DNA of 64,000 bases from Myxococcales bacterium (GTDB lineage: Bacteria > Myxococcota_A > UBA9042 > JABWCM01 > BTVJ01): the NCBI GenBank assembly GCA_045863395.1, contig BTVJ01000016.1, forward strand, positions 1 through 64,000, read 5' to 3'. The notes beneath the pieces were generated by a model, which worked only from the letters and a program-made list of their open reading frames with translations, was not told the DNA's origin and made no database searches. Below are positions 1-64,000 of the stretch, one piece after another. Both the position numbers and the translations under genes were made by a program. Within the stretch, counting starts at the first letter, position 1. The number at the start of each line of letters is the position of its first letter.

Positions 1-250
1 GGGGGTCGGTTGCGCCGGGGGGGGGGCGGGCCCGACCCACCGAGCATGCGCCCGTGCGCGCAGTGGCCATGGAGGCCCCTGGCGAACCGGAGCGCTGCGG
101 GAGTGGCCCGAGCGCAAAACGTTGCGACAGACCTCGCAGAATTTGCGTGCCCCCGCCTGCTGGGACCGACGCAGCGAGATGGGGCCGGGCCCCATTGACC
201 GGAGCACCGCGCGCCCCGCATGATGGCGCCCACACCAGAAGGAGGTCCCC

Positions 251-1234
251 ATGAGCCGTCGTTGGCTGATCATCCTGGGCGTTGCCCTGTGCCTCACAGC
301 GTGCAAGAAGGACGCGGACTCCACCACCCCAACCCCCCAGGCCGTCTCCGCGCCCCTCCTGGGCGAGACCGTCGTCAAGAAGACGGACCCGGGCAGCGTG
401 GAGGTGAAGGTGGCGGACCCGGGAGCGGAGCCGCGGCGCGCGCTCCGCTACAAGTACCGGGCCGACATGACGGACGCCATGGTCATGGAGCTTATCATGC
501 GCATGTCCATGGAATTTGGGGGCAACTCGGTGCCGGAGATCCGCATCCCGCCCGTCCGCGCGACCCTCGCGATCAGCGACACGTCCCTCACCCCGTCGGG
601 GAACCTCCGGTACACGGGGACGTGGACGGAGACCACCGTCGTCGCCGACCCCGACACGCCGCGGCAGATGGTCGAGGCCCTGGAGGCCGAGTACAAGACG
701 CTGACGGGCCTGGTGGTGAAGGCCGAGGTCACGCCGCGGGGCGTGGTCGAGGAGATCGCCGTCACGCTCCCGAAGGGCGCCAGCCAGCAGTCGAAGCAGC
801 TCTTCGAGAGCATGGAGCAGGCCCTGCGGCAGATCATGTCGCCGCTGCCCGAGGAGCCGGTCGGCGTCGGCGCCTCCTGGACCGTCGCCATGAAGGTGGA
901 GACGCAGGCGCTCACGGTCACGCAGGAGGCCACCTACCGCCTGACCGGGGCGGACGGCGACGAGCTGAAGATCGACGTGGACATCACGCAGACGGCGCCC
1001 CCCCAGGACATGGCGCCCCCGGGGCTCCCGGCTGGCGCCAAGGTGCACCTGGACCGCCTCGACTCCACGGGGAAGGGCAAGATGGCGGTGAACCTGGGGA
1101 CGCTCGTGCCCCGGGTGGAGATGACCCTGTCCTCGGACATGGCGATGACGGTGGACGCCGAAGGAGAGCGCCAGGCCATGAAGATGACCATGGGCATCGA
1201 CGCCAAGATGGGACCGGCGGGCCCGAAGCCCTGA
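251..1234 (+). CDS. Hypothetical lipoprotein (possibly DUF6263-like beta-rich fold)
   Basis: GGAGG RBS before ATG; signal peptide with lipobox LTAC; beta-strand-rich body; high GC3 codon pattern. Confidence 0.75.
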   Translation: MSRRWLIILGVALCLTACKKDADSTTPTPQAVSAPLLGETVVKKTDPGSVEVKVADPGAEPRRALRYKYRADMTDAMVMELIMRMSMEFGGNSVPEIRIPPVRATLAISDTSLTPSGNLRYTGTWTETTVVADPDTPRQMVEALEAEYKTLTGLVVKAEVTPRGVVEEIAVTLPKGASQQSKQLFESMEQALRQIMSPLPEEPVGVGASWTVAMKVETQALTVTQEATYRLTGADGDELKIDVDITQTAPPQDMAPPGLPAGAKVHLDRLDSTGKGKMAVNLGTLVPRVEMTLSSDMAMTVDAEGERQAMKMTMGIDAKMGPAGPKP

Positions 1235-1242
1235 CGTCGCGG

Positions 1243-1707
1243 CTACAGCTCGCGCACGGCCGCCAGCACCTCCTCCACGTGCCCCGTCACCTTGACCTTG
1301 CGCCACACGCGCCGCACGACCCCCGCCGCGTCGATCAAGAAGGTCGCGCGCTCGATGCCCATGTACTTGCGGCCGTACATGCTCTTCTCCACCCAGGTGC
1401 CGAAGGCCTCGCAGGCGGCGCCGTCCACGTCGGCCCCCAGCGTGAACGGCAGGCCGTGCTTTGCCTTGAAGCGGTCGTGGCTCGCCGGGCCGTCCTTGGA
1501 GACGCCGACGATGACCGCGTCGGCGGCTCGGAAGTCCGGGAAGGCGTCGCGGAAGCCGCACGCCTCCTTGGTGCAGCCCGAGGTGTCGTCCTTCGGATAG
1601 AAGTACACGATCACGGGGCGGCCGCGCAGCGCGGACAAGGTGATGGTGCCTCCCCCGTCCGTGGCCAGGGTGACGTCGGGGGCGAGGGCGCCGGGCTCGA
1701 TGCTCAT
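1243..1707 (-). CDS. bcp: Peroxiredoxin BCP (thioredoxin-dependent thiol peroxidase)
   Basis: YFYPKDDTSGCTKEAC motif, GVSKD, EKSMYGRKYMGIERATFLID; GAGGAGG RBS. Confidence 0.95.
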   Translation of the reverse strand: MSIEPGALAPDVTLATDGGGTITLSALRGRPVIVYFYPKDDTSGCTKEACGFRDAFPDFRAADAVIVGVSKDGPASHDRFKAKHGLPFTLGADVDGAACEAFGTWVEKSMYGRKYMGIERATFLIDAAGVVRRVWRKVKVTGHVEEVLAAVREL

Positions 1708-1726
1708 GGGTCCTCCTCAGAGACGG

Positions 1727-4700
1727 TCAGGGGATGGCGCGCCGGGGAGCCACCCCGAGCGCGCGCAGCAGATCCAGGTGCTCGGGCCGCGTGAAGCGGT
1801 GTCTCCCCGCTCTGGCGGCGGTGCGGATTCGGTCCTCGATGGAGCAGCGCAGGTCCGGGCGGGACGCGATCAGCGCCGTCAGCGGGTGGCGCGCCGCCTG
1901 TTGGCCGGACGAGAGCAGGAGGTCCAGCAGGGCGTGGACCTCGCCGGCGCGCGCCGTCTCCCAGGCGTGGCGCTCCAGCACCTCCCCGGCGCGCTCCGGG
2001 GGCACGAGCCAGAACCGGGTCGTCCCCCCCTCGTGGATCACCGTGCCGTCCATCAGGATGGCGGCAAAGCGATGGTCGGGGTCCGGGTCGGGGAACAGCT
2101 CGCGAATCCGCGGGTCGTCGGCATCGACGTAGGGCACGGCGCCGGTGGGCAGCGTGACCCAGCCGCCGGCGATGCGCTCGGAGAGCACCCCGACGAGCCG
2201 CGCCTCGGCAGCCTCGGCCGCCCGGCGCGCCGCAGCGGATCGGGCACCGTCGTCGATGCCCGCTTGGTGGACCGTGCCCTCCAGGAACAGCCGCCGCAGA
2301 GCGTCCACGCCGGCCAGGGCGAGGATGTCCTGCCAGGAGCGGCGAGGCACACGGCCTTCCCACTTCGGTTCGCGGGCAAGCTCGCGGATCCGCAGCAGCA
2401 GACCGTCCCAGAGGGCTGGAACTGCGACCAGGTGGGCCCAGACCGTGTGGTTCGGTGGGTGGCGCCGCGCCCGCACCGCCAGATCCAGGAGCGCGATGAG
2501 GTCGTCGCTCTCCAGCGCCCGCCGCGCGGCGGCGTCCACCAGGCGCTCGGCTGCCCGCGGGCTGCACAGCCGCACACGCTGGCGTCCCCCCTCCAGGTGC
2601 AGGGCGCCGTCCTCCAGCACCGCGATGAGGCGCGCCCACGGGACCGCGCGGGCGGGGATGCGCTCCAGGATGGCCGGGTCCTCGGCGTCCAGAAACGGCG
2701 CCACGTCCTCGTGGACCTCCACCCACCCCTTGGAGGCGCGGTCGGCGATGAGCTCCGCCAGGCGATCCCCGGGAGGAGGCCTCACGGAGGTCCCCTTCCG
2801 TGCGGCGGCGAGGGCCGCTACGCCTGGTAGCAGCAGCTTGCTCCCGAGCGCCGCGAGGATCGCCTCGTCGACCCCTGCCTCCGCGAGCACGTCGAGCTGT
2901 GGCCGCCGGGTGATTCGCCCAGCGTAGCCGGTGTCAGACGCGCGCTCCTTGATGCGCGAGAGCAGCGCCGCGCGCCGATCAGCGCGAGCCGCGACCCAGC
3001 CGTGCAGCGTGGGCTGCTGCGTCGTCTCGCGGGCGCGAATGGCGAGGTCCAGCAGGACGTGCAGGTCCGTCTCGCCAAGGACGCGGGCCCACCGCTCCCG
3101 CAGCAGCGCCTCCACCCTGCGGGGAGGACACAGCCTCACCCGCGTGCGGCCGCCCTCCAGATGGAGCGAGCCGTCGGCCAGCACGGCCGCGTGGAGCAGC
3201 CCCGGGGCACCCGCGACGGGCACCAGCTCCCGCACCGCCGGGTCGTCGGGCCGCACGAAGGGCACGATGTCCTCATGCACCTCCACCCAGCCGTCCGTGG
3301 TCGCGGCTGCCAACAGCTCGTCGAGGCGGCTGCGGGCCGGACGGGGGGGAGCCACAGGGACGCGGGCCTCATCCAGCGACGGGTCGCCGGTCAGCCCCGC
3401 CAGGATTGCGCCCCCGACCCCAGCCTGGCGCAGGATCTCCACGTCGCTGCGCCGGGCCAGGCGGACCCCCGGCGGCGCGGCCTCCGCCAGGACGCGGAGT
3501 CGAGCGAGGAGCTGCTCACGTCCGGGGCCGCGAGCGAGGCGCGCCAGTGCAGTGCCGGACCTGGGAGCGCCCGCCGCCAGGGTCGCCGTGTGAAGGAGCC
3601 GGTGGAGGTCGTCCTCCTCGAGCAGGGCAGCCACGCGCGCGTCGACGAGGGCCCGGGCCACTGCGGGCGGGCAGAGCCTCACCCGGGTGACCCCACCCTC
3701 CATGTGCAGGGAGCCGTCGCGCAGCACGGCGACCAGAGCCGCCCAGGGGCTCCCGCTGCGGATGACCTCGGTGATCGCCGGGTCGTCGGGTCGCAGCGGC
3801 GGGGCGTCCTCCCGAAGCTCCACCCAACTGGCGCGCTCCTGAATCAGGGCGTCGAGGCGCGCGGAGGGCGACGGCTCGGGCGGCGCGCGGTCCAAGCGCT
3901 GCTCTGGTGGCAGCTCCCGCAGGCGCCGAAGCCGGCGGATGGTCACCTCGTCGACCCCGGCCTCACGGAGCATCTCCCCCGCGCCCGCGCCCAGCGGCGG
4001 GTCGGCGGTCGCGCCCGGGGCCAGCGCGCAAATCCGGGCGTCGAGCGCGACCAGGGCGCTTGGACGCGCGGCAACCGCCTCATACAGCAACGCGCTGGGC
4101 CGTGAGTCACGCACGCAGGCGCGGAGATGCAGCAGCACCCGCAGGTCGTCGCCAGCAAGCACCTCCGCGATGCGTGCCTCGATGAGCCGCTCCGCCTCGG
4201 CCCGTGCAACGACACGGAGCCGGCGAGCCCCCCCCTCCAGGTGAATCCCGCCGTCGCCGGAGCGCACGCCAAAGGCCCACCACCGACCGCCGCCGGAGAT
4301 CGCCGCCGGGTCGCGAGCCACCGCCCCGACCACGGAGGCGTCCAGCTCGACGGCGCCAGCGGCGAGGAGCGCTTCGATCTCTTGCTCCAGCGCTGCGGCC
4401 GGATCGGGCGGCCGAACGGGGACGGCCAGGCGCGCCTGGACCTCCGCGGGCAGAGAGCGATCACCCGCAAGGCGCTTGAGATCGTCGTCCGTGGCCAGCG
4501 TCGAAAGCAGGGCGAGCAGCTCGGGCTCGGCAAGGCGCTGGGTCTCGATGGGGGCACGCTGGCGGATGCGGTCCTCCAGGGTCGCGACCAGGCCCAGCTC
4601 TTCGATGGCCCGCTCGACGGGCGTGCGGCCGGCGCCACCACGGGTCGCGCGAAGCAGCAGCGCGAGCAGGTGGTGGAGGGTCGTCGCGCACTCGACGGCG

Positions 4701-4996
4701 CCACGCGCGGCCGCGGCGACCATCGAGGCCCCGCGCTCCTGCGGCACCATCCAGACGCGGCGGGCTCCGCCCTCCAGCACCACGGTCCCATCGGCAAGTC
4801 GCAGGGTGTAGCGGGCCCAGCCGGGACCGAGGGGCACGTGCTCGACGACCCGCGGATCCGCGGGGGCAACGTAGGGGGCGGCCTCTTCGGAGACCTCGAC
4901 CCACCCATGGGCCCGCGCATCGGCGATCAACGCCTCCACCCGGGCAAGCAGCTCTGCTCGGGTCGGCCGTCCGCGGCGATCTCGTCGGGTCGTCAT
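1727..4996 (-). CDS. Hypothetical protein made of six tandem ~180-aa repeats
   Basis: Motif WVE..E..P...DDP...E......L.DG.(L/I)H.EGG..R(V/F).L.P recurs six times; start taken at ATG 4996 (ORF open from 5014). Confidence 0.8.
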   Translation of the reverse strand: MTTRRDRRGRPTRAELLARVEALIADARAHGWVEVSEEAAPYVAPADPRVVEHVPLGPGWARYTLRLADGTVVLEGGARRVWMVPQERGASMVAAAARGAVECATTLHHLLALLLRATRGGAGRTPVERAIEELGLVATLEDRIRQRAPIETQRLAEPELLALLSTLATDDDLKRLAGDRSLPAEVQARLAVPVRPPDPAAALEQEIEALLAAGAVELDASVVGAVARDPAAISGGGRWWAFGVRSGDGGIHLEGGARRLRVVARAEAERLIEARIAEVLAGDDLRVLLHLRACVRDSRPSALLYEAVAARPSALVALDARICALAPGATADPPLGAGAGEMLREAGVDEVTIRRLRRLRELPPEQRLDRAPPEPSPSARLDALIQERASWVELREDAPPLRPDDPAITEVIRSGSPWAALVAVLRDGSLHMEGGVTRVRLCPPAVARALVDARVAALLEEDDLHRLLHTATLAAGAPRSGTALARLARGPGREQLLARLRVLAEAAPPGVRLARRSDVEILRQAGVGGAILAGLTGDPSLDEARVPVAPPRPARSRLDELLAAATTDGWVEVHEDIVPFVRPDDPAVRELVPVAGAPGLLHAAVLADGSLHLEGGRTRVRLCPPRRVEALLRERWARVLGETDLHVLLDLAIRARETTQQPTLHGWVAARADRRAALLSRIKERASDTGYAGRITRRPQLDVLAEAGVDEAILAALGSKLLLPGVAALAAARKGTSVRPPPGDRLAELIADRASKGWVEVHEDVAPFLDAEDPAILERIPARAVPWARLIAVLEDGALHLEGGRQRVRLCSPRAAERLVDAAARRALESDDLIALLDLAVRARRHPPNHTVWAHLVAVPALWDGLLLRIRELAREPKWEGRVPRRSWQDILALAGVDALRRLFLEGTVHQAGIDDGARSAAARRAAEAAEARLVGVLSERIAGGWVTLPTGAVPYVDADDPRIRELFPDPDPDHRFAAILMDGTVIHEGGTTRFWLVPPERAGEVLERHAWETARAGEVHALLDLLLSSGQQAARHPLTALIASRPDLRCSIEDRIRTAARAGRHRFTRPEHLDLLRALGVAPRRAIP

Positions 4997-5130
4997 GACG
5001 GAGCGTTGTATCACAAACCGGGGACGCTGCCACCGCCTGGCGACGCACAGCCGACGGAAGGCGCAAGAAGGGCAGCGCAGCGTTCGCAGTTCGCGTATAA
5101 GGCCACCCGGACCCTCACGAAGGAGCCCCC

Positions 5131-6246
5131 ATGTCCCTGCATCTGTTCGCCGTCACCATCCCCGGCCTGGAGCCCCTGACCGCGGCCGAGCTGCGCGCCC
5201 TGGGCGCTTCCGGGGTAGCCGCCACCGGGGGCGGGGTCACCTTCTCGGGTTCGCCCGAGCTGCTCTGGCGCGCCAACCTGGAGCTTCGCACCGCGACGCG
5301 GATCCTGCTGCGGGTGGGCGCCATCGACGCCTCTTCCCTGGACGCGCTGCGCCGCAACGCCGCCACCGTCCCCTGGGGCCGTCTCCTTGGCCCCGTCGGA
5401 GACCTGCGGGTCGCGGCCACCTGTCACGCCTCCCGGATCTATCACACGGGCGCGGCGGCTCAGCGGGTCGAGGCAGCCATCCGCGAGGCGACCGCGGCCA
5501 TGCCAGGCGCCCCGCCCGTCACCGTGGTCGCCCGCATCCACAAGGATCGGTGCACGCTGAGCGTGGACTCCTCCGGCGAACCGCTCCACCGGCGGGGCTG
5601 GCGCCAGGAGACCGCCAAGGCTCCGCTCCGGGAGACCTTGGCCGCCGCGCTGCTCGCCTTCGCCGGGTGGAGCGGCGACACCCCCCTGGTGGACCCCCTC
5701 TGCGGATCGGGGACCATCGCCATCGAGGCCGCGCTCCTCGCCATGCGCCGCCCCCCAGGTGCCGGCCGCTCCTTCGCGTTCATGAGCTGGCCCGGCTTCG
5801 ACGCCGCGCGGTGGGAGGCGCTCCGCGGCGAGTCGCTCGGCCGGGCGCTGGACGCGCCCCCCGTGCCGATCCAGGCGTCTGACCGGGACGCTGGTGCCGT
5901 GGAGGCAACCCGACGCAATGCGGAGCGGGCGGGGGTGGCGGCGCACCTTCGCATCGACGTGCGGGCCGTCTCGGCGGTGGAGCCGAGCGCCCCGGGCGGC
6001 CTCGTCGCGTGCAATCCGCCCTACGGCGGCCGGATGGGGGGCCCGGACCTGCGGAACCTCTACGCAGCCCTCGGCAACCTGCTTCGCGGCCCCCTGCGAG
6101 GCTACGGACTGGCCCTGCTGACCACGGACAGGACCCTCGCCACGGCGACCGGCCTCCGCCTGGCGTCCGAGTCCCCGCCGCTGGCCCACGGAGGCCTGCG
6201 CGTGCGCGCGTACACGTTTGGCGCGACGAGCGCGACAGGGGGTTGA
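5131..6246 (+). CDS. THUMP-domain class I SAM-dependent RNA methyltransferase (RlmL/RlmK N-half-like)
   Basis: N-terminal PGLEPL..EL, LHRRGWR, APLRETLAA, DPLCGSGTIAIEAA, NPPYG; AGGAG RBS. Confidence 0.92.
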   Translation: MSLHLFAVTIPGLEPLTAAELRALGASGVAATGGGVTFSGSPELLWRANLELRTATRILLRVGAIDASSLDALRRNAATVPWGRLLGPVGDLRVAATCHASRIYHTGAAAQRVEAAIREATAAMPGAPPVTVVARIHKDRCTLSVDSSGEPLHRRGWRQETAKAPLRETLAAALLAFAGWSGDTPLVDPLCGSGTIAIEAALLAMRRPPGAGRSFAFMSWPGFDAARWEALRGESLGRALDAPPVPIQASDRDAGAVEATRRNAERAGVAAHLRIDVRAVSAVEPSAPGGLVACNPPYGGRMGGPDLRNLYAALGNLLRGPLRGYGLALLTTDRTLATATGLRLASESPPLAHGGLRVRAYTFGATSATGG

Positions 6247-6314
6247 CCCGCACGCCGCGGGCTGAGACAGTCTCACTGCGGCAGCACCATCCCCCCGGGT
6301 GGCATGGAGCAGAC

Positions 6315-6959
6315 ATGGTCGCCATCTTCGAGCCCGTCAACCCATGGTCATCAGAGAGGCTGGAGCGGTCGTCCCGCTTCAGGGCGGACGGTGGCGACCT
6401 GACCGACCGGGCGCTGCGCTTCGACCTGCTTGGCAGCGAGCGCCCGCGGACCGTGCAGACCCCTGGGCGCGCGACGGAGCACTGGCGCCGCGATGACCGG
6501 CGCGACTGGCCCCTGCGGCGCGAGGACGCCGACACGAGGAGGGACGAGCAGCCCTTCGGCCCCCCCCAGACCTACACACCCACCCTCGCAACGTCGGACC
6601 AGATCGAGCTGTGGCGTGCGTTCAGCGCATGGCGGGGCGAGGCGGGAGGCTCCGACCGCCGAGACGCCGAGCCTGTGACAGCGCTCCGAGGGGAGGGGAC
6701 GACCCGACCTGGCGAGCAGACGCCATCCTGGAGGCTCCACTCCGCAGTGCACCATGCCCGCCCGACCGGCTACGGGGCCGGCAGGTCCGTATCGGGGGCG
6801 CAGACCTGGTACACGCCCACCGGGCGCACGGCCGGCTACCCTGACTTCGTCGAGCGCACCACCACCCCCGTCTACGGGGGCATCGCGGTGATCCGCCTCA
6901 GCGACGTGGGACTCGCCCTCTCGGGGGGAGCCCCCCCACAGGCATTCGGGCTCGCGTGA
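6315..6959 (+). CDS. Hypothetical protein (probably partly disordered)
   Basis: GGAG RBS before ATG 6315; fills the gap between two + strand genes; no recognisable motif. Confidence 0.55.
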   Translation: MVAIFEPVNPWSSERLERSSRFRADGGDLTDRALRFDLLGSERPRTVQTPGRATEHWRRDDRRDWPLRREDADTRRDEQPFGPPQTYTPTLATSDQIELWRAFSAWRGEAGGSDRRDAEPVTALRGEGTTRPGEQTPSWRLHSAVHHARPTGYGAGRSVSGAQTWYTPTGRTAGYPDFVERTTTPVYGGIAVIRLSDVGLALSGGAPPQAFGLA

Positions 6960-7109
6960 ACGCCCTCGGGCGGTCCCGGGTCGAGCTGTCACCGGATGTG
7001 TGACGATTCGGCGATCTGGCTGGCGACACGCATCACCGGCGCGGTATACAGCGCTGCCTGACGGGGCGTCCCCCGGCCGGCCCGACCTTCCGTGACCCGG
7101 AGCCAGACC

Positions 7110-10100
7110 ATGAGATCGACAGACCTTCGCCGCTTCACCCTCGCCGTGCTCGCCGCGGCCATCTTCGCCACGACCGGGTGCCGCGATGACGCCGGAGACG
7201 GCGGCACGTTGATCAACGATGCCGGCGACGACGGCACCGCCGCGGACGTCTCCGACGCGGGGGGCGGCGACGGTGGCGTGCCGGACGGCGCAGCCGGTGG
7301 GGACGGCGGGTCGGACGCCGCGGACACCACGGGCGGGGGTGACGGAGGCCCGGGGGACACGCAGGGGACCGACGGCGACGCGGCCGATCCGGGGGACACT
7401 CAGGAGACCGACGGCGACGCGACCGATCCGGGGGACACGAGTGCGGGCGACACCGGCCTGAGCGACGCGGACCCGGGCGACGCGGACCCGGGCGACGCGC
7501 ATCTGAGCGATGCGGACCCGGGCGATACGGCCACACCAGCCGATACAGCGGACCCGGGTGATACGAGCACCCCAGCGGACACGACGGACGCGGGCGGCGA
7601 CACGACCGAGCCTCCGGTGGGAGAGGTCGTGGACTGCGAGAACCCGCCGCTGGTGCCGGTCCCCGCCGGTCAGACCTGCGCAGCGACCACGGGCTCGGAC
7701 GTCATCCTCCTGCAGGGGCGCATCCTGGGGCCCTCGAAGGTGCTGCTCTCCGGGCAGGTGCTGATCCAGGACGGGGCCATCCAGTGCGTGGGCTGCGACT
7801 GCGACGTGTGGCCCGAGGCCAAGTCGGCGACCCTCGTCCACTGCCCGAACGGCGTCGTCTCACCGGGCCTGATCAACGCCCACGACCACATCACGTTCAC
7901 GATGAGCCCCCCCGTGGGCCACGGCGACGAGCGCTACGAGCACCGCCACGACTGGCGCAAGGGGCAGAACGGCCACACCAAGCTGTCGGTGAGCCAGAAC
8001 TCCTACAGCAAGGGAGAGTCCTGGGGCGAGCTGCGGATGCTGCTCTCCGGCGTCACCTCCATCAACAGCTCCGGCGGCGAGGAGGGCTTCCTACGCAACC
8101 TGGACAAGAGCTACCTGCTGGAGGGACTGCCGGGCAAGAAGGGAGCCACCTACGACACCTTCCCCCTGGGCGACTCGTCGGGCTACACGGCGGCGGCGGG
8201 ATGCGGCGGGTACTCCATCGACCCGGCGACGAGCATCGCGGGCGACCAGGCCTACTGCCCCCACGTGGCGGAGGGCATCAACGAGTTCGCGCACAACGAG
8301 TTCCTGTGCCTGAGCGGGACCGGCAGCGGCAGCCAGAACTACCTGATGTCCAACGTGGCGTTCATCCACTCCATCGGGGTGACGGCCATCGACATCGGGC
8401 TCATGGCGCTCCAGTCGACGAGCCTGATCTGGTCGCCGCGGTCCAACATCGACCTCTACGGGCACACGGCGGCCGTGACCATCTACCGCGCCCTCGGCGT
8501 GGTGATCGCCCTCGGCACGGACTGGAGCGCGTCGGGGTCCATGAACATGCTGCGCGAGCTCCAGTGCGCCGACTCCCTGAACTCCGACCTGTACGGCGGC
8601 GCCTTCAGCGACCAGGAGCTCGTGCAGATGGCGACGATCAATGGCGCGGTCGTGCTGGGCGTCGACGACGTGCTCGGGTCCCTCGCGCCGGGCAAGGTGG
8701 CGGACATCGCGGTCTTCCGCGCGGCGCCGGGCGCGACGTGGCGGGGGGTGCTCGACGCCGAGGTCCAGGACACGGCGCTGGTGCTGCGCGGCGGCCTGGT
8801 GCAGCTCGGCGACGCGGACCTGGTCGGCAAGCTCCCCAAGGGCGGCCCGAGCGACTGCGAGCCCCTGGACGTGTGCGGGGTCCCCAAGAAGGTCTGCACG
8901 CCGCGGGAGATCGGGATGACGCTCGCGCAGCTCCAGTCGGCCATCATGGCGTCCTACAGCAAGACCTACCCGCTGTTCTTCTGCGGCGCCCCGCAGAACG
9001 AGCCGAGCTGCACGCCGTTCCGCAAGGGTGAGTTCGACGGCAAGCCCAAGGCCGGCGACATGGACGGCGACGGGATCGCCGACGCCGCCGACAACTGCCC
9101 GGACGTCTTCAACCCGCCCCGCCCCATGGACAAGGGCAAGCAGCCCGACGCCGACGGCGACAAGCAGGGCGACGCCTGCGATCCCTGCCCCTTCGACGCC
9201 AACTCCACGGCCTGCACCTCGGTGGACCCGAACGACGTGGACAGCGACGGGGTCCCGAACGCGACCGACAACTGCAAGAGCGCGGCGAACCCCGACCAGA
9301 AGGACGCGGATCAGGACGGCAAGGGCGACGCCTGCGACCCCTGCCCCGCCTTCCCCAACCCGGGCGCTTCAGGCTGCCCCACGTCCATCTACGCCATCAA
9401 GAAGGGCGTCGCGGGGCCGGGAGACTCCGTCATCGTGCAGGACGCCGTGGTCACGGCGGTGGGCACACAGGGCTTCGTCATGCAGGCGCGCCCGGACACG
9501 GGGGCCTGGGAGGGTCCGAAGTTCTCGGGCCTCTACGTCTACACGAAGGGCGCGATCGCCGTGGCACAGGGAGACCGCGTGGACGTGACGGGCGCGGTGA
9601 GCGACTACTACGGCCAGCTCCAGCTCATCAACGCCAGCGTCAAGGTGCTGCCCGGCAAGGGTGTGCTGCCCGACCCGGCGGACGTCGCGAACCCGGCGCT
9701 CCTCGCGACCACGAGCGAGGAGGCGGACGCCTGGGAGAGCGTACTGGTCCGCGTGGGGCCCGTCACGGTCACCAGCGTGGCGCCAGACCCGGCCGGCGAG
9801 AAGGGAGACATCAACGAGTTCGTCGTGACCGGTGAGCTGCGGGTGGACGACTTCTTCCATCTCATCACGCCGTTCCCGACCGTCGGCGAGACCTTCGAGG
9901 GGCTGACCGGCGTCATGCGCTGGTCCTTCAAGAACATGAAGCTGGAGCCGCGGGACGCCCTCGACGTGCAGAAGGGCCCGCCGGCGCTCCTCGGCTTCGC
10001 GCCGCCCCTCGTGGCCATCAAGGCGGGCACCGCCGGCACCACCACGCCCCCGCTGACCGTCAAGCTCACCGGGCCGGCCAAGGCGCCGACCGACATCGCG

Positions 10101-11099
10101 ATCACCTCGGCGAACCCAGGCGCAGTCAGCGTCCCCGGAGGGAAGGTCACCATCCCCGCAGGCGCTTCGTCCGTCGAGGTGCCAATCGTCGCCGCGGTGG
10201 CGGGGGCACCCGTGACGCTGACCGCGACGCTCGGGCTGAACCAGGCGACGGCCCAGGTGAAGGTGTACGCGCCGGGCGAGGTGCCCGCGGTGACCAGCCT
10301 GACGCCCGCGGCTGCGACGACGCTCCTCGGCCAGGTGGCCTCGTTCACCGTCGGGCTCGCGTGGCCGGCCCCACCGGGCGGAGCGGTGGTGGACCTGGAG
10401 CTCGACCCGCCCGGGGCCGCTTCGGCGCCCGACCAGATCGTCATCCCCGCGGGCGAGCTCTCGGCGTCCTTCGACGTGCTCGGGGTCGCGGCGGGCGTGG
10501 TCGGCCTGAGCGCAACCGGTGGAGGCTCCACGAAGGCCGCGACCCTGGAGGTCGTGGAGACCCCGCCGCTCGGCCTGATCCTCATGGAGGTCTACTACGA
10601 CCACCCGAGCGACGACGTCGGCTTCGAGTGGGTCAAGCTCTACAACGGCACCACGACGACGGTGGACCTCTCGGGCTGGTCCATCGGGACGGGCGGCTCC
10701 GACTACCTCTACAAGACCGTGCAGCTCCAAGGGTCGGTCCCTCCGGGCGCCTGCTTCATCGTGGGTGGGCCGTCCTCCGTGGACGCGAACGGCTCCCCGG
10801 TGTATGGCCAGTCCGTCAGCTTCGGCGGCAACATCCAGAACGGCGGCCCGGCGGCAGACGGCCTCGCGCTGTTCGATGTGAAGGCCTCCGCCCTCGCCAA
10901 GACGACGGTCCCCAGGGACGCCGTCCTCTGGGGCGCACCAGGCAGCAACTCGTCGAATCTGCTGGGGCCCGACGGCCTGCCGTCCGTCGTCCATGTCAAG
11001 GACGTGTCGGCGGGGCAGAGCGTCGTCCGGACGGGCGCCGGCACCTGGGACGTGTCCACCAAGCCCAACACGGTCCCCTGCGGCCCGCCCACCGAGTGA
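7110..11099 (+). CDS. Lipoprotein amidohydrolase (deaminase-like) with TSP3 repeats, OB-fold, Ig-like and lamin-tail domains
   Basis: Lipobox TTGC; Asp/Gly linker; PGLINAHDH, HVAEG, IHS, GTDW metal-binding motifs; DxDGDG..D.CD.CP repeats; GDRVDVTGAVSDYYGQLQL OB-fold; LMEVYYD..EWVKLYNG...VDLSGWSI LTD. Confidence 0.85.
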   Translation: MRSTDLRRFTLAVLAAAIFATTGCRDDAGDGGTLINDAGDDGTAADVSDAGGGDGGVPDGAAGGDGGSDAADTTGGGDGGPGDTQGTDGDAADPGDTQETDGDATDPGDTSAGDTGLSDADPGDADPGDAHLSDADPGDTATPADTADPGDTSTPADTTDAGGDTTEPPVGEVVDCENPPLVPVPAGQTCAATTGSDVILLQGRILGPSKVLLSGQVLIQDGAIQCVGCDCDVWPEAKSATLVHCPNGVVSPGLINAHDHITFTMSPPVGHGDERYEHRHDWRKGQNGHTKLSVSQNSYSKGESWGELRMLLSGVTSINSSGGEEGFLRNLDKSYLLEGLPGKKGATYDTFPLGDSSGYTAAAGCGGYSIDPATSIAGDQAYCPHVAEGINEFAHNEFLCLSGTGSGSQNYLMSNVAFIHSIGVTAIDIGLMALQSTSLIWSPRSNIDLYGHTAAVTIYRALGVVIALGTDWSASGSMNMLRELQCADSLNSDLYGGAFSDQELVQMATINGAVVLGVDDVLGSLAPGKVADIAVFRAAPGATWRGVLDAEVQDTALVLRGGLVQLGDADLVGKLPKGGPSDCEPLDVCGVPKKVCTPREIGMTLAQLQSAIMASYSKTYPLFFCGAPQNEPSCTPFRKGEFDGKPKAGDMDGDGIADAADNCPDVFNPPRPMDKGKQPDADGDKQGDACDPCPFDANSTACTSVDPNDVDSDGVPNATDNCKSAANPDQKDADQDGKGDACDPCPAFPNPGASGCPTSIYAIKKGVAGPGDSVIVQDAVVTAVGTQGFVMQARPDTGAWEGPKFSGLYVYTKGAIAVAQGDRVDVTGAVSDYYGQLQLINASVKVLPGKGVLPDPADVANPALLATTSEEADAWESVLVRVGPVTVTSVAPDPAGEKGDINEFVVTGELRVDDFFHLITPFPTVGETFEGLTGVMRWSFKNMKLEPRDALDVQKGPPALLGFAPPLVAIKAGTAGTTTPPLTVKLTGPAKAPTDIAITSANPGAVSVPGGKVTIPAGASSVEVPIVAAVAGAPVTLTATLGLNQATAQVKVYAPGEVPAVTSLTPAAATTLLGQVASFTVGLAWPAPPGGAVVDLELDPPGAASAPDQIVIPAGELSASFDVLGVAAGVVGLSATGGGSTKAATLEVVETPPLGLILMEVYYDHPSDDVGFEWVKLYNGTTTTVDLSGWSIGTGGSDYLYKTVQLQGSVPPGACFIVGGPSSVDANGSPVYGQSVSFGGNIQNGGPAADGLALFDVKASALAKTTVPRDAVLWGAPGSNSSNLLGPDGLPSVVHVKDVSAGQSVVRTGAGTWDVSTKPNTVPCGPPTE
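7350..7590 (+). repeat. Coding tandem repeats (39-bp PGDTQxTDGDAxD units and 15-bp ADPGD units) in the acidic linker
   Basis: ggggacac.cagg.gaccgacggcgacgcg.ccgatcc occurs twice; gcggacccgggcgac repeated. Confidence 0.8.
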
Positions 11100-11272
11100 C
11101 CAGGCAGCGCGCGTCGCGACCGCCAGGGTTGCAGAGCGCCGCTGACGTCCCAGAATCAAACCGCGCTCGTTTGCTCGCGTTTCTTCCTTGCCCCTATAGA
11201 ATGAACGCACGATTGCCGTAGAGCTGCGGGCCCCATGCACGCGCATGTGGTGCTTCGCGTCAGGTGAGGGAC

Positions 11273-14200
11273 ATGAGCCGCGGTCAGATGAGCAGCAACC
11301 AGGGCAAGGCGGGCAAAGACGCTCCGGAGCGCTTCGACGGGCGCTTCCTGTTGGAGCGTACGCTGGGGCGGGGCGCCTCCAGCGCGGTCTACGCGGCCAT
11401 CGACGAGGTGAGCGGGGAGCGCGTGGCCGTCAAGCGCCTGTTCGGCCACGTGGACCACGGCATCCTGCGCCGGGAGTGCGCCAACCTCCGGGCCGTGGAG
11501 CACCCGCGGGTCGTCCGGCTGCGCGAGCTGGGCCGCACCTCCGGCGGCGAGTCCTACCTGGTCATGGACCTGGTCGAGGGCAAGCCGCTCACCGAGGCCC
11601 TGGAGGGCACCGACGAGCAGACGGTCGTGCGCGTGTTCCTGTCGCTGCTGGAGGCGCTGGACGCCGTCCACGCCACGGGGCTCGTCCACGGCGACCTCAA
11701 GCCCGAGAACGTCATGGTGGTGTCGTCCGGGGCGGGACTCGTGGCGCACGTCCTCGACCTGGGGCTCGCGGCGGCTTCGGGTGGGAGCGACCTGCGCGGC
11801 TCGCCCCCCTACATGGCGCCCGAGATCATCCGCCGCGAGCCGGTGGAGGCTGCCGCCGACCTCTACTCCGTCGGGTGTATGCTCTACGAGGTGCTGAGCG
11901 GCATCGTGCCGTTCACCGGCGACACCGCCCACGCCATCATGAACGCGCACCTGCGGCAGCCCGTGCCGCCCATCATCCCACAGCGGGGCGCCGTCCACCC
12001 GGAGCTTGTCGAGGTGACCCGGCGGCTGCTCGCCAAGGACCCCGAGCAGCGCTTCCCGAGCGCCGGCGCCGTGATGATGGCCCTCGCCGACATCGCCGGT
12101 GGCGCCGCGGCCCTGGTCGAGTCCCTGGGCCCCCTGCCCTTCGTGGCGCGGCCCTCCGTGCAGCGCGCCGTGCTGGACCGGGTCGCCGACGCCGCCGCCG
12201 GCCAGGGCGGCGCCGTGCTCCTCGAGGGCGCGAGCGGCGCCGGCAAGACGCGCCTCGTCGACGAGCTGCGCCACGAGCTGCGGCTGGAGGGGCACGCCGC
12301 CCCGCTGGTGGTCGTCCGCGCGCAGGACCCCCGCCCCCTCGGCTTCCTGCACGACCTGGCCGAGCACCTCTACCGCGAGAGCACGGCCGCGGGCATGCCC
12401 GTGCCGCGGGCGCTGATGGCGCTGCTCCGCGAGGGAGGCGACGGGGCCACCGTCGAGGGGACCCAGGCGGAGTGGCTCCAGCGGGTGGGCGAGTCCGCCG
12501 TGCGGCTCCTGACGCGGGCCTGCGCGGGTCGGCCCGTGGTGATCTTCATCGATGGGGCCGAGGACATCCCGGCGGAGCTGATCGGCCCGCTCCGAGCCGT
12601 GGCTGTGTCTTCGCGATCCCTGCGGGCGCTCCTGGTCGTGGTGACCCGCCCCGAGAGCGCCGTGGGGCGCATGGTCCGCGAGCTGCCCGAGGAGGTCGCC
12701 ACGACGGAGACCGTCGCCCCCCTGGCGGACTCCGAGGCGCTTGCGCTCGTGGAGCGGGTGCTGGGCCCCCGGGGAGAGCGGCGCCTCGCGGAGCGCATCG
12801 TGGAGGACTCGCAGGGCCTGCCACGTGCCCTGGAGGGCCGCCTGCGGGGCCTCGTGGAGCGCCGCGTGCTCGTCCGCGCCCCCGGCGGGTGGGCCCTCGC
12901 CGCGACCGCCCCCCCGGTGGAGGCCCTCGAGCTCCCGCGGGTCGACGACCTGGACGCCATGACAGCGGAGCGGCTCGGCCGGCTGGACCCAGGCGACCTG
13001 GACGTGCTGGCGGCCACGGCGCTGCTCGGCCACGCACCCGCGGTCCACGCCGTCTCCCGGCTCCTGCGGGCAGGGCGCGAGGGGGTCCGTGAGGCGGCGG
13101 CGCGCCTGGTCGATCGGGGCCTGGCGTCGGTGGACGCCGCGCGTGACACGCTCTCGCTGCCGGCCCACGTGGCCCGCGTCGCGCTCCTGGCAGCGGACCC
13201 CACCCGCCTGCGCCGGTGGCAGCAGGACCTCGCGGCGGGACTCAAGACCCAGCGCGAGCGAGGAGGCGCGACCGCCGCCACCCTGGAGCAGGAGACCCGC
13301 CTGTGGCTGGCCTGCGGGAATGAGGGCGCGGCGCTGGCGCTGGCCCGGGAGGCGGCCCGCGCCCTGGCGAAGGAGCGCGCACCCGGTCGCGCCCTGGCCC
13401 TGCTCGACGAGCTGGCCCCGCTGGCACAGCGGGACGCTGCCTGGGACCTGCTGGTGGCTGGCCTGTGCGCCGACACGGGTGACCTGGAGCGCGCAACGAC
13501 GCTCTACGAGGCCCTGACGGCAGGTGACACGACCCCGGACGTCCTGCGGCGGTATGGCGAAGTCCTGGGCCAGAAGGGAGAGCTTCTCGCCGCGGAGGAG
13601 CCGCTGTCACGCGCGGCTGCGTCGGCGCAGTCGCTCACGCCCGATGCCGCCTTCGAGCTCTGGAACGCGGTTGCCTGGAACCGCATGATGCGCGGCGCCT
13701 TCGCCCCGGCGCTCGCAGAGGCGGAGCGGGCGCTGGGTGCCGCCCACGAGGCGCAGCAGCCCGCGCTCGTCGTGCGGGGCCTGCGCCTCGTGGCGAACAT
13801 CCACTGGCAGAAGGGGGACTGGGCGGCCGCCGAGGCTCCGGCAAGAGAAGCCGCCGAGCGCGCGGAGGCCGCGGGCGACCAGCGGGGGCTCGCGGAGGCG
13901 ACGCTCGTGCTCGCGACCTGCGCCCGGTTCCAGGGGCGCCAGGACGAGGCACGCGCCGGGTACGAGGCGGCGCGGCTGCGCTTCGAGGAGCTGGGCCTCG
14001 CCACCCGCGCGGGCAAGTGCTTCAACAACCTGGGCGTGGTCGCCTACGTGTCGGGCAACTGGCGCGAGGCCACCCGGCACTGGGAGGGAGCGCTGCAGGT
14101 CTGCGAGCGCACGGGGGACCAGCAGGAGCAGGTGGCCCTGGCGAACAACCTGGGCGTGCTCTACCGGGATCAGGGCGATCTGCAGCGCTCTGCCGCGTCG

Positions 14201-16054
14201 TTCAAGCGCGCGCTGGCCGTAGCAGAGCGTGTCGGCCTGGAGCGCATGGTCGCAGCGATCCTGGGCAACCTGGGCGAGACCCACCTGCGTGCGGGGCGGC
14301 TGACCGAGGCGGTGCGGACGCTGGACCGGGCGGTCACCCTGGCCCGGAAGCTCGGCGCCCGTGACGAGGTGGCGGAGTGTACGCGGCGCCTCGCCGAGGC
14401 CGAGCTCCGCAGCGGGGGCTTCGACGATGCCGAGCGCATGGCCCGCGAGGCGGCGACCACCTGCGAGGCGCTGGGCGCCCTGGCGGAGAAGGCCGGCGCG
14501 TGCCTCATCGTGGCGGCCGCTCGCCGCTCTCGCGGTGAGCTGGACGCGGCGCGGGAGTCCTGCGAGGAGGCCGCCAAGGCCGCGGACGACGCGGGCGACC
14601 CCTTCGTGCGGGCCCACGTCCACCTGGAGCGGGCCCACCTGGCCATCGCGGAGGACCGCCCTTCCATCGCGGCGCAGGAGCTGGACAAGGGCGAGGAGAC
14701 CTACAAGAAGCTCGGCGCCCGCTGGCACCTGGACCAGGTGAGCGCGCTGCGGCTGCGCTCCCGGCGCCCGACGACGGTGGACGACGGCTCCCTGGACGGC
14801 GCGGCGGCCCGCATCGTCGCGCTGGGCTCCAAGCTGGCGACCATCGAGGACATGGACACCCTGCTCCGCGCGGTCCTGGACGAGATGCTCGACGTGACGG
14901 CGGCGGAGCGGGGCTTCGTGATCCTGGTGGACGAGGATCTGCGGCCCGTCCGCAAGTGCGTGGAGGACCGTACCGACCAGCGGAGCACCTCGGACGACGC
15001 GAGGTGCAGCCGCACCGCCACGGACGAGGCACTCCAGTCGGGGCGCCCGGTCGTGCTCACCAACATCGACCTCGACGACCGCTACAACAAGCAGCAGAGC
15101 ATCCTGGCGCTGGACCTGCGCTCGATCACCTGCCTCCCGTTGAAGCTGCACGGCAAGGTGCTCGGCGTGCTCTACGTGGACAGCCGCATGGCGGGCGACC
15201 AGTCCAAGGTCGCATCGCTGGCGGTGCTGGAGGCGATGGCGTCGCAGGCGTCCATCGCGGTCGAGAACATGCTCCTGGTCGAGCGGGAGCGGGAGCGCAT
15301 GGACCTGGTCGGCACCATCGCCCACGAGCTGCGGAGCCCGCTCATGGGCATCGTCGGCTACCTGGGAATGCTCCAGCTCGAGGACAACCTGAGCGACGAG
15401 GCGCGCTCTTCGGTGGACTTCGTGGTGTCCCAGGCGGAGCGCCTCGGCCGCACGGTCACCAACGTCATGGACCTGGTGCGGATGGACCGCAACACCACGT
15501 CGTGGAGCCTGACGCCCCTCGACCCGGGCATCCTCATCGAGAGCGCCGTCCGGTCGCTCCAGCCCATGGCGACCATGAAGGGCCAGACCCTGACCTGGGA
15601 GGTCAACGACCGGATCATGGACGTGATCGGCTCCTCGGACCGCATCGCGCAGGTCCTGACCAACCTGATCACCAACGCCCTCAAGTTCACCCCCGAGGGC
15701 GGCGTGGTCACGGTCCGCGCCTCCGTGGTCGACGCCCGCCCCGACCGCTCCAGCACTGGCTTCGAGCTGGGCCCGCGGGTCGTCGGCCACGGCCACACGC
15801 AGTCGTCCACGGGCTTCGCGGTGCGCTTCGACGTCTCCGACACGGGCCCGGGTATCTCCGAGGAGGACCAGGCCCGCATCTTCCAGCGCTTCTCCCAGGC
15901 GTCACGGGGCAAGGCCGGGCGCGCGGGTCTGGGGCTCGGGCTCAGCATCGCGCGGGAGATCGTCCACCGCCACAGCGGCTCCATCTGGATCGAGAGCGAG
16001 GTGGGGGCGGGCAGCACGTTCAGCTTCACGGTCCCCGCGGTCGAGAGGGTGTAG
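11273..16054 (+). CDS. Ser/Thr kinase - P-loop ATPase - TPR - GAF - histidine kinase hybrid
   Basis: LGRGASSAVY, VAVK, HGDLKPEN, DLG, YMAPE; Walker A GASGAGKT; NNLG TPRs; GAF; AHELRSPL H-box; NLITNALKF, DTGPGI, GLGLGL boxes. Confidence 0.93.
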   Translation: MSRGQMSSNQGKAGKDAPERFDGRFLLERTLGRGASSAVYAAIDEVSGERVAVKRLFGHVDHGILRRECANLRAVEHPRVVRLRELGRTSGGESYLVMDLVEGKPLTEALEGTDEQTVVRVFLSLLEALDAVHATGLVHGDLKPENVMVVSSGAGLVAHVLDLGLAAASGGSDLRGSPPYMAPEIIRREPVEAAADLYSVGCMLYEVLSGIVPFTGDTAHAIMNAHLRQPVPPIIPQRGAVHPELVEVTRRLLAKDPEQRFPSAGAVMMALADIAGGAAALVESLGPLPFVARPSVQRAVLDRVADAAAGQGGAVLLEGASGAGKTRLVDELRHELRLEGHAAPLVVVRAQDPRPLGFLHDLAEHLYRESTAAGMPVPRALMALLREGGDGATVEGTQAEWLQRVGESAVRLLTRACAGRPVVIFIDGAEDIPAELIGPLRAVAVSSRSLRALLVVVTRPESAVGRMVRELPEEVATTETVAPLADSEALALVERVLGPRGERRLAERIVEDSQGLPRALEGRLRGLVERRVLVRAPGGWALAATAPPVEALELPRVDDLDAMTAERLGRLDPGDLDVLAATALLGHAPAVHAVSRLLRAGREGVREAAARLVDRGLASVDAARDTLSLPAHVARVALLAADPTRLRRWQQDLAAGLKTQRERGGATAATLEQETRLWLACGNEGAALALAREAARALAKERAPGRALALLDELAPLAQRDAAWDLLVAGLCADTGDLERATTLYEALTAGDTTPDVLRRYGEVLGQKGELLAAEEPLSRAAASAQSLTPDAAFELWNAVAWNRMMRGAFAPALAEAERALGAAHEAQQPALVVRGLRLVANIHWQKGDWAAAEAPAREAAERAEAAGDQRGLAEATLVLATCARFQGRQDEARAGYEAARLRFEELGLATRAGKCFNNLGVVAYVSGNWREATRHWEGALQVCERTGDQQEQVALANNLGVLYRDQGDLQRSAASFKRALAVAERVGLERMVAAILGNLGETHLRAGRLTEAVRTLDRAVTLARKLGARDEVAECTRRLAEAELRSGGFDDAERMAREAATTCEALGALAEKAGACLIVAAARRSRGELDAARESCEEAAKAADDAGDPFVRAHVHLERAHLAIAEDRPSIAAQELDKGEETYKKLGARWHLDQVSALRLRSRRPTTVDDGSLDGAAARIVALGSKLATIEDMDTLLRAVLDEMLDVTAAERGFVILVDEDLRPVRKCVEDRTDQRSTSDDARCSRTATDEALQSGRPVVLTNIDLDDRYNKQQSILALDLRSITCLPLKLHGKVLGVLYVDSRMAGDQSKVASLAVLEAMASQASIAVENMLLVERERERMDLVGTIAHELRSPLMGIVGYLGMLQLEDNLSDEARSSVDFVVSQAERLGRTVTNVMDLVRMDRNTTSWSLTPLDPGILIESAVRSLQPMATMKGQTLTWEVNDRIMDVIGSSDRIAQVLTNLITNALKFTPEGGVVTVRASVVDARPDRSSTGFELGPRVVGHGHTQSSTGFAVRFDVSDTGPGISEEDQARIFQRFSQASRGKAGRAGLGLGLSIAREIVHRHSGSIWIESEVGAGSTFSFTVPAVERV

Positions 16055-16108
16055 GGGCGGTCGGCCCCTCGCAAGACCGACTCCGGCGCGCGGCCGAGTA
16101 CGACCCTG

Positions 16109-17008
16109 CTACTCGTGGGCCGCGGCCAGCTCCCGCAGGGGGACCACGTCGAAGTCCCGGGCGATGGGCCCGAGGATGCTCCGCAGCAGGTCGGCCTTCG
16201 CCGCGACGGGGCGGTCCATGCCCGGGTGGCAGGCCATGCGCGGGTCCACCCCGTCCTCCTTCAGGTCCAGCAGATCCGCCGCGTGGAGCTCGTAGGACAG
16301 GGGCAGGCCCGAACGTCGGAGCGACGCGTACTCCGCGTCCATGACGCGCCGAGGCACGAAGTACGCGAACGTGTGGTAGTACGGCAGGCGGAGCCACGGA
16401 GTGACGGCGATGGGCAGCTCCATCAGGGGGCCGTCCGGCGTCGTGACCTTGTGGGGCCGCAGGGGAGCGAGCGCGTGGCCGACCACCTGCATTCCGAGCA
16501 CGGAGCCCTTGCCGGCGCCCTTGAGCCAGGCGACGAGGCGGCTCGCCGCGAGGACTGGGGTGGGGAAGATCGACGCGTCGTAGCGGTAGCCTGCGCGCGC
16601 CAGCCCAGCCAGCACCCGGTCGTCCACGTCCCAGGCGGGGGCGCGAAATCCTTGCACCTCGCCCCCGATGGCCTGCTCGAGCGCCGCGCGGGAGCCCTCC
16701 AGCTCCCACGTCAGCGCTGCGTCGTCCAGCGCTCGGAACGGCACCGCGTGGCTCCACGAGTGGCTGGCCACCTCGTGGCCCCGGGCGACCACCTCGCGGA
16801 GCAGCGGCGCCTCCCGGGCCGCGTCCCGGGCCACCACGAAGAGGGTGGCGCGCACGCCCAGCTCGTCGAGCAGGTCGAGGAGGCGCGGCACGGCCTTGCG
16901 GTAGACGAGGTCGCAGGGGTCCTTGTCCTCGAAGCCGTAGCCGGACAGGTGGGTGTCCACCGGGTCGATGTCGATGCTGATGCTGGCGAGCGCCCCCCCC
17001 GCGCTCAC
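16109..17008 (-). CDS. Polysaccharide deacetylase family protein (NodB-like)
   Basis: SIDID, ATLFVV, GHEVASHSWSH, GFRAPAW, YDAS; GTG start overlaps the upstream TGA (GTGA). Confidence 0.88.
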   Translation of the reverse strand: MSAGGALASISIDIDPVDTHLSGYGFEDKDPCDLVYRKAVPRLLDLLDELGVRATLFVVARDAAREAPLLREVVARGHEVASHSWSHAVPFRALDDAALTWELEGSRAALEQAIGGEVQGFRAPAWDVDDRVLAGLARAGYRYDASIFPTPVLAASRLVAWLKGAGKGSVLGMQVVGHALAPLRPHKVTTPDGPLMELPIAVTPWLRLPYYHTFAYFVPRRVMDAEYASLRRSGLPLSYELHAADLLDLKEDGVDPRMACHPGMDRPVAAKADLLRSILGPIARDFDVVPLRELAAAHE

Positions 17009-17961
17009 GACACGGCCTCCCAGGCGCCGTCGCTGCGGTAGGCGGCCTCGATGACCTGGAGCACCCGCGCGCCGTCCTCGTCGGCGGACGGCGCCGCGAG
17101 CGCCGCCTCGAAGGAGCGCAGGACCCCCTCGAAGCAGGCCGCCTTGTCGTAGCCCGAGGCGCCGTCCACCGTGAAGGGCTCCACCACGTCGCCCCGCTCG
17201 ATGTGCTGCCCCTTCCAGCCCAGCACCAGGGTGCCGTCCGTGCCGACCGCGCGCGTGATCGGGGCCGCGATGCCCTCGTTCCACGTCAGGACCACGTGGC
17301 CCGTCACCGACCCGCACCACAGCTCCAGGGTGATGGCGTCCTCCACGGCCGTGCCCTGGCGCCGCTCGGACGACAGGACCCGCACCGCCTCGGCGGGCCC
17401 CGCCAGCGCGGTCACCACGTTGATGGAGTGGGGCCCGTTGTCCATGAGCACGCCGCCGCCGGAGATGGACGGGTCGCCGTGCCAGTCCTTGGACGGGTCC
17501 AGCACGCCGGCGAAGGTGTTCTCCACCCGCAGGAGCGTGCCGATGGCCCCGTCGGCGATGAGCTGACGCGCGCGCTCGATGCTCGCCATCTGCAGGAACT
17601 TGGCCGCCGTCCGCAGCGCCAGGCCCCGCTCCCGCGCCCGGCCGATCAGCGCCCAGGCGTCCTTCGACGTGGCCGCCAGCGGCTTCTCGACGAGGACGTG
17701 GACGCCCGCGTCCAAGAGCGCGCCGACCACCGCGCGGTGAGTGGAGGGAGGCGTGCAGACCACGGCCGCCCTCGGCGTGAGGTCGTCCAGCAGGGCCTCG
17801 ACCGATGGCCACACGTGGTCGAACCCGGCCGCGTTGGCGGCGACGGGCTCGACTGCGGCCCCGAAGAGCGGCGGGGTCCACGCCTTGGCTGCGTCCAGGT
17901 GGGCGCGGGCGATGCGCCCGAGACCGACGAGCGCCCACGTCCCGTGCGTCAGATCAGACAT
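17005..17961 (-). CDS. Gfo/Idh/MocA family NAD(P)-dependent oxidoreductase
   Basis: VGLGRIARAH Rossmann, CTPPSTH, HVLVEKP, GGGVLMDNGPH. Confidence 0.9.
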   Translation of the reverse strand: MSDLTHGTWALVGLGRIARAHLDAAKAWTPPLFGAAVEPVAANAAGFDHVWPSVEALLDDLTPRAAVVCTPPSTHRAVVGALLDAGVHVLVEKPLAATSKDAWALIGRARERGLALRTAAKFLQMASIERARQLIADGAIGTLLRVENTFAGVLDPSKDWHGDPSISGGGVLMDNGPHSINVVTALAGPAEAVRVLSSERRQGTAVEDAITLELWCGSVTGHVVLTWNEGIAAPITRAVGTDGTLVLGWKGQHIERGDVVEPFTVDGASGYDKAACFEGVLRSFEAALAAPSADEDGARVLQVIEAAYRSDGAWEAVS

Positions 17962-19163
17962 TGCACGCTCTCCTTGATGCAGCCCGCGATGAAGTCCACG
18001 TGCTCCTCCGTGAAGAACTCGTTCCACGGCACGACCAGCACCTGCGCCAGGCCAGCGATGGCCCCCGGGCACTCCTCGTCGGTGTAGCCGAGCAGCGGCA
18101 AGCCCGCCCGGGACGGATCGGTGTACGGGAACTGGCTCTTGCCGTAGGTCTTGCGGTCCACGAAGACCTTGCACTTGTACGCCGGCTTCTGGATGTAGTT
18201 GGGCGCCACGAGCACGCCGCGGTCCTTGACCAGCTTGCCCAGCGCCGCCGCGCCGCCGGGCAGCACGTTGGCGTCGACCATCAGCGGGTACTTCCAATAC
18301 GAGTGGGTGTCGCCGGGGCGCGGCTCCGCCACCGTGAGGCCCGGAAGGGACCGGATGGCGTCGTTGAAGCGAGCTGCAGCCGCCTGGCGCCGCGCCACCA
18401 CGGACTTGACGCGCCGGAGCTGGGCCCGCCCCACCGCGCCGACCAGCTCGGGCATGCGGTAGTTGATGCCCAGGTAGAGGTGGTCCATCAGCTCCTCGCC
18501 GTAGGGCCACGACTTGTCCCGGAACAGGCGCGAGAAGCGCCCCAGGGTCGGGTTGTTCGTGACCACCATGCCGCCCTCGCCGGTGGTCATGTGCTTGGTC
18601 TGCTGGAAGCTGAAGCAGCCGATGTCCCCGATGGTGCCGCAGAGGCGCCCCTTGTACCAGGTCTCGTAGGCTTGCGCCGAGTCCTCGATGACCGGGATGC
18701 CCCGCTCCCGCGCCACCGCCATGATGCCGTCCATGTCCGCCGCCGCCCCGAAGAGGTGCGTCACGATGATGGCCTTGGTGCGGCTCGTGATGCGCGCGGC
18801 GATGGAGTCGGGCGTCACGTTGAGGGTCATCGGGTCCACGTCCGCGAAGACGGGGATGGCGTTCTGCATGAGGATGGGCGTCAGCGCGCCCATGTCGGTG
18901 ATCGGCGTCGTGATGATCTCGTCGCCGGGCTCCGGGTCGACGGCGGCGACGGCCACATGGACGGCGGCGGTGCCCGACGTCACGCCGTAGGCCTCGGCGA
19001 CGCCGAAGTGGGCGGCGAACTCCCGCTCCAGGGCCTTGACCTGGGTGCCCCGCGGGGCGAAGAGGTTGCCCGAGTCCAGGGCCTCTCGCAGGAACTTGAG
19101 CTCGTCCTCACCGAACTCGCGTCCGGAGCTGTTGGCGTCGGAGGGCAGGATGGGGTGCGTCAT
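17949..19163 (-). CDS. DegT/DnrJ/EryC1/StrS PLP-dependent sugar aminotransferase
   Basis: SGTAAVH, PGDEII, IEDSAQA, FSFQQTKHMTTGEGG (PLP lysine), GINYRM. Confidence 0.93.
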   Translation of the reverse strand: MTHPILPSDANSSGREFGEDELKFLREALDSGNLFAPRGTQVKALEREFAAHFGVAEAYGVTSGTAAVHVAVAAVDPEPGDEIITTPITDMGALTPILMQNAIPVFADVDPMTLNVTPDSIAARITSRTKAIIVTHLFGAAADMDGIMAVARERGIPVIEDSAQAYETWYKGRLCGTIGDIGCFSFQQTKHMTTGEGGMVVTNNPTLGRFSRLFRDKSWPYGEELMDHLYLGINYRMPELVGAVGRAQLRRVKSVVARRQAAAARFNDAIRSLPGLTVAEPRPGDTHSYWKYPLMVDANVLPGGAAALGKLVKDRGVLVAPNYIQKPAYKCKVFVDRKTYGKSQFPYTDPSRAGLPLLGYTDEECPGAIAGLAQVLVVPWNEFFTEEHVDFIAGCIKESVQCLI

Positions 19164-20449
19164 CGGAGTGCTCCTCGCATGGCGTTGACGGTGTCCGTGG
19201 CCAGCTTCACGGATGTGTTCCAGGCCGTGACCATCGGGTAGGCCTGGGCGGTTGTGCAGAGAAAGACCCGGCTCTGCCCTATCTGCGGGGCCGGCCGCCG
19301 CCGCAGGGTGCCCCGGGTCCACACCGGCTCGACGAATGGGGCGCGGAAGACGTAGCTCGCCTCCACGTCCTCGCGGCGCAGCCCCTTGTACAGGCGGCAC
19401 AGCCCCGCGATGGCGCCCTCTACCTGCTCCGCGTCGGACCGCTCATAGGGCTCGCTGCCCGCGTCGCAGTAGTTCATGAGGTAGAGGAGGTGGTGGCCGC
19501 CCGTGTCCTCCAGGGGGACGACGTGGGTCGTCTCCACGATGCCCTGGAAGGGGAAGCCCGAGTCGACGACCGCGGTCCAGTACCACGGGGACAGGCGGCG
19601 CCGCATGAGCAGCAGCACGTTGCTGACCCCCTGGAAGGCGACGTCTCCGCAGGTCAGCTCGGCCCGCAGCGCCGGGGAGAGCAGGCGCTGGAGCACCGCG
19701 AGCGGCGGGGTCGCCACGACGGCGTCATAGCGCTCGACGCCGCCGTCGGTCGTGATGGTCGCCCCGCCGTCGCCGGACTCGATGAGGCGCACGGGCGCCG
19801 AGAGGCGGATGGCGCCCCCCCGCGCCCGGATCGCCTCGGCCAGCGTGTCGACGATGGCGCCGTAGCCTCCGCGGACCGTGCCCTTGACCTCCTGGCTGCC
19901 GTTCTTCTCGCGGTTCAGGGTGTTCCAGATCCAGTAGGCGGGGACCTCGCCGCGGCGCTCCCCGAACTTGGCGGCGAGCAGCGGGTCCCAGACGGTCTCG
20001 AAGACCCGGTCGCCGAAGAGGCTGCGCAGCCAGGGGATCGCCAGCACCTCGTCCAGGTCCAGGGCGTCCCGCTTGAGCTTCGTGATGTAGAGGGCCCCGA
20101 AGCCGGTGCGCAGGCGGTGGGGGAAGGGGACCGCGCCGAAGCGCAGCAGATCCAGCGCCGAGTTGAACGGGTACAAGCGATCCTGGTGGATGATGCCCAT
20201 CCCCGTCTCGGTCCAGCGCAGGCGGCTCCCCAGACCCAGTTCCTTGAGCAGGGGGATCAGGTGCGCGTCCGAGTCCAGGATGACGTGGTAGTACTTGTCG
20301 AGGCGCGCGCCCTCGTGGATGAAGGTCCCCGCGAGCCCCCCAAGAGAGGCCGTGCCTTCCAGGATCGTCACCCGGTGCCCCTCGCAGGCGAGCCTGTATC
20401 CGCTCACGAGCCCTGCGACTCCGCCACCGATCACCGCAATCTCAGCCAC
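19160..20449 (-). CDS. FAD-dependent oxidoreductase (amine oxidase/protoporphyrinogen oxidase-like)
   Basis: IAVIGGGVAGL..GY.L, LGGLAGT, DKYYH; start taken at GTG 20449 (ORF open from 20485). Confidence 0.88.
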   Translation of the reverse strand: MAEIAVIGGGVAGLVSGYRLACEGHRVTILEGTASLGGLAGTFIHEGARLDKYYHVILDSDAHLIPLLKELGLGSRLRWTETGMGIIHQDRLYPFNSALDLLRFGAVPFPHRLRTGFGALYITKLKRDALDLDEVLAIPWLRSLFGDRVFETVWDPLLAAKFGERRGEVPAYWIWNTLNREKNGSQEVKGTVRGGYGAIVDTLAEAIRARGGAIRLSAPVRLIESGDGGATITTDGGVERYDAVVATPPLAVLQRLLSPALRAELTCGDVAFQGVSNVLLLMRRRLSPWYWTAVVDSGFPFQGIVETTHVVPLEDTGGHHLLYLMNYCDAGSEPYERSDAEQVEGAIAGLCRLYKGLRREDVEASYVFRAPFVEPVWTRGTLRRRPAPQIGQSRVFLCTTAQAYPMVTAWNTSVKLATDTVNAMRGALR

Positions 20450-20605
20450 AGCAAGTGCTCCGTTGTCATCGAGCCGGCGCAACATTACTCCAAGGCACGG
20501 CCGGGCGACAGGACGTTTCGGCAGGGAGGCGCGACAGCTTGAGGATTCACGCCGCCGTCACGGTGGCGCCTTGACGCAGCGCGGCAATGCGTGTTGGATC
20601 CGCGC

Positions 20606-21439
20606 ATGATCACCGGGCACCCCTGGACCAGCGAAGCCGATGCCGCCGCACGCCTCTGCCGCGAGGCGGGCGCCCTCGTCCTGGATGCGCGGGCGCGCGG
20701 CCTGGAGCGGTCCACAAAGGCAGACGCGACCATCGTGACCAATGCCGATTTGGCTGCCGACCGCCACATCGTGAGCGGGCTCCGGGCGCTCTTCCCGCGT
20801 GACGGCATCGTCACCGAGGAGTCGGGCGGCGTGGACCCCGCTTCGTCTGGGCGGACCTGGGTCGTCGACCCCCTCGACGGCACCAAGGGCTTCGCGCGGG
20901 GGGGGCCGGGCTTCTGCGTGATGATCGGGCTCCTGGAGGGCGCGACCCCGGTCATCGGGGCCATCTACCTGCCGGTGGACGACGCCCTGATCCTCGCGGT
21001 CCGCGGTCGAGGCTGCGTCGTGGCGGATGGCGGCGGTATCCGAGAGGCGCGCGTGTCACGTAGCGCGGTCTGGGGCTCCCTTCGCCTCGTGGTCTCGGAG
21101 AGCCTCCCCCCGTCGCGCCGGGACCAGGTGCTTGCCGCCACGGGGCTCGCGCGGGGCCCGGCGATCCACAGCGTCGGCGTGAAGGTGTCGCTGCTGGTGC
21201 GGAGTCAGGGGGACGTGTACTACAACCACCACGGCCTCTCCACCTGGGACACGGTGGCGCCCGGGCTGGCGCTCGAAGAGGCGGGGGGCGTGATCACCAC
21301 CCTCGACGGCGCGCCCCTCACCTACGACCCGGCGACCCTGACGACGGCACGCTTCGGTCGCACGCTGGCGAGCAACGGAGCGCGCCACGACGAGCTCCTC
21401 GCCTGCTTCAGCGGGCTCGTGGCGCAGCACGTCCGCTGA
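20606..21439 (+). CDS. cysQ: Inositol monophosphatase family / 3'(2'),5'-bisphosphate nucleotidase CysQ-like
   Basis: VTNAD, TEE, WVVDPLDGTKGF, WDT..P, GGVITTLDG.PLTY. Confidence 0.85.
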   Translation: MITGHPWTSEADAAARLCREAGALVLDARARGLERSTKADATIVTNADLAADRHIVSGLRALFPRDGIVTEESGGVDPASSGRTWVVDPLDGTKGFARGGPGFCVMIGLLEGATPVIGAIYLPVDDALILAVRGRGCVVADGGGIREARVSRSAVWGSLRLVVSESLPPSRRDQVLAATGLARGPAIHSVGVKVSLLVRSQGDVYYNHHGLSTWDTVAPGLALEEAGGVITTLDGAPLTYDPATLTTARFGRTLASNGARHDELLACFSGLVAQHVR

Positions 21440-21442
21440 CGC

Positions 21443-22060
21443 TCACTCCTCGGAGAGCTCCTGGGCAGCCCGCGACTCCTCGACCCGCGCGCGGACGACG
21501 GTCCGCGCGCGGTGAAGGCGGGACTTGACGGCAGAGACGGTGAGACCGAGGGAGTCGCCGACCTCCTTCGCGCTCATCTGCTCGGAGTCGCGCATCAGGA
21601 GCACCGCGCGGTCCAGGTCGGACAGCGCCTCCAGCGCCGCCGAGACCACGGAGACGAGCTGCGTCATCGAGGCCTGACGCTCAGGGTCCGGCTCATCGAT
21701 GGCGTGCTGCGGGGCGTCCTCCGCGTCCAGGGAGGAGTGCCGCCGCCGGTCGTGCTTCATTCCGCGCCGTCGCTTGAGGCATGCGGACGCGACCAGGCGA
21801 AAGAGCCAGCTCTTGAGGGTAGTCTCGCCCCGAAACCCAGGCAGGTAGCGGTAGGCCGCCACGAATGCGTCCTGGACGGTGTCTCTGGCGTCCTCATCGT
21901 CGCCGCAGCGGCCCCGGGAGAAGGCGAGCAGCCGCTCCGAGTAGCAGCGGATCATGTCCTCGAAGACAGAGAGATCGCCCGCGCGGGCGCGGTCCGTCAG
22001 ATCCCCGTCGCTGCACGCCGGGCCCTTGAGGTCTGTGTCGATGGTGTGTGGATTCGTCAT
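21443..22060 (-). CDS. ECF RNA polymerase sigma-70 factor
   Basis: Region 2 DARDTVQDAF...F.G.....WLFR; region 4 LRD....EV...LGL....VKSRLHRAR. Confidence 0.92.
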   Translation of the reverse strand: MTNPHTIDTDLKGPACSDGDLTDRARAGDLSVFEDMIRCYSERLLAFSRGRCGDDEDARDTVQDAFVAAYRYLPGFRGETTLKSWLFRLVASACLKRRRGMKHDRRRHSSLDAEDAPQHAIDEPDPERQASMTQLVSVVSAALEALSDLDRAVLLMRDSEQMSAKEVGDSLGLTVSAVKSRLHRARTVVRARVEESRAAQELSEE

Positions 22061-22106
22061 GGCGCCCACTCTACCGGGTCGGGCGCCCGACGCAAAGAGG
22101 GCATGC

Positions 22107-22655
22107 TCAGGACAGCTCGCGGGACCCGCTGACCAGCGCGGCCGGGTCGACGCCCATGGCCCTCAGCGCCCGCGCCCACACGTCGTCTGGCGGCACGTGG
22201 AACACGAGGTCGGCCGAGGCGGGGCACGTCAGCCAGGCGCCGCTGCGCAGCTCCTCGGCGAGCTGCCCCGGCGCCCAGCCGGCGTAGCCGCCGAAGACCC
22301 GGCGATCGAGCTCCGTCTTGTCGGCGATCCACTCCAGGGTGCGCCGGCTGGTGCTGGCCCAGACGCCATCCACCACGAAGCCCGAGTCCACCTGGGAGTC
22401 CCGCGCGCCGTGGAGGATCCACCCCATGGTCGGCTGCACCGGCCCCCCCGAGTGGACCAGGTCGTTCGCGGCCCCCACCCACTGGATGTCCAGGGAGGCG
22501 CAGAACTCGCGGGCGTCCACGTGCGTCGGGCGGTTGATGACCAGCCCGACCGTCCCGTCCTCGTCGTCGTGCTCCACGACCAGGACCACCGTCCGGTGGA
22601 AGTTGGGGTCGAGCAGGTCGGGCATGGCGATGAGGAAGCTGCCGCGAAGCTCCAT
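22107..22655 (-). CDS. yqgE: YqgE/AlgH (DUF179) family protein
   Basis: LIAMPDLLDPNFHRTVVL, GLVINRP, GGPV, GYAGWAPGQLAEEL..GAW. Confidence 0.93.
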   Translation of the reverse strand: MELRGSFLIAMPDLLDPNFHRTVVLVVEHDDEDGTVGLVINRPTHVDAREFCASLDIQWVGAANDLVHSGGPVQPTMGWILHGARDSQVDSGFVVDGVWASTSRRTLEWIADKTELDRRVFGGYAGWAPGQLAEELRSGAWLTCPASADLVFHVPPDDVWARALRAMGVDPAALVSGSRELS

Positions 22656-22727
22656 GGGCCGTCCTCCATAGCGGGGGGCTCGTCCCGGCCACTATACGCG
22701 GAGGGCGGTCCGGCCGTCGAGCCGGGC

Positions 22728-24212
22728 TCAGAACGAGACGTCCGCCGCCAGGTGGAACAGATCGATCATCTGCTCGTACTCGCCGTCGCCGCTCGGCTGC
22801 TTCGTGGGAGAGGCGAAGTCGTCGAGCACGCTGTTCCCCTTGGTGTTGACGTCCACGTAGAAGACGTGCGTGTAGGTGAAGGCCAGCGCGAGGTTCTCGA
22901 CGACCTGGAACTTGCCGCCGAGCCCCAACGTGAACTTCGGAGAGTCGATGAGCGCCGGATCCATGATCTTGGGGTCGATGGCCGAGCTGTCGTAGCCGCC
23001 GCCGATGTAGCCCTCGATCTCGGGCGTGAACCAGTAGCTGAAGCCCAGCCGGTAGCCGAAGGAGTCCTTCCAGTGCCGTGGGAGGTTCAGGATGATGCCT
23101 CGGGCCTCGGGGCCGTTGCCGCCGTTGAGCTGGGGCTCCTTCAGCGGGTCGTCGGTCTCGACCACGTCGCAGTTGGGCCCACCCTTGGCGTTGGCGTCGA
23201 GGAGGCACTGGCTCTTGACCTCGCTCCACCGGGTCCAGTCGCCGAACATGCGGATCTCCATGTCCGTGCGGGGGCGGAAGCGGAAGCCAAGCCGGATGAT
23301 GTCGGGCAGGTCCTGCTGGAACTCCACGTCGGTGACGCTCGGGTCCGACGTACCCAGGGCGTTCTTCAGCGTGCCCTTGAGCGTCATCCCGCCGACCACG
23401 TTGGGCTTGCTCGTGTAGGAGGCGCCGATCCAGAACTTGTCCTCCACGGCCTCCCACAGCGCACCCACGGCGAAGCCCACCTGCCAGCCCTCGACGTCGA
23501 TGAGGCTGCGCCCCTCCTGCAGGCGCTCGGGGGCCGTGGCGGTGGCGGGGGTCACCATGTTGTCGGTGCCGTCGGCGTTGCGCGCGCGCAGGGTCTTCAC
23601 CTCACTGCGGATGCCGCTGACGCTGGCGCCCAGCGACAGGCGCGCCGACTCGATCTTGTAGGCGAAGGCCCCGGTCAGGTACATGGACCGGAGGCTGCCG
23701 TCGATGGTGTACCACCGCTGAGCGCCGTCCACCGCGCCCGGGAACCGGTCGCTGCCGGCGAAGGCCTCGTTCTTGTCCCACGACGCGCTGCCGCCGAAGG
23801 GGAAGGACACGGAGATGCCCGCCGCCAGGAAGTCCGTGCCGAAGTCGCTCTGGATGCCAAGGAAGGGCGACGCGATGATGTTGAAGGCCGACGCCTCGCC
23901 GCTGTTGGCGCCCTCCGAGCCCTGGGGCTGGAAGCTGGGGTCCTGCCCCGCGTAGGCGCCCGCGGCCGATGCCGGGCGCGTGTACGTCACGTTGCGGAGC
24001 GCCAGCACGCCGTCCACCCAGATGTGGGTGCCCTCCCCAAAGGCGATGCCCGCCGGGTTGTAATAGAGGGCCGTCGGGTTGTCCGTCGTGGGGTGGCCGT
24101 GCTCGCCGCCGAAGCGGGCGGACGCGATGCCCGCCGCGCTGGCATCGCCGGCCGCCAACAGCAGGGCAGCCGTTCCGCCGGCTAGAAGCCACGCTCGCCG
24201 TGGGTTGCGCAT
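22728..24212 (-). CDS. FadL/OmpP1/TodX-family outer-membrane transporter
   Basis: Signal peptide ASA|AG; TDNPTALYYNPAGI motif; amphipathic strands; C-terminal Phe. Confidence 0.88.
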   Translation of the reverse strand: MRNPRRAWLLAGGTAALLLAAGDASAAGIASARFGGEHGHPTTDNPTALYYNPAGIAFGEGTHIWVDGVLALRNVTYTRPASAAGAYAGQDPSFQPQGSEGANSGEASAFNIIASPFLGIQSDFGTDFLAAGISVSFPFGGSASWDKNEAFAGSDRFPGAVDGAQRWYTIDGSLRSMYLTGAFAYKIESARLSLGASVSGIRSEVKTLRARNADGTDNMVTPATATAPERLQEGRSLIDVEGWQVGFAVGALWEAVEDKFWIGASYTSKPNVVGGMTLKGTLKNALGTSDPSVTDVEFQQDLPDIIRLGFRFRPRTDMEIRMFGDWTRWSEVKSQCLLDANAKGGPNCDVVETDDPLKEPQLNGGNGPEARGIILNLPRHWKDSFGYRLGFSYWFTPEIEGYIGGGYDSSAIDPKIMDPALIDSPKFTLGLGGKFQVVENLALAFTYTHVFYVDVNTKGNSVLDDFASPTKQPSGDGEYEQMIDLFHLAADVSF

Positions 24213-24456
24213 TCGTCGTTCCTCACCGTTCGGGTGCATCGGGGCCTGAATCCGTAGCCGGTACATAGACCGAGTCCCGAAAACACGCAAGGACTTTCCT
24301 CACGGCGGCCCCCACCTCGGGTCGTCGCAGGCGCGGCGAGGCTGCCGCGGATACGCCGCGGAATCGTCCGGCCGGCCCTCACGTGGATGTTGCGCATCGG
24401 GGCCAACGGGTGTAGAGAGAGGCTTCCTTGCAACGGAACCTGGAGATCGAAAGCCC

Positions 24457-26124
24457 ATGATCCACGTGCGGAAGCCCCGTCGCCCCGTCCCGCTGGCCGT
24501 CGCGCTGGCGGCGCTCGCCGGCCTGCTGTCCCTGTCTGGCTGCCCGGACCCGGAGGGCCGCTACGAGGAGTTCGTCAAGAACACGCACGCGCTGCGGGAC
24601 ATCTCCGAGCCGGACACCGGCGCCGGCACCCTGACGGACGTCAACGGCACGTTCCTGCTGGGCATCGCGCCGGTGATCAGCCCGACCTCCGTCCTTCAGT
24701 TCACGACCGTCGTCACGTGGACCCCCAACGACGATCCGACCACGGGCGGGAAGCTGAAGTTCGATCTGCAGCCCATCCAGGTGGCGCCGGGTCAGGTCAC
24801 CCGCGAGCCCGTCGGCGGGATCATCGTCGGGAACGCGGACGTCGCGGCGGACGGCTCCTTCGAGATGGATCTCGGCGAGCAGGACGTCACGGGCCTCGCC
24901 AACCCGATCAGCGGCAGCGACATCACGGCCACGCTCAAGCTCAAGGGCAAGATCCGCGACTCGGACACCCTGTGCGGCACGGTGGAGGGCGACGTGACGG
25001 CGCCCATCCAGGTGGGTCTCAACGGCTCGACCTTTGGAATGACCCGCATCGAGAGCACGGCAGCCGCGGACCTCCCCGAGCCCCTGGGTGCGTGCCCGGC
25101 TGGTACCGGCGGCGAGGACGCGGGCGGCACGGACGGCGGCGCGCCGGACGCAGGACCCACGGAGGACGCCGGCCCCGACGAGGACGCGGGCCCCGGCGAG
25201 GACGTGGACGCGGGTCCCATCGTTCCGACGTGCCCGACGATCGACCTGACCGGCACCTACACTCTCAAGTTCATCACCGACACCCAGAAGGGCCAGGGCG
25301 CGCCCCCTTCTGAGCTGGGCCTGCGACTCGAGGCCAGCGACGAGGAGGGCGAGTGCTTCACGGGCGCCCTGCTCAGCCTGCTCAACCCCGGCGAGGAGCT
25401 GGCGACCATCGAGAAGGTCGAGCAGCTCGGCTCGGACGTGGTCTTCACGGCGAAGAACTTCAAGATCCCCCCCGGCGCCAACCCCCTGCTCCCGAACGGC
25501 GGCACGGCGAACATCACCTTCACCGCCTCGCTGTCCGGGGACGGGCGCCTGTGCGGCACCATCGTCTTCGGCCTCTTCGAGCCCTTCGCGCTCAACAGCA
25601 ACGGCACCTTCGCCGCCGCCCTCGATGGCGGGGGCTGGGCGGTTGGCGATCCCGAGTGCGCAGGGCTCAAGCCGGACTGCTCGGCGGTGACGCCCTGGGC
25701 CGGCACTTACGAGCTCATGTTCATCACGGACACCCAGAAGGGCCAGGGCGCGCCGCCGACCGAGCTGGAGCTCCTCCTGGAGGTGGGCGACGCCGTCTGC
25801 CTGCGCGGAGGCCTCATGAGCAAGGTGAACCCCGGCGAGGAGCTCGCGAGCGTCCAGGACTTCACGAAGACCGCCGAGGGCTTCACGTTCGTGGCCAAGG
25901 ACTTCGCCATCCCCGCGGGCGCCAACCCGCTCCTGCCCAACGGCGGCAAGGCCAACATCACGTTCACGGCAGGGTCCGAGAAGCTCGGCGAGGACACCTT
26001 CTGCGGGACCATCGTGTTCGGACTCTTCGAGCCCTTCGCCCTCAACAGCAACGGCACCTTCGCCGCCACCCGCAAGGACGTGGTCGCCCCGCCCACGGCC
26101 CCGGAGTGCTCGGGCATCGAGTAG
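24457..26124 (+). CDS. Lipoprotein with three related beta-domains, the last two near-duplicates
   Basis: Lipobox LSGC; two copies of GTY.L.FITDTQKGQGAPP...GANPLLPNGG.ANITFTA...CGTIVFGLFEPFALNSNGTFAA; N-domain shares ANP...LCGT. Confidence 0.85.
   Translation: MIHVRKPRRPVPLAVALAALAGLLSLSGCPDPEGRYEEFVKNTHALRDISEPDTGAGTLTDVNGTFLLGIAPVISPTSVLQFTTVVTWTPNDDPTTGGKLKFDLQPIQVAPGQVTREPVGGIIVGNADVAADGSFEMDLGEQDVTGLANPISGSDITATLKLKGKIRDSDTLCGTVEGDVTAPIQVGLNGSTFGMTRIESTAAADLPEPLGACPAGTGGEDAGGTDGGAPDAGPTEDAGPDEDAGPGEDVDAGPIVPTCPTIDLTGTYTLKFITDTQKGQGAPPSELGLRLEASDEEGECFTGALLSLLNPGEELATIEKVEQLGSDVVFTAKNFKIPPGANPLLPNGGTANITFTASLSGDGRLCGTIVFGLFEPFALNSNGTFAAALDGGGWAVGDPECAGLKPDCSAVTPWAGTYELMFITDTQKGQGAPPTELELLLEVGDAVCLRGGLMSKVNPGEELASVQDFTKTAEGFTFVAKDFAIPAGANPLLPNGGKANITFTAGSEKLGEDTFCGTIVFGLFEPFALNSNGTFAATRKDVVAPPTAPECSGIE
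25252..26070 (+). repeat. Intragenic direct duplication of about 370 bp (25252-25620 and 25702-26070)
   Basis: Near-identical DNA such as ttcatcac.gacacccagaagggccagggcgcgcc and ctcttcgagcccttcgc.ctcaacagcaacggcaccttcgccgcc. Confidence 0.85.
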
Positions 26125-26235
26125 CGCCTCGCCCCGCTCCGGCGGGTACGCTGCCTGTCGCGACCGCCCTCAGCCTGTGCTACCATGCACCGTTCCATCG
26201 GCGAGGCTGCGCCTGGTCGTCTCCTGGAGGGTGTC

Positions 26236-29200
26236 ATGCGTTCCGTGTCCATCGCGCTCTGCCTGCTGCTCGCCACCGCATGCACCAAGATGCGGACGGT
26301 GGATCTGCCTCTCCTCGAGGCGGATGTCGAGCAGACGGGGGAGGTCCCGTTTACACCCGGGGGAGAGAGTGACACCGGGGGAGGGATCATCACCGACCCC
26401 GGTGATGGCGACGCTGCTGCCGATACGGCCGGAGCCACCGTCGAGGATGCAGGCGGAGACTCCCAGGACGCAGAGGCCGGCAGCCTCGGTCCCGACACGG
26501 CCTGCACCCCCGCTTGCGGCGAGCGGGTATGCGGCGACAACGGCTGCGGGGGCTCCTGCGGAACCTGCCCGGTGGGGACGGAGTGCTCCCCCGGCGGGAC
26601 CTGCTCCTGCGCCCCCGACTGCGAGGGCAAGGCGTGCGGCCCCGACGGGTGCGGCGGCATCTGCGGGACCTGCCCACAGGGCGCGACGTGCATCATCCCA
26701 GGCGGCGCGTGCGTCGGCCCGACGAGCTGTGGCGACGGCGCCTGCAACGGCAAGGAGACCTGCGACGACTGCCCAGATGACTGCGGCCCCTGCGACACCT
26801 GCGGGGACGGCGCCTGCGACGACGGGGAGGAGTGTACGACCTGCGCGGTCGACTGCGGCGCCTGCCCCCCGACCTGCGGCGACGGGGCCTGCTGGGCGAG
26901 TGAGTCCTGCACCACGTGCCCCGAGGACTGCGGCGCGTGTCCCGCCGGCTGCGGCGACGGCAAGTGCAAGCCGGGCGAGACGTGCTCCAGCTGCCCCCAA
27001 GACTGCGAGGCCTGCCCTCCTGCCTGCGGCGACGACCTGTGCAACGGAGCGGAGACCTGCGCCACGTGCTCCGAGGATTGTGGGCCCTGCCCTCCGTCCT
27101 GTGGCGACGGCGCGTGCAACGGCACGGAGACCTGCAAGACCTGCGCGGGTGACTGCGGCGTGTGCCCGGCAGGCTGCGGCGACGGCCTGTGCAACGGGGC
27201 GGAGACCTGCACCTCCTGCTCCGCCGACTGCGGCGCGTGCCCCGCGGCATGTGGCGACGGCTCGTGCAACGGCGCCGAGACCTGCAAGACCTGCCCCGGA
27301 GACTGCGGCTCTTGCGCTGCGATCTGTGGCGACGGCACGTGCAACGGCACGGAGACCTGCAAGATCTGCCCGAACGACTGCGGCGCGTGCCCCGCGGTGT
27401 GCGGCGACGGCTCGTGCAACGGCACCGAGACCTGCTCGTCCTGCCCCCTCGACTGCGGCGCTTGCGCGCCCTTCTGCAGCGACGGCAAGTGCAACGGCGG
27501 CGAGACCTGCGGCTCCTGCCCCGTCGACTGCGGGCCCTGCGCCCCCTACTGCGGTGACGGGGCCTGCAACGGCGGCGACACCTGCGGCAACTGCCCCGTC
27601 GACTGCGGGCCCTGCGCCCCCGTGTGCGGCGACGGCACGTGCAACGGCGGCGAGACCTGCACCTCGTGCGCGTCCGACTGTGGCGCCTGCCCCTTCATCT
27701 GCGGCGACGGCGCCTGCAACGGTGGCGAGAGCTGCGGGACGTGTCCCATCGACTGCGGACCGTGCGTCCCCGACGACTCCTGCGTCGGCCGCTGCAACCT
27801 GTCAGCCCCGGCCGGCTGCTTCTGCGACGCCTCGTGTGTCTCCTACGGCGACTGCTGCCCCGACGCTTGCGCCGCCTGCGGCTACTGCGCGACGACCTGC
27901 GGCGACGGGGCCTGCAACGGCGGTGAGACCTGCGGCGCCTGCCCTGCGGACTGCGGCGCCTGCCCGCCGGTCTGCGGCGACGGCGCCTGCAACGGCGGCG
28001 AGACCTGCGGCGGCTGCCCCGTGGACTGCGGCCCCTGCATCCCCGACAACTCCTGCCAGGGGCGCTGCGGCGGCAGCGCGCCGGCGGGGTGCTACTGTGA
28101 CTCCATCTGCGTCTCTGCTGGCGACTGCTGCGTGGACGCCTGCTTCTTCTGCGGCTTCTGCCCCGCCCTCTGCGGCAACGGCTCCTGCGAGGCCGGCGAG
28201 ACGTGCGCTCAGTGCCCCTCGGACTGCGGCGCCTGCCCGGCGGTCTGCGGGAACGGCCTGTGCGAGGGCGGCGAGTCCTGCGCCACGTGCCCGTCGGACT
28301 GCGGGGGCTGCCCGGTCCCCGACGACTCCTGCGAGGGCCGCTGCGGCGCGCAGGCGCCGGCCCTGTGCTGGTGTGACACGTCGTGCGTGGGCTTCGGCGA
28401 CTGCTGCTACGACGCCTGCCCCAAGTGCGGCCAGTGCGCCGCCGGCTGCGGCGATGGCACCTGCGGGGCCGGCGAGTCTTGCGCATCCTGCCCCATGGAC
28501 TGCCCCTGCGCCGGGACGGGGGACGGCTGCCAGACGGCGAGCGCACCGGGCTGCCCGGGGTGCAAGTGCAAGGACTGCGTGTGCGCCATGGACCCGTTCT
28601 GCTGCGCGACGGCCTGGGACTCGATCTGCGTCGGCGAGTGCGCCAACCAGTGCGGCGGCTGCGGCAAGTTCTACGACGGGTGCACCGACAAGGCCACGAG
28701 CCCTCCTTCCTCCAAGCTGTCGACCTGCGATGGCTCGGTCTACGCGCTGACGGGCCACTGCTACAAGGTCCTGAGCGGCTCCTGGTCGTGGTCCGACGCC
28801 CGCGCCCAGTGCCAGGCGTGGGGAGGCGATCTGGCCACGCTCCAGTTCGGGGGCGAGAAGTCCTTTGCCCAGGGTCTCCTCGGCTGCGCCTCCTGGATCG
28901 GCCTGACGGACATGGCGTCCGAGGGGACGTTCGCCTGGGTCGACGGGCGCCCGGTTGGATACTCCGCCTGGGGGGCGGGGGAGCCCAACCAGGCTGGCGA
29001 GGAGGACTGCGCCGAGATGGGGACCGGCGGAGTCTGGAACGACCTCTCCTGCTCTTCCGGGCGCTGCGCCCTGTGCGAGCGCAGCTTCTCGCCGCTCACC
29101 GGCTGCGACGGCTGCTCCTGCAAGGCCTGCGTCTGCGGCATGGATCCGTACTGCTGCGCGACCGCCTGGGACTCCATCTGTGTGGGCGAGTGCCAGTCCG

Positions 29201-29373
29201 ACTGCGGCGGGTGCGGGTTCGCCGGGTGTGCCGTCACGACGAGCCCTGGGTGCGGCGGCTGCAAGTGCCAGGACTGCGTCTGCGCCATGGACCCATATTG
29301 CTGTGACACCCAATGGGACTCCATCTGCGTGAACGAGTGCAACAGCCCGTGTGGCGGCTGCGCCCCCAACTGA
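26236..29373 (+). CDS. Giant Cys-rich lipoprotein with somatomedin-B-like modules and a C-type lectin domain
   Basis: GGAGG RBS; lipobox ATAC; 19 CGDG.C...E.C..CP.DCG.C repeats; 3 SC.GRC...C.CD..C...GDCC.D modules; CTLD with WIGL, EPN and WND motifs. Confidence 0.9.
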   Translation: MRSVSIALCLLLATACTKMRTVDLPLLEADVEQTGEVPFTPGGESDTGGGIITDPGDGDAAADTAGATVEDAGGDSQDAEAGSLGPDTACTPACGERVCGDNGCGGSCGTCPVGTECSPGGTCSCAPDCEGKACGPDGCGGICGTCPQGATCIIPGGACVGPTSCGDGACNGKETCDDCPDDCGPCDTCGDGACDDGEECTTCAVDCGACPPTCGDGACWASESCTTCPEDCGACPAGCGDGKCKPGETCSSCPQDCEACPPACGDDLCNGAETCATCSEDCGPCPPSCGDGACNGTETCKTCAGDCGVCPAGCGDGLCNGAETCTSCSADCGACPAACGDGSCNGAETCKTCPGDCGSCAAICGDGTCNGTETCKICPNDCGACPAVCGDGSCNGTETCSSCPLDCGACAPFCSDGKCNGGETCGSCPVDCGPCAPYCGDGACNGGDTCGNCPVDCGPCAPVCGDGTCNGGETCTSCASDCGACPFICGDGACNGGESCGTCPIDCGPCVPDDSCVGRCNLSAPAGCFCDASCVSYGDCCPDACAACGYCATTCGDGACNGGETCGACPADCGACPPVCGDGACNGGETCGGCPVDCGPCIPDNSCQGRCGGSAPAGCYCDSICVSAGDCCVDACFFCGFCPALCGNGSCEAGETCAQCPSDCGACPAVCGNGLCEGGESCATCPSDCGGCPVPDDSCEGRCGAQAPALCWCDTSCVGFGDCCYDACPKCGQCAAGCGDGTCGAGESCASCPMDCPCAGTGDGCQTASAPGCPGCKCKDCVCAMDPFCCATAWDSICVGECANQCGGCGKFYDGCTDKATSPPSSKLSTCDGSVYALTGHCYKVLSGSWSWSDARAQCQAWGGDLATLQFGGEKSFAQGLLGCASWIGLTDMASEGTFAWVDGRPVGYSAWGAGEPNQAGEEDCAEMGTGGVWNDLSCSSGRCALCERSFSPLTGCDGCSCKACVCGMDPYCCATAWDSICVGECQSDCGGCGFAGCAVTTSPGCGGCKCQDCVCAMDPYCCDTQWDSICVNECNSPCGGCAPN
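26725..27770 (+). repeat. 14 consecutive ~75-bp coding repeats (25 aa, 6 Cys each)
   Basis: tgcggcgacggc..gtgcaacggc..gagacctgc repeated at about 75-bp period. Confidence 0.9.
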
Positions 29374-31130
29374 GCACCCCGTCTGCCCCAGCGCGCCCGC
29401 TGTGGCGCAGCCACGACGACGCCATCGCAGACGAGCACGCGCTGGCGCTGTTGGTGGTGATCCTGGCGGCGGGGCTCGTCCTCCGGACGCTCCAGCTCGA
29501 CGCGCCCATGAGCGCGGCCGAGGCATTGGAGGGCGCCTCGGCGCGCGGTGTGCTCCGCACCGGCCTGCCGCTCCTCCCGACGGGCCTGCTGGATGGCCGC
29601 GCTCCCCTGTACCACGCGCTGCTCGCCGGCGCGTTCGCGCTGGGGGGCGACTCGCTGCTCTCGGGGCGCCTGCTCGGTGTGGCGGGAGGCGTCCTCGCCA
29701 TCGGCGGCGTCGCGCTCCTCGGGTGGCGCCTGTTCCAGTCACGGGCCGTCGGCCTCCTCGCTGCACTGCTGCTCGCCGTCGATCCCTTCTCGGTGGCAGC
29801 GACGGCACGCATGGGCCCCATCGGCCTTCTCCAGCTCGCAGTGGTCGCGGCGCTGCTCGGGGTTGCTCACCAGTGGCTGGGTCCCGGCGCAGCCCGCGCC
29901 CGCTGGAAGCTCGGCTCGGCCCTGGCGATCGGCCTTGCCGCCCTCGCCCACCCCCTGTTCCTGGTCGCCGTGCCCGGCCTGCCGCTCCTGGTGCTCGCCG
30001 GGCGCCCCCCCCGCGCGGGGTGGCGCCCCCTCGTGCCCTTGGTCGGTGGCGGCGCCCTCGTCGCCCTCGCTCCGCTCGCCATGCACAGCCTGGCCGCCCG
30101 CCGCGCGGACTTCTCGGGCATCGTGCGGTGGGGTGGTGGTGACGCGCTCACCCTCGGGGGAGTGGCCGCCGCCAGGCAGAGCTGGTGGCAGCGCCTCGCG
30201 GAGCTCCTTCAGGACCTGGGCCCGACGTCCACGTCCGGGGCCCTCCTGACGGGGCTCTGCCTCGTGGTCGCTGCCACGGCCATCATCTCGCTCGCCAGGA
30301 CGACCGCGCGCGCACGCCCCGCCATGCGCCTCGTCGTCTGCGCAGCACCAACGGCCCTCGGCCTCGCGCTCTGGCCGTCCGGTCTGGGGACGCCGGGCGC
30401 GGGCGCGCTGCTGTCCCCCCTGGTGCTCCTTCTCGTTGCCGCGGCGGTGCTGCCCCCCACGACGGAGTCGTTCACCCGCTCGACCCTCGCCTGGGCGGGC
30501 GTGGCGGCCCTCGGCGCGACCGCCGCCACCGCCGCGTGGCTCTCACCACCGCTCACCCCGCTGTGGGCCGCGCGGAATACGCTGTTGGTCATCCCCCTCG
30601 TCGCCGGGGTCGTGCTGGCGGCCCTCGACGTCCAAGCCAGGAGTCCCCGCCCCCTCCGTGGAGCCCTCCTCGGCGCGGCGCTGACGGCGATCATCGCGCT
30701 CGACGCAGGCCTGGTGCGCCGCAGCGAGCCCGGATGGCACGAGGCGGGGCTCGCCGTGGCGCCCGCCATCGAGACGGCGGGCCACCTCGTCGTCCACGGG
30801 GCGGAGGCGCCCACCGTGTGGTGGAGCACGGGCCGTGTCCACGTCGTCATCCCCGCGTGGGACACGTTGTACGCCGTGAATCGCTCCGGGCAGCCCTTCG
30901 AGGCCGTCACCGGCGCGGTCGTCGCTCAGGACCGGGCCCACCTCCGCGAGCTGCTCCAGGGCCCCGTCACCTACCTGACCACCGTGGCGCCAGGCCAGTC
31001 ACGCGACCCCGCCTGGTCCGAGCGCGTGGAGGCCCCCCTGGACGCCTGGCTTCGGGAGCGCCTCCCAGTCCAGAGGCGCTTCGGCGCCGTCGAGCTGCGC
31101 AGCGGATCCATCCCCTCAGCCCGTCAGTAG
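29370..31130 (+). CDS. Polytopic membrane protein, ArnT/PMT (GT-C) glycosyltransferase-like; start uncertain
   Basis: Many TM helices; GLVLR, APLYH.LL, SGRLLG, GLLAALLLAVDPF, HP motifs typical of PMT_2 proteins; no clear ATG. Confidence 0.65.
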   Translation: MSTPSAPARPLWRSHDDAIADEHALALLVVILAAGLVLRTLQLDAPMSAAEALEGASARGVLRTGLPLLPTGLLDGRAPLYHALLAGAFALGGDSLLSGRLLGVAGGVLAIGGVALLGWRLFQSRAVGLLAALLLAVDPFSVAATARMGPIGLLQLAVVAALLGVAHQWLGPGAARARWKLGSALAIGLAALAHPLFLVAVPGLPLLVLAGRPPRAGWRPLVPLVGGGALVALAPLAMHSLAARRADFSGIVRWGGGDALTLGGVAAARQSWWQRLAELLQDLGPTSTSGALLTGLCLVVAATAIISLARTTARARPAMRLVVCAAPTALGLALWPSGLGTPGAGALLSPLVLLLVAAAVLPPTTESFTRSTLAWAGVAALGATAATAAWLSPPLTPLWAARNTLLVIPLVAGVVLAALDVQARSPRPLRGALLGAALTAIIALDAGLVRRSEPGWHEAGLAVAPAIETAGHLVVHGAEAPTVWWSTGRVHVVIPAWDTLYAVNRSGQPFEAVTGAVVAQDRAHLRELLQGPVTYLTTVAPGQSRDPAWSERVEAPLDAWLRERLPVQRRFGAVELRSGSIPSARQ

Positions 31131-32422
31131 TAGTAGGTCGTGGCGAGGTGGACGCGGAGCGTCTCGGTGCGCCGCGTGACCTGCTCGGCGCTATAGGGGC
31201 CCAGCGGCGACATCGTCCCCTCGCCCCAGCGGTAGTCGGCACCGACGGAGAGCGTCGTGGGTCCGATGTGGAAGCCAAGCCCGCCACTGACCCCCAGCTC
31301 GTCGACGGCGGGTACGGGGTCCAGGGTCGGGTCCCCGGCGCCTCCGCTCGTGTTGCTCGTGAAGAAGCCGCCGCGCAGGGCGATCCAGTCGACGGGATAG
31401 CCCTCCACGCCCACCGCGACGTCCCACGCCAGGTTGCGCTCCACGAGGCGCCCGAAGTCCGGGTCGTCCACGTCCAGATAGGGGTCCATGGGGAACCGCA
31501 GGGCCACGTCCAGCGCCACGGCGAAGACACGGGGCGACGCCCAGGCGACGCCCAGGCACAGCTCCGGCGAGAGCTTGTGCTCCACGCGGGCGCTCTCCTC
31601 GGGGAAGCGCTCCGTCGATGGCTCGCCGGACTGGGACCAGAGGGCGCCGCTGATGGTGGCGCTCCCGTAGAGCCGCACCGGAGGCGTGCGGACCTGCACC
31701 CCGAGGTGGAGCCCCTCCCAAGGGTTCGAGTGGACCCCCACGGCGCCCGCGAGCCCCACCCACGCGCCGTCCATGGCGAGCTGGAGGCGGAAGAAGCGGG
31801 TGGAGTTGGCGTCCTCGATGGCGCCGTCCCAGGACTCGTCGCGCAGCAGCGCCCGGTAGAGCACGAGGGCGGAGATGCCCAGGTCCAGCCACGGAGCCAC
31901 CCGGATGGCCACGGACAGCGCCCCCTCCAGGGTCTCCTGGTCGACCTGCGACGTCTGGAGGAAGCGGTCGAAGAGCACCGCCTTGCCCTCGGACCTCCCC
32001 TGCACGTCCCGCAAGAGCAGCGTGCTCGACGCGCTCTCGTGCTCCGTGACGAAGAGCCCGAAGCCCCCGACGACCCGCAGGGTCCCGTCCGCCTGCCCCT
32101 CGCTGAGCTCCATGACCGTCGCCGTCGCCCCCGGGATGGTCTGGAAGTCGAGGAGCCCGAAGTGCTCCACGGCGCGCGAGCCGTCGACGCGCTCCGCGTG
32201 GTAGCCGTACAAGCTGGCGCTCAGTGAGAAGCTGCTGCCGGGCAGCGTCGCCAGGGCCGCCGGGTTGTAGTGGCCCGCGGAGCCGTCGTCGCCCAGCGCA
32301 GTGAAGGCGCCGCCCATGCCCGCGGCGCGCTCCCCGACCAGGACCCCCGAGCGGTGGAACGGGTCCGCCGACGCCTGCGCAGCCCAGATCGCGGCGACGA
32401 GGGTGAAGGTGCGCCCCCTCAA
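31124..32422 (-). CDS. FadL-like outer-membrane beta-barrel protein
   Basis: Signal peptide; GERAAGMGGAFTALGDDGSAGHYNPAAL; C-terminal aromatic strand; TTG start overlaps the upstream TGA. Confidence 0.8.
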   Translation of the reverse strand: MRGRTFTLVAAIWAAQASADPFHRSGVLVGERAAGMGGAFTALGDDGSAGHYNPAALATLPGSSFSLSASLYGYHAERVDGSRAVEHFGLLDFQTIPGATATVMELSEGQADGTLRVVGGFGLFVTEHESASSTLLLRDVQGRSEGKAVLFDRFLQTSQVDQETLEGALSVAIRVAPWLDLGISALVLYRALLRDESWDGAIEDANSTRFFRLQLAMDGAWVGLAGAVGVHSNPWEGLHLGVQVRTPPVRLYGSATISGALWSQSGEPSTERFPEESARVEHKLSPELCLGVAWASPRVFAVALDVALRFPMDPYLDVDDPDFGRLVERNLAWDVAVGVEGYPVDWIALRGGFFTSNTSGGAGDPTLDPVPAVDELGVSGGLGFHIGPTTLSVGADYRWGEGTMSPLGPYSAEQVTRRTETLRVHLATTYYY

Positions 32423-33762
32423 AACCGCACCGCGCCGCCAATGACGGCCGTGAGCTGGTGCTGGACGATGTCGACGCGCTCCCAGGAGATCCCCCCGTCG
32501 ACCGCGACCCGCGCGGCGAGCCCCTCTCCGAAGCCGACCAGGTAGCTCAGGGCCAGGGACATCGCCCCGTGCTCGCTGGGCAGCGCAACCCCGAAGGTCG
32601 CGCCGAGGGCGTGGATTCGAGCGGGGTGGCGCGGATCCGTCGGGTCCGGCGCAGGCCAGGGGCTGAGGCTGGTCAGGATGCCGCCCCGCAGCGTGACGTC
32701 CTCGGTGACCGGAGCCTCGATGCCTGCCGCACCATCGAAGGTCGTGACACGCTGCCGGCTCTGCCCGAAGGGCTGGCTCGGGTTCACGCGCCCCAGACCG
32801 TCGAAGGCGGGCAGATCCGGGTCCTGGATGTCCAGGTACGCCGCTTGCGCCACGTGGACATAGAGGTCCGCGGCCACCCGGGTGCCGTCCGGCCCGAGCC
32901 ACGCGCCCCCGAGGGCGATGCGCCACGGGTCCCTCCGCTCGGTGCGCAGCCCGGGCATCAAGTCGATGCGCTGCATCGCCTTGCTAGCGCCCGCGCTGGA
33001 GGTCGCGCTCACCGACGAGCCCTCACCGGAGCCGTGCAGGCGGATGGACTCGCTGCGCAGCGAGGCGCCGAGCACCCAGGCCGGGTCGACGGCGATCTGG
33101 AAGCCGACGTCCAGGTGCAGGCTCCCGGCCAGGCCCGAGAACTGGCTCGCGCCCACGAGGAAGCTGCCGTCGGGGGGCTCGATGACCAGCCGGCTCGACA
33201 GGTGGACCTCGTCCAAGGAGTAGCTGGCCATGGCGCCCACCCGCACGGAGTCCGTGATCGCCCACCCCCACGCGGCGGCGAACTGGAAGGTGCGCCCACG
33301 CGTCTCGAAGCCCATGGCGGCCCCGGGGGCGGCCTCCGTCGCGTCGCCCGGCGCCGTCTCCACCTGGCCGCCTGCGCTGCGCTGCTCGGGGACCAGCACG
33401 TTGATCGCCAGGACGTGCCGCCCCTCCCCGTCGCGGGGCACCAAAGGGATCGCCACGCCCAGCGCCGCCGGGAACGTGCTGAACCGCACCACGTCCAGGT
33501 CCAGGGAGCGGTCGCCCACGCGCAAGGCCGCCGCCTGCCGCTGCACCAGGAGCTGATAGGCGCTGACGGACACTGATCCCTGGATGCCGCCGATGGACGC
33601 CAGGCCCGCCGGATTGCGCACGCCGCCCGTCGGCTCGTCCGCCAGCGCCACCGCTGCGCCGCCGGCGCCCGCCATGCGCTCGCCGAGGAGGTGGGTGCCC
33701 CGCACGTCTGCCGCAGCGGGTGCAGCGAGGAGGAGGGCCAGGGTGGAGACCAGCGCGCGCAT
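32419..33762 (-). CDS. FadL-like outer-membrane beta-barrel protein
   Basis: Signal peptide AAAA|D; GERMAGAGGAAVALADEP....NPAGL; C-terminal VRF. Confidence 0.8.
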   Translation of the reverse strand: MRALVSTLALLLAAPAAADVRGTHLLGERMAGAGGAAVALADEPTGGVRNPAGLASIGGIQGSVSVSAYQLLVQRQAAALRVGDRSLDLDVVRFSTFPAALGVAIPLVPRDGEGRHVLAINVLVPEQRSAGGQVETAPGDATEAAPGAAMGFETRGRTFQFAAAWGWAITDSVRVGAMASYSLDEVHLSSRLVIEPPDGSFLVGASQFSGLAGSLHLDVGFQIAVDPAWVLGASLRSESIRLHGSGEGSSVSATSSAGASKAMQRIDLMPGLRTERRDPWRIALGGAWLGPDGTRVAADLYVHVAQAAYLDIQDPDLPAFDGLGRVNPSQPFGQSRQRVTTFDGAAGIEAPVTEDVTLRGGILTSLSPWPAPDPTDPRHPARIHALGATFGVALPSEHGAMSLALSYLVGFGEGLAARVAVDGGISWERVDIVQHQLTAVIGGAVRF

Positions 33763-33862
33763 GGCCCCATAGGTCCACCGCAAGCCGTTCTTGTCAATCG
33801 GCGCTTGCCCGGCGCGGGACGCGACGCGCGCTTTTCCCCGCGGGCTGCTACACTGCCGGCCC

Positions 33863-36800
33863 ATGAAGGCGCTCCTGCCCATCGCCGCCATCGTCGTCGC
33901 GCTCCTGCCGCTGGTGCTGGCGTGGCTGCTGAGCCGCGTGGCGGGCGCGCGCCGCATCGCCCTCGGGCTGATGATCCTGGGGTCGGCGTACATCATCGAC
34001 GTCAACCTGCTGATGCACGAGCAGTACCGCGGTATGTCCCGCAGCTTCGACGTGGGCACCACGGACCTCCTGGTCCTGAGCCTCATCGTGTACCTGATGG
34101 GGCAGGGCAGCAGCCGCGGCCTGGTGTGGAGGGCCCCCTCCAACCCGGGCTCCGTCACCCCGGTCATGCTGATGCCGCCTGGGCTCCCGTTGCTGCTCCT
34201 CTTCGTGACGATTGCCGCGTTCTCCATCATCGGCTCGAGAGAGCCCCTCTATGGGTTCATGGACCTGTTCAAGCTGGTGCGGGGCCTGGCGGTGTTCTGG
34301 GTGAGCGCCAACCTGCTCGCCGACGACCGGAGCGCCAGGAACCTGCCGTTCTTCCTCCTGATCTTCGTGGGCGTGGAGATGGCGGTGGCCACGAAGCAGC
34401 ACCTCTCGGGGGTCTGGTGGGTTCACGGGACCTTCGAGCACAAGAACAGCTTCGCCATGAGCATGAACCTCATCCTGCCGGTCATGCTGGCGGAGGCGCT
34501 GCGCGCCAAGGGGTGGCGGGGCGCCATCCTGCTCGGCTACGGCGCCGGGGCGGTGGGGCTCATCCTCTCGCGCTCCCGCTTCGGCTGGGCCACGATGGGC
34601 CTCGCCGCGATGATCGTCACGTCGCTCTGCCTGATCCTGACATTCGTCAAGCGCGACCGCTCCCTGCTCCAGCGGCAGGTAGCGGTCCTGGCCCTCGCGG
34701 CCTTTCTGGCCATCCCGGCCATCGCCAAGTCCTTCGACAGCATCGTGACCCGTTGGGGAGAAGACGCGGAGGTTTCCATGGATTTCCGGCACCGCAACAA
34801 CGACATCGCCAAGGCCCTCGCCCGGGAGCATCCCTTCGGCGTCGGTCTGAACAACTACGTGAAGGAGCTGGATCAGCCCATCGGGCGGCTCCTCGACCCC
34901 ATCGACCGGACGGTCGCCCACCACCTGTACCACCTGGTGGCGGCGGAGACGGGCCTGCTTGGGCTGATCTCCCTGGTCGGCGCCATGCTTGCCTTCGTGT
35001 TCATGGCGCTGCGGACCATCGTGCAGGCGGTCAAGCCCTGGTCTCAGACGGTCGCCATCGGGCTCGGGGCCGGGCTCGTGTCGGCCATGCTCCACAGCTT
35101 CGGGGAGAGCGACCTGCTCCGCCGCGAGACCTACTTCATCTTCTGCATGTTGATGGGCTTCCTCGCCGGCATCCACGTGCGCGAGGGGCTGGGCGGGAGG
35201 AGCCTCCTGATGCGGCTCCTCGGGGAGTCGGTGCGGGCGACCCGGCGGCCCGGCTATGGGGTGATCGTGCTCGCGGTCCTGCTCGCCCCCCTGGTGCTCG
35301 CGGGGCCTGCCCAGGCCGCATCTCCGACCGTCACGCCGCTGTCTGCGCGCCACCTGAGGCTCTCCTACTCGGCCCTGATCACGCCGACCCAGGTCCCTCC
35401 CGCGTCCACGTTCCGCATCGAGGGCGCCGCGAGCAAGGTCGTCGAGGTGGGCCTCCACGCCTTCGCCGTGGGCAAGGTGGAGGACCCGTGGCCGCCGAAG
35501 GCCATCATGCGCTACGACCTGCACCTGGTGCTGGACGAGCCCCTGCCCGAGGACAAGGAGGTCAAGGTCATCACGCCGAGCTGGCTCCTGACGAGCCCGC
35601 TGCCGGTGCGCTTCTCGTCTCTGGATCCCTCTCCGGCCATCAAGCTGGCGCAGGTCGGCTTCCTGCCCGAAGACCCGAACAAGGCGGTGTTCATCGGCGC
35701 CTACCTGGGGACGCTGGGGCCCCTGCGCGCGGAGCCCAAGACCTTCGACGTGGTGGACCTGCGAAACAAGGCGGTGGTCCTTCGCGGCACGCCCAAGCGC
35801 ATCGCCGAGGACGACCGCGTCTACCGGGAGGAGATCTGGCGGCTGGACATTGGCGCCCTGAAGGAGCCCGGGCACTACGCCGTGCACGTGCCGGGGGTGG
35901 GGCGATCTCTGGACTTCCGCGTGGGCGCCGACGTGTACGACGCCCCTCTGACCGCGGTGCTGCGCGCCTTCTACCACCACCGCTGCGGCGTGGCCATCGA
36001 CGCGAAGTACACCCGCTTCTCGCGGCCAGCGTGCCACCCCAAGGAGCAGGTGGGCTGCTTCACCCCCGAGCTCGCCGAGACTCCACTGTACGACGGGGAG
36101 AAGGCCGGCGAGTGCCGCGACCTGACCGGCGGCTGGCACGACGCATCGGACTACGGAAAGTACGTGCCGACCGCGACGGTGGCAGTCCACAACCTCATGG
36201 TCGCCTGGCAGGCTTGGCCCGACGCCTTCCCGGACGGGCGGCAGGGGATCCCCGAGAGCGGAAACGGCATCCCCGACATCCTGGACGAGGTGGCCTTTGA
36301 GCTGGACTGGCTGCTCAAGATGCAGCGCGATGACGGCGGGGTCTACCACAAGGTCACCTCCCGCCAGTGGGGGACGGACAAGCCCCCCCATTTGGACCGC
36401 AAGACCTTCGACGTAGCCGAGCGCACCACCCACGACACGGCGCGGGTCGCGGCGGTGATGGCCGAGGGCGCGCGGGTCTTCGCCAAGGTGGCGCCCGAGG
36501 CGGCGGCGCGCTACAGAGCCGGCGCGGAGCGGGCGTGGAGCTTCCTGAAGGCCCACCCGAAGGCCGTCCCGGACCCGGGATTCCGCAACCGCGAGTGGAA
36601 CGGGGGCGGGGAGTACGCGGACCGCTTTGGCGACGACGACGAGCGGGCGTGGGCGGCGGCGGAGTGGATCGCGCTCACCGGGGAGGCGGGCTTCGACCAC
36701 TACGTGGTGGACAAGGTGCCCGAGCCGTACAACGTTCGTGTTCCGCCCCTGTATGTGCGCGACTGGCCTCCTCCCTTCGAGGACTGCTGGCGCTTCGCCT

Positions 36801-37402
36801 TCCACCGCTACGCCCAGCTCAAGCACCCGCAGCGCAACGCGAAGCTGCAGGCGGCCATCCGGGACGCCTGGCGGGTCCGCACCGACGGCATCGAGGAGGC
36901 GAGCGCCGAGGACCCCTACGGCATGGCGTTCCGGCCGCGGCCGGGCGTCCCCTTCGGCTACGGCACCAGCAACGGCCTGCGGTACGCCATGGACGTGGCC
37001 CTGGCCAACGTGCTGCTCGGGCAGACTCCGCGGCGGCGGGAGGCGGCGCTGTCGAACCTTGGCGCGCTCTTCGGGAACAACGGCCCGGGCTTCAGCTTCG
37101 TCACCGGCATCGGCGCGCGGGCCGTCAGGCAGCCCGAGTATCGTCCCAACCTCTTCGACGGCATCGACGAGCCGCTGCCCGGCCACCCGGTGGACGGCCC
37201 CGCCTTGGGGGTCCACTCGTCGAACAGGGACGCCGACAAGAAGCTCTGGCCGCCGCCCGAAGAGTACCCGCCCGGCCAGTACTACTTCGACATGATGGAC
37301 CCCATCATGTCGGAACCCACCATCCTGGAGATGAGCGAGGCCGTGATCGCGTTCGCGCCCTACGCCACGCCCAAGACGTCGCCCGACGGCAGCCCACGCT
37401 GA
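33863..37402 (+). CDS. Wzy/O-antigen-ligase-like membrane domain fused to a glycoside hydrolase family 9 (Ig-like + catalytic)
   Basis: N-half: GTFEHKNSFA, ILSRSRFGW, HPFGVGLNNY, AHHLY..AAETGLLG; C-half: QVGFLP..K.A, FYHHRCG, DLTGGWHDASDYGKY, NGIPDILDE..FELDWLLKMQ, SFVTGIG, SEPTI. Confidence 0.85.
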   Translation: MKALLPIAAIVVALLPLVLAWLLSRVAGARRIALGLMILGSAYIIDVNLLMHEQYRGMSRSFDVGTTDLLVLSLIVYLMGQGSSRGLVWRAPSNPGSVTPVMLMPPGLPLLLLFVTIAAFSIIGSREPLYGFMDLFKLVRGLAVFWVSANLLADDRSARNLPFFLLIFVGVEMAVATKQHLSGVWWVHGTFEHKNSFAMSMNLILPVMLAEALRAKGWRGAILLGYGAGAVGLILSRSRFGWATMGLAAMIVTSLCLILTFVKRDRSLLQRQVAVLALAAFLAIPAIAKSFDSIVTRWGEDAEVSMDFRHRNNDIAKALAREHPFGVGLNNYVKELDQPIGRLLDPIDRTVAHHLYHLVAAETGLLGLISLVGAMLAFVFMALRTIVQAVKPWSQTVAIGLGAGLVSAMLHSFGESDLLRRETYFIFCMLMGFLAGIHVREGLGGRSLLMRLLGESVRATRRPGYGVIVLAVLLAPLVLAGPAQAASPTVTPLSARHLRLSYSALITPTQVPPASTFRIEGAASKVVEVGLHAFAVGKVEDPWPPKAIMRYDLHLVLDEPLPEDKEVKVITPSWLLTSPLPVRFSSLDPSPAIKLAQVGFLPEDPNKAVFIGAYLGTLGPLRAEPKTFDVVDLRNKAVVLRGTPKRIAEDDRVYREEIWRLDIGALKEPGHYAVHVPGVGRSLDFRVGADVYDAPLTAVLRAFYHHRCGVAIDAKYTRFSRPACHPKEQVGCFTPELAETPLYDGEKAGECRDLTGGWHDASDYGKYVPTATVAVHNLMVAWQAWPDAFPDGRQGIPESGNGIPDILDEVAFELDWLLKMQRDDGGVYHKVTSRQWGTDKPPHLDRKTFDVAERTTHDTARVAAVMAEGARVFAKVAPEAAARYRAGAERAWSFLKAHPKAVPDPGFRNREWNGGGEYADRFGDDDERAWAAAEWIALTGEAGFDHYVVDKVPEPYNVRVPPLYVRDWPPPFEDCWRFAFHRYAQLKHPQRNAKLQAAIRDAWRVRTDGIEEASAEDPYGMAFRPRPGVPFGYGTSNGLRYAMDVALANVLLGQTPRRREAALSNLGALFGNNGPGFSFVTGIGARAVRQPEYRPNLFDGIDEPLPGHPVDGPALGVHSSNRDADKKLWPPPEEYPPGQYYFDMMDPIMSEPTILEMSEAVIAFAPYATPKTSPDGSPR

Positions 37403-37429
37403 CTTCCGCTCATTTGCGCGCATCGGATG

Positions 37430-37459
37430 TTGACACGGGCGCCGCCCATGCCCTACGTT
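37430..37459 (+). promoter_or_regulatory. Putative sigma70-type promoter of the DUF4157 operon
   Basis: TTGACA (37430-35), 18 nt, TACGTT (37454-59), ~35 bp upstream of GAGG RBS and ATG 37493. Confidence 0.55.
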
Positions 37460-37492
37460 CGGCTTTGGCATCCAACCCCAATGAGGTCCACC

Positions 37493-38785
37493 ATGGCTGA
37501 GCTGGTTCGCGCTTCCGCGCAGGGTCGCACCATTCGCCTGAAGGCCACGGGCTCGGGCTCAGGCCGCCACCTGAGCAGAGAACAGGCCGCGGGCGGCCAG
37601 CCGGACGACCTGCCCACCTCCCCCGAGGGCGCCAGCGTGAGCGCGCTTGGTCCCACCTACGAGGTCCGACCTCCAAGGCAAGGCAGCGAGGGCGAGGGGC
37701 CCATGGTCTCCACGTCGCCCGCCGGGCCCCACATCCAGCGGGACGGGGCGACCTCCATCGGGAGCTACATCGAGCGGACGGCCGGCGGCGGGAGCTCCCT
37801 GTCGAGCCAGGTGTCCCGCGAGATGTCCGGCGCCTTCGGCTACGACTTCAGCGGAGTCAACGTCCACAACGACTCGGCAGCCCACAACGTCTGCCGCAGC
37901 GTGGGGGCCAACGCCTTCGCCACGGGCAACGACGTGTACTTCGCGGCGGGGAAGTACGCCCCGGGCAGCCGGGAGGGCGACCGCCTCATCGCCCATGAGC
38001 TCACCCACGTCGTGCAGCAGAACGGCGGCGGGGTCGCGCGCAGCATCGCCAAGAAGGGCGTGACGTTCAGCACGCCGGGCGACCCCTACGAGACCCAGGC
38101 CGACGCGGTGGCGGAGACGGTCGTCGCCATGAAGTACGGCGGCGACGGCTCGAAGCTCGGCACCGTCAGCCGGAGCCCGTCGGGCTCGGCCCCGGACGTG
38201 TCGCGTGACCTGGACTCCATGCCTTCGACCACCCTCGCGAACGCAATCATCCAGCGCAAGATCGCCGGCGTCCCGGACGTACAGATGGACATCGGCATCA
38301 CCCTCGGCGTGGCGGGGCTCGTGGTGGGCATCGTGGGTCTCGGCGTTGGCTACGCGGCCTTCGGCGGCAACAAGTTGACGAAGTCCTTGAAGGAGCTTGT
38401 GGGCCAGCCCGGCGAGGCGCGGGATGCACACAGGGCGGCCAACCCCTGGCAGCGCAAGTCGTGGACGCCCATGCCACTTCAGCGAGCTGGCTCCATCGCG
38501 GGGCGCTTCTGGTATGGACTCCAGCTCTCCTGGGCTTACAACGGCCGAGAGATCAGCGATGTCGCCGTGGGCTTCGCGCCGGGCACCCAGAACCCGACCT
38601 TCGGCTCGTCGGAGGCCGAGTTCACGATCACGGACAACGTGGGCACGCAGACCAACCCGGCCCTCGGCTACCGGTACAGCGTGGACTATGACCCGGCGGC
38701 GGGCGGCCACTACGAGTACAGCGGGACAGGTCAGTTCAATGCCAGGGGCGGGGCGGACGGCACCCTCAATCGCCGCTCGTTGTAG
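37493..38785 (+). CDS. DUF4157 (eCIS core domain) protein with hydrophobic segment and unknown C-terminal domain; putative effector
   Basis: MSGAFGYDFSGVNVH...GANAFATGNDVYF..GKYAPGSREG.RLIAHELTHVVQQ, PGDPYETQADAVA; then DIGITLGVAGLVVGIVGLGVGYAAFGG and a Tyr/Gly/Thr-rich beta-like tail. Confidence 0.9.
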   Translation: MAELVRASAQGRTIRLKATGSGSGRHLSREQAAGGQPDDLPTSPEGASVSALGPTYEVRPPRQGSEGEGPMVSTSPAGPHIQRDGATSIGSYIERTAGGGSSLSSQVSREMSGAFGYDFSGVNVHNDSAAHNVCRSVGANAFATGNDVYFAAGKYAPGSREGDRLIAHELTHVVQQNGGGVARSIAKKGVTFSTPGDPYETQADAVAETVVAMKYGGDGSKLGTVSRSPSGSAPDVSRDLDSMPSTTLANAIIQRKIAGVPDVQMDIGITLGVAGLVVGIVGLGVGYAAFGGNKLTKSLKELVGQPGEARDAHRAANPWQRKSWTPMPLQRAGSIAGRFWYGLQLSWAYNGREISDVAVGFAPGTQNPTFGSSEAEFTITDNVGTQTNPALGYRYSVDYDPAAGGHYEYSGTGQFNARGGADGTLNRRSL

Positions 38786-38831
38786 CGCACGGCAGGGCAC
38801 GGGTGCCACGGGCTCGTTGCGGGAGGTCCAT

Positions 38832-39548
38832 GTGAGCAGCGCCCACGACCGCCTGGCGCGCTCCGAGGCGTGGGGGCTCCGGGTGGATCAGTGGCGTGCG
38901 GCAGGGCACCACGACCGAGACGTCTGCCGCGCCGCCACCTACCGCTGGCCCGTGACGTGGGCCGAGGTGGAGGGTCGGGTCAGCCAGACATCCACAGCGC
39001 AGGGCTCCCCAGATCTCCCTCCCCTACCACCCGCCGCACACACGCTCCCGAGTCTGCTCGACGGGCCCACGGAAGAGGCGCCGTGGTGGCTCACGGGCGA
39101 GCTCCCTGAAGCACTGCGCCGCGCCGCATCGTCGCCGCTCCTCGCTGCGTCGCTCCTCCGTGCCGCCGACGCGCGGCCGAGCGGCCTGGCCGCAGCGCGG
39201 GGCCTCGTCACGCTGTCCAGCCTCGCCACCCCGCGCGGCGACCTGACCGTGGACGCCGCCTGGGCGCAACCTCTTGGGGCCGCACTGCGACACGCCCTCC
39301 AGGGCCAGCGGCTCGTCCCGTTCCTCGACCCGCAGCTCTTCGCCGGGCTCGCCGTCGCCGGCATCCACGCGCTCTCCTTCGCGTCTGCCCTCGCCCCGAC
39401 GGATGCGGACCGGGTGGCGCTCTGTGAGGAGTGGGTGGAGCTGCTGCTGGCGGCCGAGGAGCACGACCCGGCCGGAGACTCGCTCGGAGATCGGGCGCGC
39501 CGCCTGGCCCCGGCGATGGCCGGCGTGACCCAGAGGGGGACGCCGTGA
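38832..39548 (+). CDS. Hypothetical helical protein (~238 aa)
   Basis: GGAGG RBS before GTG 38832; stop overlaps the next start (GTGA). Confidence 0.7.
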   Translation: MSSAHDRLARSEAWGLRVDQWRAAGHHDRDVCRAATYRWPVTWAEVEGRVSQTSTAQGSPDLPPLPPAAHTLPSLLDGPTEEAPWWLTGELPEALRRAASSPLLAASLLRAADARPSGLAAARGLVTLSSLATPRGDLTVDAAWAQPLGAALRHALQGQRLVPFLDPQLFAGLAVAGIHALSFASALAPTDADRVALCEEWVELLLAAEEHDPAGDSLGDRARRLAPAMAGVTQRGTP

Positions 39549-41362
39549 GGGTGGAGCTGCTCTTCCCCCCTCTGTTCAAGGCCAGCGAGCCGTACATCGC
39601 GCTGCCGCTCCTCGTGGGGTTCCTGCGCGAAAACGGCGTACCGGACGTGCAGGCGCGGGACCTGAACCTGGACTACGTCTACCACCTGATGGAGGATTCG
39701 ACCCTCGCTGAGGCAGGGCGGGAGCTGCTCGGGCGCCCTCCCGCGGGCACGTGGCTCGACGACGCGGAGCGCACCCTGGTGGGCGCCGCGCTCACCCACG
39801 TGCCCGTGCTGCGACGCTGGCTCCCGGAGTCGCTGGAGCTCTACAGAGCCCACAGGGATCCCGAGGCGCTCCGCGCCATGCCGCGCCAGCAGGCGCAGAG
39901 ACAGGCCGCCCAGTTCGAGCTCGTCTTCGAGATGCTCTTCGAGGTGTACTCCGCCCTCCACTACCCCTGGCGCATGGAGAACCCCATCACGAGGCGGGAG
40001 GCGGTGCTGTCCAACGAGACATGGACGATGGACGAGTCCAACAACGTCCCGTGGCGGGACTGCCTGGCCTGGGACCACCCGCGCAATCCGTTCCGCGCCT
40101 TCTTCGAGTCGTCCGTGGCGCCGGGCCTTGCGGAGCGGCGCCCGTCCGTGGTCGGGATCTCGCTCATGTTCCGGCAGCAGCTCCTCGCGGCGTTCACCCT
40201 GGCCGCGGTCGTGCGGAGAGCCCTCCCGGAGGCCCATATCTGCCTCGGAGGCGCGCTGTTCAGTGACCTGGAGCACTATCTCTTCACCGCGCCCGCCGTG
40301 CGGGACGCCGTGTTCCAGCACGTGGACTCCGTGGTGCTCGGACCCGGCGAGGTGCCGCTGCACGGGCTCATCCAGGCGCTTGGAGCGGGCGCCGCCGTGG
40401 AGGGGGTCTCCAACGTGCTCACCCGCGCCGGCGTGGAGCGGGCGTCCGGCGGTGACATCGCCGGCAGCATCGAGGAGCTGAGCGGCTTCGACCCGGCCGG
40501 GCGCGAGTCTGCCGAGCTCGACCGCTTCGCGACCCCCATCTTCTTCGATGGACGGCTCGACCGCTACCTGTACCGCACGCGGGAGCTGACGATTCCCTAC
40601 CTGACATCCTACGGGTGTTACTGGAACAAGTGCTCCTTCTGCAAGTACCGGGAGCAGGTCCACCGCTACTCGCCCAAGCCCGTGGACACGGTCGTCCAGG
40701 ATCTGCGAGCCTTGTCGGCGCTGCACGGGAGCCGACGCTTCCACTTCAGCGATGAAACACTATCTCCCTCTTACTGCAAGCGCCTTTCGGCTGGATTGAT
40801 CGACGTCGGTTCACCGTTCGCGTGGTCGGGCAACGCGCGCTTCGACCCCGGCTTCACCGTGGAGCTGGCCACCGCAATGCGCAGGTCCGGGTGCGAGTAT
40901 ATCTCGTTCGGCCTCGAGTCCGGCTCCCAGCGAATCGTCGACCGCATGGGCAAGGGCACCCGCTCCGAGGTCGTCGAGCGGACCATGGAGGCATTCCGCG
41001 CTGCCGGGCTGCCCGTGAACCTGTATCTGTTCGTTGGCTTCCCCGGCGAGACGGAGGAGGACATCGCGCTGACCGTCGCGTTCCTGCGGCGCCACCGGGA
41101 GGCCATCACGGATCTCTCGGTGGGGCCGTTCACCCTCTACAAGGGGACCGGGGTGTTTCGAGACCCTGCGCGGTACGGAATCCGGGACGTGGAGCAGGGA
41201 GAGCTCCGGGACCCCGAGGTGCTCCGCTGGGTCTATCACTACGAGTTGGCCGAGGAGACTGGTGGCCTGATGCCCGAGGAGGCCATGACGAAGTATCTGG
41301 TGCACCACCGTGACCTCTTCGGGCAGATGGGCGAGGGCCTCTCACCCGATGGCACCTGGTGA
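39545..41362 (+). CDS. Cobalamin-binding radical SAM enzyme (class B-like)
   Basis: LLFPP...PYIAL..L...L, DLNL, VVGISL...QQL, ICLGGA (B12 domain); SYGCYWNKCSFC cluster motif; FHFSDE, SFGLESGSQR, FVGFPGET. Confidence 0.92.
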   Translation: MRVELLFPPLFKASEPYIALPLLVGFLRENGVPDVQARDLNLDYVYHLMEDSTLAEAGRELLGRPPAGTWLDDAERTLVGAALTHVPVLRRWLPESLELYRAHRDPEALRAMPRQQAQRQAAQFELVFEMLFEVYSALHYPWRMENPITRREAVLSNETWTMDESNNVPWRDCLAWDHPRNPFRAFFESSVAPGLAERRPSVVGISLMFRQQLLAAFTLAAVVRRALPEAHICLGGALFSDLEHYLFTAPAVRDAVFQHVDSVVLGPGEVPLHGLIQALGAGAAVEGVSNVLTRAGVERASGGDIAGSIEELSGFDPAGRESAELDRFATPIFFDGRLDRYLYRTRELTIPYLTSYGCYWNKCSFCKYREQVHRYSPKPVDTVVQDLRALSALHGSRRFHFSDETLSPSYCKRLSAGLIDVGSPFAWSGNARFDPGFTVELATAMRRSGCEYISFGLESGSQRIVDRMGKGTRSEVVERTMEAFRAAGLPVNLYLFVGFPGETEEDIALTVAFLRRHREAITDLSVGPFTLYKGTGVFRDPARYGIRDVEQGELRDPEVLRWVYHYELAEETGGLMPEEAMTKYLVHHRDLFGQMGEGLSPDGTW

Positions 41363-41865
41363 GGGAGACGATGACAGACGGCTTCCCGCTGGAGGACGAG
41401 ATGCTGCGCTTCTGGCGTGCCCGATCCGACTATCTGGGGGTCCTCGGCCGACTCCACGGCGCGCGCGGCGAGACTGCCCGAGCCACCGACTGCCTCACTC
41501 GCCGCGCGGCCCTCGCTCACCATCTGAGAGACGCGGGGCGCCAGCTCGACGCCCTGGCCGGCCTCTCGGACGTCGCAATCGCCGCAGGTCGCCCGGGAGA
41601 CTCGCTCTGGGCATTGCAGCGTGCGGCCCCCTTGGCATCGGACGCCGGTGTCGACGAGCTGGCGGCCGCCCTCGGTCGGGCGCTGCCGGCGTGGGCTGGA
41701 GCCCTCCCAGCCCGGGAGGTCCTCGGTGCGCTGGGCGCGATCCTGGGCGACGCTCCAAGCGGCGCCCTCCGCGCGGCCCTTGCCGGCGCCCTGCGAGCGC
41801 TCGGTGATCCGGCTCGGGCAGCGGAGCTGGAGTCCCCACCACCTTCGGAGGTCGAGGCCCGATGA
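41359..41865 (+). CDS. Small TPR-like helical protein
   Basis: LGVLGRLHGARGETARA..L and ALAGLSDVA.AAGRPGDSL..LQRA TPR-like patterns; translationally coupled on both sides. Confidence 0.7.
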   Translation: MRETMTDGFPLEDEMLRFWRARSDYLGVLGRLHGARGETARATDCLTRRAALAHHLRDAGRQLDALAGLSDVAIAAGRPGDSLWALQRAAPLASDAGVDELAAALGRALPAWAGALPAREVLGALGAILGDAPSGALRAALAGALRALGDPARAAELESPPPSEVEAR

Positions 41866-43745
41866 GCACCACACTGACTCCCGCCGAGCGATACTCCATC
41901 GGGCTCAGCGTCCTCCTCAACATGGGCTCGCTGACCACCTTGAGCCGCGAGTCTGGGCTGTCGCTCCGGCAGCTCCAGGAGCTGCGGGACGACTTCCTCG
42001 CCGCAGCGCGCCGCGGCCTGGAGGGCGGGGATGGGCCAGCGACCGCCCTGCCCGTGGAGCTGGCGCTCCACGAGCTCCGCCTGGCGGGCGACTTCGAGGC
42101 GGTGGGCGACGCGGAGGCGGCGGGCGCGGCCTTCCAGCGCGCCATCGCCCTCGACCCGGGGAGCGGCCTCGCGCGCAAGGCCTGGGGCATCCACCTCTTC
42201 GGGCAGCGCCGCCTCGACGAGTCCCGGGGAGCCCTCGAGGCGGCCCTGGAGCGCCTCGGCGAGGACGGAGAGTGCGACTGCGTGCTCGCCATGGTGCACC
42301 GCCTGGAGGGGCGCGACAGGGAGGCGGAGCGCCTGCTCGCGCGAGGCACGCGGAGACCAGGGCTCCCCGACTACCTCCTCGGGCCGCTGGTCGATCTGCA
42401 CCTGGATCTCGGGCGCACCCAGGAGGCGCTGCTCTTCCTGGAGCGGGAGCGCGCCCTCCGGGATGGCGCGGGCGGGGCGCAGGCCGCCTATGCCCACGCG
42501 ACGCTCCTCAAGCGGCTCGGGCGCTTCGAGGAGGCCGCCGAGATCGCGGAGGGGGCAGTAGAGTCCAGTGGCGCCGTGCCGCTGGTCCTCCTGCTCGCAT
42601 CCCTGGAGGTGCTCTGCCTGGACCGGCCGGCTCGTGGCATCGCGCGGCTGCGCCAGCTCGTGGATGCGTGGCCCGCAGATCCGCTGCCGCGGCTCGTGCT
42701 GGGAGAGATGCTGCTGGCTACGGGGGCCCATGCCGAGGCGGAGCAGGAGCTGCTGCGGGTGCTCTACCGCGGGCCTGCCAACGGGCGCGCCATCCAGGCG
42801 ATCACCGACCTGTACCTGAGCGCCGGGAACGCTGAGAGGCTCCGCCACATCGGCGCGGAGCTGCGGAGGGAGGGCGAGGGGGTCTACGGGGGCCTGCTCA
42901 TCGCCCAGGCCCACGTGGCAGAGGGGCGCTTCGAGGACGCGCTCCGCGAGCTGACGGGCCTGCGAGAGCAGGTGCCGCACAACGTGGCGGTGCTCGTCCT
43001 CATCGCCCACGTGGCGTTCGAGACCGGCGACGAGGGGAGCGTAGGGTCCGTGCTGGGGGCGCTGGTCGACCAGCTCGCCCGGCGCCGCGGGCTCAGCCCC
43101 GAGGAAGAGCAGGCGGCGCTGTCCCTCTGCCGCTACCTGCGCCTCAACGGCCGCCCCGACGTCTCGCTCCGGGTCCTGGACGCCCTGCCGCGACCGGCCG
43201 CGGGCGCCCCCGGAGTCGAGGTGGAGCGTGGGCTCTGCCTGGCTGAAGCCGGCCGCACCGAGGAGGCCCTCGTCGCCCTGACGGCGGTGCAGCAGCGGGA
43301 GCCCTTCGACGGTATCCACGGCACACGCCTCGCCTACCACCTGCTCCACCACCACGGGGACGCCGAGCGGGCCCGCGCCGTGATCACGGCGACCCGGCGC
43401 CAGGCGCGCCCGAGCGAGGAGTTCGCCGTGAGCCTGTGCGCGACGTACCTCGCGCTTGGCTCGCTCCCCGAGGCGCTGGACGTGGTCCACGAGGCGTTTC
43501 TCGCCCGGAGCAAGGTCCCGGTGGTGACGACGGAGCTTCACCGCGCGGTGCAGGGGCACAGTGGCGACCTGACGACTCCCCAGCAGCTTGCCGCACACGT
43601 CGTGATGATGCTACGGGCCCGGTCTCCCGAGCGCGCGGCAGAGCACCTGGCCGCCGCGCGGCAGCTTGCCCGCACCGAGGCGGAGCGTTCCGTGTGCGAC
43701 CAGCTCTCGCGCGCGTCGCAGGTAGCCGAGGAGCGGGTGCCGTGA
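41862..43745 (+). CDS. TPR protein with N-terminal helix-turn-helix-like domain
   Basis: N-term TPAERYSIGLSVLL..GSLTTLSRESGLSLRQLQELRDDFL; AFQRAIALDP and many LG...EA TPR units. Confidence 0.82.
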   Translation: MSTTLTPAERYSIGLSVLLNMGSLTTLSRESGLSLRQLQELRDDFLAAARRGLEGGDGPATALPVELALHELRLAGDFEAVGDAEAAGAAFQRAIALDPGSGLARKAWGIHLFGQRRLDESRGALEAALERLGEDGECDCVLAMVHRLEGRDREAERLLARGTRRPGLPDYLLGPLVDLHLDLGRTQEALLFLERERALRDGAGGAQAAYAHATLLKRLGRFEEAAEIAEGAVESSGAVPLVLLLASLEVLCLDRPARGIARLRQLVDAWPADPLPRLVLGEMLLATGAHAEAEQELLRVLYRGPANGRAIQAITDLYLSAGNAERLRHIGAELRREGEGVYGGLLIAQAHVAEGRFEDALRELTGLREQVPHNVAVLVLIAHVAFETGDEGSVGSVLGALVDQLARRRGLSPEEEQAALSLCRYLRLNGRPDVSLRVLDALPRPAAGAPGVEVERGLCLAEAGRTEEALVALTAVQQREPFDGIHGTRLAYHLLHHHGDAERARAVITATRRQARPSEEFAVSLCATYLALGSLPEALDVVHEAFLARSKVPVVTTELHRAVQGHSGDLTTPQQLAAHVVMMLRARSPERAAEHLAAARQLARTEAERSVCDQLSRASQVAEERVP

Positions 43746-43784
43746 CCGCCTGTGCAGCGCCAACAACCCGAGAGGAGGACAGAC

Positions 43785-44018
43785 GTGAAGCGTGACCCGT
43801 CCCTGGTAGGGCTCTTGATGATCGTGGCCGGCCTGCTGGCGGGCCTGCTCCCCGCGACCGTGCTGGCCCAGGTGCCGGACACCGGGGCAGCCAACGCCCA
43901 GACGGCGATCATCCTGAATGGAGCAGGCAACGTGATCATCGGCGTCGGGCTCATCATCGTCGCCTTGGGGCAGCGTCGGCTCAGGGCGCGCATCGACCGG
44001 CTGGAAGCGGGGCGCTGA
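43785..44018 (+). CDS. Small two-TM membrane protein (77 aa)
   Basis: AGAGGAGG RBS before GTG 43785; two hydrophobic segments then a basic/coiled tail. Confidence 0.75.
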   Translation: MKRDPSLVGLLMIVAGLLAGLLPATVLAQVPDTGAANAQTAIILNGAGNVIIGVGLIIVALGQRRLRARIDRLEAGR

Positions 44019-44022
44019 CCCG

Positions 44023-46152
44023 GTGCAGCCCTACCACTCGCCCTACGAGCTGCTCCTCGACCAGATCGAGCGGGCCTTCCTGCTGACCGAGCGGGCCGTG
44101 CGCCAGCCGTGGACCGCCCCGGGTGGGCCGCGCCAGGCGCCCGCGTCGCTCCTGCGCCTCCTCGGCGCCGACCGGGTGGGGGACCCGACCGAGGAGCAGC
44201 AGCGAGTCGCGCGCATCGAGGGGGAGCTCGGCGACCTGCAGGACGTCACCACGGCGCGTCTCCAGGCAGCACGGCTCGCAGGCCCCTCCCTGCCCGCCAT
44301 CGTGCGGCACCTCGGGCTCGACGCCCTCCAGACGGACCTGCTGCTGCTCCTGCTGGCCTACGAGCTGGACGCGCGCTTCTTCGCACTCTACGCGCACCTC
44401 CAAGGAGAGCGGCGTCGTCACGGCGTGGACGCGGCGGTCCTCGCCGAGATCGTGTGCCCCACGCCGTGGCTCCGCGCGCGCCTCCTCGAGGAGATCTCGC
44501 CCCGGGGGACCCTGGTCGCCCACCGGCTCGTGGAGGTGATGCCCACGGACTCGCAGAGCCCGCCCCCCTTGGTCCTGACGCCGCTGCGGGTGCACCCGGC
44601 GGTGCTCGACTTCGTGATGGGGGCGCCCCCGGCCCCCGTCCCCTACCGGGTCATCGTGACGCCCACGCTCGGCCCGTCCGACCTGGTGCTGGGCGAGGGG
44701 GCGGCCGCTGCCCTGGAGAGCCTGCGCGGCCGCCTCGCCGCGTGGGACAGCGCCCCAGCCCTGCTCCTCCACGGCCCCGAGGGCACGGGGAAGCGCTCCT
44801 TCGTGGGCGCCCTCTGCAGGGACCTGGGCCTCGGCCTGTTCGAGCTGGACCTCGGGCGCGCCTCCCCGGAACCGGAGACCTTCGACGAGGAGGTGCGCCG
44901 CTGGCTCGTCGAGGGCACGCTCTACCGCGCCGTCTGCCTCGCGAGCCCCCTCGACGCGCTGATCGCCCCCGAGGGCGCGCCGGCGGACCCGCGGCTGCGC
45001 ATCCTCGCCCAGCATGTGGACGCGAGCGCGGGCCCCGTCGCCCTGTCGAGCCGCACGCCCTACCCGCTCCACCGGTGGTTCCGCCGCCCCACCTCCAGCG
45101 TGTCCCTCGGGCGCCCCACGGCGGCCATGCAGGAGTCCCTCTGGCGCGCCGAGCTGGGGAGAGCCGGCGCCTGGCTGCCCACGGAGCAGGTCCAGGAGCT
45201 GACCGTGCGCTACAACGTGTCAGGCGGAACCATCCGGGGCGCCATCGACCAGGCGGTGCGGTGGCGCGGCCCCCTCGCCGCGTCGGGGGCAGTGTTTGAC
45301 GTGGTGGAGCAGAGCCTGCGGCGCCACGTGGGGACGCGCCTGTCGGAGGTCGCCACCCGCGTCCAGGCGCTGGCCACGCGGGAGGACCTGATCACGTCGC
45401 CGGAGCTGATGGACCGCGTCGACGCGCTGCTGGCCCGAGTCCACCACCGGCACCAGGTCCTGGGCGCCCAGGGCATGGGCCGGCGCCTGCGCCTCGGGGC
45501 CGGCGTCACGGCCCTCTTCTGGGGCCCGCCCGGCACCGGCAAGTCCATGGTGGCCGGCGTCATCGCCCGCGAGCTGGGCTTCGAGCTCTACCAGGTCAAC
45601 CTGTCGGGCATCCTCTCCAAGTGGCTCGGCGAGACGGAGAAGAACCTGGCCCGCCTCTTCGACGAGGCGGAGACCGGCCACGTGATCACGCTCTTCGACG
45701 AGGCGGACAGCCTGTTTGCGACCCGCACCAGCGACGACTCGCCCCAGGGCCAGGCCAGCGTCCAGCGCATCAACTTCATCCTCACGCGCCTGGAGACCTT
45801 CCGGGGCTTCGCCATCCTGACCTCCAACCGGGAGCAGGCGGTGGACCCCGCCTTCAAGCGCCGCCTCAACGCCAGCGTGTACTTCCCCATCCCGGATCTG
45901 ACGGTGCGCGAGCGCATCTGGACCCACATGCTCGCGGGCCTGGGCGACGACCTCCCCGTGGAGCTGCTGGCCCGCTGCGAGCTCTCGGGCGGCTACATCA
46001 GGAACGCCGTGGCCACCGCCGCCTTCCTCGCAGCGCGCCGCGGCCAGCGGGTGAGCCCCCCCATCGTGCTCGCGGCGCTGCGCCAGACCCTCGACGACCT
46101 GGGCCACGTCGTCCCCATGTGGCTGATCGAGGCGGCGGCGGCGGACGCCTAA
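44023..46152 (+). CDS. Double AAA+ ATPase of the Afp15/Pvc15 (eCIS ATPase)-like type
   Basis: N-terminal [17 protein letters not shown]; Walker A GPEGTGKR and [61 protein letters not shown]. Confidence 0.9.
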
Positions 46153-46311
46153 GGGCCCGTGCAGTAATAACCTGATCCACCGAGGGCGCTGATGCGCCCC
46201 GCTGGGGGTTCGACGAGACCGCAGGCAGGGCCTTGTCCTTCCAAGGTCTCGGCGGGCCGCCAGCGGGGATGCAGCGGCGGCCGAATGGACAGGTTATTGC
46301 TGCACGGGCCC
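46153..46311. mobile_element. MITE (non-autonomous, IS5/Harbinger-like ends), 159 bp
   Basis: TIRs gggcccgtgcagtaataacctg (46153-74) and caggttattgctgcacgggccc (46290-311), 21/22 matches; TAA on both flanks (46150-52, 46312-14); no convincing coding capacity. Confidence 0.85.
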
Positions 46312-46889
46312 TAATACAGCTTCGGCTCGTTACCCGGGCGCCACTTGATGTTGCACCCCAAGGAGGCGCGCTGCACCTCCAAGGGCGGCTCCCCTGCCAG
46401 GCAAGCGTCGATGGCTCGGGCAAGGTCCGCGCCCGTGACGGGGACCCCGTTGCTGGGGCGGGAGTCGTCGAGCTGGCCCCGGTAGACCAGGCGACGGCCC
46501 TGATCGAAGAGGAAGAAGTCCGGGGTGCAGGCGGCGTGGTAGGCGTGGGCCACGTCCTGGGTGTCATCGAAGAGGTACGGGAAGCGCCAGCCCTCCGCGC
46601 GCGCAAGCTCCGCCATGTGCTCCGGGCCGTCCTGGGGGTGTGTCTCGACGCTGTTCGCGTTGATGGCGACCACGGCGAGGCCGCGGTCCATGCGGTCATG
46701 GACCAGGCGCGCCAGGGTCTCGCGCACGTGGATCACGTACGGGCAGTGGTTGCAGATGAACATCACCAGCAGGGCCGGCGCGTCCATGAAGTCCGCCAGG
46801 GAGACCGTGCGGCCGGTGACCGTGTCGCGCAAGGTGAAGTCGGGCGCCGGAGTGCCGAGCGGGAGCATCGTCGATGGGGTGCGGGCCAT
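46311..46889 (-). CDS. Thioredoxin/AhpC-TSA family redoxin
   Basis: MARTPSTMLPLGTPAPDF, FICNHCPYV, YHAACTPDFFLFD, YRGQLDDSRP, SLGCNIKW. Confidence 0.93.
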   Translation of the reverse strand: MARTPSTMLPLGTPAPDFTLRDTVTGRTVSLADFMDAPALLVMFICNHCPYVIHVRETLARLVHDRMDRGLAVVAINANSVETHPQDGPEHMAELARAEGWRFPYLFDDTQDVAHAYHAACTPDFFLFDQGRRLVYRGQLDDSRPSNGVPVTGADLARAIDACLAGEPPLEVQRASLGCNIKWRPGNEPKLY

Positions 46890-47075
46890 GGGGTCCTCCA
46901 AGTCATGGTCAAGGAGCGCCGTCGCGGCGCTGGCGGGCTCGCCGACGTTACACTGGGGCGCACCCCCGCCGCTTGCCTTGCCCGCCGGTTCCCTTGCACG
47001 GCGGACCATACCACACGTTCGGGACCCCGCCAGCCCCCGGACGGCTCGCGACGCTCTCGGCCCACCGCGCAGGCG

Positions 47076-47936
47076 TCACCCCAGCACCCGCGGCCCCTTG
47101 AGGCGCCCCGCCACGTACCCGACCCTCTGGAGGGTGCGCACCAGCGGCGAGCATACGAGCGATGCGCCGTCGCGCGACAGCAGGCAGGCGGGCACGTCGC
47201 GAGCGACGTCCCGGACCACCCCCGCCAGCGTGCGCCCCACGCGGAGGGGGCGCTCTCCGGGCGGGAAGATGGCGGCGTCGGCCCGGCCCTCCTCGAAGAA
47301 GCGCTTCCAGGTCTCGCGCAGCGTGTAGTTGTGCGAGTGCTCCGCTGCGGCCCCAGGGACGTACCTGATGCGCAAGCCCCGCTGCTCGGCGTCCCGCGCC
47401 CACTCGAGGTCCTCGGAGTACTGGACCGCCTCGCTGAACGGGCGCTCCAACAGCACCGAGCGCCTGAACGCGCTCGCCGCCATGCTGAAGAAGGGGCGCC
47501 ACGGCGGAGGCTCCGCTCCAAAGGCTTGGGCGTAGTCGATGCGCACCAGCGTCGTCGCGTCGGCGCGAGGCACCTGCCGCCCGTAGACGGCGTCCGCCTC
47601 CCCCCCGCGCAGTGGCTCCGTCAGATCGGCGAGCCACCGCTGCCCGAGGGGCACGGTGTCGCTGTTGAGCATCACCAGCACGTCCGCCCGCGCCTCACGC
47701 ACACCCCAGTTCAGGACGCGCCCCGGGTTGTAACCACCCTCCGGGACGTCCAGGACCCGCGCACCCCGCTCCTCGAGCAGCTCCCGCGTCCCGTCCGTCG
47801 ATGCGTTGTCCAGGGCGATGAGGTCCCACGTGAGTCCCCGCTGGGCAGCGAGCCCGTCCAGGGTTCGCCGGATGATCGGCATGTCGTTGCGCGCGCGCAT
47901 CACGACCGTAGCCTGGACCTCAGAAGCCCGCTTCAT
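47076..47936 (-). CDS. GT2 glycosyltransferase (rhamnosyltransferase-like)
   Basis: DNASTDGT, LN.G, NSD, YGRQ.PR, SEDLEW, HSHNYT. Confidence 0.88.
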   Translation of the reverse strand: MKRASEVQATVVMRARNDMPIIRRTLDGLAAQRGLTWDLIALDNASTDGTRELLEERGARVLDVPEGGYNPGRVLNWGVREARADVLVMLNSDTVPLGQRWLADLTEPLRGGEADAVYGRQVPRADATTLVRIDYAQAFGAEPPPWRPFFSMAASAFRRSVLLERPFSEAVQYSEDLEWARDAEQRGLRIRYVPGAAAEHSHNYTLRETWKRFFEEGRADAAIFPPGERPLRVGRTLAGVVRDVARDVPACLLSRDGASLVCSPLVRTLQRVGYVAGRLKGPRVLG

Positions 47937-48008
47937 GCCTTGTCGCCTCCCTTCGAGGAGTCTACCATCCACACTCGCGCCGAGAGATGGTGGCGCAGAG
48001 GGTGGCCT

Positions 48009-49205
48009 GTGCGGATCCTGTTCGTCAACCGGTCGGCGCGCTTCCAGGGCGGAATCGAGGCGGACGTGCACGTCGCCGCCGGAGGCCTCGCTGCGCGCGG
48101 TCACGAGTGCCACCTCCTCGCCTTCGACGCCGACGTGGACCCGACGTACACCGCGCCCTTCGCCTCCGCGCACATCGCCCCGTCCGACGAGGCCCGCGCC
48201 CTGGCGGCGCGGGTGGACGCCGTGGCGCCCTCACTGGTCTACCTGCACAAGGTCGAGGATGCGTCGGTCCTCGGGCTCCACGCCCTGATGGCCTCTCCGC
48301 GCCGCGTCCCGGTCGTCCGCTTCGTACACGACCACGATCTTCATTGCATGAGGCGGCACCGCTACCTGCCCATCACCTTGGACGTGTGCACCCGCCCCGC
48401 CGACCTGCTCGGCTGCCTCCGCTGCGGCGGCTTCTTCGAGCGGAGCCGCGAGGGCCTCCTCCCGCTCCGGTGGCGCCCCGTCACTGCGCGCCTGAAAGAC
48501 CTGGCCGCGACGCGCGCCCTCACGCGCGTGCTGGTCGCGAGCCGCTTCATGGCCGAGGAGCTGCGCAGAAACGACGTGCCCGAGCACCTGGTGCGCGTGG
48601 TCCCGCTCGGCGTCCCCGACGCCCCCGTCCCTCCACCTGCGACATCCCGGGGGCGCGTCGCCTTCGTCGGCCAGCTCCTGCGCACCAAGGGCGTGGACCA
48701 GCTCCTGCGCGCGCTGGCGGAGACCCCGTCGGAGACGACCCTGGACGTCGTCGGTGACGGCGCCCAGCAAGGAGAGCTCCGAGAGCTGGCGGAGCGGCTC
48801 GGCGTCGGCGGCCGCGTCGCCTGGCACGGCCGCCTCGACGCGGCCCAGGTCGCCCGGGTCCTCGCGTCAGCCGCCATCGTCGCGTTCCCCTCCCGCTGGC
48901 CGGAGCCCTTCGGCCTCGTCGGCCTGGAGGCCATGCGCGCGAGCCGCCCCGTGGTCGCCTTCGACGTCGGCGGAGTGCGCGAGTGGCTGGAGCATGGCCG
49001 GACGGGCCTCGTCGTCCCCGCGGGCGACGCCCTCGGCTTCGCGCGGGCCCTCCGCCGCCTGGTCCGGGATCCGGCTGGAGCGCACGCCATGGGGAACCTG
49101 GGCCGCGCGTCCTACGAGCGCACGTTCCACGTCGACCGGTATCTCGACCGACTGGAGCGCCACCTCGTCGAGGCGACCTTGGGCTCCGAGGATGGACCCG
49201 CGTGA
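48009..49205 (+). CDS. GT4 glycosyltransferase with a four-Cys insertion
   Basis: RILFVN...GGIE, HDHDLHC...C...CLRC, FVGQL..KG, PSRWPEPFGLVGLEAM, DVGG..E. Confidence 0.9.
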   Translation: MRILFVNRSARFQGGIEADVHVAAGGLAARGHECHLLAFDADVDPTYTAPFASAHIAPSDEARALAARVDAVAPSLVYLHKVEDASVLGLHALMASPRRVPVVRFVHDHDLHCMRRHRYLPITLDVCTRPADLLGCLRCGGFFERSREGLLPLRWRPVTARLKDLAATRALTRVLVASRFMAEELRRNDVPEHLVRVVPLGVPDAPVPPPATSRGRVAFVGQLLRTKGVDQLLRALAETPSETTLDVVGDGAQQGELRELAERLGVGGRVAWHGRLDAAQVARVLASAAIVAFPSRWPEPFGLVGLEAMRASRPVVAFDVGGVREWLEHGRTGLVVPAGDALGFARALRRLVRDPAGAHAMGNLGRASYERTFHVDRYLDRLERHLVEATLGSEDGPA

Positions 49206-50344
49206 AGATCGCCACCACCGCCTTCGCCACGGACGCCGGGCGCTCGGGCCTGTCCGTGTACCTGCGGGAGCTCACCTCGGCCCTGCTCCACGAGCCCCAG
49301 GTCGAGCGAATCACCGTGTACGGCCCACCCGGCATCGACGCTCACCTCCCCGCCGGTCCCGGGGACCTGCGGGTGGTGGAGCTCCCATCGCTCCTGGACC
49401 GCCGCGCCGCCAACGTGCTCTGGCACCAGACGGGCCTCCTCGCCCGCCTCCTGCGCGACCGCCCTGACGTGGTGCACTTCCCCGTCGCCAACCGCAGGGC
49501 CGCCATCGTGCCGGCCATCCCCACGGTCGGGACGGTCCACGACCTGGGGGACCTGGCGGTCGCCAACAAGTACGGGTGGGGCCGGGAGCTCTACCTGACC
49601 CACGTGGTGCCGCGCGTGCTCCGCGGCCTCGACCGCCTCATCGCCATCAGCGGCAGCACCCGGGACGACCTGAGAGCGACCCTGCGGACGTGCCCGCCCA
49701 TCGACGTGGTGCACAACGGCATCGACCACGGGCGGTTCCGCGTCGTGCCCCAGGCCGAGGCGTGGCACCGGCTTCGAACAACCCTTGACCTGCCTGCTCC
49801 CTATGTGTTCTATGCTGCCCGCCTGGAGCACCCGGCGAAGAACCACGCGCGCCTGATCCGAGCGTTCGTCGCGGCCCGCGGCCGCGGCGTCCCCCATCGC
49901 CTGGTCCTGGCCGGCGCCGAGTGGCCGGGGGCCGGCCCGGTGCTGGAGCTGATGGAGCGGCACCGGGAGCATGTCGTGTGGCTCGGGTTCGTAGAGGCGG
50001 CGCAGCTCCCGCTGCTGTATGCAGGGGCGGACATGACCGTGTTCCCTTCACTCTACGAGGGCTTCGGTCTGCCGGTCCTCGAGTCAATGGCCTGCGGGAC
50101 GCCAGTGCTTGCGTCCAACGCCTCGTCCATCCCCGAGGTGGCGGGTGGTGCCGCGGCCCTCGTGGACGCGACCGACGAGGTGGCCCTCACCGACGCCCTT
50201 GTCGCGCTGCTCGGCGACGAGCGGAGGCGCGCGACGCTGAGGGCGTTGGGCCTGGAGCGCGCCGCGGCCCATAGCTGGCAGGCGACGGCCCGCTTGACGC
50301 TGGCGAGCTTCGAGGCTGCCAGGAGGGAGTCCCAGAGACCTTGA
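49202..50344 (+). CDS. GT4 glycosyltransferase
   Basis: TVHDL, AISGST..DL, KNH.RLI.AF, FPSLYEGFGLPVLESMACGTPV. Confidence 0.93.
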   Translation: MKIATTAFATDAGRSGLSVYLRELTSALLHEPQVERITVYGPPGIDAHLPAGPGDLRVVELPSLLDRRAANVLWHQTGLLARLLRDRPDVVHFPVANRRAAIVPAIPTVGTVHDLGDLAVANKYGWGRELYLTHVVPRVLRGLDRLIAISGSTRDDLRATLRTCPPIDVVHNGIDHGRFRVVPQAEAWHRLRTTLDLPAPYVFYAARLEHPAKNHARLIRAFVAARGRGVPHRLVLAGAEWPGAGPVLELMERHREHVVWLGFVEAAQLPLLYAGADMTVFPSLYEGFGLPVLESMACGTPVLASNASSIPEVAGGAAALVDATDEVALTDALVALLGDERRRATLRALGLERAAAHSWQATARLTLASFEAARRESQRP

Positions 50345-52359
50345 AGCTGCCGTGGACCGACATGCCGCCGCCGGCGCAGCCCACGATGCGGCTCCCGGAC
50401 GCGCCCCCCGACGAGGACCGCCAGAAGCTGGACGTCGGCCGCGTCGCCCGGGGCATCGTCATGCGGGGGCGCCTGATCCTCGCGGTCGCAGGTGCGTCCT
50501 TCGTGCTGCTCGGCACCGCGGTCTTCCTGGCTACGGCGGGAACCTACCAGGCCGAGTCGCGCATGCTCACCCGGTCGGCCCGCGAGGTGCTCGCGGGGAC
50601 GCCGCTCGCATCGGGCAGCCTCCCCGACGCCAACCCCGACGCCATGGAGGAGACCGTCGCCGTGCGCCCGGTGCTGGAGCGCGCGGCCGCGGCCCTGGGC
50701 GACATCACCCCGGAGGAGCTGAGGGACATCATCTACGTCGACGCGGTCCCCCGGTCCCGCATCGTGCTGATCGGCGCCACGTCAAGGGACCCGGCCCGCG
50801 CCGCGTCCATCGCCAACGCCACGGCGCACGCCTTCCTCGACTTCCAGACCGAGCGCTTCCGCGAAGAGGTGGTCAACGCGGAGACACTGCTCAAGTCCCG
50901 CGCCGCCGACGCCCGCGACCGCCTGACCCGCAACCAGGACGAGCTGGCCGTCTTCGCGGCCTCGAAGGGCCTCTTCGACCCGGACACGGAGATCAGCTCC
51001 CTGCTGGCCGAGACGACCGCCACGGAGACGCAGATCCGGGCCGCGAGGACTGCCCTCGAGACCGCGCGGAGCCGCCTCGACTACGTGAAGGGCAAGCGCG
51101 CCAGCGAGGCGTCGACCGTGACCACCACGACCACTGCGCCGCCGGCCCGCGCGCAGATCGCCGAGCTGGAGGTGAAGCGCCGCGCCCTGCTCGCCCGGTA
51201 CACGCCAGAGCACCCGCAGCTCCAGGAGCTGGACGCGCAGGTGGCGGTGCTCGAGGCCGAGGAGAGGTCCAACCGCCGCCCGTCGGTGCAGAGCACGACC
51301 CAGGAGCCGAACCCCATCTACCAGCAGCTCTACCTCACCGAGGTGCAGACCGAGATCGAGGTCCGGTCGTCGGAGGCGCAGCTCGCCGCCCTGGAGCGGA
51401 CCCGCGACGAGCTGTCCGAGCGCGCGCGCAAGCTGCCTACCCTGCGGGCGGACCTGACCCAGCTCACCATCGAGCGGCGGGCCGCGGAGACCACCCTGGA
51501 CGACACCATGCTCGGGCTGGCGCGCGTGCAGGAGCTTCGCGGCGCGCAGACCCCGCTCTACGAGATCATCGAGGAGGCGCAGACCCCCGTGTCACCCCAG
51601 CGTGGCCGCACGCTGCTCGGCGTCGTCATCGTCGCCGCCCTGTCGCTGATCGGCGGGTTCGCGGTCGCCCTGATCGCCGAGGTGCGCGACGACCGGATCC
51701 GCGAGGTCATCGAGCTCGAGGACCTGGGCACGGCCGTGCTCGGCGCCATCCCCCCCGCCGGGCGCGGGGCCGTGGGGCACGAGGAGGCGCTGAGGCAGCT
51801 CGCCTTCTCCGTGCGACGCCTGTGCGTGGAGGGTGACCGGCGCTGCGTCCTCGTGACCAGCGCCACCGAGGGGGAGCACAAGACCGCAGTCGCGCGCGGC
51901 GTGGCCGAGGCGCTGACCGGCTGGCTGCGCCCCGTGGTGCGCATCGACGCCAACCTGCGGGACCCGGACGCGCCGCCGGGCGGGCTCGACGCCTGGCTCC
52001 GCGGGGACCTGGAGCACGCGCCGGTGGGCCGCGGGGGCGCGGGGCTCGGGGTCATCCTCGGGGGTCACGCAGGCAACCAGGCCCCGGCCCTGCTGTCCGA
52101 CCCGCGCATGGACGAGCTGCTCTCCTCAGTGCGGGAAGCGTTCCGCGTCGGCATCATCGACGGGCCTGCGCTGCTGCCGTCGGTGGACGCGGAGATCCTT
52201 GCCGAGAAGGCAGACGCGGTGCTCCTCGTGGTCCGCGCCTTCCACACCCCGCGCCCCCAGGTGACCGCCGCACTGGCGCGGCTGCGCTCGGGCGGCTCCG
52301 TGGTCCTCGGCGCCGTGCTGACCGACTCCCGGGCGGGCGCCCGCAAGGAGGTCGCATGA
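50341..52359 (+). CDS. wzc: Wzc/GumC-like polysaccharide co-polymerase with degenerate tyrosine-kinase domain
   Basis: Two TM helices around a coiled coil with YT.EHP; VTSATEGEHKT, IDANLR, IIDGP; no C-terminal Tyr cluster. Confidence 0.85.
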   Translation: MKLPWTDMPPPAQPTMRLPDAPPDEDRQKLDVGRVARGIVMRGRLILAVAGASFVLLGTAVFLATAGTYQAESRMLTRSAREVLAGTPLASGSLPDANPDAMEETVAVRPVLERAAAALGDITPEELRDIIYVDAVPRSRIVLIGATSRDPARAASIANATAHAFLDFQTERFREEVVNAETLLKSRAADARDRLTRNQDELAVFAASKGLFDPDTEISSLLAETTATETQIRAARTALETARSRLDYVKGKRASEASTVTTTTTAPPARAQIAELEVKRRALLARYTPEHPQLQELDAQVAVLEAEERSNRRPSVQSTTQEPNPIYQQLYLTEVQTEIEVRSSEAQLAALERTRDELSERARKLPTLRADLTQLTIERRAAETTLDDTMLGLARVQELRGAQTPLYEIIEEAQTPVSPQRGRTLLGVVIVAALSLIGGFAVALIAEVRDDRIREVIELEDLGTAVLGAIPPAGRGAVGHEEALRQLAFSVRRLCVEGDRRCVLVTSATEGEHKTAVARGVAEALTGWLRPVVRIDANLRDPDAPPGGLDAWLRGDLEHAPVGRGGAGLGVILGGHAGNQAPALLSDPRMDELLSSVREAFRVGIIDGPALLPSVDAEILAEKADAVLLVVRAFHTPRPQVTAALARLRSGGSVVLGAVLTDSRAGARKEVA

Positions 52360-53372
52360 GGCGCTCCCCGCTGCTGCTGCTCGTCGCACTGGCCGCGTGC
52401 GGCCGTTCGTTCACGGAGGCCGACCAGACCGTCGAGGAGGCCAACCTGCGCTTCGAGCAGGCCATGAACGTGCCGCCGCCCGACCTGGCGCCACTGCGCA
52501 CGCCCGACGCCGCCGAGTACCGCATCGGCGCCGGCGACCGCCTGGAGCTGGAGGTCCCGAGCGCCCCGGAGCTCAACCGGGCGGGCCTCCTCGTGCGCCC
52601 CGACGGCCGGATCACGCTGCCGCTGGTCGGCGACGCCAAGGTGAGCGGCTTGACGCCCGCGCAGGCGTCCGCGGTCGTCTCGCAGGAGATGGCGCGCTAC
52701 CTGCGACGGAGCGCCGTGGTCATCGGCATCGGGGAGGCGCAGGGGGCGCGCCTGCTCGTCCTCGGGGCCGCCGCCAACCCGGGCGCCTTCCCCCTGCGGG
52801 GCCCCACCACGCTGCTGGAGGCAGTCGCCGAAGCCGGGGGTATCGCGGGGACCCCCACGGGGGGGCCGGCCGCCGACCTGCAGCGCTCCTACCTGCTGCG
52901 GGAGGGGCGCATCGTTCCGGTGCGCATCGACCGCCTGCTGGCCGGCGACATGAACCAGAACATCTACGTGCGCGGCGGGGACATGCTCTACCTCCAGCCC
53001 GCGGCGACGGGCGAGGTCTTCGTGCTCGGGCAGGTGCAGAGCCCCCAGGTGGTCCCCGCCGACTCCAGCCTCACGCTGCTCAAGGCCCTCACCCTGGCCG
53101 GGGGCGTGACCCGGGACGCCAAGGACAGCGCGGTGCGCATCATCCGGGGCTCGCTGCTGGAGCCGCAGATCTACCTCGTCGACTCGCAGGACATCACCGC
53201 CGGCCTCCGCCGCGACGTGCGGCTCATGCCTGGGGACATCGTGTTCGTGACCACCACCGAGCTGTCCGACTGGAACTACCTGCTCGGGCAGATCACCCCG
53301 ACCCTCCAGTCGGCGTTGTCGGCCCGGTATCTCATCGAGGGCCCGAACGGGCTGATCTTCGAGGGCAACTGA
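52356..53372 (+). CDS. wza: Wza/OPX polysaccharide export lipoprotein
   Basis: Lipobox LAAC; YRIGAGD.L, VRPDGRITLPLVG; SLBB repeats; C-terminal WNYLLGQITPT helix. Confidence 0.92.
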   Translation: MRRSPLLLLVALAACGRSFTEADQTVEEANLRFEQAMNVPPPDLAPLRTPDAAEYRIGAGDRLELEVPSAPELNRAGLLVRPDGRITLPLVGDAKVSGLTPAQASAVVSQEMARYLRRSAVVIGIGEAQGARLLVLGAAANPGAFPLRGPTTLLEAVAEAGGIAGTPTGGPAADLQRSYLLREGRIVPVRIDRLLAGDMNQNIYVRGGDMLYLQPAATGEVFVLGQVQSPQVVPADSSLTLLKALTLAGGVTRDAKDSAVRIIRGSLLEPQIYLVDSQDITAGLRRDVRLMPGDIVFVTTTELSDWNYLLGQITPTLQSALSARYLIEGPNGLIFEGN

Positions 53373-53373
53373 G

Positions 53374-54437
53374 TGGAGCGCTTCACCGCCCTGGGGGGCC
53401 CGGCGGTCGAGGCGCGCATCGCCAGCGACCTGGACGTGTGCATCCGAGGCATCCGCGACGCCCTGCGGCCCCTCCCCATCCGCGGCGTCGTGATCGGGGG
53501 CGGCCTCGGGCGTGGTGAGGGCGGGATCCGCAGGGAAGGCGGGGAGGAGCTCCCCTACAACGACTACGACCTGTTCGTCGTCGTGGACGCCCCGTCCCTG
53601 CTCCTCTCCATGGTGCGCCCTCGCGTCAACCGCCTTGCCGCCGCGCTGACCACCTCGCTGAACGTCGAGGTGGAGATCGGCGTACTGCGCCCCACCGATC
53701 TCGCGGCCGCGCCGCCCACGCTCATGATGACGGATCTGCGCGCGGGCCACCGGGTGCTCGTCGGGCCGCCGGACCTGCTCTCCGCCATGCCCGCCGGGCG
53801 GCCGCTCGCGCCGGTGGAGGCGTCGCGCCTGCTCCTCAACCGCGGCGCGCTGCTGGTCATGGCGCGCCAGCTCGTCGACGGCGGCCCCCTCGGACCTCAA
53901 GAATGGGAGCGCGTCGCCCGATACGTCCGCAAGTCCGTGCTGGCGCGGGGAGACTCCTGGCTCATGCTGCGTGGCCGCTACCTGACCGGCGCGCAGGCGT
54001 GCGCCGAGCGCCTGGCTGCGGAGGGTCCGCCGGACCTCGCCGACGCCTATGGTCGCGCAGTGCGGGAGCGGCTGGGTGGGATCGAGGCTCCGGGAGACCC
54101 CGGCGAGAGCCTCCGTGCGGAGGCGGAGGCGCTGGTCGGTGCCTTCGGGGCAGCCGAGTCGGCCCGCCTCGGCGGCTCATGGCCGCCCTTCAGGACCTAT
54201 GGCCGGACCGTGCTGGCCGCGGAGGGCGCGAGCCCCGCGCGGGAGCGCCTGCGGGTCGCGCGCCATGCGGGCCCCGGGGCCCTGGTCGGAGGGCGCCCGT
54301 GGGCCCGCTGCGCCGCACTGCTTCCGTGGGTCCTGGCGGGCGAGGCGACGGGAATTGCGCCGGGCTGCGCGCTGGGACCCGCACGAACGCAGGGCGACGC
54401 GGTCCGCTGGCTCGCCCTCTGGCGCGCCAGCGCGTAG
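53374..54437 (+). CDS. Nucleotidyltransferase-fold hypothetical protein
   Basis: VVIGGGLGRGEGG...PYNDYDLFVV resembles the hG[GS]..R..DhDh Pol-beta NTase signature; GTG start just after the wza stop (ORF track gives 53373). Confidence 0.7.
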
Positions 54438-54463
54438 AGTCAGGACGACCAGGAGCGCTCAGG

Positions 54464-55645
54464 ATGCCGGAGACCCTGCACATCAACGTGTTCGTGGACG
54501 CGCTGGGGTGGCGCATCGCCGCCCCGCGCAACCTGTTGCCCGAGCTGGACGCGGTGCGCCAGCCCGTGCGCACGGTGCTGGGCTACTCATCCGCGGCCGT
54601 GCCGACCATCCTCACCGGGGTCCTGCCCCGGGTGCACGGCCAGTGGTCCTTCTACTTGTGGGGCCCCGAGGCGTCTCCTTTCCGCTGGCTCCGCCCCCTG
54701 TCGGTGCTCCCCCACCGGGTCGCCGCGCACCACCGCGTCCGGCGCCCCATCAGCGCCGTGGTCAAGCGCGCGCTGGGTTACACCGGCTACTTCAACCTCT
54801 ACGCGGCCCCCTTCAGCCGCGTGTGGCAATGGGACTGGTGCGAGAAGGAGGACCTGTTCGCCCCCGGCGGGGTCAATGGCCACGCGACGATCTTCGACGC
54901 GCTGGACGAGGCCGGCGTGCGCCACCACCGCTCCGACTGGCGCAGGCCCGAGGACGAGAACATCGCGGCAGCGATCACCGCGGCCAAGGACCCGCGCACC
55001 GGCTTCGTCTTCGTGTATCTGGCGGGCCTCGACGCCGTACTTCACAGGTACGGGCACCCGGGCGCCGACCGCCCGGAGGGCGCCGCCCGCTACGAGGACG
55101 CGGTCCGCCGCATCGTCGCCGCAGGCAAGGGCGCCCACGACGACGTGAGGGTGTGTGTGTTCAGCGACCACGGCATGGCCGAGGTGCACCGGGTGGCGGA
55201 CCTGCGACACGCCGTCGAGGCGACGGGCCTCCGGTACGGCACCGACTACGCGGCCATCTACGACTCCACCATGGTCCGCCTGTGGTACCTGCGGCCGGAG
55301 CACCGCCCCCGGTTGGAGCAGGCGCTGGCGGCGACGGGCGCGGGGCGGTTCCTGTCCGAGCACGACCTGGCGGCCTCGGGCGCCGACTTCCCGGGTCACC
55401 GTTACGGCGAGGGCATCTTCCTGTGTGATCCGGGCGTGCTCGTGGTGCCGAGCGACATGGGCCTCACCCCCATCGCCGGGATGCACGGGTACGGGGAGGA
55501 CGACCCGGACTCCGACGCCGTGCTCCTGAGCTCCCACCCGCCTGCGGCGCCCGTGCGCCGGATCGACGACCTGAACCGCATGATGCGCGCCCAGGTGGGC
55601 CTCCCGCCCGCCCCCGGGGCGACGCCTCTCGAGGAGGCCGCATGA
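54464..55645 (+). CDS. Alkaline phosphatase superfamily / nucleotide pyrophosphatase-phosphodiesterase
   Basis: VFVDALG, GYSS...PTILTG..P..HG, LDAVLH.YG, FSDHGM, GMHGY; no signal peptide. Confidence 0.87.
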   Translation: MPETLHINVFVDALGWRIAAPRNLLPELDAVRQPVRTVLGYSSAAVPTILTGVLPRVHGQWSFYLWGPEASPFRWLRPLSVLPHRVAAHHRVRRPISAVVKRALGYTGYFNLYAAPFSRVWQWDWCEKEDLFAPGGVNGHATIFDALDEAGVRHHRSDWRRPEDENIAAAITAAKDPRTGFVFVYLAGLDAVLHRYGHPGADRPEGAARYEDAVRRIVAAGKGAHDDVRVCVFSDHGMAEVHRVADLRHAVEATGLRYGTDYAAIYDSTMVRLWYLRPEHRPRLEQALAATGAGRFLSEHDLAASGADFPGHRYGEGIFLCDPGVLVVPSDMGLTPIAGMHGYGEDDPDSDAVLLSSHPPAAPVRRIDDLNRMMRAQVGLPPAPGATPLEEAA

Positions 55646-56472
55646 TCTCTCAGCCCGTCGCGCAGTATGCCGACTTTCCAGCGACCGACGGCCGTCCCGA
55701 GCCGGTCCTTGGCTCCCTGCGCCGGGTGGAGGTGCTCGGGGTGCCGGTGGACACCCTCTCCCGGGCCTCCTTCTGCGGGGCAGTGGAGGAGCTGATCGCC
55801 CGACCGGCGCCCTCCGTGCTCGCCCCCGTGAACGTGGACATCCTGAACCAGGCCGTCGGCAACGGGCGGCTGCGAGGCTTCCTCCGCCGCGCAGACGTCG
55901 TCTACGCGGACGGGGCCGGCGTGGTCCTCGGCGCCCGCCTGAGCGGCGGGAACCTCCCGGGCCGCCTGACGGCCGCCGACCTGATCCACGACCTGTGCGA
56001 GGCATGGCGGGACGGGCGCCACAGCATCTACTTCCTGGGCGGCGCCCCGGGGGTCGCCGAGAGGGCGGCCGACGCGCTTCGGGAGGCCCACCCTGGCGCC
56101 CGCATCGCCGGTACCTGGCCGGGCCACCTGTCACCGCAGGAGGAGCTGCGCGCATTGGCGGACATCGCGCACCGTCGCCCCGACGTGCTGTGCGTCGGCT
56201 TCGGGACCCCCATCCAGGAGGACTTCGTCGAGCGCCATGCCGAGGCCCTCGCGCACGTGCCTTTGATCTGGCCCGTGGGGGCCCTGACGACGTACATTGC
56301 TGGCGCCGTCCCGAGAGCACCGGCCTGGATGGGCGACGCGGGGCTCGAGTGGCTCTTCCGCCTGTCCCTGGAGCCGCGGCGGCTGTTCCGCCGCTACGTG
56401 ATCGGAAACCCGCTGTTCGTGGCGCGCGTGCTGGCCCAGGCCGTGGGGCGCGCGCGCAAGGAGAGGTCGTGA
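55642..56472 (+). CDS. WecB/TagA/CpsF (GT26) glycosyltransferase
   Basis: ADGAGVV, IYFLGG, VGFGTPIQE, RAPAWM...GLEWLFRL..EPRRLFRRY. Confidence 0.93.
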   Translation: MISQPVAQYADFPATDGRPEPVLGSLRRVEVLGVPVDTLSRASFCGAVEELIARPAPSVLAPVNVDILNQAVGNGRLRGFLRRADVVYADGAGVVLGARLSGGNLPGRLTAADLIHDLCEAWRDGRHSIYFLGGAPGVAERAADALREAHPGARIAGTWPGHLSPQEELRALADIAHRRPDVLCVGFGTPIQEDFVERHAEALAHVPLIWPVGALTTYIAGAVPRAPAWMGDAGLEWLFRLSLEPRRLFRRYVIGNPLFVARVLAQAVGRARKERS

Positions 56473-56474
56473 CC

Positions 56475-57287
56475 ATGAAGACCGTGATCCTGTGCGGCGG
56501 CAAGGGGACCCGCCTCCGCGAGCACACGGAGAGCATCCCAAAGCCGCTGGTGGAGATCGGCGGGCGCCCGATCCTCTGGCACCTCATGAAGCTCTACCTC
56601 GCCCAGGGCTTCGGGGACTTCGTGCTCGCGCTCGGATACAAGGGGGACCGCATCAAGCAGTTCTTCCTCGCCGAGCTGGACCAGAAGGCGGGCGACTTCC
56701 GCCTCGTGCAGTCCAACGGCACGCCGGCCATCGAGCCCCTGCGGTCCTCGTCCGAGCCGTGGGACATCGTCTTCGCCGAGACGGGCCTGGAGACGGACAC
56801 GGGCGGTCGCCTGCACCGCGTCCGCAGCTACGTCGGGGACGGGACCTTCGGGCTGACCTATGCGGACGGCCTGGCCGACATCGATCTCGGCTCCCTTGCG
56901 GCCTTCCACCGCTCGCATGGGCGTCTGGCGACGGTCACGGCCGTGCGCCCCCAGTCCACGCTCGGGCTGCTGGACCTGGCGGACGGCAACGTGGTGCGCG
57001 GCTTCCGAGAGAAGCCGCGCCTCGACCACCTGATCAACGGCGGCTTCTTCCTGCTGGAGCCGGGCGTCTTTGACTACACCACGCCGTCCTGCAACTTCGA
57101 GCGGGACGTGCTGCCCCGCCTCGCCGCGGACGGCCAGCTGGTGGCCTTCCCACACGAGGGCTACTGGGCCTGCATGGACACCTACAAAGACAACGTCACC
57201 CTCAACGAGCTGTGGCAGCAGCAGCGTGCGCCGTGGAAGCTGTGGAGCGACAACGGCGCTCGTGGGGCGGACGGAGGAGACAGATGA
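56475..57287 (+). CDS. rfbF: Glucose-1-phosphate cytidylyltransferase
   Basis: VILCGGKGTRLREHT..IPKPLVEIGGRPILWHLMK, TDTGGRL, TYADG, INGGFF, GYWACMDT. Confidence 0.9.
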   Translation: MKTVILCGGKGTRLREHTESIPKPLVEIGGRPILWHLMKLYLAQGFGDFVLALGYKGDRIKQFFLAELDQKAGDFRLVQSNGTPAIEPLRSSSEPWDIVFAETGLETDTGGRLHRVRSYVGDGTFGLTYADGLADIDLGSLAAFHRSHGRLATVTAVRPQSTLGLLDLADGNVVRGFREKPRLDHLINGGFFLLEPGVFDYTTPSCNFERDVLPRLAADGQLVAFPHEGYWACMDTYKDNVTLNELWQQQRAPWKLWSDNGARGADGGDR

Positions 57288-58264
57288 GCGACTTCTGGAA
57301 GGGACGCCCGGTGCTCGTGACCGGGGGGGGCGGCTTCCTCGGGAGCTGGCTGGTCAAGCACCTGGTGGACCGGGGCGCGTCCGTGGTCTGCCTGCTTCGG
57401 GACACGGTCCCCGAGAGCGGCCTCCGCATGTTGGGCCTGGAGGACCGCGTCCAGGTGGTGCGCGGCGACATCATCGACTACGCGTGCGTCGAGCGCGCCC
57501 TCAACGAGTATGAGACAGACACGGTCTTCCACCTGGCGGCCCAGGCGCTGGTCGGGACGGCGAACCGCTCCCCTCTGTCCACCTTCGAGACCAACATCAA
57601 GGGCACCTGGGTGGTGCTGGAGGCCGCACGCACGATCTCGACCGTGACGCGCACCGTGGTCGCCTCGTCCGACAAGGCCTACGGCAGCGCCCCCGACCTC
57701 CCCTACCGGGAGGACCACCCCATGGCGGGGCTGCACCCCTACGACGCGTCCAAGTCCTGCACCGACATCCTGGCGCGGACCTACGCCCACACCTGGGGCA
57801 TGCCGGTGACGGTCACCCGCTGCGGCAACCTGTACGGCGGCGGAGACATGAACTGGAACCGCATCGTGCCGGACACCATCCGGGCGCTGTGGGAGGGGCG
57901 CGCGCCGGTCATCCGCAGCGACGGCACCTTCGAGCGGGACTACCTCTACGTGGAGGACGCCGCGCTCGGCTACCTGCGGCTCGCGGAGCGCACGCCGGAC
58001 AAGGACGTGCGCGGCAAGGCCTTCAACCTCGGGCTCGGGCGCCCCGTGACGGTGCTCGAGATCGTGGACCAGCTCATCGCCATCCACGGCAAGCCGGTCG
58101 AGCCCCAGGTGCTCAACCAGGCGAAGGCGGAGATCCACAGCCAGTATCTGGACTGCACCCTCGCGCGGGAGCTCCTCGGGTGGACCCCCGCGCACGATCT
58201 GAGCGCCGGACTGCGCAAGGCGTGGGACTGGTACTCGGGCTGGCTCGACGCACACCGCAGATGA
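57284..58264 (+). CDS. rfbG: NDP-sugar 4,6-dehydratase (CDP-glucose dehydratase-like extended SDR)
   Basis: FW...VLVTGGGGFLGSWL, FHLAAQ, ASSDKAYG, PYDASK, RCGNLYGGGD.NW.RIVP; adjacent to rfbF. Confidence 0.8.
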   Translation: MSDFWKGRPVLVTGGGGFLGSWLVKHLVDRGASVVCLLRDTVPESGLRMLGLEDRVQVVRGDIIDYACVERALNEYETDTVFHLAAQALVGTANRSPLSTFETNIKGTWVVLEAARTISTVTRTVVASSDKAYGSAPDLPYREDHPMAGLHPYDASKSCTDILARTYAHTWGMPVTVTRCGNLYGGGDMNWNRIVPDTIRALWEGRAPVIRSDGTFERDYLYVEDAALGYLRLAERTPDKDVRGKAFNLGLGRPVTVLEIVDQLIAIHGKPVEPQVLNQAKAEIHSQYLDCTLARELLGWTPAHDLSAGLRKAWDWYSGWLDAHRR

Positions 58265-59778
58265 CCGACGAGCGGCTCGCCCGCGCGGTGCCCTGGACAG
58301 TCCTCACGCGCATCGCGACGCTGGCGTCCACGCTGGCCGTCTCCGCCATCCTCTACCGCTCGCTCAGCGGAGAGCGCTTCGGCCTCTACACGGTGCTGCG
58401 CTCGGCGCTCCAGTACACCGTGCTGCTCGTGTCCTTCGGGCTCGACCGGAGCCTGCTGCGCTACTTGCCCGAGGCTCGGGCCAGGGACGCCCTCGGAGCC
58501 GTCGCGAGCATCGGCAGGCGGGTGGTCTGGGTCCAGCTCGCCCTCGCCGTGCTCGTCGGTGCCCTGACGGTCACCTTCGCGCAGCCCATCGCCGCGCTGC
58601 TCGGAGCGGCGGAGGGCGCCTCTTCGGTGGCGGAGCTGCGCCTGCTCATGCTGATCGTCGCCGTGGCGACCGCCTTCACCGTGGCCTACCAGACGGCGTC
58701 GAGCGTGTGCATCTCGGCCTACCGGACGGAGGTGGTCTCCGGCGCGTCGGCGGTGCGCGGCCTGCTCTGGGTCGGCGCCACGGCCCTGCTCATCGCGCTG
58801 GATCTGGACGTCGCCGGCGCGCTCTGGGCCGAGGCCCTCAGCATGTGCGTCGCAGCGGTCGGGCTCGGGGTGGCGGCCGCGCGCCTGCTGCACCAGGAGG
58901 GAGCGGGAAGGCCGCCCGTGCCCGCGCAGCAGGTGGTGGCCCGGCGGCGGCAGCTCGCCTACGCGGGCGTCATCGTGTGGTCCGGCGTGGTGAACCTGAT
59001 CGTGTCCCGCCAGTCCGAGGTGTTCTTCCTGGCCCACTGGCACGGCCTGACCGTGTCCGGCGACTACGACCTGTGCTACTCCTACCCCCAGCTCGCTCTG
59101 GAGTTCGTGCCGCTGGCCGCGGCGCCCGTCGTCACGAGCGCCATCGCGGAGGCCTTCGGCCGGGACAGGAGCAGCCTCAAGGCCGCGACCGAGCGCTACT
59201 ACCGGCTGCTCGGGCTCCTCTCCATTCCGGTGGCCGTGCTCGGCGTGCTATGGTCCGACCTGCTGCTGGTGCTGCTCTTCGGGGGCCGCATCGCGCCCTC
59301 CGCCCACTGGGCGCAGGTCTTCTCGGTGATCCACCTGGTGCCGCTCGTGTTCGTCCCACTGAGCACGGCGCTCATGACGGTGGAGAAGGCGCACAAGGTG
59401 TTGCACCTCGGCCTGCTTCAAGTCGCGACCAACATCGGCCTCGATCTGCTGCTCATCGAGCGTTGGGGCTTCGCAGGCGCGGTTGCCGCCGTCTCCATCA
59501 CCCTCGTCACCATGACCCCCATCACCCTGTGGGTTGTCGGCCGGCAGGTCGGGGGCACCTTCATCCCGGCGGGTTACTTCGCCCGCGTCCTGATGGGATG
59601 CCTGCCCGCCGTGGCCGTGGCCGTGGCGCTCCGGCTCCTGCTGCCCTCGGGCGTGGCGCTCGTGCTGGGCATCCCCGCGTCCACTGCGCTCATCGCGCTG
59701 GGGCTCAGGCGCGCCGGCGCCCTGGGCCCCGAGGAGCTGGACTTGATTCGTCGCGTGCGGCTCCGGGGGAGGACCTGA
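58261..59778 (+). CDS. wzx: Wzx/MOP-family oligosaccharide flippase
   Basis: About 12-14 TM helices; L..ERFGLY, FGL..SLLRY, NIGLDLLLI..WG..GA motifs; cluster context. Confidence 0.85.
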   Translation: MTDERLARAVPWTVLTRIATLASTLAVSAILYRSLSGERFGLYTVLRSALQYTVLLVSFGLDRSLLRYLPEARARDALGAVASIGRRVVWVQLALAVLVGALTVTFAQPIAALLGAAEGASSVAELRLLMLIVAVATAFTVAYQTASSVCISAYRTEVVSGASAVRGLLWVGATALLIALDLDVAGALWAEALSMCVAAVGLGVAAARLLHQEGAGRPPVPAQQVVARRRQLAYAGVIVWSGVVNLIVSRQSEVFFLAHWHGLTVSGDYDLCYSYPQLALEFVPLAAAPVVTSAIAEAFGRDRSSLKAATERYYRLLGLLSIPVAVLGVLWSDLLLVLLFGGRIAPSAHWAQVFSVIHLVPLVFVPLSTALMTVEKAHKVLHLGLLQVATNIGLDLLLIERWGFAGAVAAVSITLVTMTPITLWVVGRQVGGTFIPAGYFARVLMGCLPAVAVAVALRLLLPSGVALVLGIPASTALIALGLRRAGALGPEELDLIRRVRLRGRT

Positions 59779-61031
59779 TGCGCACCTTCCAGGTCCTGCG
59801 CCGCCTCGTCTGGGGCCAGTGGGGGGGCATCGAGACCGTCGTGGTGTCCCTGTCTCGGGCCCTGCAGCGCGCCGGAGTCGAGACGGAGGTCCTGTGTACG
59901 GCGGCCCTCGACCGGCCTGGGGAGGAGGACGCGGACGGCCTCCACATCCGCCGCTTCGCCTACAGCTACCTGCGCGCGCCGCTGATGCGCCGAGACCGCG
60001 ACGCGCTGGATCGGAAGGGGGGCAATCCTCTCGTCCCTGGACTGATTCGAGCGATCCTGAGCCAGAAGGAGCTGGATCTCGTCGCCTGCCACACCATGGC
60101 GCGCATGGGTGGCTCCGTTCGAGCGGCGTGCCGCATGCGTGGCATCCCCTACGTGGTGACGCTGCATGGCGGCTACTTCCATGTCCCCAAGAACGAGCAG
60201 GTCCAGCTCCGGGCGCCTACCCGCCGATCCGTCGACCTGGGGCGCCCCCTCGACCTCGCGTTTGGGGCCTCGCGCTACCTCGCAGACGCAGCGGCGATCC
60301 TCTGCCTTGCCGAGGACGAGCTTCACGCCTGTCGGGAACGACTCCCGGGCGTGCCCTCGTATCGGCTGCGCAACGGGGTCGACACGGATCGATTCGCGGG
60401 GGCGACGGCCGGGGACGGCCTGAGCTTTCGCCGCCGCCACGGCATCCCGGACGACGCGCCCCTCGTCCTGTGCCTCGCCCGGGTCGACCCGCAGAAGGGG
60501 CAGGACGTCCTCCTGCGCGCAACGGCGCGGCTCATCAGGCGCCACCCCGCGCTGCACGTGGCGGTCGTCGGCCCGGAGACCGTGGCCTCCTTCGCCGAGG
60601 AGCTCCGCAAGGCTGCGGGCGCGGCCGGGCTCGCCGACCGCTTCCGCCTCGTGGGGCCCGTCGGCTTCTCCGACCCGGCGCTCCCGGGTGCCTACCGGGC
60701 CGCCGACATCTTCGTCCTGCCGTCGCGGCACGAGCCCTTCGGGGTCGTCCTCCTCGAGGCGTGGGCTGCCGGTCGCCCGGTCGTGGCGAGCGCGGTGGGC
60801 GGTATCCCAGGGTTCGTCGAGCACGAGCGCACGGGCCTGCTCGTCCCGTCCGACGACGAGGTCGCCCTCGCGGCGGCGCTGGATCGTGCCCTCGGAGACC
60901 CATCCCTGCGGCGCGCCCTGGGGCAGGCCGGGCAGGCGGAGGCCCGAGCGCGCTTCGACTGGGCAGCCATCACGGCGGAGGTCCGGTCCATCTACGACGA
61001 CGCGGTGCGGACGACGCGGCGGCGCTGGTAG
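59778..61031 (+). CDS. GT4 glycosyltransferase
   Basis: WGGIE, TLHGG, NGVD, ARVDPQKGQ, PSRHEPFGVVLLEAWAAG.PVV; TGATG coupling to wzx. Confidence 0.93.
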   Translation: MRTFQVLRRLVWGQWGGIETVVVSLSRALQRAGVETEVLCTAALDRPGEEDADGLHIRRFAYSYLRAPLMRRDRDALDRKGGNPLVPGLIRAILSQKELDLVACHTMARMGGSVRAACRMRGIPYVVTLHGGYFHVPKNEQVQLRAPTRRSVDLGRPLDLAFGASRYLADAAAILCLAEDELHACRERLPGVPSYRLRNGVDTDRFAGATAGDGLSFRRRHGIPDDAPLVLCLARVDPQKGQDVLLRATARLIRRHPALHVAVVGPETVASFAEELRKAAGAAGLADRFRLVGPVGFSDPALPGAYRAADIFVLPSRHEPFGVVLLEAWAAGRPVVASAVGGIPGFVEHERTGLLVPSDDEVALAAALDRALGDPSLRRALGQAGQAEARARFDWAAITAEVRSIYDDAVRTTRRRW

Positions 61032-61055
61032 GGTCCTGCGGGACCTGCAGGACCC
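61031..61055 (+). terminator. GC-rich hairpin right after the last polysaccharide gene
   Basis: gggtcctgc / gcaggaccc inverted repeat around a 7-nt loop; no U-tract. Confidence 0.4.
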
Positions 61056-61145
61056 AGTGCGGAATCCGCACGCCCCGCGCCAGCCCTGGGCGCGCCCACA
61101 AGGTCCAACTCGCTGCAATCACGTGATTGTCACCGCCTCCCTGGG

Positions 61146-61163
61146 TTGGCCTGCGTGTTGCTA
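61146..61163 (+). promoter_or_regulatory. Putative sigma54 (-24/-12) promoter
   Basis: TGGCCTGCGTGTTGCT with GG-N10-GC spacing, ~40 bp before ATG 61204. Confidence 0.55.
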
Positions 61164-61203
61164 TCGTCGCGAGCAGAGACGCTGCCGCCACGTGGAGGCC
61201 GAG

Positions 61204-62337
61204 ATGAGAGCGCGAGTCGCATGGGCCGGCGTCACGGCCCTCCTTGCTGTGGCAGCGTGCGACCCAGGTGGCAGTGAGGCGCCCGACGGGTCGCAGCCCC
61301 CTCTGGTCGACGCGGTGGACGATACGGACCAGGCAGGCGGCGAGGGGGCTACTGACGCGACGACGGGCGCCGACACGGGCGGCGGCCCGGACCTCGGCGC
61401 GACACACGACGGCGCCCCTGGCGATGCCTCCGTGGCGCCCGAGGACACGCAGTGGGCGGTGGGCGACCCGGCGGTCCTGGTCGGCGCCTTCCAGATCGCG
61501 CTCGTCCAGCCCGTTCCCGCAACGGCGACCAGCGACGCCGTGCCAGGCTTCACCTCCTTCCTCGGCAAGGTCTTCGACGGTCCGACCCCGGACACCACGG
61601 TGTGGGACCTGGTCTCCGCGGACGGGGGCTGCCGGCTCCTGACGCCGCGCGCGCCATGGTGTGAAGGTGGGTGTGGCCCCGACGCCTGCGTGGAGGATGG
61701 GGTCTGCCACCCGTGGCCCAAGGCCCGGACGGTGGGGACGGTCCAGGTGAGCGGCGTCAAAGGGCCCGATGGCAAAGCGACGCTCGCCATCGACCCCATC
61801 GGGACCTCCTATCAGCCGACGGGGGGCACCCTCCCCTACCCGGCCTTCGGCGCGGGCGACCCGATCATCGTCGCCGCCGCCGGGAGCGACCTCTGCGGCC
61901 CATTCGAGGCGCAGGCGTCGGGGGTCGCGCCCCTGGAGCTGACGTCCGGGCCCGTAGGGATCGTGCCGGGGACTCCGCTCGCGCTGACCTGGGCAGCGCC
62001 GGGACTCACGGTGGGGGCAATGATCCACGTCAAGGTGGACCTCAGCCACCACGGAGGGTCCAAGGGGCTGCTCCTCTGCGAGGTCGAGGACACCGGGGCG
62101 CTGACCGTGCCCCTGGCGCTGTCCGACGGCCTGGTGGCGCTCGGCTACTCGGGGTTTCCGACCATCGTGGTCACGCGCCGCTCGACCGGGTCCGCGGTCA
62201 TCCCCCCCGGGCGCGTGGACGTCGTCGTCTCGTCCGCGGTGGAGCTGCCCGTGTCACTCCCGGGGCTCACGTCCTGCACCGATGACGCGGACTGTCCCCC
62301 TGGAGAGGCGTGCCAGTTCGACTTGAAGTGCCAATAG
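61204..62337 (+). CDS. Hypothetical lipoprotein with C-terminal Cys-rich motif
   Basis: Lipobox VAAC; acidic linker; ends SCTDDADCPPGEACQFDLKCQ. Confidence 0.8.
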   Translation: MRARVAWAGVTALLAVAACDPGGSEAPDGSQPPLVDAVDDTDQAGGEGATDATTGADTGGGPDLGATHDGAPGDASVAPEDTQWAVGDPAVLVGAFQIALVQPVPATATSDAVPGFTSFLGKVFDGPTPDTTVWDLVSADGGCRLLTPRAPWCEGGCGPDACVEDGVCHPWPKARTVGTVQVSGVKGPDGKATLAIDPIGTSYQPTGGTLPYPAFGAGDPIIVAAAGSDLCGPFEAQASGVAPLELTSGPVGIVPGTPLALTWAAPGLTVGAMIHVKVDLSHHGGSKGLLLCEVEDTGALTVPLALSDGLVALGYSGFPTIVVTRRSTGSAVIPPGRVDVVVSSAVELPVSLPGLTSCTDDADCPPGEACQFDLKCQ

Positions 62338-62396
62338 GGAGGTGCCGGCGGGTGCCGCACCTGGAGCCTGATCAACTTGGATTGGGAGACTCGGCG

Positions 62397-63569
62397 ATGA
62401 GAGACGCGACGAGGGCGGTGGTGGTTGCCGCGCTCCTGTTCGGTGCGTGCGACGGCGACGGAGCGGACGCCGGCCTCGGCGTGGACGGATCGGCCTTCGA
62501 GGGGGCCGATGGGGCGGCCGGGGACGCGGGCGGCGGCGAGGCGACGGGCGGAGAATCCGGGGGCGGCAAGCCGGCGGCGGACGCGCAGGGGAGTGTGAGC
62601 GACTCCCAGGCGGGATCCGCGGGCGGGGGAGCGGGTGACGCCCCAACCGGAGCGGGAGGAGACTCCACCGGCGACCCGGCCGCTGACGCAGGCACGGCCA
62701 GCGGCGGAGCGGGCGGGACGGACACCAGTCCAGGCGGGACCTCAGACGGCGGAGCCAGCGGCGGCACGGCGGACGCGGGCGCGACGGCCGACCTCCCCCA
62801 CTTCAGCTTCTTCGTGACGAGCTACGAGTCCATCCAGGAGCTGTCGGGCAGCGTCAACGGCTTCGGTGGCGACCTGCGGTTCGGGGAGAGCGGGCCCGGG
62901 GCTGGGCTCCGGGGAGCGGACGCCATGTGCGCCGTCATCGCGGAGATGAGCATGCCCGGCGCGGCCGCCAAGCAGTGGCGCGCCTTCCTGAGCGTGACCG
63001 CCGACGAGAGCGGCGCGCAGGTGGACGCCATCGACCGGGTCGGCGAGGGGCCCTGGTACGACCGCGTCGGGCGGCTCGTGGCCCTGACCAAGGCGGATCT
63101 CATCAGCGAGCGCCCGAAGGGGGCGGACGCGGCCATCCTCAACGACCTGCCCAACGAGTGGGGGGTGCCGAACCACCAGCCAGACCCCACCAAACCCAAG
63201 GTGGACAACCACGACACGCTGACCGGCAGCAACGCGCAGGGCAGGCTCTTCAGCGCCACGGCCACATGCAAGGACTGGACGACCTCTGATGGGTCGACCG
63301 CCAACGGGAAACCGCGCGTGGGGCACACCTGGCCCACGCAGACGGGAGGGGGCGGCCCCGGAGGGGGCCCCGGCGGAGGCAAGCCGGGCGGCGGGGGCGG
63401 CCCCAGCGGCGGCGACGGCAGCATGGCGCACTGGATCTCCGCCCTCAACGAAGCGGGCTGCGGCGCGGGCGTGAATCTCATCGAGTCGGGCGGGCCACCG
63501 CCAGGATCCACCACCGTCGGGGCCGGTGGCGGGTACGGCGGCTTCTACTGCTTCGCGCTGATGCCCTGA
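62397..63569 (+). CDS. Lipoprotein with DUF1554/endostatin-like (lectin-like) domain
   Basis: Lipobox FGAC; Gly/Asp linker; FSFFVTS...GGDL...GLRGADAMC, WRAFLS, DRVG.GPW, LTGS, C.DWT, GFYCFA. Confidence 0.75.
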   Translation: MRDATRAVVVAALLFGACDGDGADAGLGVDGSAFEGADGAAGDAGGGEATGGESGGGKPAADAQGSVSDSQAGSAGGGAGDAPTGAGGDSTGDPAADAGTASGGAGGTDTSPGGTSDGGASGGTADAGATADLPHFSFFVTSYESIQELSGSVNGFGGDLRFGESGPGAGLRGADAMCAVIAEMSMPGAAAKQWRAFLSVTADESGAQVDAIDRVGEGPWYDRVGRLVALTKADLISERPKGADAAILNDLPNEWGVPNHQPDPTKPKVDNHDTLTGSNAQGRLFSATATCKDWTTSDGSTANGKPRVGHTWPTQTGGGGPGGGPGGGKPGGGGGPSGGDGSMAHWISALNEAGCGAGVNLIESGGPPPGSTTVGAGGGYGGFYCFALMP

Positions 63570-63570
63570 G

Positions 63571-64000
63571 TCACGCGACGGGGACGACGAAGAGGTCCTG
63601 CGCCGGCAGCCCCACCACCCCGTCGGTGCCCACCCTCAGCGCCAGCTTCCGCGCCACGCGGGCGCCGACCTTGATCTCGAGGGTCGCCCCCGTCGCCGCG
63701 AGAAAGCGCAGGTGCGCGGACTCGCCCAGATCGAGCACCGCCTCGTAGCGCCCCTGGAGCAGGGCCTCGTCGGGCCTCGGCGGCTCCCCGGGGACACGGA
63801 GTGCCACGTGCTCCGAGCGGATGCCGACCAGACAGGTGCCACGCGAGAGGGGGCCGGGAACCCGGAGTGCGCCGCCGAGGGGTGCGCAGTCGACCGCGTC
63901 AGGCCGCGTGACTTGCGCAGGAAACAGATTCTTGATTCCCAGAAAGCGCGCCACGCCTTCCGTGGCGGGACGGCGGTAGACAGACTCCCGAGCTCCCTGC
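63571..64000 (-). CDS. C-terminal part of an ABC transporter ATP-binding protein with TOBE domain (ModC/CysA-like); truncated by window edge
   Basis: YRRPATEGVARFLGIKN, GIRSEHV, ARKLALRVG; frame open to the window end. Confidence 0.75.
   Translation of the reverse strand, partial: QGARESVYRRPATEGVARFLGIKNLFPAQVTRPDAVDCAPLGGALRVPGPLSRGTCLVGIRSEHVALRVPGEPPRPDEALLQGRYEAVLDLGESAHLRFLAATGATLEIKVGARVARKLALRVGTDGVVGLPAQDLFVVPVA

Follow-up and report, generated by a model that had tools for sequence, protein, structure and literature searches.

An orphan DUF4157-ATPase operon with a cobalamin-type radical SAM enzyme in an uncultured myxobacterium, a candidate cargo cassette for an extracellular contractile injection system

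Described systems and their likeness to the locus

The closest described counterparts of the locus analysed in this work belong to contractile injection systems (CISs), in particular the extracellular ones (eCISs). In the report on AlgoCIS of Algoriphagus machipongonensis, the cargo proteins Cgo1 and Cgo2 comprise a disordered N-terminal domain, DUF4157 and a variable C-terminal domain, and loading by Alg15 requires the N-terminal domain (10.64898/2026.05.27.728243). The same order is seen in g1, the product of the first gene of our operon, which at 430 aa is similar in size to Cgo1 (498 aa), and this likeness counts in favour of regarding g1 as an eCIS cargo. In both cases the proposed loader is an ATPase composed of a winged-helix domain (WHD) and AAA+ modules, which in AlgoCIS is numbered 15 by the CIS gene nomenclature. 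Presumably, the genes of Alg15 and of its cargo sit in the CIS cluster itself, whereas here the cargo candidate and the ATPase are encoded on another contig than the structural operon, which lacks an ATPase, and the operon additionally encodes a radical SAM enzyme, two TPR proteins and a protein with two transmembrane helices.

The ATPases Pvc15 (Photorhabdus PVC) and Afp15 (Serratia Afp) resemble our ATPase, g7, in possessing an N-terminal winged-helix-like region followed by D1 and by an active D2 that has a DEAD-type Walker B motif (PMC11495950); however, they are single-copy and encoded between the tape-measure and Pvc16 genes, while g7 belongs to a set of 13 paralogues dispersed over the genome. 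In Halogeometricum borinquense, as in our case, DUF4157 genes lie apart from the CIS cluster, yet their products are secreted in a CIS-dependent manner and their downstream partners block toxicity (PMC11566945); the passages covered mention neither a dedicated ATPase nor a radical SAM gene (here g7 and g3), and the toxicity and immunity reported there are putative here. In the literature searched, judged by titles and the beginnings of abstracts, we found no system that joins contractile injection with radical SAM chemistry like this operon, in agreement with the sequence-only reading, which knew of no such combination. What is unusual is that a vitamin-B12-type radical enzyme shares an operon with a probable toxin for the phage-tail-like injection machine and its own loading motor.

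Layout and transcription of the operon

The window, i.e. the whole 64,000-nt stretch of DNA from an uncultured sludge myxobacterium, contains seven co-oriented, mostly overlapping genes on the + strand (g1 to g7, 37493-46152). The open reading frame listings bear out the arrangement reported previously: a 46-nt gap follows g1, GTGA, GTGA and ATGA overlaps chain g2 to g5, and gaps of 6 and 4 nt lead to g6 and g7; the called frames are backed by third-position GC of 0.82-0.99. An alternative start of g1 lies at 37427, but the ATG at 37493, which is preceded by GAGG, is the likelier one. The TTGACA promoter proposed upstream of g1 can be read directly at 37429-37434 (+ strand); however, a consensus promoter scan of 37000-46600 returned no promoter-like site, and the element is merely a -35-like hexamer.

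All seven genes are covered by contigs from sludge RNA libraries of three studies. Such contigs begin at 37479, 37497, 37526 and 37620 (four runs, three studies), and in the data sets X1 and X2 the depth rises from 0.7-17 upstream of g1 to 34-60, which gives a weak hint of a transcript start near the hexamer. In X1, a single contig of 4475 bp runs from g1 to the start of g5 at a depth of 41.3, whereas in X2 the contig over g1-g2 has a depth of 60.6 and the next one, from g3 to the start of g5, a depth of 10.2; RNA libraries may include DNA, and these contigs are no proof of a single transcript. The seven-gene operon is probably expressed.

The cargo candidate, its ATPase and the eCIS of the genome

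The g1 protein (37493-38785) belongs to PF13699 (eCIS_core/DUF4157; E 1.8e-30), with the HExxH domain encoded at 37799-38029. In the AlphaFold2 (AF2) model, its G/S/A/P-rich N-terminal region of about 91 residues is disordered (pLDDT 22-34 for aa 1-91), while the DUF4157 part reaches 70-82 and the C-terminal beta domain 50-70; hydropathy indicates one hydrophobic, glycine-rich helix (aa 263-292). The beta-rich C-terminal domain of about 130 aa is conserved: it has seven relatives among 1.84 billion representatives, and in the five full-length ones (401-469 aa) the DUF4157 part aligns ahead of it. A Foldseek search with the low-confidence model of this domain matched no solved fold (best E 0.13), so the toxicity of g1 is unproven and we regard it as a probable toxin.

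The g7 ATPase (44023-46152, 709 aa) matches AAA (E 1.2e-29) and the winged-helix family PF22977 (E 3.2e-20) in Pfam and is laid out as WHD (aa 1-200), D1 (GPEGTGKR at 251) and D2 (GPPGTGKS at 501, followed by FDEAD), which, judged by these motifs, is the architecture of Afp15/Pvc15. The same architecture is found in the Serratia pELP1.10 ATPase, encoded between the tape-measure and Pvc16 genes, with which g7 shares 38.9% identity in D2. In a phylogenetic tree, g7 groups with other WHD-ATPases in a clade of 19 sequences that has 100% support relative to those three generic AAA outgroup sequences that stayed outside it. The kinship with Afp15/Pvc15 expected from the sequence-only reading thus stands at the level of this clade but not of its 99% subclade, which unites the five sampled eCIS-embedded ATPases with an orphan from Nostoc and leaves g7 outside. 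With these domains, the operon does qualify as a stand-alone one that encodes a DUF4157 cargo candidate and its own Afp15-type ATPase.

As had been supposed, the same genome does encode an eCIS, on other contigs. One contig (C80) carries Pvc16, two sheath and two tube genes, a 1573-aa protein, CIS_tube-LysM and GPD; another (C18) carries gp25, Baseplate_J and Tail_P2_I; altogether, matches to sheath, tube, gp25 or Baseplate_J sit on C80, C18, C60, C29 and C11. The window's own contig, C16, has no match to any of these four, which extends the absence of structural genes noticed earlier. No g7-like match lies on C80 or C18, and no ATPase adjoins the eCIS; likewise, all four relatives examined have an uninterrupted eCIS operon, and no g7-like ATPase is encoded in the 10-30 kb or so around it. 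Five of the nine DUF4157 genes of the genome (on C16, C30, C50, C37 and C1) have an adjacent ATPase and one further ATPase paralogue abuts a 2105-aa ADP-ribosyltransferase toxin protein, so that, among the 13 paralogues, the cassette in the window is one of a family of the "effector plus own ATPase" type. The genome carries at least six such cassettes and the type occurs also on a Nostoc plasmid (DUF4157, a 204-aa protein and the ATPase, where the annotation shows no eCIS gene closer than 10 kb), which disposes of the idea of a one-off new system. The N-terminal regions of the nine DUF4157 proteins have no obvious common motif.

We propose, with a probability of roughly 0.6, that the operon serves the genome's own eCIS as an orphan cargo cassette. 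In this scenario g1 would be the cargo, composed of a disordered N-terminal loading sequence, DUF4157 and a small C-terminal effector domain of membrane-active appearance; g7 would be a dedicated unfoldase of the Afp15/Pvc15 type that recognizes the N-terminus of g1 and feeds it into the tube of particles encoded on the other contigs. The TPR proteins g4 and g5 may act as chaperones and maintain the solubility of the hydrophobic cargo, g2 and/or g6 may provide immunity or act as holding factors, and g3 may be a maturation enzyme added to the cassette.

Because C16 lacks eCIS genes, the link to the eCIS consists of domain association and co-distribution. Among 71 genomes of the class, which are kin rather than independent samples, DUF4157 is present in 56 of the 57 with Pvc16 and in 5 of the 14 without it, and at least two ATPases are found in 55 of 57 and 4 of 14, respectively. 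Among the points that count against the cargo reading are the position of g7 outside the 99% subclade, the lack of an eCIS gene on C16, the unmatched C-terminal fold of g1, the missing common N-terminal motif, and the proximity of known eCIS toxins to their operons, 88% of them lying within 10 genes (PMC11297309). In addition, a DUF4157 gene was found no farther than about 9 kb away at only 8 of the 40 ATPase loci sampled from relatives, so this family of ATPases is not bound to DUF4157 exclusively.

The genes between cargo and ATPase, and other readings

The radical SAM/TPR insert is the only special part of the cassette. The g3 protein (39545-41362, 605 aa) matches Radical_SAM in Pfam (E 1.1e-16), while its B12-binding score (25.5 bits) stays under the cut-off of 32.1. 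A cobalamin-type (class B) radical SAM fold is confirmed at the level of its AF2 model (pLDDT 86.6): in Foldseek, the Rossmann (B12) domain and the radical SAM barrel are shared with OxsB (5ul3, E 3.5e-14), MgmA (9ccb, 3.2e-13), TsrM (6wte, 8e-13), AprD4 (6fd2), CysS (9n1c) and TokK (7kdx), with E-values from 3.5e-14 to 3.5e-10 and identities of 13-20%. A helical insert of about 100 aa in the Rossmann domain (aa 40-138) and the Cx4Cx2C spacing of the cluster motif (40616-40642) set g3 apart from all six. Homologues of 47-48% identity exist, and with three close ones among 5.8 billion proteins the subfamily is nearly unique; judged by the NCBIfam scores, which are far under the cut-offs (PhpK family, 106 of 600 bits; TIGR03975, 104.6 of 281.85), g3 falls into no named family.

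For g2 (38832-39548, 238 aa), no family was found in Pfam, NCBIfam or PADLOC, and besides the variant P0063 (99% identity) there is a single homologue, of 75% identity, on a contig of 6789 bp; a poor Atlas model (pLDDT 0.37) with weak TPR/HEAT-like neighbours suggests that g2 is probably a helical-repeat protein, and it is a candidate immunity protein or adaptor. The small stand-alone g4 (41359-41865, 168 aa) matches TPR_MalT weakly in Pfam (E 0.002) but is assigned to TPR clusters in the Atlas (feature score 0.96; own model pLDDT 0.77). As to g5 (41862-43745, 627 aa), which the sequence-only reading described as an HTH-TPR protein, the TPR part stands (TPR_19, E 7e-19, plus eight more TPR-type Pfam families), whereas the HTH is not supported, as no Pfam family matches the N-terminal 80 aa at E<=5; at E<=1e-5, its only homologue beyond itself is a 29%-identical TPR protein. 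The 88-aa g6 (43752-44018) matches no family in Pfam scans, and hydropathy predicts two membrane helices (aa 15-42 and 51-73). Apart from the promoter and the HTH, the observation made from the sequence is confirmed.

It is conceivable, though rather unlikely, that g3-g5, perhaps with g2, form a separate small-molecule, lipid or peptide module, acquired by a DUF4157-ATPase cassette through insertion and joined to it only by the common transcript. Indeed, one or two small genes separate DUF4157 from the ATPase in other cassettes (302 and 259 aa on C37, 228 and 210 aa in the genome G293, and the 204-aa gene in Nostoc), no paralogues of g2, g4, g5 or g6 were found in the genome, which has as many as 59 radical SAM matches, and the depth in X2 falls between g2 and g3. 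However, the stop/start overlaps from g2 to g5 and the short gaps up to g7 argue for co-translation as a unit, X1 covers g1-g4 at one depth, and Pfam and NCBIfam detect in the operon none of the genes for transporters, precursors or tailoring enzymes that are usual in natural-product clusters.

Somewhat more doubtful is the variant in which g3 modifies g1 or g2 before loading, e.g. by C-methylation of an unactivated carbon, with the TPR proteins presenting the substrate, as in the 'modify, chaperone, load, protect' model of the sequence-only reading. It is favoured by the place of g3 between cargo and ATPase, chained by GTGA overlaps to g2 and g4, by the X1 contig common to g1-g4, and by TIGR03975, a family of RiPP C-methyltransferases, being its second-best NCBIfam model. 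MgmA, entered as methyl-coenzyme M reductase glutamine methylase, is also its best PDB match by sequence (E 3.6e-8), and the substrate of MgmA is a whole protein. In the nearest relative, g2 and the radical SAM gene seem to be linked, an indirect indication of which is that the longest contig has a length of 6789 bp for both homologues. On the other hand, the linkage anticipated by the sequence-only reading did not materialize among distant g3 homologues, whose 92 and 8 loci include none with DUF4157 or a g7-type ATPase and only one with a generic AAA gene; among the 40 ATPase loci sampled from relatives, just one has a B12-type radical SAM gene, on the converging strand; the family scores of g3 are low; and Pfam scans of the seven proteins revealed no RRE/PqqD-type domain. 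RiPP-style modification of the g1 cargo is speculative.

Least probable is that DUF4157 and the ATPase work without an eCIS, in intracellular conflict or defence or with their own export, the motor unfolding or activating a zincin-like membrane protein. None of the 40 ATPase loci of relatives adjoins eCIS structural genes (tblastn with the structural proteins of the genome that carries the window); the WHD is found also alone beside restriction and primase genes, the g7 D2 matches the defence ATPase IetA (PADLOC, E 2e-31; NCBIfam IteA, 93.8 bits, cut-off 510), and four of the five class genomes with DUF4157 yet without a Pvc16 match have at least two ATPases. However, the IetA match concerns a generic D2 AAA module with no IetS-type protease present, all six genomes of the family f11 lack DUF4157, multi-copy ATPases and Pvc16 alike, the five exceptions are 90-95% complete drafts, three of them with Pvc16-bearing congeners, and the secretome data published for Halogeometricum tie dispersed DUF4157 proteins to the CIS.

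Operon organization and the Afp15/Pvc15-type ATPase

Seven genes on the + strand (g1 to g7, 37493-46152) were delineated at 37.4-46.2 kb from the third-position GC of the window, whose overall G+C content is 72%. They encode a DUF4157 cargo candidate (g1), a 238-aa orphan (g2), a radical SAM (rSAM) enzyme of the cobalamin type (g3), two TPR proteins (g4 and g5), an 88-aa protein (g6) and a 709-aa ATPase of the Afp15/Pvc15 type, with a winged-helix domain (WHD) followed by two AAA domains (g7). The spacing between g1 and g2 is 46 nt, the g2/g3 and g3/g4 junctions are GTGA overlaps, the g4/g5 junction is an ATGA overlap, and only 6 nt and 4 nt separate g5 from g6 and g6 from g7. The seven-gene operon with overlaps and short gaps described in the sequence-only reading is therefore borne out by the third-position GC, by the ORF lists, which agree with it, and by inspection of the junctions. 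As for the TTGACA-type promoter proposed there, the hexamer is present at 37429-37434, but a consensus scan returned no promoter-like site. The preferred start of g1 is the ATG at 37493, with GAGG upstream of it. The Pfam match to TPR is weak for g4 and strong for g5, and the HTH attributed to g5 found no support in the Pfam search. Pfam provides no family for g2 or g6; g6 does exhibit the two hydrophobic spans of the two-TM protein it had been taken for.

The most likely interpretation is that the operon would be a cargo cassette for this genome's extracellular contractile injection system (eCIS), with g7 as the effector-specific loader. In Pfam, g7 matches the winged-helix family PF22977 (E 3.2e-20) and AAA (E 1.2e-29), and it contains the motifs GPEGTGKR at 251 and GPPGTGKS at 501 and an FDEAD Walker B in D2. 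According to an excerpt of PMC11495950, Pvc15 likewise possesses a DEAD-type D2 Walker B. An eCIS-embedded ATPase from Serratia has the same Pfam families in the same domain order; its gene, however, is flanked by the tape-measure and Pvc16 genes, whereas g7 is located outside any eCIS structural operon. In a quick LG+G4 tree of 22 rows, 19 WHD-ATPases (one of them a row chosen as outgroup) formed a single 100% clade against generic AAA proteins, and within it five eCIS-embedded ATPases and an orphan from Nostoc formed a 99% subclade. The paralogues of this genome, g7 included, are placed inside the 100% clade but outside the 99% subclade, with the deeper order a polytomy; g7 is sister to the paralogue on contig C30 (96%). 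An assignment to the IetAS anti-phage system was rejected: only residues 448-651 of g7 match IetA (PADLOC, E 2e-31), which is a generic D2, and Pfam found neither IetS nor any other protease family in the operon besides the DUF4157 zincin.

The PF22977 winged helix also occurs in stand-alone proteins of ~220 aa (C44:24834-25355 and C24:69387-69965; L130 and L132), which adjoin a DUF3987 primase-like gene and type I restriction genes.

Dispersed cassettes in this genome and its relatives

The genome (8.77 Mb, 186 contigs) does encode an eCIS elsewhere, as had been supposed. Contig C80 carries Pvc16_N, two sheath genes, two tube genes, a 1573-aa protein, CIS_tube-LysM and GPD (6320-19139), and contig C18 carries gp25, Baseplate_J and Tail_P2_I (~54400-61000); the split may be either a rearrangement or an effect of assembly. 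No eCIS operon was found within about ten genes of g1 in this 186-contig draft, and the window's contig, C16, contains no eCIS structural gene at all, in agreement with the earlier observation. Conversely, neither C80 nor C18 carries a g7-like ATPase. The genome as a whole has 13 such ATPases (and 16 WHD matches) and nine DUF4157 genes, five of which have an ATPase alongside. On contig C37 the order DUF4157-302 aa-259 aa-ATPase corresponds to the operon of the window minus its extra genes. A sixth ATPase is directly followed by a 2105-aa protein that ends in an ADP-ribosyltransferase toxin domain; this locus (L114, C46:6424-15925), with an uncharacterized 294-aa protein as its third member, is an effector and ATPase cassette without DUF4157.

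Among 71 genomes of the class, each at least 90% complete, we found the ATPase in 66, Pvc16_N, an eCIS marker, in 57 and DUF4157 in 61. Genomes with Pvc16 mostly contain DUF4157 (56 of 57) and at least two ATPases (55 of 57), compared to five and four, respectively, of the 14 genomes without it; we treat this co-distribution as a pattern rather than a test, since the 71 genomes are kin. The four relatives examined all have an uninterrupted eCIS operon from Pvc16 to Baseplate_J, with a sheath 83-88% identical to that of the present genome, and in all four a g7-like ATPase is absent within about 10-30 kb of it. Beside the 40 best-scoring ATPase loci of the relatives, tblastn with the structural proteins of the present genome detected no eCIS structural gene (0/40), and DUF4157 was nearby at eight. 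Arrangements include DUF4157-228-210-ATPase in genome G293 and an ATPase followed by a 2985-aa DUF4157 protein with a calpain-like end in G010; on a Nostoc plasmid the order is DUF4157 (2074 aa)-204 aa-ATPase, and the annotation shows no eCIS gene up to 10 kb away.

If the interpretation as cargo cassettes is true, this would be a lineage in which the loaders, no longer part of the structural operon, have multiplied to about one for each cargo. The myxobacterial class would then constitute a natural experiment, with one conserved ATPase-free structural operon per genome and 2-13 dispersed loader paralogues. Many of these adjoin very different toxins, and therefore loader-cargo specificity should be readable from the paralogue pairs. 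The choice and loading of cargo is the bottleneck for the use of eCIS in protein delivery. Our searches of the literature found no work joining contractile injection, myxobacteria and Afp15. In the portions of the literature on DUF4157 and orphan genes available to us no such cassette is described, and the eCIS catalogues placed in supplements may include such loci.

The cargo candidate

The g1 protein matches PF13699 (eCIS_core/DUF4157) with 105 bits (E 1.8e-30; cut-off 22), and in the alignment its zincin motif, HELTH, fits HExxH. In the AF2 model residues 1-91 have pLDDT of 22-34, which is a proxy for disorder only, and 58 of the residues 1-100 are G, S, A, R or P; then follow the zincin-like domain (pLDDT 70-82) and a C-terminal end composed of a glycine-rich hydrophobic helix and a beta-rich domain (pLDDT 50-70). 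This is the layout of the loaded AlgoCIS cargos, which are described in the accessible part of a preprint (10.64898/2026.05.27.728243) as having a disordered N-terminal loading region, DUF4157 and a variable C-terminal domain; in g1 the disorder of the N-terminus is predicted. We could discern no obvious N-terminal signal common to the nine DUF4157 proteins of the genome, among which only those on contigs C19 and C24 are alike.

The C-terminal part of g1 has seven relatives among 1.84 billion representatives, and a search of 400 other genomes of the phylum found none. In the five full-length relatives (401-469 aa) the DUF4157 part aligns ahead of the C-terminal domain. No solved fold could be assigned to this domain, the best Foldseek match having E 0.13 with a low-confidence model (pLDDT 49).

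In the cargo-cassette interpretation g2 and/or g6 would be protective partners of g1, by analogy to the dispersed DUF4157 toxins of Halogeometricum, whose toxicity, according to an excerpt of PMC11566945, is prevented by downstream partners. For g2 paired with the C-terminal domain of g1, a complex prediction run without controls gave a score of 0.00 and no verdict. The TPR proteins g4 and g5 would hold a cargo whose sequence includes a hydrophobic segment.

The hexapeptide GVPDVQ occurs in both g1 (38267-38284), where it falls at the family-invariant start of the C-terminal module, and g3 (39635-39652), where it is near the N-terminus; a six-frame translation of the genome (17.5 million residues) contains VPDVQ just 10 times. 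We rejected it as a meaningful shared motif: other rSAM homologues read G-x-E-x-V at that position, and so the sharing is probably due to chance.

The radical SAM enzyme and its neighbours

What distinguishes this cassette is the rSAM/TPR insert, its sole unusual part. The g3 protein matches PF04055 (Radical_SAM) with E 1.1e-16, and its B12-binding match in Pfam scores 25.5 bits, below the cut-off of 32.1. OxsB, MgmA, TsrM and AprD4 can be aligned to its AF2 model (pLDDT 86.6) over 394-525 columns, and Foldseek returned OxsB (3.5e-14), MgmA (3.2e-13) and TsrM (8e-13). The earlier identification is thereby upheld: by its modelled fold g3 is a cobalamin-type (class B) rSAM enzyme, with cobalamin binding predicted. 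The cluster motif GCYWNKCSFC (40616-40642, aa 358-366) has the spacing Cx4Cx2C, while the usual spacing in rSAM enzymes is Cx3Cx2C. C358, C363 and C366 are invariant across 29 sequences, and the spacing is kept in 60 of 62 homologues; a pattern made for it matched several hundred genome stretches. By curated cut-offs g3 belongs to no named family, neither PhpK (TIGR04479; 106.1 vs 600 bits) nor the RiPP C-methyltransferases (TIGR03975; 104.6 bits, cut-off 281.85). The nearest solved relative by sequence is MgmA, according to its entry a methylase of methyl-coenzyme M reductase; this likeness is a precedent for g3 modifying the cargo, not evidence for it.

Close homologues of g3 are few: 5.8 billion proteins include three (identities of 92, 47 and 48%), the rest being at most 35% identical. 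A scan of a collection of genome contigs yielded only relatives of 26-34% identity, and two metagenome scans yielded none in one case and eight loci of 25-40% identity in the other. The recurrent linkage of such enzymes to DUF4157 and ATPase genes, which the sequence-only reading proposed to look for, did not appear in the neighbourhoods checked, all of distant homologues: DUF4157 or a WHD-ATPase was present at 0 of 92 and 0 of 8 loci. In G001, of the same order and the only other genome of the order at least 90% complete among those searched, an rSAM gene lies within 5 kb at two of six ATPase loci of known coordinates (L149 on C373 and L159 on C61). One of these DUF4157-ATPase cassettes has a B12-type and a SPASM-type rSAM on the converging strand, and the other a GT4-rSAM-SPASM fusion 1.35 kb downstream. 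We do not take this as an enrichment, as the rSAMs are of other types and one is converging; G001 has 42 rSAM matches in its 7.2 Mb, which puts such proximity near the chance level.

The g2 protein has one 99%-identical variant and one homologue of 75% identity. The longest contig of the latter is 6789 bp, the same as for the 92% homologue of g3, which hints that g2 and the rSAM stay linked in the nearest relative. Otherwise g2 has no family (the model in the Atlas is of low quality, with weak neighbours), g5 has no real homologue, and g2, g4, g5 and g6 have no paralogues in their own genome. Of the features that mark a RiPP biosynthetic cluster, the seven operon proteins show none: we found no RRE-type domain, leader peptidase, exporter or precursor. 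As this covers ORFs from 60-85 aa upwards, a smaller precursor may have been missed.

We consider it unlikely, at roughly one chance in seven, that g3 matures an eCIS protein effector, or the membrane segment of that effector as held by chaperones, and that an AAA+ loader specific to the effector then threads it into the particle. If true, it would be the first case of a CIS cargo modified by a radical SAM enzyme, and radical-SAM protein modification would reach secreted toxins; titles and the beginnings of abstracts revealed nothing relevant that joins contractile injection with radical SAM. If the enzyme does not act on the cargo, what is left is a test case that is compact and expressed and whose cargo is small (430 aa). 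The cassette poses the question of whether enzymatic maturation and TPR chaperoning can be needed before cargo loading.

RNA libraries and surrounding genes

Contigs from RNA libraries that three studies prepared from sludge and wastewater cover all seven genes. In one library (X1) a single 4475-bp contig with a depth of 41.3 extends from g1 through the start of g5; in another (X2) the depth is 60.6 for the contig spanning g1 and g2 and 10.2 for the next one. We favour RNA over DNA carry-over as the source, because the depth is uneven. Contigs start at 37479-37620 in four runs; assembled sequences of this kind prove neither where a transcript begins, nor its strand, nor that there is only one.

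The gene upstream of g1 has a depth of 0.7-17 in X1 and X2, much lower than that of the operon. It lies on the + strand (33791-37402), ends 24-90 nt before g1 and encodes a 1203-aa protein in which a membrane domain resembling O-antigen ligases (Wzy_C) is joined to an Ig-like CelD_N domain and a glycoside hydrolase of family GH9. The window was not retained as a genomic island, as it has 0 tRNAs and a GC content without anomaly. Two further large + strand genes encode an amidohydrolase of 1345 aa that carries thrombospondin-3 repeats and a lamin-tail domain (7062-11099) and a 1610-aa Ser/Thr kinase-AAA_16-TPR-GAF-HisKA-HATPase fusion (11222-16054).
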